This document shows, piece after piece, positions 1 to 58,829 of a stretch of DNA of 58,829 nt. The notes below the pieces were generated by a model, which worked only from the letters and a program-made list of their open reading frames with translations, did not search any database and was not told the origin of the DNA. The DNA is from a virus. Its lineage: Duplodnaviria > Caudoviricetes. A program made the position numbers and the translations under genes. The stretch is taken from the IMG/VR virus record IMGVR_UViG_3300026382_000018, positions 1 to 58,829 of that record; one strand, 5' to 3'. Within the stretch, counting starts at the first letter, position 1; each line of letters opens with the position of its first letter.

Positions 1-207
1 TTTCCACTTATAAGTAACTTTGTAAGTCATTTTCGTTCCTGTTTTCCATACTTTTTTAACTTTCCCAAGAACTAACCTATCATTTTCAATATCATAAGAG
101 TAAACATAAAAGTCCTTCTTTCCCACTAATTCTCTTATAGGTATTCCTTTTGGATATTTTGATACATCCCTAAAAGCAACTTCTATTAATGTATCTCCAG
201 AAACACA
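1..207 (-). mobile_element. intein N-terminal splicing region (truncated by window edge)
   Basis: Block-A-like CVSGDTLIEV starts at codon 43, followed by Hint-type IPIRELVG...YVYSYD...GKVKKVWKTGTK.TYKV. Confidence 0.8.
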
Positions 208-333
208 CCCAGAAGCTTCTCCTAGTAGTATCATTTTAGGGTCTTTAAAATTCCCTCTTGGTTTGACAAAATGAGATTTACATTGTTTATAGAGACCACA
301 TAATTTACATCTTTCTGGTATTTTTTCTTTCAT
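1..333 (-). CDS. N-terminal part (runs off window) of a family-4 uracil-DNA glycosylase domain protein interrupted by an intein; possibly the UDG-fused N-terminus of an SPO1-type family A DNA polymerase
   Basis: Not in ORF track. Hand translation from ATG 333 (RBS AGAGGT): MKEKIPERCKLCGLYKQCKSHFVKPRGNFKDPKMILLGEASG-CVSGDTLIEV...; CxxC Fe-S ligands and a GEAxG motif A are typical of UDG family 4. Confidence 0.75.
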   Translation of the reverse strand, partial: MKEKIPERCKLCGLYKQCKSHFVKPRGNFKDPKMILLGEASGCVSGDTLIEVAFRDVSKYPKGIPIRELVGKKDFYVYSYDIENDRLVLGKVKKVWKTGTKMTYKVTYKWK

Positions 334-463
334 TCTTTCTACCTCTTTTTGAAAGATTATAAAACTCTACAAATTCAACTCTTCCACAAATAGGACATAT
401 AAATGACATTCCTTGTTTTTCTTTGAATTCTGCCATCTGACTTCCACATCTTTTACAAATCAT
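305..463 (-). CDS. 52-aa zinc-ribbon protein
   Basis: Not in ORF track. MICKRCGSQM...FICPICGRVE has two CxxC pairs; GGAGGTGA upstream; fills the gap between neighbours. Confidence 0.7.
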   Translation of the reverse strand: MICKRCGSQMAEFKEKQGMSFICPICGRVEFVEFYNLSKRGRKNERKNTRKM

Positions 464-464
464 A

Positions 465-716
465 TTACAACTTCACCTCCAAATGATAGTTTCTATTTTC
501 AGGTTGAATTAAAATTCTGTTTCCATCTAGATAAACATACCATACTTGAGTTTCAAACTCGATAGGTATCCATAGCTCACTAATTCGTATCCTTCCTAAC
601 TTTGCTTCAATGTCAACTTGGTCGTCTTGAATTTTCTTTAATAAGTTTTTCATTTTGAATTTTTGTGCCACTCTTACTAAAGTCGATCTTACGAAATCGC
701 AACATTGAACTTTCAT
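465..716 (-). CDS. hypothetical protein
   Basis: ORF with AAGGAGG RBS, in operon context. Confidence 0.7.
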   Translation of the reverse strand: MKVQCCDFVRSTLVRVAQKFKMKNLLKKIQDDQVDIEAKLGRIRISELWIPIEFETQVWYVYLDGNRILIQPENRNYHLEVKL

Positions 717-940
717 ACTATTTCCTCCTTTTCCATGAAATCTAAAATAGTTTCAATTGCTTTTTCAATGTTGGAAGTTTCAAAGTCTGTTATCAGTATC
801 TCAAAATCAGAAAATGTAGCGTTATAACTTATAAAAATCTTGTTTAACAAAGAATTAAATTTTTCATCTTCAAATAAAAGTAACCCTACAGGTTGATCTA
901 ATAGTATTTGAACCTTATTGTTGAAAACATTTATCTCCAT
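713..940 (-). CDS. hypothetical protein (likely start ATG 940)
   Basis: GGAGGAG RBS before ATG 940 (MEINVF...); the upstream ORF-track extension overlaps a promoter. Confidence 0.7.
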   Translation of the reverse strand: MEINVFNNKVQILLDQPVGLLLFEDEKFNSLLNKIFISYNATFSDFEILITDFETSNIEKAIETILDFMEKEEIV

Positions 941-975
941 TATTCTCCTCCTTAATTTACTTTTATTTTTAGTTA

Positions 976-1004
976 AATATAACATATTTTCCAAAAAATA
1001 TCAA
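976..1004 (-). promoter_or_regulatory. sigma70-type (early) promoter
   Basis: TTGATA-17 bp-TATATT with TG extension; closely similar to the promoter at 58301-58328. Confidence 0.7.
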
Positions 1005-1019
1005 GTATTTTAGAAAAAC

Positions 1020-2312
1020 TTATTGAATTTCTCCAATATACATAGTTTCTAAATTCCTTTTAAGAGGTATTCTTATACCTGATTTCCCACGTCTATTAAA
1101 CCCTAAATAAAAATACCCTTCAACTGCTCCTGTTTTGAAATTTAAACTGGAGATAGACCAACTTCTATGGGCTTTCCTTGCTGAATGAGCAAGATCATGA
1201 GGTTCTATTACTTCGCCTTTGTCAGGTTTATTCCAAGCATCCCTAACTGGTTGTGAAAAAGTCAAAATTGGAACTTGCCATTTTACTGCTAGATTAATCA
1301 AATCTGAATAAATATCCCCTGAGCTTTCGTAAAGCGAATCATTTTTACCTGAAGTAGGAATAAGACAATCATCATAATCTATTATAATGAAATCAGGTTT
1401 CCAGTTTTTAATTGCTTTTTGTCTAATAAGCCACGAATGTATATCAGTAGTAGTAGCTGATTTTTCAGGATAGTAAAGAACAAATAAATTGTCTTTAAGA
1501 ACTTGTGAAAACACTTTCTCTTTAAGCATACCCCATTCATCCTCATTAAGCCTTAAAATATCTGAATATGAAATTCCTCCGATTCTTTGAATATATCTCA
1601 TTAAAACTTCGTAATGAGTAAGTTCTAATGTAACATGCAACACTCGTTTTCCTAACATAGCGTTTACAGCACCAACATTAACTCCAAGTGCCGATTTTCC
1701 AGCTTTCGGTGGTGCTTGAACAACATGAATTTCACCAGGAGCAAAACCACCGTGAAAAATGTTGTCAAGTGTTGGAAAGCCAGTTGAAACGAGCACCGAA
1801 GGTGAATACCTTCTTATGAGCTCTTCTCTCACTTGATCTAAATCTTGAAAACTAACTGCATTATAACTTGAAGCACCTATCGATGCGATATACTCAAATT
1901 TATTCAGAACATAATCAATTTTCCCTTCCATAACATAACGCGGTAAATCAGGAAGAAGTTCTTTTATTTCTTTTTCTTTAAGAAACTTTACTACACGCTC
2001 CTTAACATAATTTACATCTACTGTTTCTTTGAATAATCTTTTGGCTTCTTGCAATACTTCTTTTGTGTCTTCAATTGCAAGTTGAGACAATCTATTTGAA
2101 ACTTCAACTAAAAATTGAGAAGAATTAAATGTTTCTTCAGATGCAAGTTCTTGCAAAATTTGAAGAAAAAGATTATATGGAAATTCAAACATTGGAGGCT
2201 CTAAAAGCATTAAAAAATCGAGCCTAAAAAGTGCATCTTGAACTAAAGCTACTAAAACCTGAAATTGAAATTGAGGTGAATAAAGCTTAGCTGTTGTAGG
2301 TTGTGCTAACAT
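1020..2312 (-). CDS. replicative DNA helicase (DnaB/T4 gp41-like, SF4)
   Basis: STGFPTLD, Walker A APPKAGKS, HVTLE, IIIDYDD, TFSQ motifs. Confidence 0.9.
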   Translation of the reverse strand: MLAQPTTAKLYSPQFQFQVLVALVQDALFRLDFLMLLEPPMFEFPYNLFLQILQELASEETFNSSQFLVEVSNRLSQLAIEDTKEVLQEAKRLFKETVDVNYVKERVVKFLKEKEIKELLPDLPRYVMEGKIDYVLNKFEYIASIGASSYNAVSFQDLDQVREELIRRYSPSVLVSTGFPTLDNIFHGGFAPGEIHVVQAPPKAGKSALGVNVGAVNAMLGKRVLHVTLELTHYEVLMRYIQRIGGISYSDILRLNEDEWGMLKEKVFSQVLKDNLFVLYYPEKSATTTDIHSWLIRQKAIKNWKPDFIIIDYDDCLIPTSGKNDSLYESSGDIYSDLINLAVKWQVPILTFSQPVRDAWNKPDKGEVIEPHDLAHSARKAHRSWSISSLNFKTGAVEGYFYLGFNRRGKSGIRIPLKRNLETMYIGEIQ

Positions 2313-2333
2313 CTTACCCTCCTCGTTTTAATT

Positions 2334-3221
2334 CTAAAAATCAATAAGTTTTGCAACTAAAGATTTAAATCCATACTTTTGAAGTTTCTGAGTAGCACCT
2401 ATCAAATCAAAAGTTGGAAACTTCACCTTGATATCTAAATTTGACAAATCTACAAATTTAAAATCAATAAGCTTCAAATTTCTTTCAACAATCTCTATGT
2501 TTTGTATAATTCTTTTTGCCCAAGATTCTTTCTTTGTCTTTAATAAACGAATTAACTCTAAAATTTCAGGCTCTAAATTTCTTTTATACATCTCTTGAAC
2601 AATTTGAGTAGCTCTTTTGTTCCCAATTCCTTTTATTCCTGGAATATTGTCAGATACATCTCCCATCAAAGCTTTTTTGAGAGTTAGATATTTTGGATGA
2701 TAACCAAACTTATCAATAAAATCGTTTGCTGATTCATAAAACTCACCTTTCATAGGTCTATGAATTTTTACATTCCACTGCAATAACTGAAGATAATCTT
2801 CATCGTCAGTATGAACTATTGATTTATTTTGGTAATGTTTTGTAGTAAGCCAGTAAATAATGTCATCTGCTTCTTGTCCAGGGATTTGAACTATTGCTAT
2901 TCCTAAGGCGAGTAAAATTTCTTTGAGGATTTTCTGAGTTATTTTAAACTGATTTTTGAAATTCTCATCTAGCTCTTTTTTAACTTTGTAACTCTCAAGT
3001 AATTTCTTTCTCCTTTGTGAATGCCCTCCATCAAATACAACAATTGTATTTTTGATATTATTAAGCGAAAACAAAACTCTTAAAAAGATAAACGCTCCTC
3101 CTGTAAATAAACCATTATAAGTTAATCCCTGTCCTTTGTGAATGCTTCTATGAATCAAGTAATTTCCATCTATAAAATGATAAACCATACTAGTTTCCTC
3201 CTTAGATTTTATTGAGCTCAA
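2334..3221 (-). CDS. 5'-3' exonuclease / flap endonuclease (PolI 5'-exo, T4 RNase H-like)
   Basis: IDGN, VFDG, YK, EADD, DEDYLQL and helix-hairpin-helix GDVSDNIPGIKGIG motifs. Confidence 0.93.
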   Translation of the reverse strand: MSSIKSKEETSMVYHFIDGNYLIHRSIHKGQGLTYNGLFTGGAFIFLRVLFSLNNIKNTIVVFDGGHSQRRKKLLESYKVKKELDENFKNQFKITQKILKEILLALGIAIVQIPGQEADDIIYWLTTKHYQNKSIVHTDDEDYLQLLQWNVKIHRPMKGEFYESANDFIDKFGYHPKYLTLKKALMGDVSDNIPGIKGIGNKRATQIVQEMYKRNLEPEILELIRLLKTKKESWAKRIIQNIEIVERNLKLIDFKFVDLSNLDIKVKFPTFDLIGATQKLQKYGFKSLVAKLIDF

Positions 3222-3579
3222 TAAACTTACAAATTAAATCATACGCAACTTCTTTAAGAGTTTCAGTTTCTTCATCTGTTAAATCTAAAAGCTCTATTAA
3301 TTGAGATAGCTTACATAAAGAATATTTTCTTCCTTTTCCAAAAATGTTTGCAATAAGATAATTTTCGTTGTTGTTAGGATCCATTCTAACGAAAATTCCA
3401 TCATAAATATATTTCTTTCCGTTTCTAATCACATAAAGTAAATCATTATACTCAAAATATTTATCTTTAAGAACCTCTTTTCCTGGAAGAGAGAAAGCAA
3501 AAGAAGTGTGATATGCGTCATCGTCATAAGTAATAGCATAAATACCTTTATCAGTTATTGTCATTAATAGTGATAACAT
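3202..3579 (-). CDS. hypothetical protein
   Basis: ORF with GGAGG RBS. Confidence 0.65.
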   Translation of the reverse strand: MLSLLMTITDKGIYAITYDDDAYHTSFAFSLPGKEVLKDKYFEYNDLLYVIRNGKKYIYDGIFVRMDPNNNENYLIANIFGKGRKYSLCKLSQLIELLDLTDEETETLKEVAYDLICKFIELNKI

Positions 3580-3632
3580 CTAAACCTCCAAGCTATTAAG
3601 TTTTTCAAAAAGTTTCTTTACACCTTAAAACT

Positions 3633-4346
3633 TCAATCATTTTGTATTTCCTCCAGCAATCTTTTTACTAAACTAATAAAAGACGGTTCATACTGATTTC
3701 CGTTTCTGACAACTTCACAATGAACTTTCAAAGTGTCTGTAAAAGACTCTGAAGAATGGTTATAATTTTCATTTTCATCTGATTTAATTCTAAGCTTAAA
3801 AACTTTAAATAAAGGATAATCATATCTTTTGTAAGTTAACTCTAAATCTTCGTTTGGAAATCTAAAATCATCAATGAAAACAATATCAATAATACCAACT
3901 AACTTCTCAACTTGATTTACTAAATAACTAACAAAAAACGATGAATTAATATTTCTGATAATTTCAGTTCCGATAGTTTGTGCAAATAACCGAAATCCTT
4001 CCTTATAATTTCTTTTCTTGAAATAAAGATAAAATGCTTCCTCTAGTATATTTTTATGAAGCTCAATATATTTTGAAAGCTCGTAATCATCAATATAAGT
4101 GTTGTGATAAATTAAAAAATTCTGAAGACTATTTTTCAAATCCTGTAAGAAAAGATCAAAGCTCTCAAATTCTATTTCTAGAGGGAAAGATTTTGTTATT
4201 CCAAGTTTTCTTAAAAACTTTTTGAGTGGAGATGCAAAGGATAGAAATGCTGAAGAATAACCTAAATTAGCTAGTTCTTTAGAAAGAAGACGAGCCAGAG
4301 TGGTTTTCCCAGCCCCAGCTCGTCCAGTAATTTCAATTACTACCAT
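3633..4346 (-). CDS. deoxynucleoside monophosphate kinase
   Basis: ITGRAGAGKTT, SFASPLK, QTIGTE.IR, IDDFRFPNE, HSSE motifs. Confidence 0.9.
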   Translation of the reverse strand: MVVIEITGRAGAGKTTLARLLSKELANLGYSSAFLSFASPLKKFLRKLGITKSFPLEIEFESFDLFLQDLKNSLQNFLIYHNTYIDDYELSKYIELHKNILEEAFYLYFKKRNYKEGFRLFAQTIGTEIIRNINSSFFVSYLVNQVEKLVGIIDIVFIDDFRFPNEDLELTYKRYDYPLFKVFKLRIKSDENENYNHSSESFTDTLKVHCEVVRNGNQYEPSFISLVKRLLEEIQND

Positions 4347-4359
4347 TTTGACCTCCTTC

Positions 4360-4929
4360 TTAAATTCCTGTAGAACCGAATCCTTTTGAACCTCTCAATG
4401 ATGGATTTATATTCTCCCAGTTAACATAAAGTTTTCTACTTACACAATAATAAATAGGAATGTTTTCGTGTGGCACAAAAGCAGTTCTCAAAATTATAGC
4501 TTGAGCCAATCTAGTACCTTTTGGAATTTTAATTGCATCAGGAAGATTTTTTATATCCTTATAACCTTCAAAGTAAACATAAGCGTCTCCACAAATTCTC
4601 AATATAACTCCTATATCACCTCTGTAAGAGCTCTCAACTGTTCCTGGACTATTAGCAATTACAAGAGGAGTGTTTAAAGATAGTCCGCTTCTTGGAACTA
4701 CGAATATAAAGTAACCAGAAGGAGCAGACCATTTACATCCAGTTGGAACTACTTTAGTTTGATATTCATTTAAAATAACTTCTTCCTTTGCTTTCAAATC
4801 AAATCCTGTATGCATTTCAGAGTTGAAATCAGGAACACAATCTTTACTTTCAAAAATCAAGAGGATACATCTTTCATTATTTTTAATCTTTTCAAGAACT
4901 TCTTTTTCTGAAATTTGCTTAACAACCAT
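4360..4929 (-). CDS. dut: trimeric dUTPase
   Basis: GFDL, VPTG, PRSG, NSPGTVESSYRG, RLAQ, RGSKGFGSTG; start 4929 has GGAGGGT RBS. Confidence 0.92.
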   Translation of the reverse strand: MVVKQISEKEVLEKIKNNERCILLIFESKDCVPDFNSEMHTGFDLKAKEEVILNEYQTKVVPTGCKWSAPSGYFIFVVPRSGLSLNTPLVIANSPGTVESSYRGDIGVILRICGDAYVYFEGYKDIKNLPDAIKIPKGTRLAQAIILRTAFVPHENIPIYYCVSRKLYVNWENINPSLRGSKGFGSTGI

Positions 4930-4939
4930 TTTACCCTCC

Positions 4940-5200
4940 TTAATCATTTATCATTTCCAAAACAGAAAATCCTAATTGTCTTAACACTTCGATTTGAAAT
5001 TCAGAAGCTTCAACAATTACATTCTTATCGTATTTTTCAAGAATTTGAAAAACATTATTCTTTATTGTCTCTAAATCTTTTTCGTTTTTAATCTTTACAA
5101 GATACTTTTTCATTTTCTTCCTCCTTTTGTTTTTTATAACTTCTTCTTTTAATCTGAACATATCCATTAAACCAATAACTGGATTTATAGGAGTTACCAT
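4940..5200 (-). CDS. hypothetical protein (second strong RBS/ATG at 5113)
   Basis: AAGGAGG precedes both ATG 5200 and ATG 5113. Confidence 0.6.
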   Translation of the reverse strand: MVTPINPVIGLMDMFRLKEEVIKNKRRKKMKKYLVKIKNEKDLETIKNNVFQILEKYDKNVIVEASEFQIEVLRQLGFSVLEMIND

Positions 5201-5210
5201 AATGACCTCC

Positions 5211-5435
5211 TTACAAATCGATTACTGAAGTTCTAAGCCATTCGTATGCCTCTTGTTCTGAATTAAATTTTGGAGAATAATAAACATCTTGACTTGCTTC
5301 ACTGTCATATAAAATGGTATACACTTTCCAAAAATACTTTTCTTTTTCGTTTATTAACTCTATACACTCAACATGTAAAAGATTGACCATAATGTTTCTT
5401 CCGCAGTTTGCTCCTAAGCCTTTTAAAAACTTCAT
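5211..5435 (-). CDS. hypothetical protein, first gene after a phage-specific promoter
   Basis: AAGGAGGAG RBS. Confidence 0.7.
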   Translation of the reverse strand: MKFLKGLGANCGRNIMVNLLHVECIELINEKEKYFWKVYTILYDSEASQDVYYSPKFNSEQEAYEWLRTSVIDL

Positions 5436-5459
5436 CTCACTCTCCTCCTTTAGTTTTCT

Positions 5460-5500
5460 ATTTCTATTAAAAATAGACTTAACTTCTTGAAAAATTCAGG
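5460..5500 (-). promoter_or_regulatory. phage-specific promoter motif, copy D
   Basis: CCTGAATTTT-N11-AGTCT...TTAATAG; same spacing as copies at ~11880, ~15565 and ~16363. Confidence 0.65.
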
Positions 5501-6480
5501 TAATTTTTCAAAATATTTGGCTCAAAAAGAACAACTGAAGCTAAATCTTGTTTAATCGCTTTCTCGAGAAAATAAGGGAATTTATCTTTAACAGAATCTA
5601 CATCATAACCTTGAGGAAGAAAAACAGGAAATACTTTACAACCTTTTATAAGAAATTTCATAATACTTTTTTGCCACTCTTCAATTGTTAAATCTGAATC
5701 TAATGCTAGATAAACAGTTTTAACTCCATTTTCAACGATAATATTTACTTGCTCATCAGTTATTTCTTTTCCTAATGTCGCAACGCTATATATTCCAGTA
5801 GTTCTTTTAGCATTAATTGCATCAAATATACCTTCACAAACTATAATTTCAGAAGTTCTAAAAGTTCTTGACGGAAAAAGTTTGTCTCTACGACTTCCTT
5901 TGGAATTTAAATACTTAGGTTCTTGCCCTGTATAACTTCTTCCAACAACATATATAACCTGATTATTTTCAAAAAACGGAAACAGAACTCTTCCTTTCCA
6001 TTTTCTTATAATTTTGTTATCAATTTGGTAGGATTTACCAACCCTTATTTGATATTCCTCAATTTCTAAATCACTTAAATTTCTACTTTTAAGATAGTTA
6101 TAAGCTATTGGAGTTAAACTTTTATCAACTTGAATTGAAATAACATCAAGATTAATTACTTCGTTATTCTGAGTTTGTTTTGCAAATACTTGAGAAGAAT
6201 TATCAAAATAACTTAATGCATCTTGAATAACCTCGTTCCAATCACTAAATAAACTTTGCGATTTTCCTGTTAAAATCCTCACAAGTTGGTTTAAACTTCT
6301 AAACTTACCTGAAGCACTACATCTAAAACAATGAAATAACTTCTTTTTTAAGTGAATATACAAATGAAACTTGGTATCAGGTGGTTTTCCAATTTTTTCA
6401 CAGAAAGGACAACATATTTGTATTTCATCTGGATCACTTGGTTTAATCTTGTATTCAAATGGAAAATTTTTGAGATTCAT
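5479..6480 (-). CDS. DnaG-type DNA primase (Zn finger + TOPRIM)
   Basis: CCPFC...HCFRC zinc finger, YLKSR, GR, PKYLNS, VCEGIFD, ALDSD, DVD. Confidence 0.92.
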   Translation of the reverse strand: MNLKNFPFEYKIKPSDPDEIQICCPFCEKIGKPPDTKFHLYIHLKKKLFHCFRCSASGKFRSLNQLVRILTGKSQSLFSDWNEVIQDALSYFDNSSQVFAKQTQNNEVINLDVISIQVDKSLTPIAYNYLKSRNLSDLEIEEYQIRVGKSYQIDNKIIRKWKGRVLFPFFENNQVIYVVGRSYTGQEPKYLNSKGSRRDKLFPSRTFRTSEIIVCEGIFDAINAKRTTGIYSVATLGKEITDEQVNIIVENGVKTVYLALDSDLTIEEWQKSIMKFLIKGCKVFPVFLPQGYDVDSVKDKFPYFLEKAIKQDLASVVLFEPNILKNYLNFSRS

Positions 6481-6491
6481 TTCTTACCTCA

Positions 6492-6962
6492 TCATAGAAG
6501 AGGTTGAATTTTCCCATAAAACACAAGCATTTCAGAATGCTCTTTTGTGCCAAAAGGTAAAAACCTGTCAAAATAATAAATCTGTTTGTCTTTATAAATA
6601 AATTGATAACCTTTTTCATTACAGGATTGAATAAAACTCTTTAAATCATCTTTACTTTTAAAAACAAGCGTAGGAAGCAGAAAAATATCTTTGATAAAAC
6701 TCTCGATTACAAAATTTGAACTCTTTAAAAATTTCTTATCAAGACAACCAGTCCAAAAAAGTCCTATTTGAGTTGGATAATCTTTTATTGAATTTAAAGT
6801 TTCAAGATTATAGTTTTTGTAATGAATAAGTGAAGTTGCTTTATTTTTAATAGCTTCTTGTAAATCCTTTGTTGTTTCGTAAAGTTCATCTATAACTACA
6901 TTTCGTATCCTGTTTAATAAATCATCTGGAAGAAGATACGAAAGACTGAGAAGACTATACAT
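6492..6962 (-). CDS. hypothetical protein
   Basis: ORF in operon, AGGAGG RBS. Confidence 0.7.
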   Translation of the reverse strand: MYSLLSLSYLLPDDLLNRIRNVVIDELYETTKDLQEAIKNKATSLIHYKNYNLETLNSIKDYPTQIGLFWTGCLDKKFLKSSNFVIESFIKDIFLLPTLVFKSKDDLKSFIQSCNEKGYQFIYKDKQIYYFDRFLPFGTKEHSEMLVFYGKIQPLL

Positions 6963-7575
6963 CGTATTCCTCCTTAAGTAAAGATACCACTATCGGACAA
7001 TAAGGTTCTACAAGTTCTAAAACGGCTTTTGCATACTCCCTGATTTCCTTTTGAGCATGTTTATCAAGTCTTACCTTTAAAAAGTTTATAAGACTTCTTA
7101 AATTAACTTGCCAATAAAATACTGTATATAAAGAAACCGGTAAAATTCCACGTGCAACTTCTTTTCTAACTCCACTTTTCACAAGTTTTTCATAAAAGCT
7201 TTTACAATTTTCGCAAAGTTTTATATATTCCTCTTTCAAATTTTCGTTTAGATCTTCTGGTACAAAAAACTCTAGATTATCTTTAACATATCTTCTACTA
7301 ATTTCCTGATAAGAGGCTATCCTATGTCTAAACCACTGACGAGCAACAAAAATAGGACATTTAACCTCAAAAAGAAAATTAACAAATTCGAAAGAAGATG
7401 TAGGATTCCCAGCGTGTTCAAACATTAACTTTTTTAACAAAAATCTTTTCTTTTCTTCATCGAAGTTTTCTATCCTTTTTCCATAACATATAGAAGCAAC
7501 CTTTAAAATGTCGTCTTCCTCATCAGCTTTTAAAAGTTTAATATAACCTTTATCTAAAACTTTAACTTCAATCAT
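6955..7575 (-). CDS. thyX: flavin-dependent thymidylate synthase
   Basis: PIFVARQWFRHR-x7-SRRY signature, EVARGILP, NLRSLINF..R, HAQ.EIR. Confidence 0.96.
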   Translation of the reverse strand: MIEVKVLDKGYIKLLKADEEDDILKVASICYGKRIENFDEEKKRFLLKKLMFEHAGNPTSSFEFVNFLFEVKCPIFVARQWFRHRIASYQEISRRYVKDNLEFFVPEDLNENLKEEYIKLCENCKSFYEKLVKSGVRKEVARGILPVSLYTVFYWQVNLRSLINFLKVRLDKHAQKEIREYAKAVLELVEPYCPIVVSLLKEEYDV

Positions 7576-7587
7576 TTTACTTACCTC

Positions 7588-7986
7588 CTATTTACTTTCA
7601 TTTAATAACTCATTTAACTTTTGTTCCATATGCTTTATCATCATTACCCCAATTTTGTCTCCATCTTTAAAAACTTTTTGAACTGTCTTTGAATTAACTA
7701 CTTTAGGTAAAATATAGATTGTTGCAAATTCCTCAGTATCGGGTATTATGAGAGCAATAATAAATAGTATCAAACCAAATAAAAATGAAATCTTTCCAAA
7801 ACGCAACAGCTTCATTCTGGATCCATCTGTAAAACTTTTAAAAAGAGTGCTTTCATACTCATCTAAAAATGCAATAAACCAAATAAATCCTCCTAATATC
7901 ATTAAAAGAGCTGATGCTACAGCTAAGAAAAATACAATATCATCAAGCTTTAACCATAACCAAACCTCAAAAGAATTCAAATGCAT
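7588..7986 (-). CDS. membrane protein (two TM helices)
   Basis: Two long hydrophobic segments. Confidence 0.7.
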   Translation of the reverse strand: MHLNSFEVWLWLKLDDIVFFLAVASALLMILGGFIWFIAFLDEYESTLFKSFTDGSRMKLLRFGKISFLFGLILFIIALIIPDTEEFATIYILPKVVNSKTVQKVFKDGDKIGVMMIKHMEQKLNELLNESK

Positions 7987-7987
7987 T

Positions 7988-9493
7988 TTATACCTCCTTT
8001 TTACTTCCTGTGTTTTTCAAAGCATTTATTACAAGTTTCTTAAATTCAATTGGATTTTCAATTTCTTCAATAGCTTGCTCTTGATACAATTTTCTCCTTT
8101 TCTTGTATTGAGAATAAAGATATACATGAGACACATCTTTAAAATCAATAATGAAACTAACTCCAGTTGAACCTTTTCTTGCTCCTCTTCCAATTCTTTG
8201 TTTAAGTTTTATTGATGACCTTCCGGCACCAGCCATTATGACAACTCCAATTTCTGGAAGATCTACACCTTCGTCCATTACTTGCGAAGCTATAACAGTA
8301 AGAATTTCTCTGTTTTCAATTTTTCTTTTTAACTCAGAATAATCCATTTCTCCTATGTTAACTAGTCCTCCGTGCTCACATATATAAGTGTTTCCTCCTC
8401 CAAATATACAAATCGATTTATCGTCGTTAAGCATATTTAGAAGCTTTTTACCGTGCTCTAGTCTTTGAACTAGAACAAGAGTTGGAACTTTCCACTCTTG
8501 AAAAAATTTAATCCATTTTATTATTTTCTCATTGCGTTCCTTATTATTAATGATGTGTTTTTCGTATACTTTGTGAAAATTAGTTGGAAATTGACTAAAG
8601 CTTCCTGAAAGCTTTTCAAAATAAACATACATTTTAGCAAGTAATCCTTTCGAAACAAGATATGGCATAGTAACTCTGTAAATTATTCCACCAGTAATAG
8701 CTTGAATAATAGCATCTCCATAATCGTCTTTGACTGATTCTTTAAATGGAGAACCTGAATACCCCAAAATATATTCAGCTTGAGTTGAGTTAATTACAAT
8801 TCGTTTGTATGATTCGGAACGACCATGATGAAATTCGTCAAGTATCAATCCATATAAATCTTTATACCATCTTAGAAACATTAAATTTTCTTCTTTTAAT
8901 GCAATGTTTAAGGAATTTACTATACCTATCGTAATCTGAGAAAGTCTTTTGATTTTACTATAATACATTCCAAGTTGCCTTTTATGAAATCCTCTTTCAA
9001 GAAATCTTTTATATGTTTGTTCAAGTAAAAATTCTGATGGAACAACTACTAAAAACTTTGCATCTGGTTTTTCGTTTTCAAGTATCCACTTGATAGTAGC
9101 AATAAACATTTCAGTTTTTCCTGAACCTGTACAAGCTTCAATAACACCTGTTTTATACAAAATTGCTTTCTTTACACCTATCACTTGATGCTCAAATAAT
9201 GTTATTCCTGGAAGGATATCTGGATTGACATCAATAATTTTTGGTTCGACCCTACCGAGTCGAACTAGCACTGGATAGTAATCTGTCTCAACTTGAAGCT
9301 CATGAGGTATATAATCCTTGATGTAAAAATACATTCCCCAGTATGTCTCAATAGTATTTTTATCTATTTCATTAAATAAGTTATACTGAAGTCCTGTTAC
9401 TTTGTCATTCCAGGTCAAAAGCGATTTGGCTCTCCTAAGCTCAAAAGGAGAGCCAGAAATTAGACATTTTTTGTCTTTAAGAGTTATTCTCAT
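7988..9493 (-). CDS. uvsW: SF2 DNA helicase (UvsW-like)
   Basis: CTGSGKT, DEFHH, GYSGSP, DEGVDLP, QRIGRGAR. Confidence 0.88.
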   Translation of the reverse strand: MRITLKDKKCLISGSPFELRRAKSLLTWNDKVTGLQYNLFNEIDKNTIETYWGMYFYIKDYIPHELQVETDYYPVLVRLGRVEPKIIDVNPDILPGITLFEHQVIGVKKAILYKTGVIEACTGSGKTEMFIATIKWILENEKPDAKFLVVVPSEFLLEQTYKRFLERGFHKRQLGMYYSKIKRLSQITIGIVNSLNIALKEENLMFLRWYKDLYGLILDEFHHGRSESYKRIVINSTQAEYILGYSGSPFKESVKDDYGDAIIQAITGGIIYRVTMPYLVSKGLLAKMYVYFEKLSGSFSQFPTNFHKVYEKHIINNKERNEKIIKWIKFFQEWKVPTLVLVQRLEHGKKLLNMLNDDKSICIFGGGNTYICEHGGLVNIGEMDYSELKRKIENREILTVIASQVMDEGVDLPEIGVVIMAGAGRSSIKLKQRIGRGARKGSTGVSFIIDFKDVSHVYLYSQYKKRRKLYQEQAIEEIENPIEFKKLVINALKNTGSKKEV

Positions 9494-10595
9494 TTATTGC
9501 CTCCTTTAAGGCATCATAAAGTTTTTGTTCTTCTTCATTAAGAACTGTTACTGGTTTTCCATACCACTTATTTTCAATTTCAATAAGATAATCATAAAAT
9601 TTTATTTTCATAAACATTGAAATTTCTGCAAAATGTTTATAAACAAGATATTTGAGAAATTCTTCTAATTCTTGATTTTCTTCAACTTTACTTTTTAGTT
9701 GTTTTTCATTTTGAAACTTGATAATTTTCCCATCAGGAAGCTCAAGACTAAACCACGAGCCACTTTTCTTGATGTATGGAGTCTGTTTTAAAAACTCGGC
9801 AAGAGTGGACCATTTATCTATACCTTTTTCACCATAGATTGTAATCATTGTTGATAAACCAGGAAGACCAAGTTTATTTTTCACAAGAGTAAGTTTTGAT
9901 TTAATACCGATAGGAGTTTCAACTCCATTTACATTTTTGACTATTTTTGCCTTTTTTTCTATCAAAATTCTAACTGAAGCGTGAAATTTAATTCCTCTTC
10001 CACCTGGAGATTCTACTTCTTGAACATATGAACCAACTTTGTCATACACTTGATTTACAAAAAGCATCACCGAATCTGACTTTCCAAGAGGGAGTGTTAT
10101 TCTTCTAAGAAGTGACCTTACAAGTCTAGCTTTTTCTGAAATTCCTCCTCCAAAAGTACCTTCTTTCTTTTCCTTCTCAGTTGAACATGCTGCAATTGTA
10201 TCCCAGACTATAAAAACTTTCTTGTTTTTTTCTTGAGCTTTTTTGAGTATGTTTTCTATGAGTTTAAAACCATCTTCAACTGTATCAACTTCTTGAATTA
10301 AAACTCTATTAAGATCAATACCAAATGCTAAAGCTCTCTGAACATCAAAAGCAGATTCACTTTCAATCCAAAGAACTACCGCATCATCTTTCCAATAGTC
10401 TAAATAAGCTTTAGCAAAATGAAGTGCTAATGTAGATTTTCCTGATGACTCTTCTCCAAAAAGTTCATATATCTTTCCTGAATGAATTCCACCTGATAAA
10501 AGAGCATCGATTGGATAAATTTTGGTTTCATAAATGATATTTGAAGAACTTGCTAGTTCTTTTATCTTATCTAATGCTGAAGTAAGCTCAAACAT
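9477..10595 (-). CDS. uvsX: RecA/UvsX-family recombinase
   Basis: ELFGEESSGKST, IESE, VWDTIAA, FVNQ, SPGGRGIKFHASVRI, KNK, GSWF. Confidence 0.93.
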   Translation of the reverse strand: MFELTSALDKIKELASSSNIIYETKIYPIDALLSGGIHSGKIYELFGEESSGKSTLALHFAKAYLDYWKDDAVVLWIESESAFDVQRALAFGIDLNRVLIQEVDTVEDGFKLIENILKKAQEKNKKVFIVWDTIAACSTEKEKKEGTFGGGISEKARLVRSLLRRITLPLGKSDSVMLFVNQVYDKVGSYVQEVESPGGRGIKFHASVRILIEKKAKIVKNVNGVETPIGIKSKLTLVKNKLGLPGLSTMITIYGEKGIDKWSTLAEFLKQTPYIKKSGSWFSLELPDGKIIKFQNEKQLKSKVEENQELEEFLKYLVYKHFAEISMFMKIKFYDYLIEIENKWYGKPVTVLNEEEQKLYDALKEAINENNS

Positions 10596-10608
10596 AACTA
10601 TTCCTCCT

Positions 10609-10884
10609 TTAGTGAATTCTATTATTAACTACTGCATCTAGAATTAATTTGTAGAAAACTATGCTATTATTTGTGATTGCTAATAAAATATCATCAATCA
10701 CTAGATAAAAGAAATCGGGAGGTAAAATTAACCTCCCTAGTTCATCTACATAAGCTTTTTCAATATTTGAAACAATCATTACTGCCATATCTTTAATACT
10801 TGTAATGTACTGACCATAACTTTTCTCAATTTTTCTTTTCTCTTCTTCAGGTAAACTTTCGTCAAGATATATAACTTTAAACAT
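10609..10884 (-). CDS. hypothetical protein
   Basis: ORF between SSB and recombinase. Confidence 0.65.
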   Translation of the reverse strand: MFKVIYLDESLPEEEKRKIEKSYGQYITSIKDMAVMIVSNIEKAYVDELGRLILPPDFFYLVIDDILLAITNNSIVFYKLILDAVVNNRIH

Positions 10885-10886
10885 TT

Positions 10887-11816
10887 CTACACTCCACTTG
10901 CTTGTCTACATTCAAGTTCATAAATGCAAATCATACATCTTGAACTTCCTTCTTTATAGTTTCCAAAACATTCAGGAGCATCATCAGGTTTATTAACCAT
11001 TTGAGTTGAGTTAGTCTTCATAGAAGACTGAACTTTATTTGCACTTTCAGTAGTTATATTTACAGCTTCATCAATCGATGAAGCAATTATTTCAGTTTTT
11101 TGAGTATCTGCATTTGGAGTATCAAGTAATCCTACTTTTCGTTTAACTTGCTCTTCAATTTTCTCTGCAATCTTAATTAACTTTTGATAGTATTCATCAT
11201 CAGGTTGTTTTACTAATGTTGTCAAATCTACACATTCGTTTGCAATTCTTTCTATTTCCTCATCAGTTCCTATAGTGCAAGGTTTTGGAATGATTTGAAA
11301 ATCAAGTTGATTATTTTCTTTTCTTGTTACTTTTACCCAAAATCCTGTTTTTGGATCAGTTATATCTCCTATCTCATTATCACCTATAGTTTGAATGAAC
11401 CAAACAAGTGCTGACTTTGGTAACGAAATAATATAAGGAGTGCCTTCTTTATACTTGTCAGAATCCTTTATTAAGACATTAAACAATCCTCTCATAGTCG
11501 CAAAATGTCTTCTTACTAAATCTTCACCAAATTTCCTTTCGAGTTCAGATAATTTTTTACAAACTGGACATTCCATATCCCAAGTCTTCAAACAGTTAAT
11601 ATGAGTTGTCCCTTCTGCATCTGAATTAGGAACTTGATAATGTTTTACAAGTTTAACAAAAGGAAGAGACATATTTCCTACTGGAGGTAAGAATCTGATT
11701 TTAAAACTTTCTCCTTTTTCGGGTAAATTTGCCCAATTGTATCTTCTATTGTTGTTTGAATTATTAAGGTTTAGAGCTTTTTTAATTTCTTCAAGGTTGT
11801 AGCTTTTGAATCCCAT
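10887..11816 (-). CDS. single-stranded DNA-binding protein (T4 gp32-like)
   Basis: IRFLPP, H...C-x6-CPVC zinc site, DITDPKTG; position upstream of recombinase. Confidence 0.82.
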   Translation of the reverse strand: MGFKSYNLEEIKKALNLNNSNNNRRYNWANLPEKGESFKIRFLPPVGNMSLPFVKLVKHYQVPNSDAEGTTHINCLKTWDMECPVCKKLSELERKFGEDLVRRHFATMRGLFNVLIKDSDKYKEGTPYIISLPKSALVWFIQTIGDNEIGDITDPKTGFWVKVTRKENNQLDFQIIPKPCTIGTDEEIERIANECVDLTTLVKQPDDEYYQKLIKIAEKIEEQVKRKVGLLDTPNADTQKTEIIASSIDEAVNITTESANKVQSSMKTNSTQMVNKPDDAPECFGNYKEGSSRCMICIYELECRQASGV

Positions 11817-11839
11817 TTTACTCCTCCTATTAGTTTTCT

Positions 11840-11888
11840 ATTTCTACTAAAAATAAACAGAAATTCTCTAAAAATTCAGGCACATTTT
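11840..11888 (-). promoter_or_regulatory. phage-specific promoter motif, copy A
   Basis: AAAATGTGCCTGAATTTT-N11-TGTTT...TTAGTAG. Confidence 0.7.
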
Positions 11889-11952
11889 TGTAAAAATTAT
11901 TGTCATAAATTTGAGAAAATGAGTATTACCTGAGTAATAATAAAATCCAATC

Positions 11953-12016
11953 AACCCCTGAATATTTTGATTTCAGTATTACTAAATATTACAAAAAATT
12001 AATTTTGTAATACTAA
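11953..12016. repeat. 64-bp dispersed element, copy 1
   Basis: 55/64 ungapped identity to 31434-31497; contains hairpin TATTACAAAA-N6-TTTTGTAATA. Confidence 0.85.
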
Positions 12017-14190
12017 GCAACTAGTTTTGTAATTACATAAGCTTTTGCACTAATTAACTTCATTTTATCTTCCCAAAAGACAAACTCATCATCTCTCAGT
12101 CGTCGTTTAAATAAACTTTCCCAATATCTTGCTTTCTCATCTACATATCTATGTATCCACCACCACAAGTTTTTAACCCATTCAATTTCTAAAACTTCTT
12201 CAAGCCACTCTTCATACCATTTCACTTTCACTTTTGCAAAAAACTCTCTTAGAATTTTTCTTAGTCTTGGAGGTAATCCTTTAAAACCAGTTTCTTTAAG
12301 TTCATTTTCATTAACTTCTTCCCACCATACAACCAACCCATTTTGAGTTCGTTTGAATTTAAATCCAAGTTTTTCCAATTCGTTTCGTAACGCTCTAAAC
12401 ACTTTTGAGCGAGATATTATGTCCGATGGAACGAACTTTTTAACCAAAACTGGAGAAGAAGGTTTTTTCATAAGCTCTTTTATAAATTCAACAACATAAC
12501 CTTCTACTTTTTCAAAATGAGAATAAATGTATCTTTCATGTAGTTTATATTTCATGACAAGGTTCCAAAACTCAGCTTTTGTAATCTTATAATCAAAATT
12601 TTTACATACCCATTGAAGAACTTTGATTAAATGAGATATATGAAGTACTGGTCTTCCATCTTGAGTATAACTCACAATATACTTATAACACCAAGGAAAA
12701 TGTCTAAGAGCATTCTCAGATTGAAAATAAAAAAATTCTGGATTATCCTCATAGAAAAAAATGTCAAAAGGTGTCTTTTCATTTGGAGAAACTGAAATTT
12801 GATAATATCTTTTAACTTTCCCATTTTCATCATAGTGTTCATAAATTTTAAAAGGAAATCCTACTTTTTCTGAAAGCTCTTGAATAAATCCAATAAGACC
12901 TTGTTGAAACCTTCTTACTTCAGATTTAAGTTTTGGATTGTGAAGTTTTTCACCTCTTACAGTAGCTATTGCCTCACTTTTTAACTCTTGTACTTTTTTA
13001 TTTGAGGAGGTTTGAGGTTCTGAGGTTGTTTTCTCGTTATTAGAAATACTGATTTGAGTTGCAAATAATTTCTTAGAAGTTAATTTTCCATGCTTCTCCT
13101 TAAAATACTTAAGTAATCTATCTCCGTCTATATAAGTTCTGATGTATAAAGGACCATCTTTTTTAACATAGTTTTTGTGTCCTTCTTCAGAAAGCTGATG
13201 TTTTTGAAGTCTATAATGAAGCTCTTTTACTTCCTCTTTTTCCATTAATTGTTTATCCTTATAAAAATCTCTTGCAAGAGCTACTTTGCAAACTTCCTCA
13301 ATTTTATATTGTGAAGAAAATATAAGTCTTGCAGGTTCATATATAGAAATATCTGCTAAACCTTTGTATTCAAGTTGCATATAAGCAAGAATTTGATCCA
13401 TTTGTTTTTTATCTTTCACTTTAACTGGAATGAAAATATGAAGTCCTTTTCCAGATTTTGAAACTTGTCTTAAGTAATAGGTTGTTCTATTAAGTAAAGT
13501 GTCTACTGGTTTTCCATTTTCAAATTCTTTTAAAACCTCATAAATATTATCTTCATCATCAATATCAATGCAAATAAGTGTTATAGAATTTTCCTCGATT
13601 CTTGCGTTCTCTTGTTTTCTGTGATTATTTTCAAAAATGTAAGGTGTATAAAATTTTCCTTTTTTCATCATAATCTTTTTAAATTCCTCAATTGTAAGTT
13701 TTTGAGAATAGGATTTATTTTTACTTAAAGTGAAATCTCCAATCCCAATTGTGAGCTTATCATCTGAAGACATAGGAGTATTAAGATAAAACCAACCAGA
13801 TGGAAAACGACTTGTAGTGTTAACTGGAAGATGAACTCCTGTTATAAAATCAGATTTACCAAATGAAAATCCGTGTAAAGTGTTTCTTTGATACCTAAGT
13901 CCAAAAGGAGTTTCAAATTCAATTACTTCAATTGTTGATTGTAAAACTTGAGATTCTAAAACTGCATTTTCTATATACCACTTTAACGCTTCTTCATTAT
14001 GTCCCACCCAAGGCATATAATATTTTTTGGCATCTTCATAACTTTTAAATGTTAAAAAATCTTTTTGAGTTCTTGTATCCTTGTATCTAGTTAAAATAAC
14101 GCCAGTAGTGGGACATTTTTCTTCTCCAAGTTTTTCATATCTTCCAACTGTCAATATTCTCTTTATTTTGTAGTCCATCTTACCCTCCAT
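12013..14190 (-). CDS. large AEP-superfamily primase-polymerase / replication protein (likely start ATG 14178)
   Basis: AEP motif I ICIDID, motif II SKSGKGLHIF, motif III DISIYEPARL; GGAGGGT RBS before ATG 14178. Confidence 0.75.
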   Translation of the reverse strand: MEGKMDYKIKRILTVGRYEKLGEEKCPTTGVILTRYKDTRTQKDFLTFKSYEDAKKYYMPWVGHNEEALKWYIENAVLESQVLQSTIEVIEFETPFGLRYQRNTLHGFSFGKSDFITGVHLPVNTTSRFPSGWFYLNTPMSSDDKLTIGIGDFTLSKNKSYSQKLTIEEFKKIMMKKGKFYTPYIFENNHRKQENARIEENSITLICIDIDDEDNIYEVLKEFENGKPVDTLLNRTTYYLRQVSKSGKGLHIFIPVKVKDKKQMDQILAYMQLEYKGLADISIYEPARLIFSSQYKIEEVCKVALARDFYKDKQLMEKEEVKELHYRLQKHQLSEEGHKNYVKKDGPLYIRTYIDGDRLLKYFKEKHGKLTSKKLFATQISISNNEKTTSEPQTSSNKKVQELKSEAIATVRGEKLHNPKLKSEVRRFQQGLIGFIQELSEKVGFPFKIYEHYDENGKVKRYYQISVSPNEKTPFDIFFYEDNPEFFYFQSENALRHFPWCYKYIVSYTQDGRPVLHISHLIKVLQWVCKNFDYKITKAEFWNLVMKYKLHERYIYSHFEKVEGYVVEFIKELMKKPSSPVLVKKFVPSDIISRSKVFRALRNELEKLGFKFKRTQNGLVVWWEEVNENELKETGFKGLPPRLRKILREFFAKVKVKWYEEWLEEVLEIEWVKNLWWWIHRYVDEKARYWESLFKRRLRDDEFVFWEDKMKLISAKAYVITKLVA

Positions 14191-14192
14191 TT

Positions 14193-15293
14193 CTACTTTG
14201 AGATGTGTTTTACAACTTCATTTACTAATTTCATTACACCTTCAAAACCTTCCACCTCTTCTTTAAGCAAAGCTTTATATATTTCCGCTACTGTTTCTGA
14301 GTTATTTCTAACTTTCTCTTCAATTTCTGAAAGTCTTTGTGAAATAAAACTATCTTGAGCATTAATCATATCAACAAGTTTCGATAATGCAATAATAAGA
14401 TTTTTTCTTTCAACTTCAGAAAGCTCAATATTTTCTAAAACTTCCAAAATGAGCTTTGCATCTTTTTTGTTTAGGTTGTATTTCTTTGCAAGTTTTTCAA
14501 GCGATAAACCTTCTATCTTATAGTCATAAAACAAAACCAAAACTGGAACAATAGTTCTAAGTTCTGAAACAGAAGGAATTCTTATTGTTTGCCCTCCTAA
14601 AGTAGCAACAAGTTTTGCCATACTTTCTAAATCAAGAACAAGAAAAAGAGGTGAAATCATAATTCCTGCTAAAGCTCTCATAAGAGAATTGTTTGATACT
14701 TTCCGTTTACTCACTCTAACAACCTCCTTGCGGGTATAGTAATAAATTTCTTTGAGAAGAGTTTTTAAAACTTTACTCCTCTTTTTGTTTTTAGTTGCAA
14801 CTCTATCAAACAAATTGAACTTACTCTCTATAGCTAAACTGATTAAAATACGAATTTCAGGTTCAGAAAGATATGAAAATAAAACTTTTATCATCTCTAT
14901 AACACTTTCAATTTCTTCATAAGCTCTTTCTTTAAATGCTTTCAAGCTATCTATCTCAACTTGCTTTTCTCTCATAGTTTCCAAAACAATTTCTTTATTT
15001 CGAGGGTCTTTATACTTCTTTCTGATTTCTGAAAGGAGATGTCTTTTTAAATAAGCACTCCAATACTTTACATGACTTAATTTTCCTTCCTTTATCTGGA
15101 GGTAAATATCCAAAGCAAGTTCTTCAGATAAAGTCTCAAAATCCAAACCTTTTACAAAAGAGAATTTTGAAAGTTGTGTGGCAAGTAAATCTTTGATTAG
15201 GTCTTTCAGAATTTTGATAAGGTCTAAATCACTTTTTCCTAAATTCTTGATTAGGTTGTTTATTATTTCGTTGTATTCATTGAACCTAACCAT
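14193..15293 (-). CDS. transcription regulator: ECF-sigma-like N-half fused to Mor/C-type activator domain
   Basis: Region-2-like ETLSEELALDIY...WSAYLKRHLLSEIRKKY and region-4-like YLSEPEIRIL; Mor-like AKLVATLGGQTIRIP plus HTH GLSLEKLAKKYNL. Confidence 0.6.
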   Translation of the reverse strand: MVRFNEYNEIINNLIKNLGKSDLDLIKILKDLIKDLLATQLSKFSFVKGLDFETLSEELALDIYLQIKEGKLSHVKYWSAYLKRHLLSEIRKKYKDPRNKEIVLETMREKQVEIDSLKAFKERAYEEIESVIEMIKVLFSYLSEPEIRILISLAIESKFNLFDRVATKNKKRSKVLKTLLKEIYYYTRKEVVRVSKRKVSNNSLMRALAGIMISPLFLVLDLESMAKLVATLGGQTIRIPSVSELRTIVPVLVLFYDYKIEGLSLEKLAKKYNLNKKDAKLILEVLENIELSEVERKNLIIALSKLVDMINAQDSFISQRLSEIEEKVRNNSETVAEIYKALLKEEVEGFEGVMKLVNEVVKHISK

Positions 15294-15301
15294 CTTTCAC
15301 C

Positions 15302-15502
15302 TCACTCAATAATTTCTGAAAGCAAAGTGTCGATATCAACATTACTTGGAATTGATACTTCAAAAAGAAAACCGTTTGGAGTTTTGTCTTTTTTGGTAAC
15401 CTTGACAAAATCAAGTTTTAGAGTTTCTCCCTTCCTTAAAGATGTTATCAAAAGTAAAATTTGAGCTAAATATTGTCTTGCTATTTTGCTTCCCTTAGAC
15501 AT
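15302..15502 (-). CDS. hypothetical 66-aa protein
   Basis: AGGAGG RBS; first gene of the leftward arm. Confidence 0.7.
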   Translation of the reverse strand: MSKGSKIARQYLAQILLLITSLRKGETLKLDFVKVTKKDKTPNGFLFEVSIPSNVDIDTLLSEIIE

Positions 15503-15524
15503 TCTGAAACCTCCTAATAAAATC

Positions 15525-15573
15525 TCTCTACTAATAGAGAGACGAAATACATCTCAAAATTCAGGCACATTTT
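15525..15573 (-). promoter_or_regulatory. phage-specific promoter motif, copy B
   Basis: AAAATGTGCCTGAATTTTGAG...CGTCT...TTAGTAG. Confidence 0.7.
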
Positions 15574-15900
15574 AACGCAATTTTTTGTTTCAATATGCGA
15601 TTTCATTTTTGACAAACATCCAAAAATTCGTAACAAAATCTACTATAACCTTTTGAATTACAATAAGTTAAATCGTAAATTTAAGTAAAAGATTGAAATT
15701 CAGTAAGTTATCATCACTTTTCTTAAAACAAAAAAGTATAATCTGCTCTATTTTGAAGTCATAGGTATTCAGATACCTTCCTAACAAAATAATCGAAATT
15801 AGAAGGTCATAAGTCATAAAACTCACTGAGTTTCAAAAATTTCTCAAATCAAAAACATTTTCTCATTCTCAACTCAATAATACTTTTCCTAATTCTTTCT

Positions 15901-16249
15901 TCCCTGCAATAATCGTTACGTATATCGTCTCGATTATATTTTTAATTTCCAAACTCCTTTCCCTGTGTATATCGTAACGTATTGAAATTCAAAGAAAACA
16001 TTCTGAAAATGGAAGAGAGATATATCAGATACATCTGATTATTTATCTGAAGAAAGATAGGAAATGAAATATTTCTCGTTTAGCTATACTTTATTTCGGT
16101 TCTCATTTATTCTCTGTATAAATCATAACGTATTGATTTGCAAGGAATACATTCTGAAAATAGATGAGTAAAAAATAAACATATATCAAATCAGATATTA
16201 CTTCATAATTCATTGAAACTCAATAAAAACATTCTGAAAATAGATGAGA
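15901..16249. repeat. interleaved degenerate direct repeats in the divergent intergenic region (candidate origin or packaging region)
   Basis: 23-bp box TCYCTG-N5-ATCRTWACGTAT at 15901/15960/16111; 38-bp box ATTGA...ACATTCTGAAAATRGAWGAG at 15981/16132/16212. Confidence 0.8.
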
Positions 16250-16352
16250 TATACACATAAGTTATGGTGAGATGAGTATATGACTTTTGACTTCAATAAA
16301 GTGAGATTTTAACCTAAGTTGAAATGCTCTAGATTTGAGATGAATTTTTTCG

Positions 16353-16398
16353 AAAATGTGTGCCTGAATTTTGAGGTGTGATTCGTTATTTATTAGTG
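16353..16398 (+). promoter_or_regulatory. phage-specific promoter motif, copy C
   Basis: AAAATGTGTGCCTGAATTTTGAG...CGTTA...TTAGTG upstream of the rightward arm. Confidence 0.7.
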
Positions 16399-16477
16399 AG
16401 AGGGGTTTGAGGTTCTGAGGTTATTATCAAGGTTTTGGATTGTGAAGATTTTAAAAAATTTAAAAGGAGGTTAAGTT

Positions 16478-17008
16478 ATGGCGAATGCTAAGATTTTAAG
16501 TTATTTGATTTATGATGGAGATGTAGTTTCTGTTGTATTTAGTAGGTATTCAGATTTGGAAAATGTTGTAAAAGTAGTTTCTGCTAATGTTAGTGATGAT
16601 GTGTTTTTAAAACTCGAAACAGATGAGGAAAGTGAAAAGAAACTTGAAAGTATAAATCTTAAAGGAGTTATTGGAATTTATACAGTTGAAACTAAAGGAA
16701 CTATTCAACTTTCTTCAGATTATAAGGTGATAGTTAACTTCAAAAACAAATTTAAAGTTGAAATTCCGTTTCAAGGAAGAAATTACTTTTTGAAAGCTTG
16801 TAATGAATTTGAAAACATCTTAAAGGAAGGAAAAACAAGATTCATTTTTTATCAAGGTAAGGATCTTCCAGCGTATTTGGATTTAACAAGTGTTAGATAT
16901 CTTAGATTTGTTAGACCAAAAAGAAAGAATCAGGACTTAGACCTTTCAGATTTGGATAAATACGAATTTGAGTTGCTTAAAAGTTTAATTGATGAGGAAG
17001 AGGTTTAA
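16478..17008 (+). CDS. hypothetical protein
   Basis: AAGGAGG RBS. Confidence 0.75.
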   Translation: MANAKILSYLIYDGDVVSVVFSRYSDLENVVKVVSANVSDDVFLKLETDEESEKKLESINLKGVIGIYTVETKGTIQLSSDYKVIVNFKNKFKVEIPFQGRNYFLKACNEFENILKEGKTRFIFYQGKDLPAYLDLTSVRYLRFVRPKRKNQDLDLSDLDKYEFELLKSLIDEEEV

Positions 17009-17009
17009 A

Positions 17010-17657
17010 ATGTCTACTTGTTTAATTGAGAATTATGTTATGACATTTAAGGATCATCCAGGTGAATATGCTATTGTTTTTTATACAAATCCACAACTTT
17101 GTAACCTCAATTGTTATAAATGTCATAATAAACTCAAATCTAAAAGTAAAAGTTTTAAGTTTATAAGTGAGAATGAGTTTAGAGATAAGCTCAGAAAAGC
17201 AAAGATGCTCGGTTCTTCCCTTGTTATTATTTGTGGAGGAGAACCAACTTTAGTTAACTTCAATGAATTAGTTAAAGTGTTGCAAATTATTAAAGAGTTT
17301 GGTTTTAAAGTTAGACTCGATAGTAATGGACAGAATTTGGAAGTTATAAAGAAATTAGTTTTAGAAAAATTAGTTGATGGTTTTGCAATTGATGTAAAAA
17401 TTCCTCTTTCAGTTTATAAAGAGCATTATTCTCTTATTTTGTTTTCGGAAGCAGGAAAGGAAGATAAAGTGAAGTTGTATCAAAAAAATTTGAAAGAAAC
17501 TTTGAGGTTTCTTTCTTGTTTCTCATTACCTTATACTTTACTTAGAACTGTTAAGTATCCATTGTTTGATAATGAAGATTTGTTTTTAATAAAACAGGAT
17601 ATTTTGAAGTTTAATCTTAAGCATTATATAAACGAATTTGTTGATTTGGAGGAATAG
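17010..17657 (+). CDS. nrdG: anaerobic RNR activating enzyme (radical SAM)
   Basis: DHPGE, CNLNCYKCHN (CxxxCxxC), GGEPT, LDSNG, AIDVK; adjacent to nrdD. Confidence 0.92.
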   Translation: MSTCLIENYVMTFKDHPGEYAIVFYTNPQLCNLNCYKCHNKLKSKSKSFKFISENEFRDKLRKAKMLGSSLVIICGGEPTLVNFNELVKVLQIIKEFGFKVRLDSNGQNLEVIKKLVLEKLVDGFAIDVKIPLSVYKEHYSLILFSEAGKEDKVKLYQKNLKETLRFLSCFSLPYTLLRTVKYPLFDNEDLFLIKQDILKFNLKHYINEFVDLEE

Positions 17658-17659
17658 GT

Positions 17660-19291
17660 ATGGAAGGTTATGTAAATCCTTATTTTCAAATTATTGAAAG
17701 TTATATAAAAGATGTAGATGAAATTTCAAGAAATAACGCAAACTTTGTAAAATCCTTAGCAACATTAGAAACATCAATAGTTGGAGCAGTATCTAAGGAC
17801 TACTTATTTGATGTAATTTATGAAGGTCTTCCAGTTAGACCTTTACATGACTATGGCTGGATATATCATCATCAAACATTTAAACTTTCTCCATATTGTA
17901 TAGGTTTATCTGCAAAAAGTATAGCATTTTATGGATTAAGAAGTAATGCTAAAAATGATAAGGTTGCTAAGTCACCAAAAAGATTAGATACATTGTTTAT
18001 GCAGTGTGCTAATCTGATATGCTTGGTATCTCAGGAAGTATCAGGTGCTACATCTTTAAACGACATATCAGTAGTAGCAGCTGGCTATTTGTATGTTGAA
18101 GAGGAAATTAACAAAACTAAGAAATATACCGATTATGAATTGAAGAATATCTGGCAGAATTTCCTTTACAACATTAACTTACCATTTAGAGCAGGTAATA
18201 GTCCTTTCTCAAACATTACGTTAGACTTTGGAAAACCTCCTTACAATCTGAAAGATGAACCAGTTATTTTTGCAGGAAAACCTTTAGACTTCACATATAA
18301 GGATATACCATCTGAATTTTATGACAGAATCAATAAAGCATTTATAGATGCAATGGATGAAGGAGATGGATTAGGAAATCCATTTACATTTCCTCTTATC
18401 ACTGTCAATGTAGATGAAGAATTTGATTATGACAATCCGGTTTGGAAATACTTCTTGCAAAAAGTACAAAAGTTCGGAGGATTTTACATTCAAAACTACT
18501 ATCAAAAACCGTTCATTGATACTCCTTATAAAGAGAAGAATCCGTATATTAAACCATTAGATAAAGGGACTATTTATAGTAACTGTTGCCGGATGATGTT
18601 TTCTACTTCTCTTATAAACGCTTTGGGAATATCAGATAATCAAACTTCTAAGAATGGAATTGAAGAAACTCTTGACTCCACTAAAGTTGGCTCACATGTT
18701 TTTGGTGCAATGTCAGGAGTAGGAGGAATAGGAGTAATCAATATAAATTTAGCAAGACTCATTTGGCTATCTGGTGGAAGTACTAGAGACTTATTTAAAG
18801 CTTTAGATTATTTATTCGAAGTAGCACAAAAAGCATTGCAAAGAAAAAGAGAGTGGATTAGAAAACATTACACAGATCTTTACCCATATCTTTCTTTCTA
18901 TCAACCATCTGATAAAACACTTTACAACATCTTCTCAGTAGTGGGAGTACATGAAGGTTTACAAGCATATTACAAAGGTGGAATTTACAATCCAAAAGGA
19001 AGAGAAATTGCTCATAAAATAGCACAATGGATTGCTAAGAAAATTGAGCACATGATGAATAGAGACAAAGTACTTTGCAATTTAGAATATGCGCCATCGG
19101 AAAATGCTGCACCTAGAATGGCAAAGTATGATTTAATTTTTGCAAATGAGTTAGCAAGAGCTATTGAAAAAGGAGAAGATCCTATTACTAAACTTTCTGA
19201 TACATTTCTCAAAGATGATTTTATTAGAGAATGGACAAAACAAATGTTAAATAAACATAGCGAAAAACTATTTAAAAGAATAGGAGGTTAA
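17660..19291 (+). CDS. nrdD: class III ribonucleotide reductase, N-terminal subunit (split gene, no ATP cone)
   Basis: HDYGWIYHH, PYC, SGATS, PFSNIT, FTFPLIT, SNCCR, VININLAR, GVHE, EYAPSE. Confidence 0.9.
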   Translation: MEGYVNPYFQIIESYIKDVDEISRNNANFVKSLATLETSIVGAVSKDYLFDVIYEGLPVRPLHDYGWIYHHQTFKLSPYCIGLSAKSIAFYGLRSNAKNDKVAKSPKRLDTLFMQCANLICLVSQEVSGATSLNDISVVAAGYLYVEEEINKTKKYTDYELKNIWQNFLYNINLPFRAGNSPFSNITLDFGKPPYNLKDEPVIFAGKPLDFTYKDIPSEFYDRINKAFIDAMDEGDGLGNPFTFPLITVNVDEEFDYDNPVWKYFLQKVQKFGGFYIQNYYQKPFIDTPYKEKNPYIKPLDKGTIYSNCCRMMFSTSLINALGISDNQTSKNGIEETLDSTKVGSHVFGAMSGVGGIGVININLARLIWLSGGSTRDLFKALDYLFEVAQKALQRKREWIRKHYTDLYPYLSFYQPSDKTLYNIFSVVGVHEGLQAYYKGGIYNPKGREIAHKIAQWIAKKIEHMMNRDKVLCNLEYAPSENAAPRMAKYDLIFANELARAIEKGEDPITKLSDTFLKDDFIREWTKQMLNKHSEKLFKRIGG

Positions 19292-19293
19292 AA

Positions 19294-19803
19294 ATGGAAA
19301 GACTTGTTCCAACTTATCGACCATCTGGAAACATTAAAAGTATGAAAGTTTATTTGTCATCTGGATTTCAACCACCAAATGATTATGATGACTTGTTAGA
19401 TGCATTAGATGTTACTGCTGAATTTCAATCATACGCTTCTGGTGGTGCTATTTTGCATGTATGGCTTTCAGAAGAGTTAAATAATGAAGAGCTTGAAAAA
19501 TTTATAAGAAGTATTGCCGAAAATTTGCCAGTTGTTTACTTTACTGTTACTCCATATCTTACAGTTTGTAATCAATGTGGTTATAAACAGGTTGGTAGAA
19601 TTCATAAATGTCCCAAATGCGGAAGTAATGATGTAACTCAATATTCTAGACCTATTGGATATTTCAGACCTGTAGAAAGACAATATGATTCTGATGAAAA
19701 TGCTTGTTATAAATTTTGGCTTGATGCAAAAATTGAAGAATATAAAAATAGACTTGATGTGACAAAAGAAATGATAGATGAGGTAATAAATAATTTTGGG
19801 TAG
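19294..19803 (+). CDS. nrdD: class III ribonucleotide reductase, C-terminal subunit carrying Zn site and glycyl radical
   Basis: SGGAILH, YFTVTP, CNQC...CPKC, YSRPIGYFRPV; own GGAGGT RBS. Confidence 0.9.
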   Translation: MERLVPTYRPSGNIKSMKVYLSSGFQPPNDYDDLLDALDVTAEFQSYASGGAILHVWLSEELNNEELEKFIRSIAENLPVVYFTVTPYLTVCNQCGYKQVGRIHKCPKCGSNDVTQYSRPIGYFRPVERQYDSDENACYKFWLDAKIEEYKNRLDVTKEMIDEVINNFG

Positions 19804-19830
19804 TGAGTAAGTCCTCACTACCCATATTTT
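19797..19830 (+). terminator. stem-loop / probable intrinsic terminator after nrdD
   Basis: TGGGTAGTGAG-taagtc-CTCACTACCCA followed by TATTTT. Confidence 0.65.
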
Positions 19831-19845
19831 GATGCGAGGAAAACA

Positions 19846-20367
19846 ATGGGAAGAAATAAATCGAAAAATAAAGGAAAAGCATTTGAGGAAAGAGTAGCTA
19901 AGATTTTTAGAGAGTGTTGGAATCTTTCAAAACATGAATGTCATAGAGCTCTTTCTTCAGGAACTTATCAAGTTGATTATTCAGATATAGTTTTTTCACC
20001 AGAAACAATAAAAAGACCTCATTTAGTTGTAGAGTGTAAAAAGAGAGCTCATCTTCCAGCAAATCAACTTTTATCATTTCCTAATGAACTTAAAGTTTGG
20101 ATAAATCAACTTGAAGAGTCGGTTCAAAAATATTTTAGTCATTTTCAAGTTTATCCACTTCCGTTAATTGTATTTGCAATTAACAATATGAAACCACTTG
20201 TAATAGTTGATAAAAGAGAACTTGAAAGAGTAAAAAACGAGCCAAGACTTAATTTAACTTTAGCAAAGTCAATAACTGAATTAGATTTTTACATCGTAAA
20301 TAAGAATTTTGTAGCTACTTGGCTTGAAGATTTTCTCAAGAGTTGTTTAATTCCAATTGAAATTTAA
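19846..20367 (+). CDS. Holliday junction resolvase (Hjc-like PD-(D/E)xK nuclease)
   Basis: KGKAFEERVA...R..SSG...SDIV...VECK. Confidence 0.82.
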   Translation: MGRNKSKNKGKAFEERVAKIFRECWNLSKHECHRALSSGTYQVDYSDIVFSPETIKRPHLVVECKKRAHLPANQLLSFPNELKVWINQLEESVQKYFSHFQVYPLPLIVFAINNMKPLVIVDKRELERVKNEPRLNLTLAKSITELDFYIVNKNFVATWLEDFLKSCLIPIEI

Positions 20368-20385
20368 ATTTTGTGCAATTATATT
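20357..20385 (+). promoter_or_regulatory. sigma70-type promoter for the candidate sRNA / packaging operon leader
   Basis: TTGAAA-17 bp-TATATT; same -10 hexamer as the other two sigma70 promoters. Confidence 0.7.
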
Positions 20386-20391
20386 AATTTA

Positions 20392-20492
20392 AAAGACCTA
20401 AGTTAAATAGGGAAAGTATATAAGTAGTCCATCTTACCCTCCTCACTCTCCTCCAAATTCGAGGCGGGAAATAACTCCCGCCTCACCATTTT
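20392..20492 (+). ncRNA. candidate trans-acting antisense sRNA against RBS/start codons of replication genes
   Basis: Own promoter; 20424-20454 tiled by exact matches to 14170-14188, 2310-2324 and 5436-5448; 3' 9-bp GC hairpin 20461-20484 followed by ACCATTTT. Confidence 0.65.
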
Positions 20493-20510
20493 AGCTTAAA
20501 AGAGGATGAT

Positions 20511-20984
20511 ATGAGTAAAATTAAAACAGTATCGGAACTTGATAGGAAGCTAAAAGAGTTTAGAGATTACTTAGAAGGTTTTAAAAAATCCTATTCTATA
20601 GATCCAGATTTAGACTCACTTAAGCTAGAAGTTGCTTCATTTACTCGTTTGATGCTTAAAAAATACATGTCAAGACTTATTAAGCTTGGAGAACGCTTAG
20701 AACAACTTGAAGATGAGCTCTTATCTAACCAAGAGCTTGGTGATTTTATAGAAAAAGTTGAGTTTTATAATTCATTAATTCAATCATACAATATGATTTT
20801 TAATAACCTCAAATCACTTGTTCCAGTTTTGAAAGAGCTTTCAAAATTATCTAATTCAGTTGAGCTTAGAGTTGTAAATACTGAGGAAGATAGTTCAATA
20901 CTTGAAGAACTTGAACTTAATAAAGAGACAAGGGAAACACTAAAGCAGATTTTAGACTCAGTGATGCAATATGTTGAGGTTTAA
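20511..20984 (+). CDS. probable terminase small subunit
   Basis: Helical 157-aa ORF directly upstream of TerL (positional call). Confidence 0.5.
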   Translation: MSKIKTVSELDRKLKEFRDYLEGFKKSYSIDPDLDSLKLEVASFTRLMLKKYMSRLIKLGERLEQLEDELLSNQELGDFIEKVEFYNSLIQSYNMIFNNLKSLVPVLKELSKLSNSVELRVVNTEEDSSILEELELNKETRETLKQILDSVMQYVEV

Positions 20985-20987
20985 GAT

Positions 20988-22856
20988 GTGTTAGACTTAT
21001 TTAAAGAAAAGCTCAAAACTCTTCCAGAAAAAGAGAAACAAGTATTAAAAAAGCTAATTGAAAAGTTCCAAAGTGATCCAAAAGTTTTGTTTCAAATATA
21101 TGCAGAACTTGAAGGTTATAAAGAAGTACCTGTTGATATAATAACATTTATCGAGCATCCAAAATATTTAGGAGCTAATCTTAAAGGTAGAATATATCCA
21201 GTATGGCGTAAAGCGTTAAGACAAGTATTTCCAAATCCTTTTTATTCACCTTATTATGAAGTAATACTTAAAGGTGCAATTGGTATTGGAAAAACTACTA
21301 TTGCAAGAATTATTGTTTTGTATGATTTATATAGACTTTTGCTTCTCGAAAATCCTCACAAAAAATTTAACTTGATTCCAACTGATAGGATAGTAATAGC
21401 TCTTTTTAACGCGACTCTTGGACTTGCTGATCAGGTTTTATATGAACCATTTAAGAATTTGATAGCAAACTCAGAATTTTTTCAAGAACATCTTGATCCA
21501 GAAAATAAGAAAACTTCAGAAATCAGATTTGTTAATAACATTGGTATCGTTGCTGGTTCTCGTTTTACTCACACACTTGGTATGGCAGTATTTGGTGGTT
21601 TACTTGATGAAGCTAATTTTGATGTAATATCAAATCAAGCTCAGGAAAGTTATAATGCTCTTTTGAGACGTATGGAGTCAAGATTTGCTCAAGCTGGCGG
21701 TAAGCTTCCTGGACATCTTTGTTTAGTTTCATCTGAGAAGTCTCCAACTGATTTTGTTTCTCAGCACGCAGAGAAAGTAAAGAATAAAAAAGGAGTAATA
21801 GTTTTTCAATATCCGATATGGGAAGTTAAGAAACATCTTGGTATATATTCAGGTAAGACTTTTAAAGTTTTTATTGGAGACGAAACGACAGATCCATTCA
21901 TTATAGAAGATGAATCACAACTTAAGTATATAGACGAATCAAGAGTAATAGAAGTTCCAATAGAGTTAAAAGATAAATTTGAACTTGATCTTCATAATGC
22001 AATAAGGGATTTAGCAGGGTATGCTGTAGGTTCAACATTTAGACTCTTTAAGTCTAAAAACATTCTTATAAAGCAAGCAGTAGTAACAAATCCAGTAAAA
22101 CAAGAAATAGTTCGTTTATCATTTAACGATAAATCAGATGTTCTTATCAACTATTTTAATGTTGATTATCTCAGAAATCCACTTCATAAGACCTCACCAA
22201 GAGTAATGCATATTGACCTTTCTATAACAGGTGATAGAACAGGTATAGCGTGTGGATACATAAAAGGATATAAGGAAGTAAAAAGAGTTGATCCAATAAC
22301 TCTTGAAACTCATGTATTTTCAGAACCAGAAATTGTTATTGATTTTGTAGTTTATTTAGAACCTCTTCCAGGTGAAAGAATTCCGTTTTATAAAATAAGA
22401 CAGTTTATACTTGACTTATCTAAACTTAATTATCCACTTGTAATGATAACTACTGATGGTTTTCAATCTGAAGATATGAGACAACAACTTACTCAAATGG
22501 GATATAAAACTGCTTTGCTTTCAGTTGACAAAACTAAAGATCCATATCTCTCATTTAGAGATGCAATATACGAAGAAAGAGTATGGATACCAAAACATAA
22601 TCTTCTTATAAAAGAGCTTTTATATGTAGAAGATGTTGGAAAGAAAATCGATCATCCTCACGAGTTTCCAGACGGAACGAAAGGAAGTAAAGATGGTGCA
22701 GATGCAGTAGTTGGTGTGTATTGGAACTTAATGACTAATAAGGATCTTATTAAGCAATTAGCATTCTATAAAATTCATAATGTTGAGTCAAAGGAAGAAG
22801 AAAAAGAAAGAACTTTAGCAAAGCTTTTCTGGGGACATTCTGAGTACGATTTATAG
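20988..22856 (+). CDS. terL: terminase large subunit
   Basis: Walker A GAIGIGKT, Walker B LLDEA, coupling motif VSS, nuclease HIDLS...DGFQS...IDHP...SKDGADA. Confidence 0.93.
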   Translation: MLDLFKEKLKTLPEKEKQVLKKLIEKFQSDPKVLFQIYAELEGYKEVPVDIITFIEHPKYLGANLKGRIYPVWRKALRQVFPNPFYSPYYEVILKGAIGIGKTTIARIIVLYDLYRLLLLENPHKKFNLIPTDRIVIALFNATLGLADQVLYEPFKNLIANSEFFQEHLDPENKKTSEIRFVNNIGIVAGSRFTHTLGMAVFGGLLDEANFDVISNQAQESYNALLRRMESRFAQAGGKLPGHLCLVSSEKSPTDFVSQHAEKVKNKKGVIVFQYPIWEVKKHLGIYSGKTFKVFIGDETTDPFIIEDESQLKYIDESRVIEVPIELKDKFELDLHNAIRDLAGYAVGSTFRLFKSKNILIKQAVVTNPVKQEIVRLSFNDKSDVLINYFNVDYLRNPLHKTSPRVMHIDLSITGDRTGIACGYIKGYKEVKRVDPITLETHVFSEPEIVIDFVVYLEPLPGERIPFYKIRQFILDLSKLNYPLVMITTDGFQSEDMRQQLTQMGYKTALLSVDKTKDPYLSFRDAIYEERVWIPKHNLLIKELLYVEDVGKKIDHPHEFPDGTKGSKDGADAVVGVYWNLMTNKDLIKQLAFYKIHNVESKEEEKERTLAKLFWGHSEYDL

Positions 22857-22866
22857 GAAGGTTCTA

Positions 22867-24330
22867 GTGATGAGTTTAATAGGAAAAATCCTTTCTGGTT
22901 TAGGGATAAACATTTTTCAAAATCAAGTTTTACATCAACCTGAAGAAGCTAAAACTTTAAAAGTTAAAAATGACTTTAATTTCAGAGAATTAAACGAGCT
23001 TTTATCAACTTATTTTCAGATAAATAGAAATTACACTCAGTATTACAAAGAAATTTCAAGGATAAAAGAAATATATATTGCAGAAATAATTTTAGAGCAG
23101 TTAGCTTTTGATGTTTTAACTCCTGACATTTCCTCACAAAACATTATTGAAATTGTTCCTAATATAGATAACAAAGAGCTTAAAGATGCGTTAAAAGAAT
23201 TTGAAGAAATTCATAATATAGATCAGCTTGTTTCTGATATCATACAAGACCTCATAGCGTTTGGAAGTTATCCTTTACGTTTAGTTATTGAAGAAGGAAA
23301 AGGGATAGTTGAGATAATAGATGATTTAGAACCTTATGAAGTTATTCCTTTTTATAGAAATCAAGAGCTTGAGTTTTATTTAAGACTTGATGAATACGGA
23401 AATCCAGAAATACATTCTCCTCATGAATTTGTAGTGTTTTTAATTGATGCAAAGAGAATTAAACTAAAACTTGACAAGCGTTATCTATATTACATAGAAC
23501 AAAAGAAAGGAAAACAATTTCCACGTTACATAAAAGTTGGCTCTCCTCTCTTTTCTCCAGGAGTTATCAAAAAGATAAAAGAACTTGATTTATTAGAAAA
23601 GCTTATTCCAGCTTCAAAGATAAATACTTTGTCAAAAGGTAATGTAGTTGGAGTGTATGTTCCTCCTTCTATGTCTCCTGAGGAAGCTTTAGAATTTGCT
23701 AAAAAGATTGAAAGAAAACTTAATGCACTTGGAATAGGAATAAATAAAGACTTAGACCAGCTTTCTATAACTGATATTCTAAAAGGTGCAGGTCGTATTA
23801 AAGTAATTCCTGTTACAAATGAAAAAGGACAGGTTGTTAAAATAGATTATAAACCTGAAGAGCCATCTGATTTACTTGATGTAATTCAAAACCTCAGAGA
23901 AGTTATTTTGACATCTATAGGTATTCCTCCGGAACTTATTTTTAATACAGGAAATTCAACGAAAGGGGAAATTCTTAAAAGATACTCAAGATATCTGAGA
24001 AAGTTAAAATATATTCAAAAGGCGATAGTAAATGGTTTAAAAGAGCTTGTTTTAATTCATCTTGTTAATAAAGGTTTATCAGTAACTCCTAAAGATTTTT
24101 CAGTTAGATTTACTAATACACTTGTTAATGTTGATGATTTAGATAAGCTTGAGTTTCAACAAGCTACTACTCAAATACTTACAGATATAAAACGTTTTGT
24201 AGATGAGCTAAAACAAGACGAGGAACTTTCTCAATATGTTAATAACGAAGGTTTTGTTGAATACCTAAATAATGAGCTTACAAAAGTAAATTTAGATAAA
24301 CTTATTCAACTTCCAGGAGAGGAAAAATGA
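22867..24330 (+). CDS. portal protein
   Basis: 487 aa after TerL; ILTSIGIPPELIF and RYSRYLRKLKYIQ resemble gp20-like wing/stem motifs. Confidence 0.8.
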   Translation: MMSLIGKILSGLGINIFQNQVLHQPEEAKTLKVKNDFNFRELNELLSTYFQINRNYTQYYKEISRIKEIYIAEIILEQLAFDVLTPDISSQNIIEIVPNIDNKELKDALKEFEEIHNIDQLVSDIIQDLIAFGSYPLRLVIEEGKGIVEIIDDLEPYEVIPFYRNQELEFYLRLDEYGNPEIHSPHEFVVFLIDAKRIKLKLDKRYLYYIEQKKGKQFPRYIKVGSPLFSPGVIKKIKELDLLEKLIPASKINTLSKGNVVGVYVPPSMSPEEALEFAKKIERKLNALGIGINKDLDQLSITDILKGAGRIKVIPVTNEKGQVVKIDYKPEEPSDLLDVIQNLREVILTSIGIPPELIFNTGNSTKGEILKRYSRYLRKLKYIQKAIVNGLKELVLIHLVNKGLSVTPKDFSVRFTNTLVNVDDLDKLEFQQATTQILTDIKRFVDELKQDEELSQYVNNEGFVEYLNNELTKVNLDKLIQLPGEEK

Positions 24331-24935
24331 AACTTGTAGAAAAGCTTAAACGCAAACTTGAAGAGTTTAATGCTCTCACAATTGCACCAATTGGAACACT
24401 AGGTATTGTTGATTTAGATACTGAAATTGAATATGACCTAGATGAACTTGAAGATAGATTTAGAGAAATACTTGATTATTTAGGTTTCAAAAATATAGAT
24501 GTAAAAATTTTATCTTTTGATGATATGACAGGTGATTTACTTGTTAGGTTTATTAATCCAGAAAATAAAGAAGAAGTTGATGTTCTTTTTACAGTAGCAA
24601 ACAATGAGATAGTCGCAGCTGTAGTTAGTGAAGACGACGAACCAATAGAAGTGAATTTAACTAATCTTGATATTCCTTTAGCACAATATTTTGTTCAAAT
24701 AGGTATCGACTGGGATGAACCTTTAACTTGGCTTAAAAAATCAGTTGTTTATGCTTTTCTTGAAGCAGGAAAACTTTTAAACGAAGTTCATGTTCCGATT
24801 TTTGGGAAAAGAAAAGCTAAACTTCCTCTTGTTAAGAAAGGATTACATCCTGTAGTAAAACATAATCTTAAGAGACTTAAAAATAGAGATTGTAAAAGAA
24901 AAGGGAAAGTAAAAGTTAAAAAAGTTAGAAATTAA
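24327..24935 (+). CDS. putative head/internal protein with shared N-terminal leader
   Basis: MKLVEKLKRKLEE leader; acidic core, basic C-terminus. Confidence 0.6.
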   Translation: MKLVEKLKRKLEEFNALTIAPIGTLGIVDLDTEIEYDLDELEDRFREILDYLGFKNIDVKILSFDDMTGDLLVRFINPENKEEVDVLFTVANNEIVAAVVSEDDEPIEVNLTNLDIPLAQYFVQIGIDWDEPLTWLKKSVVYAFLEAGKLLNEVHVPIFGKRKAKLPLVKKGLHPVVKHNLKRLKNRDCKRKGKVKVKKVRN

Positions 24936-24945
24936 TTTCTGATGT

Positions 24946-25022
24946 GCCGACGTAGCTCAGTTGGCTAGAGCGGGTGATTTGTAATCACCTGGTCGGAGGT
25001 TCGAGTCCTCCCGTCGGCACCA
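24946..25022 (+). tRNA. tRNA-Thr(UGU)
   Basis: Acceptor stem GCCGACG/CGTCGGC + A-CCA, anticodon arm GGTGA-TTTGTAA-TCACC, T-loop GTTCGAGTC. Confidence 0.96.
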
Positions 25023-25049
25023 TTTTTGATTACATTTGAGGAGGAAATG

Positions 25050-25307
25050 ATGTCAAAAGTTATAAAACCTAAAACTAACGATAGAAAGATTTTCGTTCAA
25101 ATCAAAAACGAAATCAAAGTTTTCCCTCTTCCAGCTACAAATGAGATACTTAAACTTAAATCAGTTCAATACTTTTTAAATCAAGGTATTCTTGAAATTG
25201 TTGACGATGAAAAATCTAAAAGTGAAACCAGAAAATCAAATCATAAGAAATTTAAATCGAAAAAAGAGCGTACCGAGAAGAAGAAGGAAAATAAACCCAA
25301 AGCGTAG
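25050..25307 (+). CDS. small basic hypothetical protein
   Basis: GAGGAGG RBS before ATG 25047/25050; Lys-rich tail. Confidence 0.65.
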   Translation: MSKVIKPKTNDRKIFVQIKNEIKVFPLPATNEILKLKSVQYFLNQGILEIVDDEKSKSETRKSNHKKFKSKKERTEKKKENKPKA

Positions 25308-25317
25308 GTAAGATGTC

Positions 25318-25914
25318 ATGACTTTAGAGGAGTTATTTGATTTAGTTTTAAATAGAACAGGTGAATTTCTTCTTGGTCCGACTAATGTAGAGTTAGATAT
25401 AAGCAAGTTTGAAACGATAGTCAAAAACGCTCTTAAAGTTTATTCAAAATACAAACCAAAAAGAGAAAAACTTCAAATCACACTAGAAAACTATAAATAC
25501 ACTTTTAAAGACAAAGTTCCAAAGTATATTACTGATGTTAATCCAACTTTTACTCCAGTATATAATCCATTATTAGTTATAGCATCAAGAACTGAGTCAG
25601 AAACTTTTTATGTTGAATGGGAATATAGAAAACCAACTTTATATACAAATTTCAATGGTTCAGCTGAAGTTGAAGCGTTATTCGATTATGGAGTTTTAAT
25701 TGATGAAAAAGGAAATAAATATATTGAAGTTGAAGAAGAGTTATTTGTCGATTTAGTCACAGCAGAATTTATGATAGGACTTGCAAGAAGTAGAAGAGCT
25801 TTTACTCTTGATGAATTACCAGTTAGCACTGATGCTGAAATTCTTGTTTCAGAAGCGTTGAAAATGCGTGAAGATGTATTGGAGCAACTTCAGAAAAGTT
25901 CTATTTTGCTTTGA
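25318..25914 (+). CDS. probable neck / head-tail adaptor (gp13-like)
   Basis: NVELD...ALKVYSKYKP and LARSRRAF...DAEILVSEA pattern; position. Confidence 0.55.
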   Translation: MTLEELFDLVLNRTGEFLLGPTNVELDISKFETIVKNALKVYSKYKPKREKLQITLENYKYTFKDKVPKYITDVNPTFTPVYNPLLVIASRTESETFYVEWEYRKPTLYTNFNGSAEVEALFDYGVLIDEKGNKYIEVEEELFVDLVTAEFMIGLARSRRAFTLDELPVSTDAEILVSEALKMREDVLEQLQKSSILL

Positions 25915-25925
25915 AGGTTTAAGCA

Positions 25926-26579
25926 ATGAGGTTGGTAGATGAGATGAATGAGCTTTTAAGCAAGTTAAATGAACTTAATAATACACTCGAACCGAAATTC
26001 CCTAAAAAGTTATTTGGTCGTCCTGTTAAGGATTTAGATACTGTAAAATACGAACCTACTCACCAGAGACGTAAGGGAAAATTAACATTAAAGCAACTAT
26101 ATTTAAACTTTCCTTATGCAGTTTTTAAGTATGATCCCATTCCTCCTCAACCTGTTAAAATACTTAAGTATAAAGTATCTGAAGATTTGCTTTCTTTAGA
26201 TGTTTGGGGTGAAGTTAAAAGTGCAACTCGTCCAGGAGTAACTCATAGATGTATTATTCAGCTTCATAGACCTGACCCTGATATTAGATGGCATTGGGAT
26301 TTACCTTGTGAAGTGTGGTGTAGCTGTGAAGCGTTTCATTATTTTTTAGCTTTTGCTCTTTATACAAGAGGTAATTTAGCAAGAATTTCAAGTCCTTGGA
26401 ATAAAGTTCCTGCAAAAATCAGAAATCCATTTAATGTTCCGGCACTTGATAAACATTTAGTTCTTTTAACAAATAAACTTATAAAGATGGGTCTTATCAA
26501 AGGAAGAGTTCTTTGGTATAGCAAAAAATATAGATATGGTGGAAAACATCCTAGACACACTTATTATAGCAAAAGGTGA
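25926..26579 (+). CDS. SWIM-like zinc-finger protein with shared N-terminal leader
   Basis: VWCSCEAF...RNP...LDKHL (CxC...[C>D]xH). Confidence 0.6.
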   Translation: MRLVDEMNELLSKLNELNNTLEPKFPKKLFGRPVKDLDTVKYEPTHQRRKGKLTLKQLYLNFPYAVFKYDPIPPQPVKILKYKVSEDLLSLDVWGEVKSATRPGVTHRCIIQLHRPDPDIRWHWDLPCEVWCSCEAFHYFLAFALYTRGNLARISSPWNKVPAKIRNPFNVPALDKHLVLLTNKLIKMGLIKGRVLWYSKKYRYGGKHPRHTYYSKR

Positions 26580-26623
26580 CTCTAGTTATAGATAGTAGAT
26601 ATTTTGTTTCAAGGTGAATTCAG

Positions 26624-27217
26624 ATGCTTAAGTTTAAATCAGAAGAAGATAAAGTGCAGTTTCTTATAGAAGCTAATAGACCTGAACTTATTCATCAAAA
26701 TCTTACTGATGAGCAAATTTTAGAGCTGTGGCAAGGTATTATAAAACGACGTTCTTTACTTAAGAAGCGACTTAAAGATAAAAAACGTTCTCAAATTCAA
26801 AAACAAAATTGGAAAAAGTATCGTGCTAAATATTTGCTAGCTATACGAAATTGGCATCGTTCAATTGATGGTAAGAGATTTCACAGAAATTTAGGAAGGT
26901 TTCTTGCAACTCGTTTATTAAGAAGCGAATCTTCTATTTTATCTCCAGTTGAGCGTTATGAGTTTTTGAAGCTTCTTTCTAGTTTGAAAACCCATTGGTA
27001 TATAGAAGGAGTTTATTACAAATCGTTAACTGAAGAAATTGAATATGAACTTTTTGTTGAAGAAGTAATACCATTAATTGAGGATATTGAAAAGAAAGTG
27101 TTAACTCAAGGTAAACTTGATAAGGAAGATTATGAATTTTTACTTGATATTTTGACAGGTTGTCAATACGAAACGATTGATGAGGCTATTAATCAATTTT
27201 ATGTTAAGGAGAGTTAG
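26624..27217 (+). CDS. basic head-region protein (prohead core-like, positional)
   Basis: Arg/Lys-rich central helix; immediately upstream of the protease. Confidence 0.5.
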   Translation: MLKFKSEEDKVQFLIEANRPELIHQNLTDEQILELWQGIIKRRSLLKKRLKDKKRSQIQKQNWKKYRAKYLLAIRNWHRSIDGKRFHRNLGRFLATRLLRSESSILSPVERYEFLKLLSSLKTHWYIEGVYYKSLTEEIEYELFVEEVIPLIEDIEKKVLTQGKLDKEDYEFLLDILTGCQYETIDEAINQFYVKES

Positions 27218-27219
27218 CA

Positions 27220-28578
27220 ATGGCAAAAGAGTTTATTAGAGATTTGATAGAACCTGAAATTAGTTTTGTTGTTGAGGAAGCCTCAAAAGAAGTTGATGGA
27301 GAACATATTTTAGCAAAAGTTAAAGGTCAATTTTTTGTTCCTGATGGATATTCTAGAAATAATAGATTTTATCCTCGAAAGTTATGGGAGAGGGTAATCA
27401 GTAGTCCTGAAATTCAAAAGAAACTTAGAGAACGTCGTATGTTTGGGACTATTGGTCACGATACTCCTATTAATGACGAAACGATAGCTGAAGGTAAGAT
27501 TTCTCATATTGTAACTAATCTTTATATTGATGAGCAAGGTAGAGGTATAGGAGAAGCTCTTATTCTCAATACCCCTGCTGGTAGAGTTCTCAATACTTTG
27601 CTTAGAGCTGGAGCTAAACTTTATGTATCATCTCGTGCTTTTGGAGAATATGAAGGTAAAGACCCTACAGGTCGTGTTCCAGCTCTAAAACCTGAAACTT
27701 ATGAGCTTATCACTTTTGATTTTGTATATGAACCAGGATTTCTTCAAGCTAATCCTCAACTTGTCGAGTCTATTAGAGAAGATCTTCAGAAGTGTTTAGG
27801 TGAATTTTGTGATTTGAATTCAAATCAAAAGATAAAGAAGGAGGATTTAAGTATGGCTTTGGATAAAGTAGTAGAACAGCTTTCTACAGAAAAAGCTAAA
27901 TTAGAACAAGAGCTCAGTAAAACTTTAGAAGAACTTGAAGCTACTAAAACCAAACTTAAAGCACTAGAAGATTTGCAAAAGAAAAATGAAGAACTTTCAA
28001 AAGAACTTGAAAGTTTAAAACAAACTTTAGCAAAGTATGAAAAACTTGGAAAACCTGAGGAGATTGAAGCACTCATTGCTAAATCCACTGAATTACTCAA
28101 AAAGTATGAGAAACTTGGAAAACCTGAAGAGCTCGAAGACACAATCAAAAACGCTAAACAGATTTTATTAAAGTATGAAAAACTAGGGTCTCCAGAAGAA
28201 CTTGAAAAAGCTCTTCGTAATGCAAGAAAAGAACTTAACAAAGTAGCAGACTTTATAGATAAAGTAGGAACTTTTGAAGAAGTAGAAGAAGTTTTAATTG
28301 ACTTTATGAATGTTCTTGATAATATGATTAAAGAAAAAAGACAAAAGCAAGTAGAAGAATTATCTCAAAAATATAATCAACCAAAAGATGTAGTTGAAAA
28401 ACTTTTATCTTCTATGTCAGTTAAAGATGTTGAAGAAGTTCTTTCTAAGATGACAGAATCTCAAAAAGTTCTTTCTAAGTATAAAGCTTCTACTAATGAA
28501 GCTAGGTCTACTTCAGGAAAACCTTCTTTTATATTTGAATCTAGAACAGCAAGAATAGCTAAATCTCTTTTCAAATAA
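27220..28578 (+). CDS. prohead protease (T4 gp21-like) fused to coiled-coil scaffold
   Basis: SRNNRFYP, GTIGH, ISH, ILNTPAG, VSSRAFG, TFDFVYEPGF..A.P; C-half is coiled coil. Confidence 0.9.
   Translation: MAKEFIRDLIEPEISFVVEEASKEVDGEHILAKVKGQFFVPDGYSRNNRFYPRKLWERVISSPEIQKKLRERRMFGTIGHDTPINDETIAEGKISHIVTNLYIDEQGRGIGEALILNTPAGRVLNTLLRAGAKLYVSSRAFGEYEGKDPTGRVPALKPETYELITFDFVYEPGFLQANPQLVESIREDLQKCLGEFCDLNSNQKIKKEDLSMALDKVVEQLSTEKAKLEQELSKTLEELEATKTKLKALEDLQKKNEELSKELESLKQTLAKYEKLGKPEEIEALIAKSTELLKKYEKLGKPEELEDTIKNAKQILLKYEKLGSPEELEKALRNARKELNKVADFIDKVGTFEEVEEVLIDFMNVLDNMIKEKRQKQVEELSQKYNQPKDVVEKLLSSMSVKDVEEVLSKMTESQKVLSKYKASTNEARSTSGKPSFIFESRTARIAKSLFK
27853..28578 (+). CDS. nested in-frame scaffold protein (internal start)
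   Basis: AAGGAGGATTTAAGT-ATG at codon 212, exactly at the protease/coiled-coil boundary. Confidence 0.65.
   Translation: MALDKVVEQLSTEKAKLEQELSKTLEELEATKTKLKALEDLQKKNEELSKELESLKQTLAKYEKLGKPEEIEALIAKSTELLKKYEKLGKPEELEDTIKNAKQILLKYEKLGSPEELEKALRNARKELNKVADFIDKVGTFEEVEEVLIDFMNVLDNMIKEKRQKQVEELSQKYNQPKDVVEKLLSSMSVKDVEEVLSKMTESQKVLSKYKASTNEARSTSGKPSFIFESRTARIAKSLFK
28033..28200 (+). repeat. three 69-nt (23-aa) coding repeats KYEKLG[KS]PEE in the scaffold
   Basis: AAGTATGARAAACTWGG at 28033, 28102, 28171. Confidence 0.9.
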
Positions 28579-28606
28579 AAACTAACCTGCACTATCAGGT
28601 TAGTTT
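28579..28606 (+). promoter_or_regulatory. 11-bp stem-loop upstream of the capsid gene (processing/stabiliser)
   Basis: AAACTAACCTG-cactat-CAGGTTAGTTT with no downstream U tract. Confidence 0.55.
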
Positions 28607-28658
28607 AGCTCAATCCAACTGTAAATTTAATTTAACAAACAAAAGGAGGATTTAGGAA

Positions 28659-30041
28659 ATGGCAGAATTAAAATTAGAACAAAAGTTAAGAGAAATGGAA
28701 TATAAAGCTGAAGATTACTTAAAGAAATATCCAGAGCAAATTCATACTTTAGAGAGTTACACAATTTTAGGAAAAACTAGAGGAGTTCAAGCTTGGGATG
28801 TAGTTCAACTTGGTAAGCAACTTGAAAAATGGGAAATGCTTGAAGCAATGGTAAAAGAAGAAGGTGGACTTTCTGCACTTGGTGCTCTTCCAAAAGTTGC
28901 ATTTGATGTTATCACAGTTGCATATGGTAACTCTGTAATTCCATTCATTGCTTCAGTTCAAAACATTGAAGAAGAAAGAGGAAATGTATACTTTAAAGTG
29001 ATTAAGAGAAACGACACTGGTTCTACAATTATTGACCCAAGAACCGGAATGGTAATGCCATCTGGACTTGCTACTAACTTAGTTCAAGATTTGAAAGTAG
29101 CAGAAGGAGATGGAACAACAACTAATTTCAGCATTTCTCTTTCAAATGTTCCTGTAAGACCTGAGACATTTGAAGTTAAAGCAAAAGATGTTTATGGTAA
29201 AGATGATGGAAAAGGAAATATCTTAGGAATCGGAGTGTGGGGAACAATCGATTATAATTCTGGTGCTGTAAATCTCACATTTGCTACTGCTCCAGCATCT
29301 GGAGTTGATATAACTGTAAGCTATCAAGTTGATGTTGAAGCTAAAGATGATTTACCTTCTATAGGTTCTGTATTTGAAGCAGTTCCAATCACTGCTCATA
29401 TTTATGCTCTTAAAGGAGTTGTTGGGTTATTACAAGCATATGCTCTCAGACAAAGATTTGGAATTGTAGCTGAAGATGAACTTGCAAAAGACTTAGTAGT
29501 AGCAATTAATAACGAAATTGGAGGAGATTTAATAAGAAAATATAATGCAAAAGCTAAATCTTCTGTAACATGGAACAAAACTCCTCCTTCTGGAGTGTCT
29601 TACTTTGAACATAAACAAACAGTTAAAGACGCAATAGCTGATTTAGAAGGACAAATGGTTCAAAAAGCAGGAAGAGGAGTAATTAATGTTCTTATCGCTG
29701 GTTCTTCAGTTGCTGCAATTTTATCTACATTACCTGGATTTGAAAAGATAGCTGATGGAAAATCAATGGGAGCTCATGTATTTGGAACACTAGATGGAGT
29801 AACCATTATTAGAGTAAATGATACTTCTACTTTAGCTCCAAATGTAGCTATTGGAATTTATAATCCAGAAAATAACCCATTTGAAGGAGCTGGAGTATAT
29901 GCACCATATATGCCATTAACTACTACTGAGCTTATTCCATTAGGACCAAACCCACTTACAAACCAAAGAGCAGTTGCAGTGTGGGCTGGAGTAGAAGTTC
30001 TTGTTCCAGAGCTTGTAGCTAAACTTGAAGTAAATGCATAA
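28659..30041 (+). CDS. major capsid protein (T4 gp23-like) with inserted beta domain
   Basis: DVITVAYGNSVIPFIASVQ...GNVYF, ELAKDL...INNEI, GRGVINVLIAG...L..LPGF, GVYAPYMPL; follows protease. Confidence 0.9.
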   Translation: MAELKLEQKLREMEYKAEDYLKKYPEQIHTLESYTILGKTRGVQAWDVVQLGKQLEKWEMLEAMVKEEGGLSALGALPKVAFDVITVAYGNSVIPFIASVQNIEEERGNVYFKVIKRNDTGSTIIDPRTGMVMPSGLATNLVQDLKVAEGDGTTTNFSISLSNVPVRPETFEVKAKDVYGKDDGKGNILGIGVWGTIDYNSGAVNLTFATAPASGVDITVSYQVDVEAKDDLPSIGSVFEAVPITAHIYALKGVVGLLQAYALRQRFGIVAEDELAKDLVVAINNEIGGDLIRKYNAKAKSSVTWNKTPPSGVSYFEHKQTVKDAIADLEGQMVQKAGRGVINVLIAGSSVAAILSTLPGFEKIADGKSMGAHVFGTLDGVTIIRVNDTSTLAPNVAIGIYNPENNPFEGAGVYAPYMPLTTTELIPLGPNPLTNQRAVAVWAGVEVLVPELVAKLEVNA

Positions 30042-30048
30042 GCTTTAA

Positions 30049-30084
30049 AAGGGAGAGGAAATCCCTCTCCCTTAATTTTATTTT
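30049..30084 (+). terminator. intrinsic terminator after the capsid gene
   Basis: AAGGGAGAGG-aaatc-CCTCTCCCTT followed by AATTTTATTTT. Confidence 0.8.
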
Positions 30085-30103
30085 AGCTTAAAGGAGGAAA
30101 TAG

Positions 30104-30520
30104 ATGAGATTGATAGACCAGATAAAACTCAAATTAGAACAGTTAGATGCTGAGATACCTAAGAAAGTTTGTGTATGTCCTAACTGTGGTTTTGAACAAG
30201 AAACACCAATGGGCGTTCCTTGTCGTTCCGTAATTTGTCCTAAATGTGGAAGTCAAATGGTAAGAAAAGAAGATAATAACCCAAATAATCAAAATCCAGA
30301 AGATACAACTCAAGAAGCTCTTACAAAAGCAATTTTGAGATTTAAAGGTTTTGAAGCTCCAATTTTTGAAATCGAAGTAAATGGAGAGGTTATATTCACT
30401 GGACTTGAACCTGAAGCTTTAACATTTTTACAAAATTTAAATTCCAATCCTTCAGCTGATAAAGCTATCGAATGTGCTAAAGAGAAAGGAGAATGTGAGA
30501 TAGAAATAAACTTAGAATGA
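30104..30520 (+). CDS. putative internal head protein with Cys-rich metal-binding domain
   Basis: Leader MRLIDQIKLKLEQL; CVCPNCG...GVPC...CPKCG. Confidence 0.65.
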   Translation: MRLIDQIKLKLEQLDAEIPKKVCVCPNCGFEQETPMGVPCRSVICPKCGSQMVRKEDNNPNNQNPEDTTQEALTKAILRFKGFEAPIFEIEVNGEVIFTGLEPEALTFLQNLNSNPSADKAIECAKEKGECEIEINLE

Positions 30521-30543
30521 GATAGAAATAAAGGAGGTAAATA

Positions 30544-30876
30544 ATGGCGTTAGTTCACGAACTTAAGATGCTTTTAGAAAGATGCAAACAAAGTTCTAAA
30601 GAAGAAGCACTTACAAGAGACTTATATGATAAGATTGGGCTTATTTTGAGAGAAGCTACATATATTGATTTTGATCCTCTCGATGAGGAAAAAGGAACTT
30701 ATATGGTGTCTATCAATATAGCTGGAAAGGAAATTATGCAGATAAATACCAAGTTAGATGAAAATGGAAATGTAGTGTTTGATAACTATGAGGTAGATGA
30801 AGGCGGAATAAGAGCTTTAATTGAATTTATTGAAAATAAAGCTCATGAGCTTCAAAATCAAAACCAGGAAGGATAG
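30544..30876 (+). CDS. putative internal head protein
   Basis: Leader MALVHELKMLLER; AAGGAGG RBS. Confidence 0.6.
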   Translation: MALVHELKMLLERCKQSSKEEALTRDLYDKIGLILREATYIDFDPLDEEKGTYMVSINIAGKEIMQINTKLDENGNVVFDNYEVDEGGIRALIEFIENKAHELQNQNQEG

Positions 30877-30881
30877 TAGCC

Positions 30882-31400
30882 ATGAGATTGGTGGATAAAG
30901 TAAAAACCCTTCTCCAGAAACTTGAAGAGGAAAATTGGATAGATAAAGTTAAAACTAAATGGCATCCTCCAGAAGGACTTTTCACTAAAGACCCAGAAAC
31001 GATAGCTAAAACCATTGCAAAAGCATCTAAAGACCTCAAGCAAGCAGTTGCAAGAGTGAATTTCTTTTACAATAGATATGGATGTTCAGGAGAAAGGAGA
31101 AACGATCCGATTTGTAAGAAACGTGAAAAGGTATTAAAACTTCTTCATAAGTATTTCAAAAAGGAAAGTGAAGAAGATCTTCGAAACAAAGTTATCATTT
31201 CTTATGATGGAAAATCTTATGACATAACCTTTTATTCAGGACACGTTATTTCTTTTAAGGACAGAAAAGCTTTTCTTCAGTTTCTTGAAGAAAATGATGT
31301 TGTAAGTGAAGATGGGAAAAAAGGAGAAGATTTGGTTAGAGAAGTTGAAAGAAATGGTTATGTTGGTGCAATAATAAACAATGTATCACAAATTTTTTAA
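30882..31400 (+). CDS. putative internal head protein with DUF3175-like domain
   Basis: Leader MRLVDKVKTLLQKL; WHPPEGLFT...IA...AVARVNFFYNRYG resembles DUF3175. Confidence 0.6.
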   Translation: MRLVDKVKTLLQKLEEENWIDKVKTKWHPPEGLFTKDPETIAKTIAKASKDLKQAVARVNFFYNRYGCSGERRNDPICKKREKVLKLLHKYFKKESEEDLRNKVIISYDGKSYDITFYSGHVISFKDRKAFLQFLEENDVVSEDGKKGEDLVREVERNGYVGAIINNVSQIF

Positions 31401-31403
31401 TTA

Positions 31404-31421
31404 GTAATACTATAGTATTAC
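31404..31421. repeat. perfect 18-bp palindrome
   Basis: GTAATACTATAGTATTAC equals its own reverse complement. Confidence 0.9.
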
Positions 31422-31433
31422 ACAAACAACATT

Positions 31434-31497
31434 AACCCCTGCATATTTTGAATTGAGTATTATCAAATATTACTAAAACGCAATTTTGTAATACTAA
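31434..31497. repeat. 64-bp dispersed element, copy 2
   Basis: 55/64 ungapped identity to 11953-12016. Confidence 0.85.
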
Positions 31498-31509
31498 AAG
31501 GAATTTACG

Positions 31510-31710
31510 ATGGATAAAAAGACAATTATTAATGCAATTTTAAGAATTTCAACTTATGAACCTGATCTCTACATAATAGAAGCTAATCAGCTTTTGAATT
31601 TAGCTCTTTTGATACTTGAGGAGGACCCAACAACTGCTTCTATTCTTTTTGGTAGAGCTGAAAAACTTCTTTTAAAACGAAATCAAAACAAGAAGGAAAA
31701 TGACAAATGA
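31510..31710 (+). CDS. hypothetical protein
   Basis: AAAGGA RBS; overlaps next gene via ATGA. Confidence 0.6.
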   Translation: MDKKTIINAILRISTYEPDLYIIEANQLLNLALLILEEDPTTASILFGRAEKLLLKRNQNKKENDK

Positions 31711-32114
31711 TTTTTGAGAATATTCTTAGAAGTATAAACAATGGAGTTCATAAAGTATTTTTAAATCTTGTTAATTTTTATGGAACGACAGCTGAACTTT
31801 ATCGTCCTAATTCCTCTGAAGTAGAAGGGTTTTTTGCAAAGTCATTTAAAACATCATCAACAGGAGAAACTTTTACAAAAGTAGCTGATATCAACATAAT
31901 TCCATTGATTTATTCAGACCAAGCTATATCTGATATATCAGCTGATTATTATGAGATGGAGAGAGTAGTTTATACGGATTACTCTGATGTTCATGTTGGC
32001 GATAGATTAATTTTTTCAATGTATGGAAAAACTTACGATATGAGAGTTAGTGATACAGAGCAACTAATTCCACTTGATACTTGTTCTATTTTTAAGATTA
32101 CTTTGAAGGGTTAA
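31707..32114 (+). CDS. probable head-closure / neck protein
   Basis: Beta-rich, VHVGDRL motif, position before the tail genes. Confidence 0.5.
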   Translation: MIFENILRSINNGVHKVFLNLVNFYGTTAELYRPNSSEVEGFFAKSFKTSSTGETFTKVADINIIPLIYSDQAISDISADYYEMERVVYTDYSDVHVGDRLIFSMYGKTYDMRVSDTEQLIPLDTCSIFKITLKG

Positions 32115-32118
32115 GATA

Positions 32119-32676
32119 ATGCTTTCAGTCATAGTTTATGAAGCCTTAAAATTTTTCAAAGATAAAGTTTCAAGTTTTATTCCACCAATTTCAGATAAGC
32201 TTGGAGAGGTATTTGTAATTGATGATGAAGATTTAAGCAGAATGAAAGCTTGTGTTGCAAATTTAGATGCAACGAAAGAGTTTTTCATAGCAACTTACAA
32301 TTTACAAGTAAACGATTTTCCTCTCAAAACTACAAATATTAGAGTAGCAGATATAGCTAAGAAAATAGGGAAAATTTACAGAGTTTCTCCAGTGAACATT
32401 CAAATTCAAGGTAATATTATTACAAATGATATCGTTTCAGCTTTAGATTTGCTTAATCATCTTTTTCTTTACAAAGATACTTTATACGAAACGACTGTAG
32501 TGGTAAATGATGTTGAAATTCCAATTCATCTCTTTATTCGTCCTGAAAGTTTTTCATTAACAGCTTTTTCAAGTTTAATTAGACTTCCATATCTTTTAGA
32601 TGTTTATTCTCTTGTATTTGAAAAGATAGGTGAAGGAAAACTTATTGAGAAAATTGATTTTAAACTTGAGTTATAG
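32119..32676 (+). CDS. probable tail terminator / completion protein
   Basis: Position upstream of the sheath gene; size. Confidence 0.45.
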   Translation: MLSVIVYEALKFFKDKVSSFIPPISDKLGEVFVIDDEDLSRMKACVANLDATKEFFIATYNLQVNDFPLKTTNIRVADIAKKIGKIYRVSPVNIQIQGNIITNDIVSALDLLNHLFLYKDTLYETTVVVNDVEIPIHLFIRPESFSLTAFSSLIRLPYLLDVYSLVFEKIGEGKLIEKIDFKLEL

Positions 32677-32690
32677 GAGGTTATGTCAGA

Positions 32691-33095
32691 ATGACATTGC
32701 TAGGTGAATTGAAATTTCTTGTGGAGAAACTTGCTAGTGAGGACTATGGTGTATCAACTAAAATAAGAAGAGCCATAGTTGGTGCGTTTATGAATATACT
32801 TGCAAAACAAGATGTATTTAGACCACCAAAACCAAAATTAACATTAACTCTTAAAAGCTCAGGAGCTAAAGTGGATATTGAAACTGATTTTGAAAAATAC
32901 ATTAAACTCATTGTAGACAAAACAAGTGCTAAAAATCCTGATAAGCTTGAAGCAGAGTTAAATAGACTCGAGTCTGAAGCAGGATTTGATATTTCAGATA
33001 TCGAAGAAGGAAAGTTTTATTTAGAACTTCCAGAACTCAGTAAACTTCCTATTGTTTTATCTGATTTAGCTGAATTTTTACTCAATTTAGTTTAG
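32691..33095 (+). CDS. putative internal head protein
   Basis: Leader MTLLGELKFLVEKL; AGGAGG RBS. Confidence 0.55.
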   Translation: MTLLGELKFLVEKLASEDYGVSTKIRRAIVGAFMNILAKQDVFRPPKPKLTLTLKSSGAKVDIETDFEKYIKLIVDKTSAKNPDKLEAELNRLESEAGFDISDIEEGKFYLELPELSKLPIVLSDLAEFLLNLV

Positions 33096-33105
33096 GAGGA
33101 AATAA

Positions 33106-33279
33106 ATGAAACTATATAACGGACTTAATCACCCAGTAAGAATACCTTATGGAGATGATGTAATAGTTATTCCACCTCAATCTGTGGTAAAGGTGGAGAA
33201 GCCTCAACTTTTAGGGGCATTACCAAGAGGGGTGATGAAGTTAGAAGTCAAGAAATCAAATAAGAAGAAATCTGAATAA
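33106..33279 (+). CDS. 57-aa protein upstream of the sheath
   Basis: Not in ORF track. AGGAGG-aaataa-ATG; MKLYNGLNHPVRIPYGDDVIVIPPQSVVKVEKPQLLGALPRGV... Confidence 0.75.
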   Translation: MKLYNGLNHPVRIPYGDDVIVIPPQSVVKVEKPQLLGALPRGVMKLEVKKSNKKKSE

Positions 33280-33307
33280 GTTTTACTTTTAATGGAGGTC
33301 ATGTCAG

Positions 33308-34915
33308 ATGTCATTAGGCGGATTACCACATGTAGAGATAAGAGAGATAGATTTATCTATTCAACCTAAATTAACTCAGCAATTTATTGAGGCTGGAGTA
33401 ATCGTAGCTCCAAGAGGTTCACTCAAACCTAGGTTTATTCCAGACTCAGCTACTCTAAGGTCAGTTTATTTCCCAGTAGATAAAAGATACAAAAGAGGAC
33501 TTGATACTTCTCTACTTGAAGCTGAAGTAGCACTTGAAGCATCAGCATTATGGTTAGTGAGAGCAGCTCACGATGATATCAAATACGCTGGAGCTACCTT
33601 ATTTGATAAGGATAGTACTAACAATAACGCAACTTGGACTACATCGCTTTTAGGTGGATACACTGATACTGGAGATATTTTTGATCCAGATGAAGATAGC
33701 TTCGATTTTTCTAGTGTATCTGACGCTACTGCAGTAATCATAGCTGAATCTCCTGGAGCTTGGGGAAACGATTTAGCTATCAATATAAAGAACTTAGATG
33801 CTACCGGTAAAGTACCTAACGCTGATGTTATTGAAGTATACGTAAAAGGAGAAAAGAAAGAAACTTGGTATGTGTCTACTGATCCTAACGCAAAGTATAA
33901 TAACAAATCTATTTACTTGCCGACAGTACTCAAACAGTCGGCTTATATTAGAGGGTTTGTAAATCCTCTTAAGCAAGGAAAAAGACTCAAGGAAGTAACT
34001 GGACTTAAACTTGGAGCTGGAGACGATGGCTCCGCAGTAACAGTAGGAGATAGAATTAGAGTTTTATCTCAACTTGAAGCTGAAACTTATAAGTATCAAG
34101 TCTTACTAGACTTTGGAGTAGCAGACCCAGCTTACGCTAACAAGCTAACTGAGATAGCTTATCAAAAGAGAAGTTTCGCAGTCTTATCAGTTCCATATGA
34201 AACTGTAGCTTCAGCAAACTATGTAAACGATATCAAAGACTATAGAGAGAGTCACTTAACAATAGGTGGAAACTACGCTAGCTTTGCAGGACTCTATGGT
34301 AACTGGCTCAAAACTTACATAGTAGATATAGATGACGCTTATTATTTATCTCCGTCCGGATATGTAGGTCAGGTGATAGCTAGAACTTGGGCTAACTACA
34401 ATCCTTGGACTCCACCTGCAGGATTTAGATACGGAGTTCTTTTAGCACTTGACGTTCGTAGAAGAATGAAAGAAGCTGAGATGGGACTCTTATATGAAGC
34501 TGGAATCAATCCAATTAGATTTGCTCCAGGCAAAGGAATAGCAGTATTTGGACAAAAGACACTTTATCCATTCTTATCTGCACTTGATAGAGTTAATGTG
34601 AGATTACTCTTAAACTATGTTGAGCTTATAGGAAAAGAGTTCTTAGAAAGCTTCATCTTTGACCTCAATGATAAGACAACTTGGGATTTAGTTTACTCTG
34701 GACTTGAGGCACTCTTTAAAAACCTCAAAGCTAGAGGAGCATTCTATAACTATAAGGTATTTCATCCAGGTGACGCTACGAGTTCGTTTGACATTGATAA
34801 CTACATTATGAGAGTACCAGTTGCAGTTCAACCGGTAAAATCTGCTGAATGGATTGATTTTGTTGTAGCTATTATGAAGACAGGTGGAGATATGTCAGTT
34901 GCAGCTAGTCTCTAA
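33308..34915 (+). CDS. contractile tail sheath protein
   Basis: PHVEIREIDLS, PGAWGN, PSGYV, PWTPPAG, LYEAGINPI, VFGQKT, LDRVNVRLLL, PVKSAEWI. Confidence 0.95.
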   Translation: MSLGGLPHVEIREIDLSIQPKLTQQFIEAGVIVAPRGSLKPRFIPDSATLRSVYFPVDKRYKRGLDTSLLEAEVALEASALWLVRAAHDDIKYAGATLFDKDSTNNNATWTTSLLGGYTDTGDIFDPDEDSFDFSSVSDATAVIIAESPGAWGNDLAINIKNLDATGKVPNADVIEVYVKGEKKETWYVSTDPNAKYNNKSIYLPTVLKQSAYIRGFVNPLKQGKRLKEVTGLKLGAGDDGSAVTVGDRIRVLSQLEAETYKYQVLLDFGVADPAYANKLTEIAYQKRSFAVLSVPYETVASANYVNDIKDYRESHLTIGGNYASFAGLYGNWLKTYIVDIDDAYYLSPSGYVGQVIARTWANYNPWTPPAGFRYGVLLALDVRRRMKEAEMGLLYEAGINPIRFAPGKGIAVFGQKTLYPFLSALDRVNVRLLLNYVELIGKEFLESFIFDLNDKTTWDLVYSGLEALFKNLKARGAFYNYKVFHPGDATSSFDIDNYIMRVPVAVQPVKSAEWIDFVVAIMKTGGDMSVAASL

Positions 34916-34940
34916 TTTCATTTTAGGAGGATAAACCAAG

Positions 34941-35498
34941 ATGGCTTGGACTATGAAAGAAGTAAAAGCAAGATTGCCTCACCTATACTTGCCAAATAAA
35001 TGGCAATTTAAGATAGTAAAACCACCTCAAGCTAAGAATATTGGACTTCCTAACATAGACTGGAATGATTACGACTTGTTATGTTATACTCACGGAGTAC
35101 CTCAACCTCAAGCTCAAGTAGGAGATATTCAAGTACATGGATTTAAGATTAAGCAAACTCAAGGAGTTGATTACTCTATCTCAGGACTTTCTATCACGTT
35201 CTACCAAGGAGTTGACTTCAAGATAGAAGAGTTCTTCTGGGCTCTACTTAATGCATCTGAACATAATGAGAATGGAACTCAGACAAATAGAGAAGATTTG
35301 AAGTTTGATTTTGACCTAATTTCACTTAATCCTACTGATAATATGACTCCAGTTAGAACTATCAGAATTATTGGAGCTTTAGTGGAGAGTATCCAAACTC
35401 CTGATTTAACAGGAGACCAGCAAGCTGAATTTGCTCAACTTACAGTTACTATCTCAGCTGACTACCACAAGAGAGGTTATCCAGCTATAGAGGAGTAA
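34941..35498 (+). CDS. tail tube protein (gp19-like)
   Basis: Follows sheath; NKW.F...ITFY...TVTISADY pattern. Confidence 0.8.
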   Translation: MAWTMKEVKARLPHLYLPNKWQFKIVKPPQAKNIGLPNIDWNDYDLLCYTHGVPQPQAQVGDIQVHGFKIKQTQGVDYSISGLSITFYQGVDFKIEEFFWALLNASEHNENGTQTNREDLKFDFDLISLNPTDNMTPVRTIRIIGALVESIQTPDLTGDQQAEFAQLTVTISADYHKRGYPAIEE

Positions 35499-35499
35499 G

Positions 35500-35994
35500 A
35501 TGTTCTCAGTGAAAGATATCAAGTCCAACTTACCCCATCTTCATACTTTCACTCAGTGGGAAGTCCAGCTTTCGGGCTTCCCTTCCCCATTTCTTATTTC
35601 TGAATTTAGGGAAGGAATAGGTGATTTTAAAGTAGAAAGTAAGGACATAGGTCCATTTCTTGTTCCATTTCCAGAGGGACGGACGACTTTTACCACATTA
35701 GAGCTTACTTTTTATGAAACTCACGACCTTAAGGTCGAAAAATTTATAAATGATTGGCTATCAGAATGTTTCAATGGTTTTAGAGTTAAATTCTTTGAAG
35801 ATATTGAGAAAGACTTATTTGTTACAAAATACAGTGTGGTTGATGTAAATAATTGGAAACCAGTTTATAAGGCACATTACAAAGTTGTTCCAGATGTTGA
35901 CTACTACTATGAAGGAAAATCTGAGAAAGTATTTCAGCAAGGAACTTTGCAACTTGTAGCTACAAAGATAGTAAAGAAAGAGTATTTAGGCTAG
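35500..35994 (+). CDS. second tube-fold protein (tube initiator, gp54-like)
   Basis: N-terminus paralogous to the tube (VKDIKSNLPHL vs MKEVKARLPHL); LTFYE.HD.KVE. Confidence 0.65.
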   Translation: MFSVKDIKSNLPHLHTFTQWEVQLSGFPSPFLISEFREGIGDFKVESKDIGPFLVPFPEGRTTFTTLELTFYETHDLKVEKFINDWLSECFNGFRVKFFEDIEKDLFVTKYSVVDVNNWKPVYKAHYKVVPDVDYYYEGKSEKVFQQGTLQLVATKIVKKEYLG

Positions 35995-36008
35995 AGGAGT
36001 TTTGAGAA

Positions 36009-36683
36009 ATGAAGGTAAATATTTTAAATCCGTTTAGAAATAGCTTTGAGATTAAGGCTACAGAACTTCCAAGTAGAGGTGTGTTATATCCTGACCTTAT
36101 TTTCAGACTAAAACCTTATACTGTGGGAGATATATTAGCAATATCTTCTTCAACATTAACAACTCAAGGAAAGGTTTCGACAATACTTGCTGGAATTGAG
36201 ACATTGAAACCTTTTGATTTGGAAAACTTAGTTTCAATTGACCTCGATGCATTAGCTTTACTTAGATTTACAATTTCGTCAGATACTCCAGTGTACTCAT
36301 ATATAGTTAAATGTCCAAAATGTCAAAACGAATTTCAAGTAAAAGTTCCAGCAGAGGAAATAATAATTGAAGAAGTTTCCGTTAAAGAAATATTTGAAGT
36401 AAACGAAATGAAATTTTTCTTACCAACTATAAAGCAAGTGTTAGAACTTGAAACTTTATCTGAAAATGAGTTCTTTTTAGGAGTTGTAGCAAGCTATTGT
36501 ATAAATTATTCATTACGTGATGCAATGAAAAAACTTCAAAGTTTATCTCTTGGAGAATTTCAAAAGTTAAAAACTTATATTGAAAATCAATCCAATGCCG
36601 GAGTGCAAGACATAGAAACTACCTGCAAGCATTGTAATTATAAATTTAAGTTCATTCCGGACTTACTAGCAATCCCTTTCTAA
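36009..36683 (+). CDS. tail/baseplate-hub assembly chaperone (T4 gp26-like)
   Basis: ELPSRGVLYP, PYTV, D...L..LR, CPKC, PTIK, CKHC. Confidence 0.8.
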   Translation: MKVNILNPFRNSFEIKATELPSRGVLYPDLIFRLKPYTVGDILAISSSTLTTQGKVSTILAGIETLKPFDLENLVSIDLDALALLRFTISSDTPVYSYIVKCPKCQNEFQVKVPAEEIIIEEVSVKEIFEVNEMKFFLPTIKQVLELETLSENEFFLGVVASYCINYSLRDAMKKLQSLSLGEFQKLKTYIENQSNAGVQDIETTCKHCNYKFKFIPDLLAIPF

Positions 36684-36826
36684 GTAAAGATCAAGTCAGG
36701 AAACTTTACAAGACTTTATATCTACTAGTACAACGAGGTTTCAGATTAAATGAGCTTTATGAAATGACTTTTCAAGAATTGAACTTGCTCCAAACTGTTG
36801 TTAAGGAAGTAGATGATAGAGGTTAG
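36674..36826 (+). CDS. -1 frameshift extension of the chaperone (gp51/GT-like), 48 aa
   Basis: Slippery C CCT TTC immediately before the stop; -1 frame open to TAG 36826: LSKDQVRKLYKTLYLLVQRGFRLNELYEMTFQELNLL... Confidence 0.75.
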   Translation, partial: PFLSKDQVRKLYKTLYLLVQRGFRLNELYEMTFQELNLLQTVVKEVDDRG

Positions 36827-36828
36827 AA

Positions 36829-39165
36829 ATGATTACATCAGCTATAGAGAATTTAGGAAAGACAGCAATCCGTCCAATTCGTACCTTAGCTTTTCCATTT
36901 CTTTCTCCAGCTCAATTTAATGAAATTCAGACAGGAATTACTACAACAGTATTACAACTTGAGACTTTAGTTTCACTTTACAAAAACTCAGTAAAAAATA
37001 TTAATGATGAGAAGACAAAAGTAGAAGTTTTAAAGCAACTTAATAAATATGAAAGTGAGATAAAAGAGTTTATAGAGAAATTTTATTCCACAGCGGAGCT
37101 CACTTCTGACGAGGTTGCTACACTAGTTGACTTTGTTAAAAGCTTAAAAGATATTGATGTAAATGTAAGTTTGGATGCAGATGCATTTGTAAATACTTTA
37201 GAAAGATTTGAAAGTAAGACCGTAACCGATAAGCTGAAGGAGAAAATAAGTTTAGATGTTTATAAATATATCTCACAAATTCAAAAGAACATTCAGTCTG
37301 AAATAGTTATTTTACAAGAGAAGTTAAAAGGGTCTTATTCAGAAGAGTTAGCAAGCAAACTTGATGAACTTTTAAAACTTCAAGAAGAAGTTTCAGAAGT
37401 TCTTAAAAATACTCCTAGAGAGCTTGCTTATTCTACGGAGTTACAACGAGAAATAAAATCCTTACTTGAAAAGATACATCAATATGATTTGGATAAGATA
37501 GACGATAGACTTTATAGTTTATCAAATGAGTTTGAGACTATAGCACCACAACCTGAGATACAGGAGAATTTAGAATCAGTAAAATTTGGAAAGAAACTTG
37601 AAGATTGGTTCAAAAACTTCTCAGGTGCATTCTCAGGTGGAGGATATAAAGAGTATCTTAAGACAGCTTTAACTCAAGTAGCGTACTCAATTGACCCTAG
37701 ACTCGGAGCTGCTATTGATCTTTTTGGCGACGCTGTAGGTGGAGCTATCTTAGGTAAAGCTGGAGGATTACTCAAAGGTGTAGGTAAAGTCGGATTAAAG
37801 CTTATAAAATCACCTAAACTAGCTTTAGTTGGAGCTACAGGATTTTTATCAAGCCTCACTACTCCAATCAAAACTCTAGGTCAGAAATTAGGTTTATTAT
37901 CAAAATCAGCTGATAGTGCTTTAAGTTCAGTTCGAGCTAGCTCCAGTGTTGCTACCGAAACTATATTTACACTAAATAAAGGAACTGGAAGCATCTTATC
38001 TTCAGTATCGGAAAAAGCTAGCTCCACTATAAGCAATTTATCTAAGTCTGTAGGTAGCATCACATCTTCTGTACCTGAAAAACTTCAGTCAGTCGTTAGC
38101 ACAGTAAAAAGTGCTGTATCTGACCATATATCTCAGCTTGGTGGAGTTACCTCTAAAATCAAAACTTCAGTAGCTAACTTAGTAGAGAGCACTAAATCAA
38201 GTTTAGGTAACGTAGTATCAAAACTCTCAGATAGCACATCTACAATAGTTAAGTCAGTATCTTCAAAGTCATCGGAAATTTTAACATCAACTAAGTCCAG
38301 TTTAAGTAAGGTAGTAGAGACTACAAAATCCAATTTAGGTGAAGTTGTAAAATCATTTTCATCTAAAGCTAGTGAGGTGTTTAAGTCTGTAACTTCAAAG
38401 TTATCTGAAGTAAAAAGCACTGTAACTAATATACTTACTAAGACTGTATCAAAAGCTAAAAATGTACTTGGAGTTACTACTAAGACAGTTGAGACTGCAT
38501 CTACTGTAGCAAAATCTTCAGAAGTAATCTCTGAAACTGGGGCGTTAGCTAAAGTTACATCAAAAGCATCTTTCTTCTCAAGAGCTTTAGGTGGAGTTGG
38601 AAAAGTATTAGGAAAGTTAGCACTGCCACTTAACATAGCTCTAACTGGATTTGATATGTATTCAGACTACAAGAATGCTAGGAAACAAGGTAAAAGCACT
38701 TTAGGAGCAGTAGCCGACGCACTTACATCGTCCGACACTGGAGTTTCAGGAGCACTTAAGTCAGCTTTGAAAGGTAGCTCAGTAGGAGCAGTCTTAGGTT
38801 CAGTCATTCCAGGACTTGGTACTGTAGCTGGAACTGTAGTTGGAGGATTAGCTGGACTTGTAGGATACGGAATTAAGTCTCTATTTGGAGGTTCTAAAAA
38901 TAGACCTGAGAAAACTCAAGCACAGTATAATGTCCCTGAGTCTTTACTTTCAAATAAAGCTAAAGTAGTACAGTCTCAAGCTACATATAAGTCTTTACCT
39001 GAAGCAAAGCTTACTTCTACTCATAAAGTTCATAGAGAAAGGCAGCAGAAGGTAGAACAACCACAACAATCAAGTCAAACTATAGTTAATGTGAATAATA
39101 CAGCTCCATCTAACGGACTAAGTGAAGATTATCTTGGATTGACTAAACTAATTCTAGGGTACTAG
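36829..39165 (+). CDS. tape measure protein
   Basis: Follows chaperones; helical, ~11-aa periodic S/T/K/V region, Gly-rich GAVLGSVIPGLGTVAG segment. Confidence 0.85.
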   Translation: MITSAIENLGKTAIRPIRTLAFPFLSPAQFNEIQTGITTTVLQLETLVSLYKNSVKNINDEKTKVEVLKQLNKYESEIKEFIEKFYSTAELTSDEVATLVDFVKSLKDIDVNVSLDADAFVNTLERFESKTVTDKLKEKISLDVYKYISQIQKNIQSEIVILQEKLKGSYSEELASKLDELLKLQEEVSEVLKNTPRELAYSTELQREIKSLLEKIHQYDLDKIDDRLYSLSNEFETIAPQPEIQENLESVKFGKKLEDWFKNFSGAFSGGGYKEYLKTALTQVAYSIDPRLGAAIDLFGDAVGGAILGKAGGLLKGVGKVGLKLIKSPKLALVGATGFLSSLTTPIKTLGQKLGLLSKSADSALSSVRASSSVATETIFTLNKGTGSILSSVSEKASSTISNLSKSVGSITSSVPEKLQSVVSTVKSAVSDHISQLGGVTSKIKTSVANLVESTKSSLGNVVSKLSDSTSTIVKSVSSKSSEILTSTKSSLSKVVETTKSNLGEVVKSFSSKASEVFKSVTSKLSEVKSTVTNILTKTVSKAKNVLGVTTKTVETASTVAKSSEVISETGALAKVTSKASFFSRALGGVGKVLGKLALPLNIALTGFDMYSDYKNARKQGKSTLGAVADALTSSDTGVSGALKSALKGSSVGAVLGSVIPGLGTVAGTVVGGLAGLVGYGIKSLFGGSKNRPEKTQAQYNVPESLLSNKAKVVQSQATYKSLPEAKLTSTHKVHRERQQKVEQPQQSSQTIVNVNNTAPSNGLSEDYLGLTKLILGY

Positions 39166-39167
39166 CT

Positions 39168-39767
39168 ATGCTTGAAGATATATTGAATGCAAATGAGTAT
39201 ACCGCTACAGTTCTGAGTAAGCAAGGTCCGTACATCAGAGGTATAATAACTGAAGGTTTTGGGTTCAGTATATCTCATGAATTTGATAGTCAGTTTGACC
39301 TTACAAAGCAGCAAGAGTTATCTAAACTCATAAATAAACTCAAGAGCTTTGTAGGTAAAGAGCAAAGTTCATTTATCAACGTAGCTCAGACAGTAAAACT
39401 CTGGATGTCAGGAAACGTGGATAGTTTTAATATAAGCATACTTATTCCAAATTGTCGACCTAACTACCTTAAGCAAAAGATTCAATCACTAGCAAAGTGG
39501 GCAGCACCTAAAATTGAGGATAATCAGATATTTGCACCTCACAATTATGCACCATCTTTAAAGGATTTAGACGCATCTAAGGGACTTTTAGCTCTCAGAT
39601 TTTCAACTTACATTAAAACTGGGTACTGGTTTGTTCTCCAGTCTTGTCAAGTCCAGTTTTCTAATGTTATTATGGATGACGGTTATCCAAGCTATGCTAA
39701 TGTAACCTTTACACTACTTCCATATAGAGCTATAGGTGCAAATGAGCTTAAGGAGATGTTCTTATGA
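39168..39767 (+). CDS. baseplate / tube-initiator protein
   Basis: After TMP; DGYPSYANVTFT C-terminal pattern. Confidence 0.6.
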   Translation: MLEDILNANEYTATVLSKQGPYIRGIITEGFGFSISHEFDSQFDLTKQQELSKLINKLKSFVGKEQSSFINVAQTVKLWMSGNVDSFNISILIPNCRPNYLKQKIQSLAKWAAPKIEDNQIFAPHNYAPSLKDLDASKGLLALRFSTYIKTGYWFVLQSCQVQFSNVIMDDGYPSYANVTFTLLPYRAIGANELKEMFL

Positions 39768-40747
39768 TAAAATCTCAAAACATCATTGTAAGACTAAAGC
39801 TGAATGGTAAGGATATCATCTCGACAAGTAACTTGAACTCAATATACGTTAGAATACCTGGAGGTTTAGATTTACCTTATATTGAAGTAAATCTTAAACT
39901 TGAAGAAAAGTTAGATAAGCTTCTAAACTCCAAACTAGAGCTCTTACTTTCAGATAAGTATAGTTTCCTATCATACAGGTTTGATATATTCAAAGTATTC
40001 TATAGTAGCCAAACCTACACTTTGCAAGGAGTGGCGTTTTATAAGGAGATGTCAGACTCATCTGTGGATTATTCTGACTCAGACTCGACTCAAGCTATTA
40101 AAAAATTCTTTCCCAACTCAAAGCTTGAAGCCTCAGTTATGCAAGATAAGCAAGTTTGGATAAAATCAGTATCAACTAGATACACTCTAGAGACGATATG
40201 GAAGCATTCATATCATCCAAATCACTACCTTTTACTAGCACTTGATGATAAGCTTTATGTAAAAACCACAGATAAACTCAAATCTCCTCAGAAAGTATTT
40301 TCACCAAGGTTAAAAACTGCAGATTACATCATTTCAGGAGACTTTATAGTTGAGACTAGAAACCTGACTAATATTCTATTTTCATCAAGCTACGATATGG
40401 ATCTGGTTGAGGGTAAAGTGCATCAAATTAAAGCTGACCTCTCAAATCTATTTGGAAAAGATGTTATCAACTTTGACCTGAGCTTAAAGCAATTTTTGAT
40501 GTCGTCAGATAACGTCCACCAAAACTGGAATAAAGCTCTACTTAGAAATCAAAAGTTCTTCAGTAAAGGTTTTCAGACTACTGTTACGATAAATTCACTT
40601 GCTATAGACTTACCTCTTCTTACTCCAGTGAAAATATTAGGCGGAGACTATCCACTAGATGGTATTTGGACAATAGTTAGAAAAGAGTATCACATAACCC
40701 AGAGTGTGAGCTTTACCACTCTAACTTTATGGAGAGATGCATGCTAG
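39764..40747 (+). CDS. baseplate hub (gp27/gpD-like)
   Basis: Position before spike; LDGIWTIVRKEYHI...TTLTLWRD. Confidence 0.65.
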   Translation: MIKSQNIIVRLKLNGKDIISTSNLNSIYVRIPGGLDLPYIEVNLKLEEKLDKLLNSKLELLLSDKYSFLSYRFDIFKVFYSSQTYTLQGVAFYKEMSDSSVDYSDSDSTQAIKKFFPNSKLEASVMQDKQVWIKSVSTRYTLETIWKHSYHPNHYLLLALDDKLYVKTTDKLKSPQKVFSPRLKTADYIISGDFIVETRNLTNILFSSSYDMDLVEGKVHQIKADLSNLFGKDVINFDLSLKQFLMSSDNVHQNWNKALLRNQKFFSKGFQTTVTINSLAIDLPLLTPVKILGGDYPLDGIWTIVRKEYHITQSVSFTTLTLWRDAC

Positions 40748-41280
40748 GATTATATGAGCTTATTTCAAAGTTTAAACCTAGACTCGTTCTATCTAAAGTA
40801 GTAGATAACAAAGACCCTAAGAAACTTTGTAGGGTGAGATTAACAAATGAGCTGTATGAAGGAGTACCTAAAGACAAGCTACCTTGGGCATCTCAGCTTA
40901 CTTCAAGTTTCTCATCAAGTAATAGTAATACTAACTTCTATGTTCCAAATGAAGGTGATATAGTCCTAGCGATTTACCTAACTGATATCTATCATCCACT
41001 TTACTTTAGTTTCCATCATCAAGGTAATACTAAGACTTTAGCTACATATCCAGATGCATATGGATTTGTAGACAGTAAAGGCAATGAGTTTTATATTGAC
41101 AGAAAGACAGGCGAGCTTAAGTTCAAACATTTCACCGGAACTACTCTTACTATCAAGCAAGACGGAAGTGTAAAGGTTAATATAGTTAAAAGACTTAACA
41201 TTCACTCAGTTGACGAAATCACAATAAAGTCAGATAAACATATTTTAATGCAAGCACCTAAGATAGACCTTAATCCCTAG
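40729..41280 (+). CDS. baseplate central spike (gp5/gpV OB-fold, short beta-helix)
   Basis: VVDNKDPKKLCRVR, LPWA, VPNEGDIV, HFTGTTLTIKQDG; alternative start 40741. Confidence 0.85.
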   Translation: MERCMLGLYELISKFKPRLVLSKVVDNKDPKKLCRVRLTNELYEGVPKDKLPWASQLTSSFSSSNSNTNFYVPNEGDIVLAIYLTDIYHPLYFSFHHQGNTKTLATYPDAYGFVDSKGNEFYIDRKTGELKFKHFTGTTLTIKQDGSVKVNIVKRLNIHSVDEITIKSDKHILMQAPKIDLNP

Positions 41281-41289
41281 AGGTAAGAT

Positions 41290-41634
41290 ATGATAAGGTA
41301 TACTGACGTTGGAGATGATGGCAGAGTAATTTCTAGACTTGATGCAGTGAAGATAGGTATAAGAAACTTGCTTTCTACTCGTCCAGGAGAACTTGGACAT
41401 GACCTAGACTTTGGTTGTAATATACCAGATTTTCTATTTGAAGAGTGTAACGAAGATACAGCATTTCAACTTGAGCTAATGATAAAAGAGTGCTTAAAGC
41501 AAGAAAAGAGAATTAGAGTGGAAAAACTTGATATCACTCCAGTTCCAGATGAGCATAAGTTCATAGTAAGACTTATCTACTCCATACCTGAGCTTGAAGT
41601 GCAAGATACCATTGAACTTGAGTTATCAAAGTAG
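41290..41634 (+). CDS. baseplate wedge gp25/gpW-like
   Basis: IRNLLSTRPGE...DFGCNI..FLFE...EKRI. Confidence 0.9.
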   Translation: MIRYTDVGDDGRVISRLDAVKIGIRNLLSTRPGELGHDLDFGCNIPDFLFEECNEDTAFQLELMIKECLKQEKRIRVEKLDITPVPDEHKFIVRLIYSIPELEVQDTIELELSK

Positions 41635-41644
41635 AGGTTAGACT

Positions 41645-41926
41645 ATGTATAGAGATACTGAAACTCCATACACAGCTCCAGACCATTACTTATCAACTAT
41701 TAACGATGTGATATTTGACTTACTTGATCCTCAAAATAGATTAGATATACTCCAACCTAGAAATATAATGCCTACTGAAAGGTTTGATATAGCATCTCAG
41801 AAATATTTAGATGACGATAGATTTTATTGGACTGGAGTATTACTCTCAAGTTCTACTGACAAATGTACTAAACTTCCTACACTTGAGAGTTTGCTAGATT
41901 TCTTAGCAACTCATAGGAGTGAGTGA
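41645..41926 (+). CDS. baseplate LysM-like (gp53/gpX-like) protein
   Basis: ERFDIASQKYLDDDRFYW. Confidence 0.6.
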   Translation: MYRDTETPYTAPDHYLSTINDVIFDLLDPQNRLDILQPRNIMPTERFDIASQKYLDDDRFYWTGVLLSSSTDKCTKLPTLESLLDFLATHRSE

Positions 41927-43212
41927 TTATGATTGTATCTATAGGTGATATAGAGACTACAAGAAAATATTTTGAAGAGTATTTAAAAGATCAGCTAGGA
42001 GTAAGTAAATATCAAGAGTTAGTTTCAACTCAAACTTTTAGGATACTTCTTCACTTAATCAGTATAGCTATTAATTACTCTTCATTAGCTAACTCTGTAT
42101 CAAGAAGAGAGAGCTATATTGAGACTGCCACTTCAGAAAGTTCGTTAGTAGAGCTTGTTTATAATTATGGTTTTATACTTCCTCCTCTCAGAGGTAGAAG
42201 GATATGGATTAAGTCAGCCAGTGATATTAAGTTATATACTCCAATTGGACTTGCTGAAGGTTATGATATTGTTCCAGTAAAGTATGAATCTGATGGTTCA
42301 GTAATGTGTATTTTAGGATATTATCAAGAGTCAGTGATAAACCTGACTCAACCTTATCAGAGAGTAGTTCTCAAGAATAAAGGTAAGTTCTTATCAGATT
42401 ACGATATGTTATCTGAAGGATTGAGTAAGATTAAGCTTGCATCTGACATAACAGAGCAGATAGATAATCCGAAAACCTCAATACTAAGAGGTTCGGGATT
42501 TTACCAATCAAGGTTATTCTTTGGGGATGGGTGTTTAGGTTACTTTCGTAATACTACCTTAACTTACAAGAGAATCTCATATAATGAGGATGTAAATAAT
42601 GTAGACTTATCATCAGCTCAATTTTACATAGATAATATAGAAGTTCTAAAGTCAGAACCAGCTTGGGTTAACTACAACTTAGATACAGTAAGAACTATTT
42701 TGAAATACGTACCTCTTGACGCGAGATTAGTAAGAGAGAAAGATTTTGAGTCGTGGTTAGTCTGGAAATTTCCTCAGGTTTTGTCAGCTAGATGCTTCAG
42801 GAAAGAAGAGACATCTAGCTGTTGTGAAGCTGACCTTGAATTTATATTAACAGATAACTCAGTTCTTGATATTATCAAGAGTGAAATTGATAAAAGAAAG
42901 CTACTAGGACTTAAGATAAATTATATTCCGTACTCTCCTACTCAAGGAGATGACTTGGTAATGAAATTCAAGGTAAAGTATTTTAATAAAACTAACCTTC
43001 AATCTGAGGTAAACGATTATCTTCAATCTACTTACGCTTATAAACTGATGACTGAGGATGAGGTTATTGACTCATCTTTAGTAGCATTAGAATTGTCAGA
43101 AAAGTTTTATCCTGCAGTCTTTGTTCCGATTGAAGCTAAGACTTGCAAACCTACCTTACTCAACAAGACTGGATTTTTTAAGTCAGTTTCTTGTCAGTTA
43201 ATAGAGGTATAA
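41923..43212 (+). CDS. baseplate wedge gp6/gpJ-like
   Basis: RESYIETA..ESS...L...GF, FFGDG..G, RLVREKDF. Confidence 0.8.
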   Translation: MIMIVSIGDIETTRKYFEEYLKDQLGVSKYQELVSTQTFRILLHLISIAINYSSLANSVSRRESYIETATSESSLVELVYNYGFILPPLRGRRIWIKSASDIKLYTPIGLAEGYDIVPVKYESDGSVMCILGYYQESVINLTQPYQRVVLKNKGKFLSDYDMLSEGLSKIKLASDITEQIDNPKTSILRGSGFYQSRLFFGDGCLGYFRNTTLTYKRISYNEDVNNVDLSSAQFYIDNIEVLKSEPAWVNYNLDTVRTILKYVPLDARLVREKDFESWLVWKFPQVLSARCFRKEETSSCCEADLEFILTDNSVLDIIKSEIDKRKLLGLKINYIPYSPTQGDDLVMKFKVKYFNKTNLQSEVNDYLQSTYAYKLMTEDEVIDSSLVALELSEKFYPAVFVPIEAKTCKPTLLNKTGFFKSVSCQLIEV

Positions 43213-43213
43213 G

Positions 43214-44026
43214 ATGAACTTTAGAAGATTCATACCCGAGTCTCTTCAGGATGTAGAGATAATAAAGTTAGTCTTAGAGTTACTAGAAAAGTTCATTAAG
43301 TCTGATATAGAAGTTATAGGCAAAAGAACTTTTGATGAGGATATTCAGGAGCATTTGCGAACTCAGAATGCACAAGTTGAGAATTATTACTTGCAAACTT
43401 TTGGTAGCAAAGGATTTTATAAAGTCCTAGGTTACTTGACTGATCCAGAATTTCAAGTCAGAGAGTGGTATGAAGTTGAAGATGAAATAGATAGATGCTG
43501 TATTGTTATCCAAGCTAATAAAACAGGAAAGAGAGAAGAAGAGTTAAACGAGTTTATAGAGAGTGCTTGGAAATCATTAAGACATTTATGCCTTAGAAGT
43601 TATCTTATTAAAGTTATTTTAGAATTTATTGATATTGTTAAAGATTTTAAGTTAGGTGATAATTTAAGCTTTCACTCGGATAATCATTATAAAGATAGCA
43701 TATTTAACTCTTTTGCAGGTTGTTCTTCAGGTTCCATTGTAAACCACTTTACGGTAGGTCATTCTCTTATCAAGAGTTGTAATCTCTCTAATCTTATAGG
43801 ACATATTATAGTGAATCGTTTCTTCGTAGGCGATTATCATTTACCTCCTAGTATAAGTGATAGATTTACTGTTTACAGTCAGGAGAATTTTTCAGAAAAG
43901 ATTTCTTCTGATTTAAACTCAAGTTATCTAATTATAGGAAGTTCTTATGTAAATTGTGGAAAAGTAGCCTCTAGTGATAATGTAGACTCACATATTTATG
44001 ACGTCTTACGTATTGAGGAGGTCTAA
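43214..44026 (+). CDS. baseplate wedge gp7/gpI-like
   Basis: FIPESL N-terminus, GS.GF, VREWYE; position. Confidence 0.6.
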   Translation: MNFRRFIPESLQDVEIIKLVLELLEKFIKSDIEVIGKRTFDEDIQEHLRTQNAQVENYYLQTFGSKGFYKVLGYLTDPEFQVREWYEVEDEIDRCCIVIQANKTGKREEELNEFIESAWKSLRHLCLRSYLIKVILEFIDIVKDFKLGDNLSFHSDNHYKDSIFNSFAGCSSGSIVNHFTVGHSLIKSCNLSNLIGHIIVNRFFVGDYHLPPSISDRFTVYSQENFSEKISSDLNSSYLIIGSSYVNCGKVASSDNVDSHIYDVLRIEEV

Positions 44027-44027
44027 T

Positions 44028-44573
44028 ATGAAAGATAGAGTTAAGTATCATTCAAAATCCAGACTTGATATGGTTGAGAGTAGTAGTGTTAATGATTGTA
44101 TTGAGTTTAGAGCAAAAGGCACTTTCTCTATTTATGACGAGGAAAATAATCTTCTAATAAGAAAAAGTAATCTCGTAGTTCAAAACGCTGTTAGGATCTT
44201 TTTAGAACTTTTATCAAATCAACCAGATAAAGGAATTTCAAAACTCCTTCTAGGTTCAGGTGGATTAGATAGTAACGGTAGTCCAGTAAAACCGTTGTGC
44301 TCTGATACTTCTCTTCAAGATTTGAAATATGAAAAATCTATAGAGTCATATTCTATAGACTATGACGCAAAAAAGATTACATTTGAAACGACTCTTCTAA
44401 AAGAAGAAGGAAATAGTACTGACGGAGTTGCTCAATATAGTGAATACGCACTAGCACGATCAGATGGTCAGATTTTCTCTAGAGTAACTGACTATCCAAT
44501 TTACAAGACTCCCAGTAAATCTTATAGATTTTCTTGGACTATAGAATTGGACTGGGTATGTAGGGAGGAATAA
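44028..44573 (+). CDS. tail-collar / fibre attachment protein
   Basis: NLVVQ, LLLGSGG, DTSL, EGN, SEYAL, IFSR, KT...FSWTI; GAGGAGG RBS before ATG 44028. Confidence 0.65.
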   Translation: MKDRVKYHSKSRLDMVESSSVNDCIEFRAKGTFSIYDEENNLLIRKSNLVVQNAVRIFLELLSNQPDKGISKLLLGSGGLDSNGSPVKPLCSDTSLQDLKYEKSIESYSIDYDAKKITFETTLLKEEGNSTDGVAQYSEYALARSDGQIFSRVTDYPIYKTPSKSYRFSWTIELDWVCREE

Positions 44574-44577
44574 GAAG

Positions 44578-45999
44578 ATGAAGCTCAAATCAAAACTTTC
44601 GTTTATCAAAAAACCTGTATGGGTACTAAATGAAACTTTAGCTAGAGGTACAGATAATTTAGATCAAGACATCTCTATAAACTATAACGATGGTTCACTG
44701 GAAGGTGGGGTAGATGGTAACCTCAATAATGGTTCAGCTACGAATTATGCAAATATAAAGTTAGTAAGTAAAGTGATCTCTGACTTAATGGACTTACTTG
44801 AGGATAACGGTATTTCTGACGATCCTTCGTCTATCATCCCAAAAGGTTTGACTTATGACCCCAATCCTACTTTTGACAGTTCCGTAACTCACGGAATGTT
44901 AGTATATAGAGGAGCTGATGGTAAATATTACCCTGCTTTAGCTGATGGTAGTGAAAAATCTCAAGTAGTTGGTTATGCTGATCTTGAAAATAATAGAATG
45001 ATAGTTTCAGGACTTATCAAAACTAACTATTCTTTTGCATCTGGAGAAGAGCTCTACTTATCCGATACTGAGGAAGGAAAAATAATTACTGATAAAACTC
45101 TTGTGAAAGTTGGCGTTAGTTTAGGTAATGGTTATATAATACTAGGATCGTCAGTTTCAGGTGGTAGTGTCGGAGATATTAGTAATCTAGTCACTTTTGA
45201 AGACTTAGAATATTACTCTCTTTTACTCAGTACTCCATTTCAGGATGTGTATTATGATAAACTATTAGAAGACTCTCTTCATATAGTTTCAGGTAGTGCT
45301 AACCATAATAGATATGATAGTAAATATATAATCCAGTCAGGAACTACTTTAGAAACTGATGATTTACTTAATCTAAGTGAAAACGACTATAGATTTTTCG
45401 TCCATTTAAACTCATCTGTTACTCCAAACATAGAGTATTCTGTTGACGGTGGTACAACTTGGTCTACCTGTGAGCCTGATAAGATAATCACTGTATCAGC
45501 AGGTTTTAAGAAAATCAGATTCAGATTTACTTTTAATAGTGACGCTGAACTCAACAGTTTCGGTGTTCTCTATCATTACAAAATACCTGGTGGAGCATAT
45601 TTTTCTGATACTAGAATGTTTGAAATCCTTAATATTGAGGAAGATAAACCTGAGGGCACTATCATAACTCTCCCAAACGGAGCAACATATACTCCTGATA
45701 GTAAGTCTCTTGAAGTCTATCTTAATCGTGTAAGACTGATACCCAATGTTGATTATGAAGAAGTAGATAGCATGTCCGTAAAGTTTAAACTACCACTACA
45801 CGCTGGAGATACGATTGTATTTACTGAAAAGTTCGGTTATGTTGATGTTTCAGAAGATAATAATACTAAACTTCAAGGTTTAGTGCCTAGTTGGACTAGT
45901 AATCATGCTGACTATATTGTATTGAGAGATCAGTCAACAGGTAAGCTTTATAAGCTATACATTGATAACGATGACTTAAAGTTTGAACCAATATCATAA
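44578..45999 (+). CDS. tail fibre / adaptor protein
   Basis: YYPALADG...LYLSDTEEG module, EYSVDGGTTW, LEVYLNRVRL...DYEE module, C-terminal LRDQSTGKLYKLYID. Confidence 0.65.
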   Translation: MKLKSKLSFIKKPVWVLNETLARGTDNLDQDISINYNDGSLEGGVDGNLNNGSATNYANIKLVSKVISDLMDLLEDNGISDDPSSIIPKGLTYDPNPTFDSSVTHGMLVYRGADGKYYPALADGSEKSQVVGYADLENNRMIVSGLIKTNYSFASGEELYLSDTEEGKIITDKTLVKVGVSLGNGYIILGSSVSGGSVGDISNLVTFEDLEYYSLLLSTPFQDVYYDKLLEDSLHIVSGSANHNRYDSKYIIQSGTTLETDDLLNLSENDYRFFVHLNSSVTPNIEYSVDGGTTWSTCEPDKIITVSAGFKKIRFRFTFNSDAELNSFGVLYHYKIPGGAYFSDTRMFEILNIEEDKPEGTIITLPNGATYTPDSKSLEVYLNRVRLIPNVDYEEVDSMSVKFKLPLHAGDTIVFTEKFGYVDVSEDNNTKLQGLVPSWTSNHADYIVLRDQSTGKLYKLYIDNDDLKFEPIS

Positions 46000-46012
46000 G
46001 TGAGGGTAAGTT

Positions 46013-46615
46013 ATGAGTATAGTTGCAAAGTCTGATTTATCAAATGTCTCCAGATTGACATTATTAGATAAAATAAGCCTCAGAATTATGAATTTAGGAG
46101 ATACTCCTATTACTCCAGAACCTGGCGAAGTTATTAAGATAGAGTTTAATAGTATTAGTAATGTCTTTGATGTTCCACTAACTAACATTAGTAATATGTT
46201 ATTTGAGTTTACTTTAGTGATAAGCTACAGCTCAAGCACTAACCTAGACTTCTTTCTTTATCCCAATGGTAGCTCTTACACTGATTCGTTTGGGAGAGAT
46301 TTTATATATTTTAGAGATAATGATGGAAATAGCAATGTAGATGCTATTGGTTATCAAAGTGAGTTTATCTGCTCTTGTTTCTCTGTGGATCCTTTAGGTG
46401 GAACTGCAGATACTCATCCTATAATATATAACTTCATCATTTCTACATATACAGATTGTAAGATGATTTCAGGTCTTTGTAGTGGAAGAAAAAGTTTATG
46501 TGTAGGTTCCTGTAAATGGATTGATACTACAACCATACGGAATGATTTTGGAAAAGTAAGAATAAGTTCAGGAGGTACTATCTCAGGTATTCTTACAATT
46601 AGGAGGATAGTATAA
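46013..46615 (+). CDS. putative receptor-binding protein 1
   Basis: AKSDLSNV fibre motif followed by a beta domain. Confidence 0.5.
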   Translation: MSIVAKSDLSNVSRLTLLDKISLRIMNLGDTPITPEPGEVIKIEFNSISNVFDVPLTNISNMLFEFTLVISYSSSTNLDFFLYPNGSSYTDSFGRDFIYFRDNDGNSNVDAIGYQSEFICSCFSVDPLGGTADTHPIIYNFIISTYTDCKMISGLCSGRKSLCVGSCKWIDTTTIRNDFGKVRISSGGTISGILTIRRIV

Positions 46616-47259
46616 TGCTCTATGCTTGGATTGAGAATGGTAAAGTTGTAGCAACAGACGATAAAAAGTATGTTAAGGTATCAGAGTATCAGATATTTGA
46701 AGATTTGACATTAGATGACGTTGAGTATTTAACAGTTAAAAACAATCAAGTTGTAGATATTAGAAAAGATAGTGAGCTTTTATCTGAGTACATTTCACGA
46801 AAGAAGAAAGAGTTATTAAATAGATTGTCAGAGTTTATAACTTCTTACATCTTTTTACATTATCCAGATGCAAAGCAAAAATCAGATTTAGCTGACAAAG
46901 AGTTTTTCACAACATTACTTATAAGTAAACTATCGCTAACAGCTGACGAGATCGCAAGTAAAGTATATGAAGCATCAGCTAATATCTTATCTAACACTTC
47001 AACATTGCAAGATGAAGTAAACAAGCTATCAAAAGATGAAACGGGTAATGAGATTACTTTTACTTGGAACGGACGAACAATTCACGCTAGCTTTGTATGG
47101 GAACAGCTCATCAAGGTAGGTGTTAGAACAGGATGGGTTCAACTTGTTAAACAGAAATATTATGAAATAGAAAGTCAGATTGAGAATTTAGCAAGTTTAG
47201 ATGAAGTTGAGAACTTTAAGGTAGAAAATTCTAAACTTCCACCGTTTCCTAAAATTTAA
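46615..47259 (+). CDS. tail-fibre assembly chaperone-like protein
   Basis: Follows a fibre gene; paralog of 50947-51372. Confidence 0.55.
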   Translation: MLYAWIENGKVVATDDKKYVKVSEYQIFEDLTLDDVEYLTVKNNQVVDIRKDSELLSEYISRKKKELLNRLSEFITSYIFLHYPDAKQKSDLADKEFFTTLLISKLSLTADEIASKVYEASANILSNTSTLQDEVNKLSKDETGNEITFTWNGRTIHASFVWEQLIKVGVRTGWVQLVKQKYYEIESQIENLASLDEVENFKVENSKLPPFPKI

Positions 47260-47278
47260 ATAGGAGAGGTAAATAAAT

Positions 47279-48925
47279 ATGGCAAAGCTTGATAGTAGAT
47301 TTGTTAGTGTTGTAAGTGGATTTAAAAATAGAATTATCAATGGTGACTTTTCTGTAGCACAAAGAGGTGAATATCACTCCTTATATAATACAAGTAAATA
47401 TACCCTTGATAGGGTGCGTGTTTGGAGTGCAGAACATTACTTATCACAGTGGAGAGGTAAAATTCACGCACCAGATGAAGGAATAACTGCAAATGTGCTG
47501 GATATATTTGGAGATGGAAGTTGTGTAGCGTGTTATCCGCTAGACGGAAATGCCAACGATCTATCTGGAAAGTACAATGGTACTTGGCACGGAAATGAGC
47601 AGTATGATGTAGGGAGATTTGGACAAGCTGCAAAGTTTGATGGGAGTAGTTATATACAAACTGACTTAACAGGAGTATTACCTCAAGAATTCACAATTAG
47701 CTTGTGGATTTATGTATTGTATTCAACAGGTGAAAGCGTTGATTTAGGACTAGGTACAACTCATGATGAAACTTTAACATTAATTACAAATAGAGACGGT
47801 AAATTTTGCTTTTATTCAGGAAGTGGAGGGATACTTTACTTTGCATTCCCTCTCCAGTTACGCAAGTGGTTTCATTTAACTGTTGTGAATAAATCTGATA
47901 AATCATATTTATATGTTGATGGAGTCTTAAGGGCTACACATAGTGCACTACATAGAGCAAGTAGCGAGCTATTTAGAATAGGAGGAGGCGTTTTTGGTTC
48001 AACTCAATTTGGACATAATCTTATCGACCAAGTCCGCATCTTCAATAGAGCTTTGACTGAGGACGAAGTTAAAGCTCTATATGTTGAGTCTAACAACTAT
48101 GAAGAGCGTCCATCATATTTTCTTGTAACTAGAATTGATAACATTAACTCTAGTGCTACAAAGAGAGGTATTGCACCTTACGTATACAGATTCGAAGGAC
48201 AACACCTATATGACTTAGCAATAAGTGGTAAGAAAGTAACGCTATCTTTTGAATTTGCTTCAAATAAGAATGGAAAGTACTCTCTTTCATTTAGAAATTG
48301 TACAGATGGTAAGTACGACTCGTATGTGAGAATATTTGAATATACAGGTAATGGTAAATTCCAAAGATTTGAGTTCACATTTGACTTATCTGAATTTCCA
48401 AAGAGGTTTAAAAATGACATTAACAAAGGCTTTGAGCTAATAATATGTGGTAATCATCCTAATTTCAAAGCTCCAGGTGAAGGACTATTTTGTAATGTTG
48501 ATTATCACTTTGCAGATGGAACTAATAACTTTGATGTTGGAGATTGGTTTAAGATATCTAATATTCAACTTGAGGAGGGAGATAGAGCTACGGATTTTGA
48601 ATACGTTCCATATGATATACAATTATTAAGATGTATGAGGTATTATGAAAAAATAAACTGTCAAGGCATCTCAGCTTCTTGGGTAGATCCAACTCAAGTC
48701 TTTTGTCACATTCCTTATAAAGTAATTAAAAGAACTACACCTTCAGTAGTTGACTCACGTTTTACATATTGGACTGGTTCGTCTTCAGTAGATGTTAGTG
48801 TTAATAAATTTAGCTTATGGACTGATTCATTAATGGTTAATTTAGCTGAACCTGCTGATAGAACATATGGTAGTTCATTTCCACTGTTTAGTGGTTCTTA
48901 TGTAGTTGTTGATGCTGAGATTTAA
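47279..48925 (+). CDS. receptor-binding protein 2: carbohydrate-binding fibre domain with inserted LamG/ConA domain
   Basis: KNRIINGDF..AQRG...QLEEG..ATDFE...CMRYYE frame; inner YPLDGNAND...FTISLW...WFHL...LYVDG...IDQVRIFNRALT. Confidence 0.75.
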   Translation: MAKLDSRFVSVVSGFKNRIINGDFSVAQRGEYHSLYNTSKYTLDRVRVWSAEHYLSQWRGKIHAPDEGITANVLDIFGDGSCVACYPLDGNANDLSGKYNGTWHGNEQYDVGRFGQAAKFDGSSYIQTDLTGVLPQEFTISLWIYVLYSTGESVDLGLGTTHDETLTLITNRDGKFCFYSGSGGILYFAFPLQLRKWFHLTVVNKSDKSYLYVDGVLRATHSALHRASSELFRIGGGVFGSTQFGHNLIDQVRIFNRALTEDEVKALYVESNNYEERPSYFLVTRIDNINSSATKRGIAPYVYRFEGQHLYDLAISGKKVTLSFEFASNKNGKYSLSFRNCTDGKYDSYVRIFEYTGNGKFQRFEFTFDLSEFPKRFKNDINKGFELIICGNHPNFKAPGEGLFCNVDYHFADGTNNFDVGDWFKISNIQLEEGDRATDFEYVPYDIQLLRCMRYYEKINCQGISASWVDPTQVFCHIPYKVIKRTTPSVVDSRFTYWTGSSSVDVSVNKFSLWTDSLMVNLAEPADRTYGSSFPLFSGSYVVVDAEI

Positions 48926-48942
48926 ATTAGGAGGAGTTACTA

Positions 48943-49581
48943 ATGATAGATCTTCAGAACATAAAGTCAGTTAAGGAAGTTAGAGACATAACTAAATATA
49001 GTGTCAGTTTAGACTCTAATGGAAATAAAAGATTAGAAATTCCTCCTGTTGAGGGATATATTCTGACAATATCAGAAGAAATGCAAGATAGAATAATATA
49101 TGTTCCTGTTGATGCATCAAATAAATATTATCAGTCAATACAATCTTGGATAGAGTTAGGAAATACTCCACAATGTGCTCATACTGAAGAAGAGCTCTTA
49201 GAATACTATAAAAAAGTAAAACTAAAAGAGCTTAAGATTTCGTTTGAAGATTATAGATATAATAAAGCAAAGATATTTTCAAAAACTATTAATAAGTATG
49301 TTGATGCTAGAGAACGCGATTTGATTAATATAGATGCTCTAATTTCATCTCTTTCTGACAACAGTACAACCATACAATTTAGAACTTATGAAAATGACTT
49401 TATTGAAATAACAAAACCTCAACTTGAATCAATCAAACAAGAGATAATAGCATATGGATTAAAACTATATCAAAGAAAGTGGGAAATTGAAAGAAAAATC
49501 TCAAATGAAACTTATATTATCAATTTAATTGAAATGAAAATCACTGATAAACTCTGGGATATAGATGATGGAGGAAAATAA
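48943..49581 (+). CDS. tail-fibre chaperone (DUF4376-like)
   Basis: VPVDASNKYYQ...W...GNTP; FRTYEN.F. Confidence 0.6.
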   Translation: MIDLQNIKSVKEVRDITKYSVSLDSNGNKRLEIPPVEGYILTISEEMQDRIIYVPVDASNKYYQSIQSWIELGNTPQCAHTEEELLEYYKKVKLKELKISFEDYRYNKAKIFSKTINKYVDARERDLINIDALISSLSDNSTTIQFRTYENDFIEITKPQLESIKQEIIAYGLKLYQRKWEIERKISNETYIINLIEMKITDKLWDIDDGGK

Positions 49582-50942
49582 TGAGCTTGTCTCAATTTTT
49601 CTTTCAGATTGCACCTAATTCTTCAGTCTCCTTACCTGAAGGTATAAAGTTTGCTCCAGACGGTTCAATTAGGTTTATTGGCAATGCTACGGTATTCTCA
49701 GATCAAGTTACCCATAACATAGTTCCAGACAAGGATATAGTCGGATATGTACTTTCAGCTTCTGAGACTGAAGTAAATGTTGATTATGGAGTGCTTGAAA
49801 ATAAGGTCTACGTCAGAGTGAAAGGACTAAATCCTGGAGAAAAGATTTACTACTACTTTACTAAATCAAGTACAGGAAAACCTAGAAATGATAAAGTCTT
49901 TTATTGGTATGATGACTTTGAAAACTACAACACTACTGACGACCTAAAGAAGAAATACTCTACAGGTGGACACAAGCCTTGGCTTGTAGATATGAAAGAA
50001 AGATATTTAGGAACTAGGTCAGTATGCTCTGATCCTAGTATAACTGATGGACAAAATAGCTATCTTCAGCTTTCACTAGACATACCAGAAGAAGCTATAA
50101 TCTCTTTCTATCAAAAGGTAAGCTCAGAGCGAGGTTGGGATTTTCTCAGATTCTATATAGACGGTAGTCAAGTCTCAGCTATCTCAGGTGAGGTTAACTG
50201 GACTAAGTTTGAGAGACAGGTAAGTAAAGGAATACATTCGTTTAAGTGGATATACACTAAAGATGGTTCAGTTACTAGAGGTGCAGATAAAGGCTGGATT
50301 GATAACTTAGTAGTACGTTCTGCTTTAGATACACTGCATACTGAAATTGAAGAGCTCGCTCCAGGTCAGTATAAAGTTACTATAATGAATAATACTCCTG
50401 AGATCATTAGTGATGCTCAAATCAAGATTCCAGGTTTACCTGTAGACAATTATGTAGTCGTAGCAAGGTCTATAACTCCAACCTTAACAACTATAGCGTT
50501 TCCTCCAGGCAAGATTTCTTCCATTCAGTTCTATACTCAGTTTTCTCACGATATAAAGATAGGAAGTACTTGTAGATTTCACTTGCATACGTTTATTCCA
50601 CCTGATGCTACTCCAGGTAAGGTTAAGTTCCAACTTGAGTGGAAGACTTTACCTGTAGAAAGAGTTATTGGGGATGAAAGGATAACCGAAGGAAACTTTT
50701 CAATTTCTACACATAAGATTACTAAAGTATTTGAGATAACCGAAGAAGATATAGGTAAACACGTAGTTTTAAACTTTGGTGAGATAGATAAAGTATTTTC
50801 CATCTCACAAATAATTTTTCATAGACTTACTAGACTTGGAGTTCACGAAGAGGATACCTTTAACTATGAAATACCCATATTATTTGTCGACTGGCATACT
50901 GAGATAGACTCACTTGGTTCTCAAGATGAGTTTGTAAAGTGA
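49581..50942 (+). CDS. putative receptor-binding protein 3 with inserted jelly-roll domains
   Basis: VFYWYDDFE, ISFYQKVSSE..WDFL.FYIDG...SGE..W...H.FKW.Y.KD...WIDN. Confidence 0.6.
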   Translation: MSLSQFFFQIAPNSSVSLPEGIKFAPDGSIRFIGNATVFSDQVTHNIVPDKDIVGYVLSASETEVNVDYGVLENKVYVRVKGLNPGEKIYYYFTKSSTGKPRNDKVFYWYDDFENYNTTDDLKKKYSTGGHKPWLVDMKERYLGTRSVCSDPSITDGQNSYLQLSLDIPEEAIISFYQKVSSERGWDFLRFYIDGSQVSAISGEVNWTKFERQVSKGIHSFKWIYTKDGSVTRGADKGWIDNLVVRSALDTLHTEIEELAPGQYKVTIMNNTPEIISDAQIKIPGLPVDNYVVVARSITPTLTTIAFPPGKISSIQFYTQFSHDIKIGSTCRFHLHTFIPPDATPGKVKFQLEWKTLPVERVIGDERITEGNFSISTHKITKVFEITEEDIGKHVVLNFGEIDKVFSISQIIFHRLTRLGVHEEDTFNYEIPILFVDWHTEIDSLGSQDEFVK

Positions 50943-50946
50943 GGTA

Positions 50947-51372
50947 ATGAAAATGACTGAAAGAGAATCTATCTTATCTCAACTTACTACAAGTTTTATA
51001 CAAAGATACTATCCTGAGTGGAAACAGAGAAGTGACGAAGTAGACTGGAAACTTCATACTACAAGACTTGTTACTTATTCTGAAGGTAGACTTACTATAG
51101 ATAAAATTAGTAAACTCATATATCAAGCATCAGCTAGAATACTTGAGGAGAAATCTGACTTTAATACTGAACTTGATAATCTCTGTAGTATATTTGACTT
51201 GAGAAGTAGTTGGGAACAACTTCTCAAAGTTGGAATAAGAACAGGTTGGGTAGGCTTGATAAAAAGACTTTACTATCAAATTCTAAACGACACTTCTATT
51301 CCCAATGAGAGACTATATTTCGTAGTAAGGTCAACTTATGTACCACTGACAAAATTTTTACCTGAGAGGTAA
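50947..51372 (+). CDS. chaperone-like paralog of 46615-47259
   Basis: Shared YP..KQ.SD and WEQL.KVG.RTGWV.L.K motifs. Confidence 0.6.
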   Translation: MKMTERESILSQLTTSFIQRYYPEWKQRSDEVDWKLHTTRLVTYSEGRLTIDKISKLIYQASARILEEKSDFNTELDNLCSIFDLRSSWEQLLKVGIRTGWVGLIKRLYYQILNDTSIPNERLYFVVRSTYVPLTKFLPER

Positions 51373-51375
51373 ACT

Positions 51376-51741
51376 ATGATACAAGTCTTTAATGCTGAAG
51401 GTAAGAAAATAGCTGAAGCTGAAACTAGCATCAAGGCTGAAGTAAGTAATGCTAGAAGAGATTGTATGATTTATGTAGACTACATTCAAGGAAGTGAGGA
51501 TAACATCGTAATTTCATTTGAGACTAAGGAAGCTACTACTAAGAGCACTTTTCCAATTCAAGTTGATAATGGAACAGCTATAGTTCCGTATAGACGGACC
51601 TTGACTCGAGGTAAGTATAGAATTTACTTACCTATGGCTGAGAATGAAGAAGCACTGGTAGTAAATATCACTATGCAAGGAGACACTTCTTCTCCAGGTA
51701 CAGTTAAGGTCTGGGTTATTCCTACTTATCATTCTTACTAG
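51376..51741 (+). CDS. hypothetical beta-rich virion protein
   Basis: GAGAGGT RBS. Confidence 0.55.
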   Translation: MIQVFNAEGKKIAEAETSIKAEVSNARRDCMIYVDYIQGSEDNIVISFETKEATTKSTFPIQVDNGTAIVPYRRTLTRGKYRIYLPMAENEEALVVNITMQGDTSSPGTVKVWVIPTYHSY

Positions 51742-51753
51742 TGAGGTGAGGGT

Positions 51754-51972
51754 ATGCTAAATTATGATAAACTTCTTCACTTCATAGCTGGATTTTGTAT
51801 AGCTCTTTTCACTTACCAGATAACTTACAGTCATAAGCTTGCTACTTATGTTACTCTTATCATAGCTATAGCTAAAGAAATCTACGATCATATATCTACT
51901 AACCATATATCTGATTTTAATGATATCATCGCAACCCTAGTAGGTGGACTAACATACTTACATCTTAGCTAG
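51754..51972 (+). CDS. small membrane protein (VanZ-like)
   Basis: DKLLHF...KE..D...DIIAT..GG. Confidence 0.65.
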   Translation: MLNYDKLLHFIAGFCIALFTYQITYSHKLATYVTLIIAIAKEIYDHISTNHISDFNDIIATLVGGLTYLHLS

Positions 51973-51984
51973 AGAGGTTATCAA

Positions 51985-52398
51985 ATGAACTTGTATGAGT
52001 TTCTTGATAGGTTAATTACTTCATATCCGCTATACAAGTCAGTAACGTTAGTGTTTTTGATGGGAGCTGGTGGAGTAACTGGATTTGTTGTTACCAGAGG
52101 TGCATATACACTATTTATCAAGAAGGTACTATCTGAACCAAGTAAGAATACTCCATCAACTTCGACTGACGTTTTAAAAGAGATAGAAATCAAGCTCAAC
52201 TCAATTGAACTATTGCTCAAGACTCATAAGGAAGTTAACGATACTAAACTCAGTCAGTTACTAGACCTTATTAAGGAAGTCAAAGAAACCATTATGAAGT
52301 TCCGAGAGTACTTTGATACCTCAAATAAAGAGATCAGAAGTTCACTAAACAATATAGAAGATAGAATTCGCGAAATCTCTTGGAGAGGAGATGAATAA
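51985..52398 (+). CDS. membrane-anchored coiled-coil protein (holin/antiholin candidate)
   Basis: One N-terminal TM followed by coiled coil; lies in the lysis region. Confidence 0.5.
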   Translation: MNLYEFLDRLITSYPLYKSVTLVFLMGAGGVTGFVVTRGAYTLFIKKVLSEPSKNTPSTSTDVLKEIEIKLNSIELLLKTHKEVNDTKLSQLLDLIKEVKETIMKFREYFDTSNKEIRSSLNNIEDRIREISWRGDE

Positions 52399-53144
52399 TG
52401 AACTGCAAAGAGTGTGGACTGTGTAAAAAGATATCTGATATTGACATAGCTTTTACTATTCCTACTAGCTCAGATTTTTTAAAAGTTGACACTGATATTA
52501 GACTTGTATCCACAGTTAACAAAATATTATCTCAGATCACTAGAATGGTATCTCAGTCGCTACTTGATTTGAGACTCAGCAAATTTAAATTTTGTCATTG
52601 TACCTACTATATCATTAAGGTAAAGTCGTCTCTATGGACAAACTTCTTACTACAAGCACTTAACTTCTTTGAAGCTAAGATTTATTATGACTGTGAGAAT
52701 TTAAGTAAGTTACTTATCAAGTTATCAGATGACATTGAGCGTACATATATATCAAAAATAAAGGATTTAAATACCGAAATAGCTCATAAGTTTCTAGAAG
52801 TTCATAAGAAACCTCATACTATTTTCAGAAAGAGACTTGAAGGTATTGATAGTAATGAAGTTTTGTCGTCAGTTCAAATTCTAGGTGACTATATTCAAGC
52901 TATCATAGCTATGTCAGTCTGCACATCAGCTTCAATTGACTTAAAGCTAAAGGGAGAAAACTACCTTTTTATACTTCCAGAGGTATTCTTGCTTAATGAC
53001 AGCTTTAGCTATATTGAAACTATAGTCAAAGCGTTAGATTTTGATAAGTTTAGAATTTACTATATCAACCCTGCACCTCGTAGTAAATTACTCACAAAAT
53101 ACTACTTAGAGAAAGCTAATCTACTTGATAAGGTGATACTATGA
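52398..53144 (+). CDS. hypothetical protein
   Basis: GAGGAG RBS; N-terminal CxxCxxC. Confidence 0.6.
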   Translation: MNCKECGLCKKISDIDIAFTIPTSSDFLKVDTDIRLVSTVNKILSQITRMVSQSLLDLRLSKFKFCHCTYYIIKVKSSLWTNFLLQALNFFEAKIYYDCENLSKLLIKLSDDIERTYISKIKDLNTEIAHKFLEVHKKPHTIFRKRLEGIDSNEVLSSVQILGDYIQAIIAMSVCTSASIDLKLKGENYLFILPEVFLLNDSFSYIETIVKALDFDKFRIYYINPAPRSKLLTKYYLEKANLLDKVIL

Positions 53145-53563
53145 GAGTCTTGATATCACTGCTTACTAGTCGCATCTCAATTTCACTTGTAGCTGTAGCT
53201 ATAGTATATGTCCAGTTAACTTACTTTAAACTTAAGTTAGAATACTATACCCAGAAGATACATAATCTAAAGTCTCAAGTTAGCTATCTCAAATCTGAGA
53301 ATCAAGATTTGAAAAGTAGACTAGAATATATCAAGTCAAAGTTATCTGCTTGTGAGATATCTAAAGAGAATTTAGAAAATACCATAGATAAACTTGTTAA
53401 GGAAAAGGATTTACTCATTTCTAGAATAGTTAAACTTCACCAATCAAATCTTAAGCTCAAAAGGTATAGGAAAGTAAACATCACCAATACTACAATAAAG
53501 GTTGAGGTAAATCCTGACGATGAGGTTACTAAAGTATTTAATCTACTTTCTTCTGGTAAGTGA
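53141..53563 (+). CDS. inner-membrane spanin (Rz-like)
   Basis: N-terminal TM followed by coiled coil; overlaps the lipoprotein gene. Confidence 0.7.
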   Translation: MRVLISLLTSRISISLVAVAIVYVQLTYFKLKLEYYTQKIHNLKSQVSYLKSENQDLKSRLEYIKSKLSACEISKENLENTIDKLVKEKDLLISRIVKLHQSNLKLKRYRKVNITNTTIKVEVNPDDEVTKVFNLLSSGK

Positions 53564-53831
53564 GTTTCTCTTTATGTTAGGTTGTCATAACGAACCTAAG
53601 GTCATAACGAAAGTAGTATACCGAGATAGAGTAATCTATAAGCAATCTTGTCCTAATCTCTCCTTTCCGGAGTTTCCTAAACTTAACATATATAAAGTTG
53701 AATATAATAGTTCAATCTATTACTGCTTTGATGTGACTTCAATTAAGTTATTAACCAAGTACTTACTTCAGATAAAAGACCTAGAAAAGACTTACAAGAC
53801 TCTAACTGGAGAGAAGAATGAAACGAAATAG
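53520..53831 (+). CDS. outer-membrane spanin lipoprotein (Rz1-like)
   Basis: Lipobox FMLG-C, Pro-rich segment, overlaps i-spanin end. Confidence 0.7.
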   Translation: MRLLKYLIYFLLVSEFLFMLGCHNEPKVITKVVYRDRVIYKQSCPNLSFPEFPKLNIYKVEYNSSIYYCFDVTSIKLLTKYLLQIKDLEKTYKTLTGEKNETK

Positions 53832-54123
53832 TTATTTTATCACCAAAGAAGACTACGACGCGATGTTTGAAAAGATGCACTCTTTAGAAGAAAGATTAGT
53901 TCATCTTGAAGAGCGTATTCATTACTTAGAACATAAGCTAAATAAAGAGTGTGCTACTCATAATGAGATTCTTGTTAGAAAGATAAGAGATATAAACGAT
54001 AAGCTAGCAAGACTTCAAAGTGATATTTTAAAACTGAGGCAAGATATGTCAAGTAAGTACTTGAATTTTATTGTAATCTCAGCACTACTGGGAATAGTCT
54101 TACTATACTTAATTCTGAAATAG
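53818..54123 (+). CDS. coiled-coil protein with C-terminal TM
   Basis: Heptad repeats followed by FIVISALLGIVLLYLIL. Confidence 0.6.
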   Translation: MKRNSYFITKEDYDAMFEKMHSLEERLVHLEERIHYLEHKLNKECATHNEILVRKIRDINDKLARLQSDILKLRQDMSSKYLNFIVISALLGIVLLYLILK

Positions 54124-54132
54124 GAGGAGGTT

Positions 54133-54384
54133 ATGATACTTAGCAAAGACGACTTAGAACTCATTCTCATTTCAAAGTCTCTTGGACTTGTAGGTATTAT
54201 ATTTGTTGCTATCATAGTAGTTTTCTTTGTAAGGTTAGCTTTAGGAGTAGTATTTAAGGACGAGTTTGAGTTTATTCATAGTGAAATTAAGAAAGGAAAC
54301 ACAGCTGTGGCTATCTATGCAGGGGTGATAATAGGATGCATAGCGTTAGGACTTATCTACGCAATATCAAACTTTCTGCTTTAA
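54133..54384 (+). CDS. two-TM protein (DUF350-like), holin candidate
   Basis: EIKKGNTAVAI motif between two TM helices; overlaps the endolysin gene. Confidence 0.6.
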   Translation: MILSKDDLELILISKSLGLVGIIFVAIIVVFFVRLALGVVFKDEFEFIHSEIKKGNTAVAIYAGVIIGCIALGLIYAISNFLL

Positions 54385-54860
54385 TCTTACTTTCAGTAGC
54401 GTTTGGAATAACTAAGAAATATGATAAGTATTTCATAGTTTACTCTCACATCTACTTTCCTTATCTTGACTGGAGATGGTTCAAAGCTCAAGCTATAGCT
54501 GAAAGCTCACTTAATCCTAAAGCTAAGTCAAAAGTAGGAGCTATTGGACTTATGCAAATAATGTCGTCTACGGCTAGGTGGTTAGGAGTAGATCCAAATA
54601 AACTCTACATACCTTGCACAGCCATAGCTACTGGAATAAGGTATGATAAGTGGTTAGAAAGATTCTGGAGACGGAAATCCAGTATTGAGTATCTCAGCTT
54701 ACTTGACTTCATCTTTGCAAGCTACAATGCAGGTCCAGGCAGAGTGTACAAATCATATAGAAAGACTAAATCTAAGTATATTTATGACCTTAGTCTACCT
54801 AGAGAGACTATAAATTACGTTACCAAAATCAAGTATTACTACTATCTGAAACTGAGGTAA
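54336..54860 (+). CDS. SLT-family lytic transglycosylase (endolysin) with signal peptide
   Basis: AES.LNP.A.S.VGA.GLMQIM, ASYNAGPGRV, ET.NYV; hydrophobic N-terminus. Confidence 0.9.
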   Translation: MHSVRTYLRNIKLSALILLSVAFGITKKYDKYFIVYSHIYFPYLDWRWFKAQAIAESSLNPKAKSKVGAIGLMQIMSSTARWLGVDPNKLYIPCTAIATGIRYDKWLERFWRRKSSIEYLSLLDFIFASYNAGPGRVYKSYRKTKSKYIYDLSLPRETINYVTKIKYYYYLKLR

Positions 54861-54866
54861 CTTGTT

Positions 54867-55430
54867 ATGCTTCCAGTTATAAAAGATGCTTACAATAAAG
54901 CCAGAAGTGAGAAAAGATATGAAGTGAGAGTGGTCTTTTTTGAAGGTATCTCCATCGTATCTAAACTGATAAAGTGGTTTACTAGATCAAGATTTTCTCA
55001 CGTTGGATTTGATTTAGGAGATGGAGTTCATTTAGTTGAAGCTTGGGAAGATACTAGAAATAAACTGCTAGGTATCTTTGGGGCTAAATGGCAACTTACC
55101 ACTTACAAGTATCATACTCCAGAAACTCCCTACATAATACTAACTAAGAAAGTTGATATTTCAGTTTTATCTCATTATTATTACATTCTAGATTTTATAG
55201 CTCAAGCTAAAATACCGTATGACTGGAAGGAGATATTAGGATTTATCTTTAAGTGGAGGGAAAAAGAATCAGATGGAAAGTTTATCTGCTCCACTGGAAC
55301 TTGTTTTATCCTGCAGTGGTTAAGTATACTACCTAAAGAGTTACCTTATTGGAGAATGAGTCCACAAGATGTATTTGAAGTGTGCATAGCTAACGGATTT
55401 GAGATAGCTAAGACTGGAGTGGTGAAATGA
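54867..55430 (+). CDS. permuted papain-like NlpC/P60 (YiiX/YebB-type) enzyme
   Basis: IKWFTRSRFSHVG, EA, PYD, FICS, SPQD (His precedes Cys). Confidence 0.8.
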   Translation: MLPVIKDAYNKARSEKRYEVRVVFFEGISIVSKLIKWFTRSRFSHVGFDLGDGVHLVEAWEDTRNKLLGIFGAKWQLTTYKYHTPETPYIILTKKVDISVLSHYYYILDFIAQAKIPYDWKEILGFIFKWREKESDGKFICSTGTCFILQWLSILPKELPYWRMSPQDVFEVCIANGFEIAKTGVVK

Positions 55431-55981
55431 CTAGAAGTGAGTTTGAGAAGTGGTTAGATGAGGCTAAAAGTTATTGGAGTGAGAATGGAGGAAGTTATAA
55501 AAGTGAGATATTAGGTTATCTAAATGACTTAAAGTCTTATATAGACTCACTAATAAAGACTATACCTCAAGTAAAACTTAAGAGACTACTTATCACTGTA
55601 AAGTCATATCTTACAATGAAGAATGTCAGAGTTGAAGGTTACTCAAATCTAGTTGAAGATGTACCTATAGAACCTAGTGAGATAGTTCCTACATATGCTA
55701 ACTTTACTTTACCTGACTATAAAACTCTATTTATAGTAAGCTCAACTTTAGATACTACTAACTATGATAAGCTAAAGTCAGATTTGAGTAAGATATACTC
55801 AAGTATACCTAACGAAGTAGATAACTTTATAGAAAGATTAGCTAACGCTAGTATTGACTTACAAGTAGTGTTAGCTTTAGGTGGAGTTAAAACTACAACT
55901 CAAAATTGCTCTGATTGTGATTCTGTTATGCTACATGTAGTAGGTTATCTTCAGTCAGAATTTAACTTGAGGTTACCATAA
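55427..55981 (+). CDS. hypothetical protein
   Basis: Translationally coupled ORF. Confidence 0.6.
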   Translation: MTRSEFEKWLDEAKSYWSENGGSYKSEILGYLNDLKSYIDSLIKTIPQVKLKRLLITVKSYLTMKNVRVEGYSNLVEDVPIEPSEIVPTYANFTLPDYKTLFIVSSTLDTTNYDKLKSDLSKIYSSIPNEVDNFIERLANASIDLQVVLALGGVKTTTQNCSDCDSVMLHVVGYLQSEFNLRLP

Positions 55982-56280
55982 TGCCAGGTCATGCTAGATT
56001 TGGGGATATAGCTGTTGGAGTTTGCATATGTCATCCAATTCCCATACCTACAATAGCAATTCTAGTTACATTCTCAGGAGACGTTATCACTAATAGTAGA
56101 GGTACAGTCAGGTGTGCTGATATAGGAATTACTCCTTGTGGACATATAGGCGTAGTGGTGACTTGCTCTGGAGATGTTATCACTAACGAAAGAGGAACTG
56201 CTAGATGTGGTGATGCTCTAGTAGGATGCTTCAATGGAGTAATAGCAACTTGTTCTGGAGATACTTATAGCAATGGTTGA
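55981..56280 (+). CDS. PAAR-like spike tip protein (T4 gp5.4-like)
   Basis: Three ARxGD-type repeats, CxCH and CGH metal ligands, SGDVITN repeats. Confidence 0.85.
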   Translation: MPGHARFGDIAVGVCICHPIPIPTIAILVTFSGDVITNSRGTVRCADIGITPCGHIGVVVTCSGDVITNERGTARCGDALVGCFNGVIATCSGDTYSNG

Positions 56281-56292
56281 GGTAAAGTTAAA

Positions 56293-56760
56293 ATGAAAAT
56301 TACTTGTGGATTAGTATTAGGAAAATATCCTTACATAGCTAGACTCATTCCAGATAATCCTGATTTGAAATTAGCTAATGCTTTTGCGTTTTATGTAAGA
56401 ATTGAAAAGTCAAACTTACTGCCTCATATCGTAGCTCATGAACTCACTCACGTTATCCAGTTCTGGAGAAATCCGTTCAAGTGGATTTGGTGGCAAATTA
56501 CTGAGGATCAGTATTATCAGATTGAAATGGAATCTGAAGCGTATGCAGTTCAGGCTATAGTTAGAGGTTATGATGATAACGTAGTAAGAGCTTATGCTGA
56601 AACGATTTGTAAGAGTCCTTGTTATAAAGTGGATGATAACCTGGTGGGTTTTGTTGAAAGAAAAATCTGGGAGTGGATTAGTTGGTGGGAAAGTAGAAGA
56701 AGTGATTTAGAGAAAATAATTAAGGAGACTAATAAGGTGATAAAGAGATTGAAAGAGTGA
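56293..56760 (+). CDS. zincin-like metallopeptidase
   Basis: VAHELTHVIQ (HExxH) followed by ESEAY. Confidence 0.75.
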   Translation: MKITCGLVLGKYPYIARLIPDNPDLKLANAFAFYVRIEKSNLLPHIVAHELTHVIQFWRNPFKWIWWQITEDQYYQIEMESEAYAVQAIVRGYDDNVVRAYAETICKSPCYKVDDNLVGFVERKIWEWISWWESRRSDLEKIIKETNKVIKRLKE

Positions 56761-56784
56761 GAGGAGGGTGTCCTCTCACTCTTT
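56752..56784. terminator. bidirectional terminator at the convergence of late and early arms
   Basis: AAAGAGTGAGAGGA-gggtg-TCCTCTCACTCTTT, 14-bp stem overlapping both stop codons. Confidence 0.85.
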
Positions 56785-57241
56785 ACTCTAGATTTAGTTC
56801 ATCCTTTAGATACTCTTTAACTATTTTTGGTATTTCCTCTTCGAGGAGTTTTCTTAACTCTTCGTTGCTCAAATTAAATCTTTCTTTGAACTCAAGCAAC
56901 TTTTCTTTGAATTCTTCAGGTTCTAGATCATAAAGTTCTCTGCATATGCATTTTAATCTATACTCCTTATTCTTCCTATAGTTTTCTAAATCTTTCCATT
57001 CTTGCTCCGTTAGTTCTTTTATAGCTACTGGATTTTCTTGTATCATTTCTAATACAAATTCTCTTGATACTTCAAATTTATCAATAGGGTCATGGCTTAC
57101 GCATTGACAACTCCCAAGACCTAGCAACTCACTTGAGTAGCAGTTAACTTTTTCACAGTACCATTTACCATTTTCTAGGTAGAGTTGCTCAGGTATTATC
57201 TCTCCATACTGATTTTCTATTTCGTCAAATATAAGAGGCAT
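56783..57241 (-). CDS. early hypothetical protein, paralog A
   Basis: 152 aa; NCYSS.L.GLGSC.CVSHDPI shared with 57280-57738. Confidence 0.75.
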   Translation of the reverse strand: MPLIFDEIENQYGEIIPEQLYLENGKWYCEKVNCYSSELLGLGSCQCVSHDPIDKFEVSREFVLEMIQENPVAIKELTEQEWKDLENYRKNKEYRLKCICRELYDLEPEEFKEKLLEFKERFNLSNEELRKLLEEEIPKIVKEYLKDELNLE

Positions 57242-57279
57242 TTCACTCCTCCTAACGGTGGTTTATAATAGAATTAGGC

Positions 57280-57738
57280 TTAGTACAAGTTTAATTCCTT
57301 CTCGATATACTTTCTTGCAAACTCAGGTACTTTCTTTAGCATTTTCTTTATATCCTCATCACTAAAGCATAATCTATCTCTTAGCATCACAATATAGCTT
57401 TTAAACTCCTCAGGCTCCATATTCAACTTCTCCAGAAATTTACACCTTAGCTCATATTCCTTGTTCTTTTTGTATTCTTCTAAGTCCTTCCACTCTACCT
57501 CCGTTAGCTCCTGCACAGCTGTAGGATTTTCCTTTATAGCTTCTAGTACCGCCTCTCTTGATACTTTTACTGTTCTAATAGGGTCATGTGATACGCATCT
57601 ACACGAACCTAACCCTAACTCTGAGCTGGAATAACAGTTTATATACTCGTAGTACCAAGAGTCTCCTTCGAGATAGTATTGTTGGCTTACTATCTCTTCT
57701 TCATACTGATTTTCTATTCTTCCGAGAATTAATGGCAT
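57280..57738 (-). CDS. early hypothetical protein, paralog B
   Basis: 152 aa; colinear with 56783-57241. Confidence 0.75.
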   Translation of the reverse strand: MPLILGRIENQYEEEIVSQQYYLEGDSWYYEYINCYSSSELGLGSCRCVSHDPIRTVKVSREAVLEAIKENPTAVQELTEVEWKDLEEYKKNKEYELRCKFLEKLNMEPEEFKSYIVMLRDRLCFSDEDIKKMLKKVPEFARKYIEKELNLY

Positions 57739-57751
57739 TTTGCACCTCCCT

Positions 57752-58069
57752 TTATAGAGTTTCTATTTCAGCTTCTTCTCCATCTTCAACGTGAATATGA
57801 ACTCTAAAAGCTGAAAATTCTAATCCTTCTTTCTCGAGCTCATCAAGATAGTCAATGATTAGATAATTAGCATTCTTGAAGTACCATTCTATCTCGAACG
57901 GTACTCCGTACTTTTCCTTTAGCTTTCTTTCTAGAAATCTACAAGCCTTACTCTCGTGCATACCTAAATCATTTATCAGGAAGTTCACTCCAAATTCTAT
58001 ATCGTCTCTCACTTGTTTTACTTTTTCTTCGTCCTTAAGAAACTCCTTTAATTCTTTAGATAATTTCAT
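57752..58069 (-). CDS. early hypothetical protein
   Basis: AAGGAGGT RBS before ATG 58069 (MKLSKEL). Confidence 0.7.
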   Translation of the reverse strand: MKLSKELKEFLKDEEKVKQVRDDIEFGVNFLINDLGMHESKACRFLERKLKEKYGVPFEIEWYFKNANYLIIDYLDELEKEGLEFSAFRVHIHVEDGEEAEIETL

Positions 58070-58082
58070 ATTATACCTCCTT

Positions 58083-58259
58083 TTATAAAACTTCAACTGT
58101 AGTAGTTTTGTACTTTTTTCCTGTTTTCCAAGGATGAATTAGTATTTCTTTGTACTCCTTTTGCAATTCAATTAAATAGTCTACAAATTCTTCAACATCA
58201 TTAAATACACAAGAATATTTTTTGAACCCTGGAACTTTGAACCAAACTTTTAGTTTCAT
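58083..58259 (-). CDS. early hypothetical protein (58 aa)
   Basis: GAGGAGG RBS before ATG 58259 (MKLKVWF); the ORF-track extension runs through the promoter. Confidence 0.65.
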   Translation of the reverse strand: MKLKVWFKVPGFKKYSCVFNDVEEFVDYLIELQKEYKEILIHPWKTGKKYKTTTVEVL

Positions 58260-58300
58260 CTTACTTCTTCCTCCTCTAAATTTCATTTCATCTATTGATA

Positions 58301-58328
58301 AATATAAACTATTTTCCGAAAAAATCAA
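58301..58328 (-). promoter_or_regulatory. sigma70-type early promoter
   Basis: TTGATT-16 bp-TATATT; spacer nearly identical to that of 976-1004. Confidence 0.65.
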
Positions 58329-58434
58329 GTGATTTTCGGAAAAATTAATGTAATTTTGGGAAAAGAAACAGAATTTTGCAAACATTACAATTTGGTTTTT
58401 GACTTAGAATTTTGACATAGTTGGGAAGTTTGCA

Positions 58435-58478
58435 AAAGAGAAGTGAAAAGGAGACGAGAACAAAAACCTCGTCTCCTT
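58435..58478 (-). terminator. intrinsic terminator
   Basis: AAGGAGACGAG/CTCGTCTCCTT 11-bp stem, U-rich run on the minus strand. Confidence 0.75.
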
Positions 58479-58485
58479 AGAGCAT

Positions 58486-58767
58486 TTAATTCAGAAGTTC
58501 TTCATATATAAATTGTTTTAACCAGCTTTTTAGTTCCTCTTTTTCCTTATTTGAAAGTTCAAGACTATCTATTTTTCTAGAATATTTGTTATAGAGATAA
58601 TCTAAATAAGAGCCTATATCTTTAGTGATTTCCTTGAAATTTTTCTTGAATTCACATTCAACTTCTATTGTTAGAAATATATATTCGATTGCAAAAATTA
58701 AAAATTTAATTAGTTTGTGAAATAAAAATAAAAACGCGAAAAATATTAATACTTCTATCAGTACCAT
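58486..58767 (-). CDS. hypothetical membrane-anchored protein
   Basis: N-terminal hydrophobic helix; AGGAGAGG RBS. Confidence 0.65.
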   Translation of the reverse strand: MVLIEVLIFFAFLFLFHKLIKFLIFAIEYIFLTIEVECEFKKNFKEITKDIGSYLDYLYNKYSRKIDSLELSNKEKEELKSWLKQFIYEELLN

Positions 58768-58829
58768 CTTATCCTCTCCTTACAGAATTTCACCGTTTAA
58801 TATTTTCTTGTTTTCAATTCTAAAACTTC

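What the first reader, a model, noticed from the sequence alone, without database searches (positions are those of the whole stretch)
20357..20492. Candidate multi-target antisense sRNA whose core is tiled by complements of replication-gene start sites
Seen: the gap between the resolvase and terS holds a canonical promoter (TTGAAA-17-TATATT, 20357-20385), a non-coding ~100-nt unit and a 9-bp GC hairpin (20461-20484). Its 31-nt core GTAGTCCATCTTACCCTCCTCACTCTCCTCC (20424-20454) is fully covered by exact + strand matches to translation starts of minus-strand genes, so the RNA would be antisense to their mRNAs. The matches are 19/19 to 14170-14188 (SD, ATG and codons 2-3 of the AEP replication protein), 15/15 to 2310-2324 (SD and ATG of the DnaB helicase) and 13/13 to 5436-5448 (SD of the first gene of the dut/kinase/exonuclease/helicase unit). 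There is also a 14/15 match to 4926-4940 (dut) and 12/13 to the start of 58486-58767. Established: phage RNAs such as P1/P7 C4 and P4 CI act in trans on phage mRNA. Inference: one host-RNAP-transcribed sRNA translationally silences several replication genes 6-18 kb away, acting as a replication timer, copy-number control or RNA-based immunity/carrier-state switch. No integrase or CI-like repressor is visible in the window.
Basis: partly seen in the sequence, partly recalled or inferred. Interest (0 to 1): 0.92.

Follow-up and report, generated by a model that had tools for sequence, protein, structure and literature searches.

The report
Antisense mosaic leader before phage terminase
The short non-coding stretch in front of this phage's DNA-packaging genes carries copies, in antisense, of the ribosome-binding starts of the phage's own early replication genes, and two related phages keep the same arrangement matched to their own genes, which suggests an RNA that turns early genes off, although no expression data exist.

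Summary
In the 143-nt gap before the putative terS gene, the 31-nt pyrimidine core (20424-20454) matches the translation starts of minus-strand genes exactly. The matches are 19/19 to the primase-like gene, 15/15 to DnaB and 13/13 to gene 5211-5435. An SD-aware control shows that 13-mers are ordinary, while the 15-mer and 19-mer exceed all 79 real start regions.

Only three related whole genomes could be found. Two of them carry antisense copies of their own early starts at the same place: 22/22, 20/21 and 40/45 (the primase start codon plus codons 2-14). Silent sites between the window and these relatives are saturated, so the identity is being actively maintained. The third relative keeps the architecture but has no such match.

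By duplex energy only the primase target clearly beats shuffled controls in the window, so the "multi-target" claim is weak. The promoter is unproven: only a -10-like box is shared, and such hits are not enriched. The GC hairpin is present in all four genomes with different sequences and passes a terminator rule in two of four, not in the window.

Best reading (about 0.5): a + strand leader or sRNA that pairs with early mRNAs, chiefly primase. Rivals are a cis anti-SD leader for terS, or copied start-site modules without RNA function. There is no RNA evidence.

The parts
20357..20385 (+). Promoter-like site TTGAAA-17-TATATT, overlapping the stop of the upstream PD-(D/E)XK resolvase-like gene
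   Evidence: scores 10 of 12, but such sites are not enriched in 15000-26000 (30 found, 49.8 expected); only the -10-like box is shared with the relatives (TATAAT in L003, L004 and L006). A minus-strand site at 20406-20378 scores equally well.
20398..20411 (+). Conserved box CTAAGTTAAATAGG between the -10-like box and the tract (possible 5' stem, -35 element or regulator site)
   Evidence: 13 contiguous bases are identical in L006, and L003/L004 carry a related TTAACTAGGTTAG; the box is not repeated elsewhere in the window beyond chance (15 hits with up to 3 mismatches, 14.95 expected); in L003/L004 this box supplies the first hexamer of an alternative promoter-like site.
20424..20454 (+). Pyrimidine-rich core (15 C, 2 G of 31). 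Read on the minus strand it looks like two tandem ribosome-binding sites plus ATG GAC TAC.
   Evidence: Mean unpaired probability is 0.62-0.68 in the modelled leader RNA.
20424..20442 (+). Segment antisense to the start of the primase-like gene (SD, spacer, ATG, codons 2-3)
   Evidence: 19/19 identical to 14170-14188. blastn-short E 2.5e-5. Duplex -40.2 kcal/mol; 0 of 25 shuffles reach it.
20430..20444 (+). Segment antisense to the DnaB helicase start (SD and ATG)
   Evidence: 15/15 identical to 2310-2324. Longer than any match of the 79 control start regions, whose maximum is 14. Its duplex energy of -31.1 lies inside the shuffle range.
20442..20454 (+). Segment antisense to the ribosome-binding site of gene 5211-5435
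   Evidence: 13/13 identical to 5436-5448, ending exactly at the ATG. Ordinary in length. G001 and G002 carry homologous variants matched to a 5'UTR of their own.
20461..20484 (+). 9-bp GC-rich hairpin with a 6-nt loop; terminator-like
   Evidence: -17.7 kcal/mol and present in every fold. Relatives have a hairpin at the same place with different stem sequences. These are flagged as + strand terminators in L006 and L003, but not in L004 or the window.
20488..20510 (+). Post-hairpin T-run, then the SD (AAGAGGA) of the putative terS
   Evidence: 18 of 19 bases are identical to 30080-30098, which follows the canonical terminator after gene 28659-30041. In the minimum-energy folds of all four genomes the terS SD pairs with the upstream pyrimidine tract.
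20511..20984 (+). Putative small terminase subunit, assigned by position only
   Evidence: Sits directly upstream of terL (20988-22856), whose tblastn hits in phage records include 'terminase large subunit'. It has no family hit of its own. 72-74% identical to the relatives' proteins.
14170..14188 (-). Translation start region of the primase-like gene 12013-14178; main candidate target
   Evidence: Protein identity is weak: PHROG 'DNA primase' E 2.6e-4, Pfam BT4734-like_N 18.3 bits below the 22.4 cut-off, Atlas leads to primase families.
2310..2324 (-). Translation start region of the DnaB-like helicase 1020-2312
   Evidence: (DnaB_C 3.6e-18). The start region and first ~8 codons differ from the three relatives, and 13 nt equal the primase start region.
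5436..5448 (-). Ribosome-binding site of gene 5211-5435 (74 aa, no family)

Best explanation
The gap in front of the packaging genes encodes a + strand, non-coding leader RNA. Its order is a -10-like box, a conserved box, an accessible pyrimidine tract and a GC-rich terminator-like hairpin, followed directly by the terS ribosome-binding site.

The tract is an actively maintained antisense copy of the translation-initiation regions of the phage's own early, opposite-strand genes, above all the primase-like replication gene. When + strand middle or late transcription runs, this tract would base-pair with the early mRNAs over the SD, the start codon and the first codons. That would block ribosome binding, and the 19-22-bp perfect duplexes would probably expose the mRNAs to a double-strand RNase. 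The result would be shut-off of replication-initiation proteins as packaging begins.

The active RNA could be a short transcript ending at the hairpin, the 3' end of the upstream nrdD-resolvase mRNA, or the 5' end of the terS mRNA. This is not resolved.

Shown: the complementarity, its non-randomness, its recurrence in relatives, the conserved hairpin and the absence of a conserved ORF. Inferred: transcription of the tract (from flanking gene orientation), pairing in vivo, repression and timing.
For: 1. Exact matches of 19, 15 and 13 nt to minus-strand start regions. The 19-mer and 15-mer exceed all 79 real start regions used as an SD-aware control, whose maximum is 14.
2. The tract lies between two + strand genes 143 nt apart, so it should be transcribed in the + sense whichever promoter is used. 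The gap holds no + ORF of 20 aa or more.
3. The same gap in G002 holds a 22/22 match to the 5'UTR, SD and ATG of an opposite-strand early gene, plus 34/43 to its primase start. G001 holds 20/21 and 40/45 (from 3 nt before the primase ATG through codon 14).
4. The best duplex beats all 25 shuffles in G000 (-40.2 against mean -26.0), G001 (-48.5 against -34.0) and G002 (-55.5 and -45.4 against -34.3).
5. In G000 and G002 the terS gap holds the longest exact antisense-type match to any start region. In G001 its 15-nt exact match ties with one other, but its 40/45 primase copy is far longer. The G002 row is mislabelled because of a spurious + ORF; correct it.
6. Four-fold degenerate sites between the window and the relatives are 0.32-0.52 identical, which is saturated, and the primase proteins are only 52-54% identical. 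Yet the window's leader equals its own primase start 19/19, against 18/22 to the G001 or G002 starts.
7. Own-genome targets score best in 5 of 6 leader-segment comparisons.
8. Three variants of the first segment (GGAGGAGAGTGAG, GGAGGAAGAGATG, GGAGGAGAGATGAG) each occur in both the leader and the target of one genome.
9. A hairpin is present in all four genomes with different stem sequences, and it is flagged as a terminator only on the + strand.
10. The segments are moderately accessible, with unpaired probability 0.58-0.71.
11. Minus-strand small ORFs are not conserved: 9 aa; 11 and 25 aa; 26 aa; none.
12. No reverse transcriptase is found in any of the four genomes, which speaks against a DGR-like origin.
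Against: - There is no expression evidence of any kind.
- G003, the only complete relative and the one closer to G001/G002 than the window is, keeps the architecture but has no extended complementarity. 9 of 25 shuffles reach its best energy.
- In the window only primase beats the shuffles. DnaB and 5211-5435 do not.
- Two of the five own-best margins are only 1-2 score points, and the G002 leader fits the G001 primase better than its own.
- Mismatches do not favour pairing. In G001 the 4 transitions give C.A mismatches, and in G002 the 4 coding-part differences are G.U-compatible. That is 4 of 8 overall, which is chance.
- Exact sense-sense repeats of 15-29 nt between real start regions exist, so start-site modules are copied around in these phages without any antisense logic.
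- The promoter is not supported beyond a shared -10-like box.
- The window's hairpin and L004's are not listed by the terminator rule.
- Only four genomes exist, and two are close relatives of each other.
Confidence: 0.5

Rival explanations
1. A cis-acting leader only. The pyrimidine tract is an anti-SD element that folds back, across the clamp of the GC hairpin, onto the terS ribosome-binding site. It may also work with the hairpin as a terminator or attenuator. It would keep terminase translation or read-through low until a late factor or condition opens it. The likeness to early start regions would be a by-product of building an anti-SD from start-site-like sequence.
For: In the minimum-energy folds of all four genomes the terS SD (AAAGAGG) pairs with an upstream pyrimidine segment across the hairpin. 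G003, which lacks the trans complementarity, still keeps the tract with CCCTCC, the hairpin and the spacing. The hairpin sits 10-25 nt before the terS SD, leaving no room for a promoter, so terS must be read through it. In G001 the leader variant CCTCTTT is a perfect complement of the terS SD.
Against: An anti-SD needs 5-8 nt. It does not explain 19/19, 22/22 or 40/45 identity to other genes, including spacers, start codons and up to 14 codons. The terS start region is not among the eight best duplex partners of the window's tract, so the cis pairing is generic SD/anti-SD pairing. The two functions are not exclusive.
Confidence: 0.17
2. No RNA function. The tract is a minus-strand pseudo-start-site mosaic, a scar of module shuffling. 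It stays similar to real start regions through the same short-homology copying or gene conversion that spreads start-site and 5'UTR modules among real genes in these phages.
For: Sense-sense exact repeats of 15-17 nt occur between real start regions in G000-G002, and of 16-29 nt in G003. The window's DnaB start region and first ~8 codons were replaced relative to the three relatives, and 13 nt now equal the primase start. G003 has lost the matches without losing the gap. In G001 all 4 coding-part differences fall at third codon positions, which is odd for a pure pairing constraint.
Against: The gap is one of the few long + + gaps in compact genomes and has kept its architecture across saturated divergence. 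The matched patches (19-22 nt) have no flanking homology that would support conversion. Pieces from genes 21 kb apart lie within 16 nt of each other and cover only start regions. The longest antisense-type matches fall in the same gap in three genomes.
Confidence: 0.2
3. A DNA-level element. The direct repeats shared by the gap and the early gene starts would be binding sites for one protein (a replication initiator, a late activator or terminase), or part of a pac/cos region next to terS.
For: The repeats are direct repeats on the DNA. Packaging sites often lie at or before terS (recalled). A weak Mor-like activator gene lies next to the primase-like gene.
Against: Each repeat pair has a different sequence rather than one shared motif. 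The repeats cover SD, ATG and codons, not promoters. The hairpin keeps its structure but not its sequence, which points to RNA. The ends of the complete relative with terminal repeats are not near terS.
Confidence: 0.05
4. A translated minus-strand micro-ORF (MDYLYTFPI in the window), driven by the strong tandem ribosome-binding sites.
For: On the minus strand, a perfect SD with a 4-nt spacer precedes the ATG at 20432. G001 and G002 have 25-26-aa minus-strand ORFs that begin like the primase.
Against: The peptides are not conserved in length or sequence, and G003 has no ATG-initiated ORF. The site lies inside a + strand unit, with no supported minus-strand promoter shared by the relatives.
Confidence: 0.03

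Closest known systems
P4 CI RNA (and the related P1/P7 C4 RNA)
   Same: A phage-encoded untranslated RNA that keeps the element's own replication genes, including the primase, from being expressed by antisense pairing at more than one target sequence. The P4 mechanism was read in passages of PMC4825925. C4 is recalled.
   Different: CI and C4 are processed from the leader of the operon they control and pair with sites on the same-strand transcript. In P4 this causes premature transcription termination in the lysogenic or plasmid state. Here the targets are translation starts on opposite-strand transcripts 6-18 kb away, and the RNA heads the packaging operon. No tyrosine integrase was found, and no Rfam family, C4 included, matched.
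Lambda late leader: the PR'-6S RNA-tR' arrangement
   Same: A short leader ends at a terminator immediately before the late genes, so late expression needs read-through. The lambda 6S leader is listed as an Hfq-dependent phage sRNA of unknown function in PMC12197685, section 2. The Q antitermination logic is recalled.
   Different: No antisense complementarity to early genes is known for lambda 6S (recalled). No Q-like antiterminator was sought or found here. The promoter here is unproven.
Gifsy-1 IsrK
   Same: One promoter gives both a terminated short RNA and a read-through mRNA leader, and the short form acts in trans by base pairing (PMC4825925, abstract and passages).
   Different: IsrK acts on its own read-through mRNA and activates translation. 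Here the proposed targets are other, opposite-strand mRNAs, and the proposed effect is repression.
Cis-encoded phage and plasmid antisense RNAs (lambda OOP, P22 sar, plasmid R1 CopA)
   Same: Antisense RNAs that block translation or trigger RNase III cleavage of a regulator or replication mRNA. OOP and sar were read in PMC12197685, section 2. CopA is recalled.
   Different: Those RNAs are transcribed from the opposite strand of their target, so complementarity is automatic. Here the RNA is encoded elsewhere, and complementarity has to be maintained by evolution.
C-rich, SD-targeting sRNAs of Gram-positive bacteria (RsaE/RoxS, RNAIII)
   Same: Unpaired C-rich motifs pair with the G-rich SD of several mRNAs (recalled, not tested).
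   Different: Those seeds are short (UCCC) and generic. Here the matches extend to 19-45 nt, including spacers and codons, and are gene-specific.

Membership tests
Trans-encoded base-pairing sRNA | Discrete transcript with its own promoter or processing site | tested here: inconclusive
   The window site scores 10 of 12, but such hits are not enriched. Only a -10-like box is shared with the relatives. G001/G002 have an alternative placement. No RNA run was listed.
Trans-encoded base-pairing sRNA | Rho-independent terminator at the 3' end | tested here: inconclusive
   A GC hairpin is present in 4 of 4 genomes. It passes the simple hairpin-plus-T-run rule on the + strand in 2 of 4 (L006, L003), not in L004 or the window.
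Trans-encoded base-pairing sRNA | Complementarity to target mRNAs beyond chance, at a site where pairing can regulate | tested here: met
   19/19, 22/22, 20/21 and 40/45 over SD, ATG and first codons. These exceed the SD-aware control and the shuffles in 3 of 4 genomes.
Trans-encoded base-pairing sRNA | Seed and target change together in relatives | tested here: inconclusive
   Own-genome targets are best in 5 of 6 comparisons, two by small margins. One concerted variant occurs per genome in the first segment. G003 has none. Only four genomes are available.
Trans-encoded base-pairing sRNA | Demonstrated effect on target expression | not testable with these tools
   Needs reporters, toeprinting or infection experiments.
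P4 CI / P1-P7 C4 immunity RNA | Sequence and structure family (Rfam C4; the name is recalled) | tested here: not met
   No Rfam family reached threshold in the window or in L003/L006. In 20200-20650 at E up to 10, the only hit was a chance frameshift element.
P4 CI / P1-P7 C4 immunity RNA | Targets lie on the same transcript as the RNA and act through termination or upstream-ORF coupling, in a lysogen or plasmid state | tested here: not met
   The targets are on the opposite strand at translation starts. No tyrosine integrase is found in 4 of 4 genomes. Serine recombinases and repressors were not searched.
Lambda-type late leader with terminator (antitermination control) | A terminator directly before the first late gene, with no room for a promoter after it | tested here: met
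   The hairpin ends 26 nt before the terS ATG in the window and 18-27 nt before it in the relatives.
Lambda-type late leader with terminator (antitermination control) | A phage antiterminator (Q-like) acting at the late promoter | not tested
   No search for Q-like proteins was made. There is a weak Mor-like activator hit in gene 14193-15293 and no sigma-70 region 2 in any of the four genomes.
Cis anti-SD 5' leader | An upstream pyrimidine segment pairs with the gene's own SD | tested here: inconclusive
   Predicted in the minimum-energy folds of 4 of 4 genomes. The pairing is generic: terS is not among the eight best partners of the window's tract.

The most novel reading that the evidence does not exclude
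A reciprocal RNA switch between replication and packaging. In cis, the leader tract locks the terS ribosome-binding site. Pairing in trans with the 5' ends of the early primase or early-operon mRNAs would silence those mRNAs and, at the same time, free the terS start. Terminase would then be made only once early mRNAs have accumulated, and replication-initiation proteins would stop being made as packaging starts. The same RNA would also block the early genes of closely related superinfecting phages, giving sequence-specific, RNA-based exclusion among kin.
Probability: 0.12. Interest if true: 0.9.

Novelty: new variant of a known kind. Interest (0 to 1): 0.7.

Why it matters
Phage antisense regulators known so far fall into three groups (review section read; passages). 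Some are cis-encoded, some act on host genes, and some belong to temperate immunity systems that act within one transcript.

A trans-encoded antisense RNA at the head of the late operon of a phage with no tyrosine integrase, kept matched to its own primase start across saturated divergence, would be different. It would be a post-transcriptional early-to-late switch built from copies of the target starts.

The case also gives a concrete, falsifiable set of seed-target pairs in three genomes. It suggests a cheap genomic signature for finding such regulators in uncultured phages: antisense copies of early start regions inside late-operon leaders. Synthetic antisense oligomers aimed at phage start regions are already in use as a tool (PMC12571901, seen only as a search listing and the start of the abstract). 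This would be a natural counterpart.

Tried and rejected
More relatives:
- Searches with terS alone, the terS alignment in viral contigs and in metagenome contigs returned nothing, or only the same three genomes.
- The terL alignment in genome contigs and blastn against phage records gave nothing.
- The primase alignment added one 7.4-kb fragment (L028) that does not reach the terS gap.

Expression: no RNA holder was listed.

Rfam: nothing at threshold.

Primase identity:
- There was no PDB sequence match.
- The AlphaFold model was poor (pLDDT 58, pTM 0.35), so no fold search was run.
- The name therefore rests on sub-threshold hits.

Ideas rejected:
- A DGR or retron-like origin for the A/G differences: no reverse transcriptase in any of the four genomes.
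- A repeated late-promoter motif built on the conserved box: not repeated beyond chance in the window.
- A phage sigma factor: none found.
- A Rho-loading (rut) role for the C-rich, G-poor tract was considered but could not be tested.

Literature: searches listed no paper describing a late-operon leader that carries antisense copies of early start regions. I read only the listings, one review section and passages of one paper.
Full report
WHAT THE WINDOW IS

The window is a whole IMG/VR virus record of 58,829 bp. It is linear, estimated 66% complete, and 32% G+C. Minus-strand genes fill 1-15,502 and 56,783-58,767. They include a DnaB-like helicase (1020-2312), a dUTPase and a 721-aa primase-like protein (12013-14178). 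Plus-strand genes run from 16,478 onwards: a split anaerobic ribonucleotide reductase, a PD-(D/E)XK resolvase-like gene (19846-20367), the gap in question, a 157-aa ORF taken as terS by position, terL, and structural genes.

The 'primase' label is weak:
- PHROG 'DNA primase', E 2.6e-4.
- Pfam BT4734-like_N, 18.3 bits, below the 22.4 cut-off.
- Atlas leads to BT4734-like, RepB-primase and P4-family primase clusters.
- No PDB sequence match and a poor AlphaFold model (pLDDT 58).

THE OBSERVATION

- The 31-nt core is unique. It has exact same-strand matches of 19/19 (14170-14188), 15/15 (2310-2324) and 13/13 (5436-5448). It also matches 14/15 at 4926-4940 and 12/13 at 58764-58776.
- Read on the minus strand, the core looks like two tandem ribosome-binding sites followed by ATG GAC TAC. 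The first 13 nt equal the site of gene 5211-5435 up to its ATG. The rest equals the DnaB and primase sites, the primase ATG and its codons 2-3.
- The promoter-like hexamers, the 9-bp GC hairpin (-17.7 kcal/mol) and the minus-strand micro-ORF are present.

IS IT MORE THAN CHANCE?

All genes on both strands have strong GGAGG-type sites, so a control that respects this was needed.
- I took the 31-nt start region of each of 79 genes, with the gap masked, and found its longest exact match anywhere else in the window. The maximum was 14 nt (5 regions), 8 regions reached 13, and none reached 15.
- So the 13-mer, the 14/15 and the 12/13 are background. The 15-mer and especially the 19-mer are not. No real start region is tiled as fully: 31/31 for the core against 21/31 at best.
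- With RNA duplex energies, the primase start (-40.2 kcal/mol) lies far outside 25 shuffles of the leader (mean -26.0, sd 2.5, lowest -33.3). DnaB (-31.1) and 5211-5435 (-29.2) do not.
- The DnaB match exists because DnaB and primase share a 13-nt start sequence in this genome. The DnaB start and first ~8 codons differ from those of all three relatives.
- 'Multi-target' is therefore only weakly supported in the window. 'Primase-matched' is strongly supported.

RELATIVES

Only three related whole genomes could be found: G001 (85.0 kb), G002 (80.9 kb) and G003 (88.8 kb, terminal repeats, complete). All other searches returned the same three or nothing. An extra primase-bearing fragment does not reach the gap.

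All three relatives have a gap before terS with the same order of parts:
- a TATAAT box;
- a box related to CTAAGTTAAATAG;
- a G-poor pyrimidine tract containing CCCTCC;
- a GC-rich hairpin whose stem sequence differs in each lineage;
- a T-rich tail;
- the terS SD.

The hairpin is called a terminator on the + strand in G003 and G001. It is not called in G002 or in the window (by my reading, the window's T-run has only 4 of the 5 T the rule requires).

THE KEY RESULT

In G002 the tract holds a 22/22 exact match to the 5'UTR, SD and ATG of an opposite-strand early gene. That target lies just downstream of a TATAAT box. The tract also matches the start of G002's primase gene at 34/43. In G001 the same places give 20/21 and 40/45, the latter running from 3 nt before the primase ATG through codon 14.
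- The best duplexes beat all 25 shuffles in both genomes.
- I scanned every start region for exact matches of 14-15 nt or more. In G000 and G002 the longest match in which one RNA would be antisense to the other falls in this gap. In G001 its 15-nt exact match ties with one other, but the 40/45 primase copy is far longer. One row was mislabelled by my gene caller and was corrected by inspection.
- G003 has no such match: 9 of 25 shuffles reach its best energy.

IS THE IDENTITY MAINTAINED?

- Four-fold degenerate sites in terS and terL are 0.32-0.52 identical between the window and the relatives, which is saturated. The values are 0.86-0.87 between G001 and G002, and 0.75-0.77 between G001 and G003. 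The primase proteins are 52-54% identical.
- The arrangement [first early-site segment][primase start] is shared by the window and G001/G002, so it is probably older than their split. Yet each leader resembles its own primase start: the window is 19/19 to its own against 18/22 to the G001 or G002 starts.
- Three variants of the first segment each occur in both the leader and the target of one genome.
- Own targets score best in 5 of 6 comparisons.
- A neutral relic cannot stay identical through saturated divergence. So either selection for complementarity or repeated copying is at work.

Caveats:
- Two own-best margins are tiny, and the G002 leader fits the G001 primase better than its own.
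- Mismatches are no more pairing-friendly than chance (4 of 8).
- Exact sense-sense repeats of 15-29 nt between real start regions show that start-site modules are copied about in these phages anyway.
- G003 shows that the matches are dispensable.

HOW IT MOST LIKELY WORKS

The tract lies between two + strand genes, so it should be present in + strand RNA whatever the promoter. It could sit in a terminated short RNA, in the 3' end of the upstream mRNA, or in the 5' end of the terS mRNA. Its segments are moderately accessible, with unpaired probability 0.58-0.71.

Pairing would cover the SD, the start codon and the first codons of the primase-like mRNA, and in the relatives the 5' end of an early operon. 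That is where antisense pairing blocks initiation. Perfect duplexes of 19-22 bp are about the length a double-strand RNase needs (recalled). I therefore favour a trans-acting antisense function that shuts off early replication genes when + strand middle or late transcription rises, at a confidence of about 0.5.

A cis role is also likely. In all four genomes the minimum-energy fold pairs the terS SD with the pyrimidine tract across the hairpin. The hairpin also leaves no room for a promoter before terS, so terS depends on read-through. On its own, the cis role does not explain the long gene-specific identities.

The other rivals are less likely, for the reasons given with each:
- a copied-module scar without RNA function (0.2);
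- a DNA-level site (0.05);
- a minus-strand micro-ORF (0.03).

COMPARISON WITH WHAT IS KNOWN

In function the closest system is the P4 CI RNA, which keeps P4's replication genes off by antisense pairing at two sites (passages in PMC4825925), together with P1/P7 C4 (recalled). Membership fails for three reasons:
- no Rfam family matches;
- the targets lie on opposite-strand transcripts at translation starts, not on the same transcript;
- no tyrosine integrase is present.

In architecture it resembles the lambda PR'-6S-tR' leader, and Gifsy-1 IsrK, where one promoter yields both a short RNA and a read-through leader. Unlike OOP, sar or CopA, the RNA is not encoded opposite its target, so the complementarity has to be kept by evolution.

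Searches listed no paper describing such a leader. I saw only the listings, one review section and passages of one paper.

VERDICT

- It is a new variant of a known kind.
- Interest is 0.7. The maintained, gene-specific complementarity in three genomes is a real and unusual signal. There is no expression evidence, only four genomes exist, one relative lacks the complementarity, and the promoter and the multi-target claims are weak.

Noticed in passing
L003:5899-5972 and L006:4321-4392 (between terS and the next gene in the relatives): A conserved Y-shaped structured element of about 75 nt: a long outer stem enclosing two hairpins. Minimum free energy for the 135-146-nt stretch folded is -52 and -46.5 kcal/mol, z -6.2 and -4.4. 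There is no Rfam family at gathering threshold. It is absent from the window, where the terS stop and the terL start are 3 nt apart.
   Followed up: partly
window 30042-30103: A canonical intrinsic terminator (8-bp GC stem plus T-run) follows gene 28659-30041. The next 19 nt up to the following SD are 18/19 identical to the stretch after the terS-leader hairpin, so this looks like a repeated terminator-plus-RBS module.
   Followed up: partly
window 14193-15293 (-): The gene just upstream of the primase-like gene has weak, sub-threshold hits to Mor/C-type late transcription activators: Pfam PF08765 at 19.9 bits against a 24.9 cut-off, and PHROG 532 at E 1.7e-4. It is a candidate activator for -10-only late promoters.
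   Followed up: no
window 1020-2312 (-) start region, 2310-2324: The start region and first ~8 codons of DnaB differ from those of all three relatives (MLAQPTTAKL against MNEKPKLYSK/MSEKPKLYSK). 13 nt now equal the primase start region, which suggests a swapped 5' module.
   Followed up: partly
window 17660-19291 and 19294-19803 (+): The anaerobic ribonucleotide reductase NrdD is split into two adjacent ORFs covering Pfam profile positions 2-427 and 436-559. An 11-bp hairpin at 19797-19824 follows.
   Followed up: no
window 5436-5478 and upstream of 10887-11816 (-): The same ~17-nt sequence (tagaaatagaaaactaa) precedes the ribosome-binding sites of two early genes. G003 has a 29-nt exact repeat of promoter-like box plus 5'UTR plus SD at two early operons. 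Early 5' modules are therefore repeated.
   Followed up: no
L003:4735-5169 and L004:4737-5171: G001 and G002 carry an extra 144-aa + strand ORF between the resolvase-like gene and the leader. G003 has about 1.5 kb with two ORFs (134 and 324 aa) between terS and terL.
   Followed up: no
G001 leader copy against the G001 primase start (L003:5232-5276): All 4 differences in the coding part fall at third codon positions, and all would give C.A mismatches in an RNA duplex. In G002 the 4 coding-part differences are all G.U-compatible. The numbers are small and the pattern is unexplained.
   Followed up: partly
window 24946-25022 (+): A tRNA-Thr (anticodon TGT) lies inside the structural gene block.
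   Followed up: no
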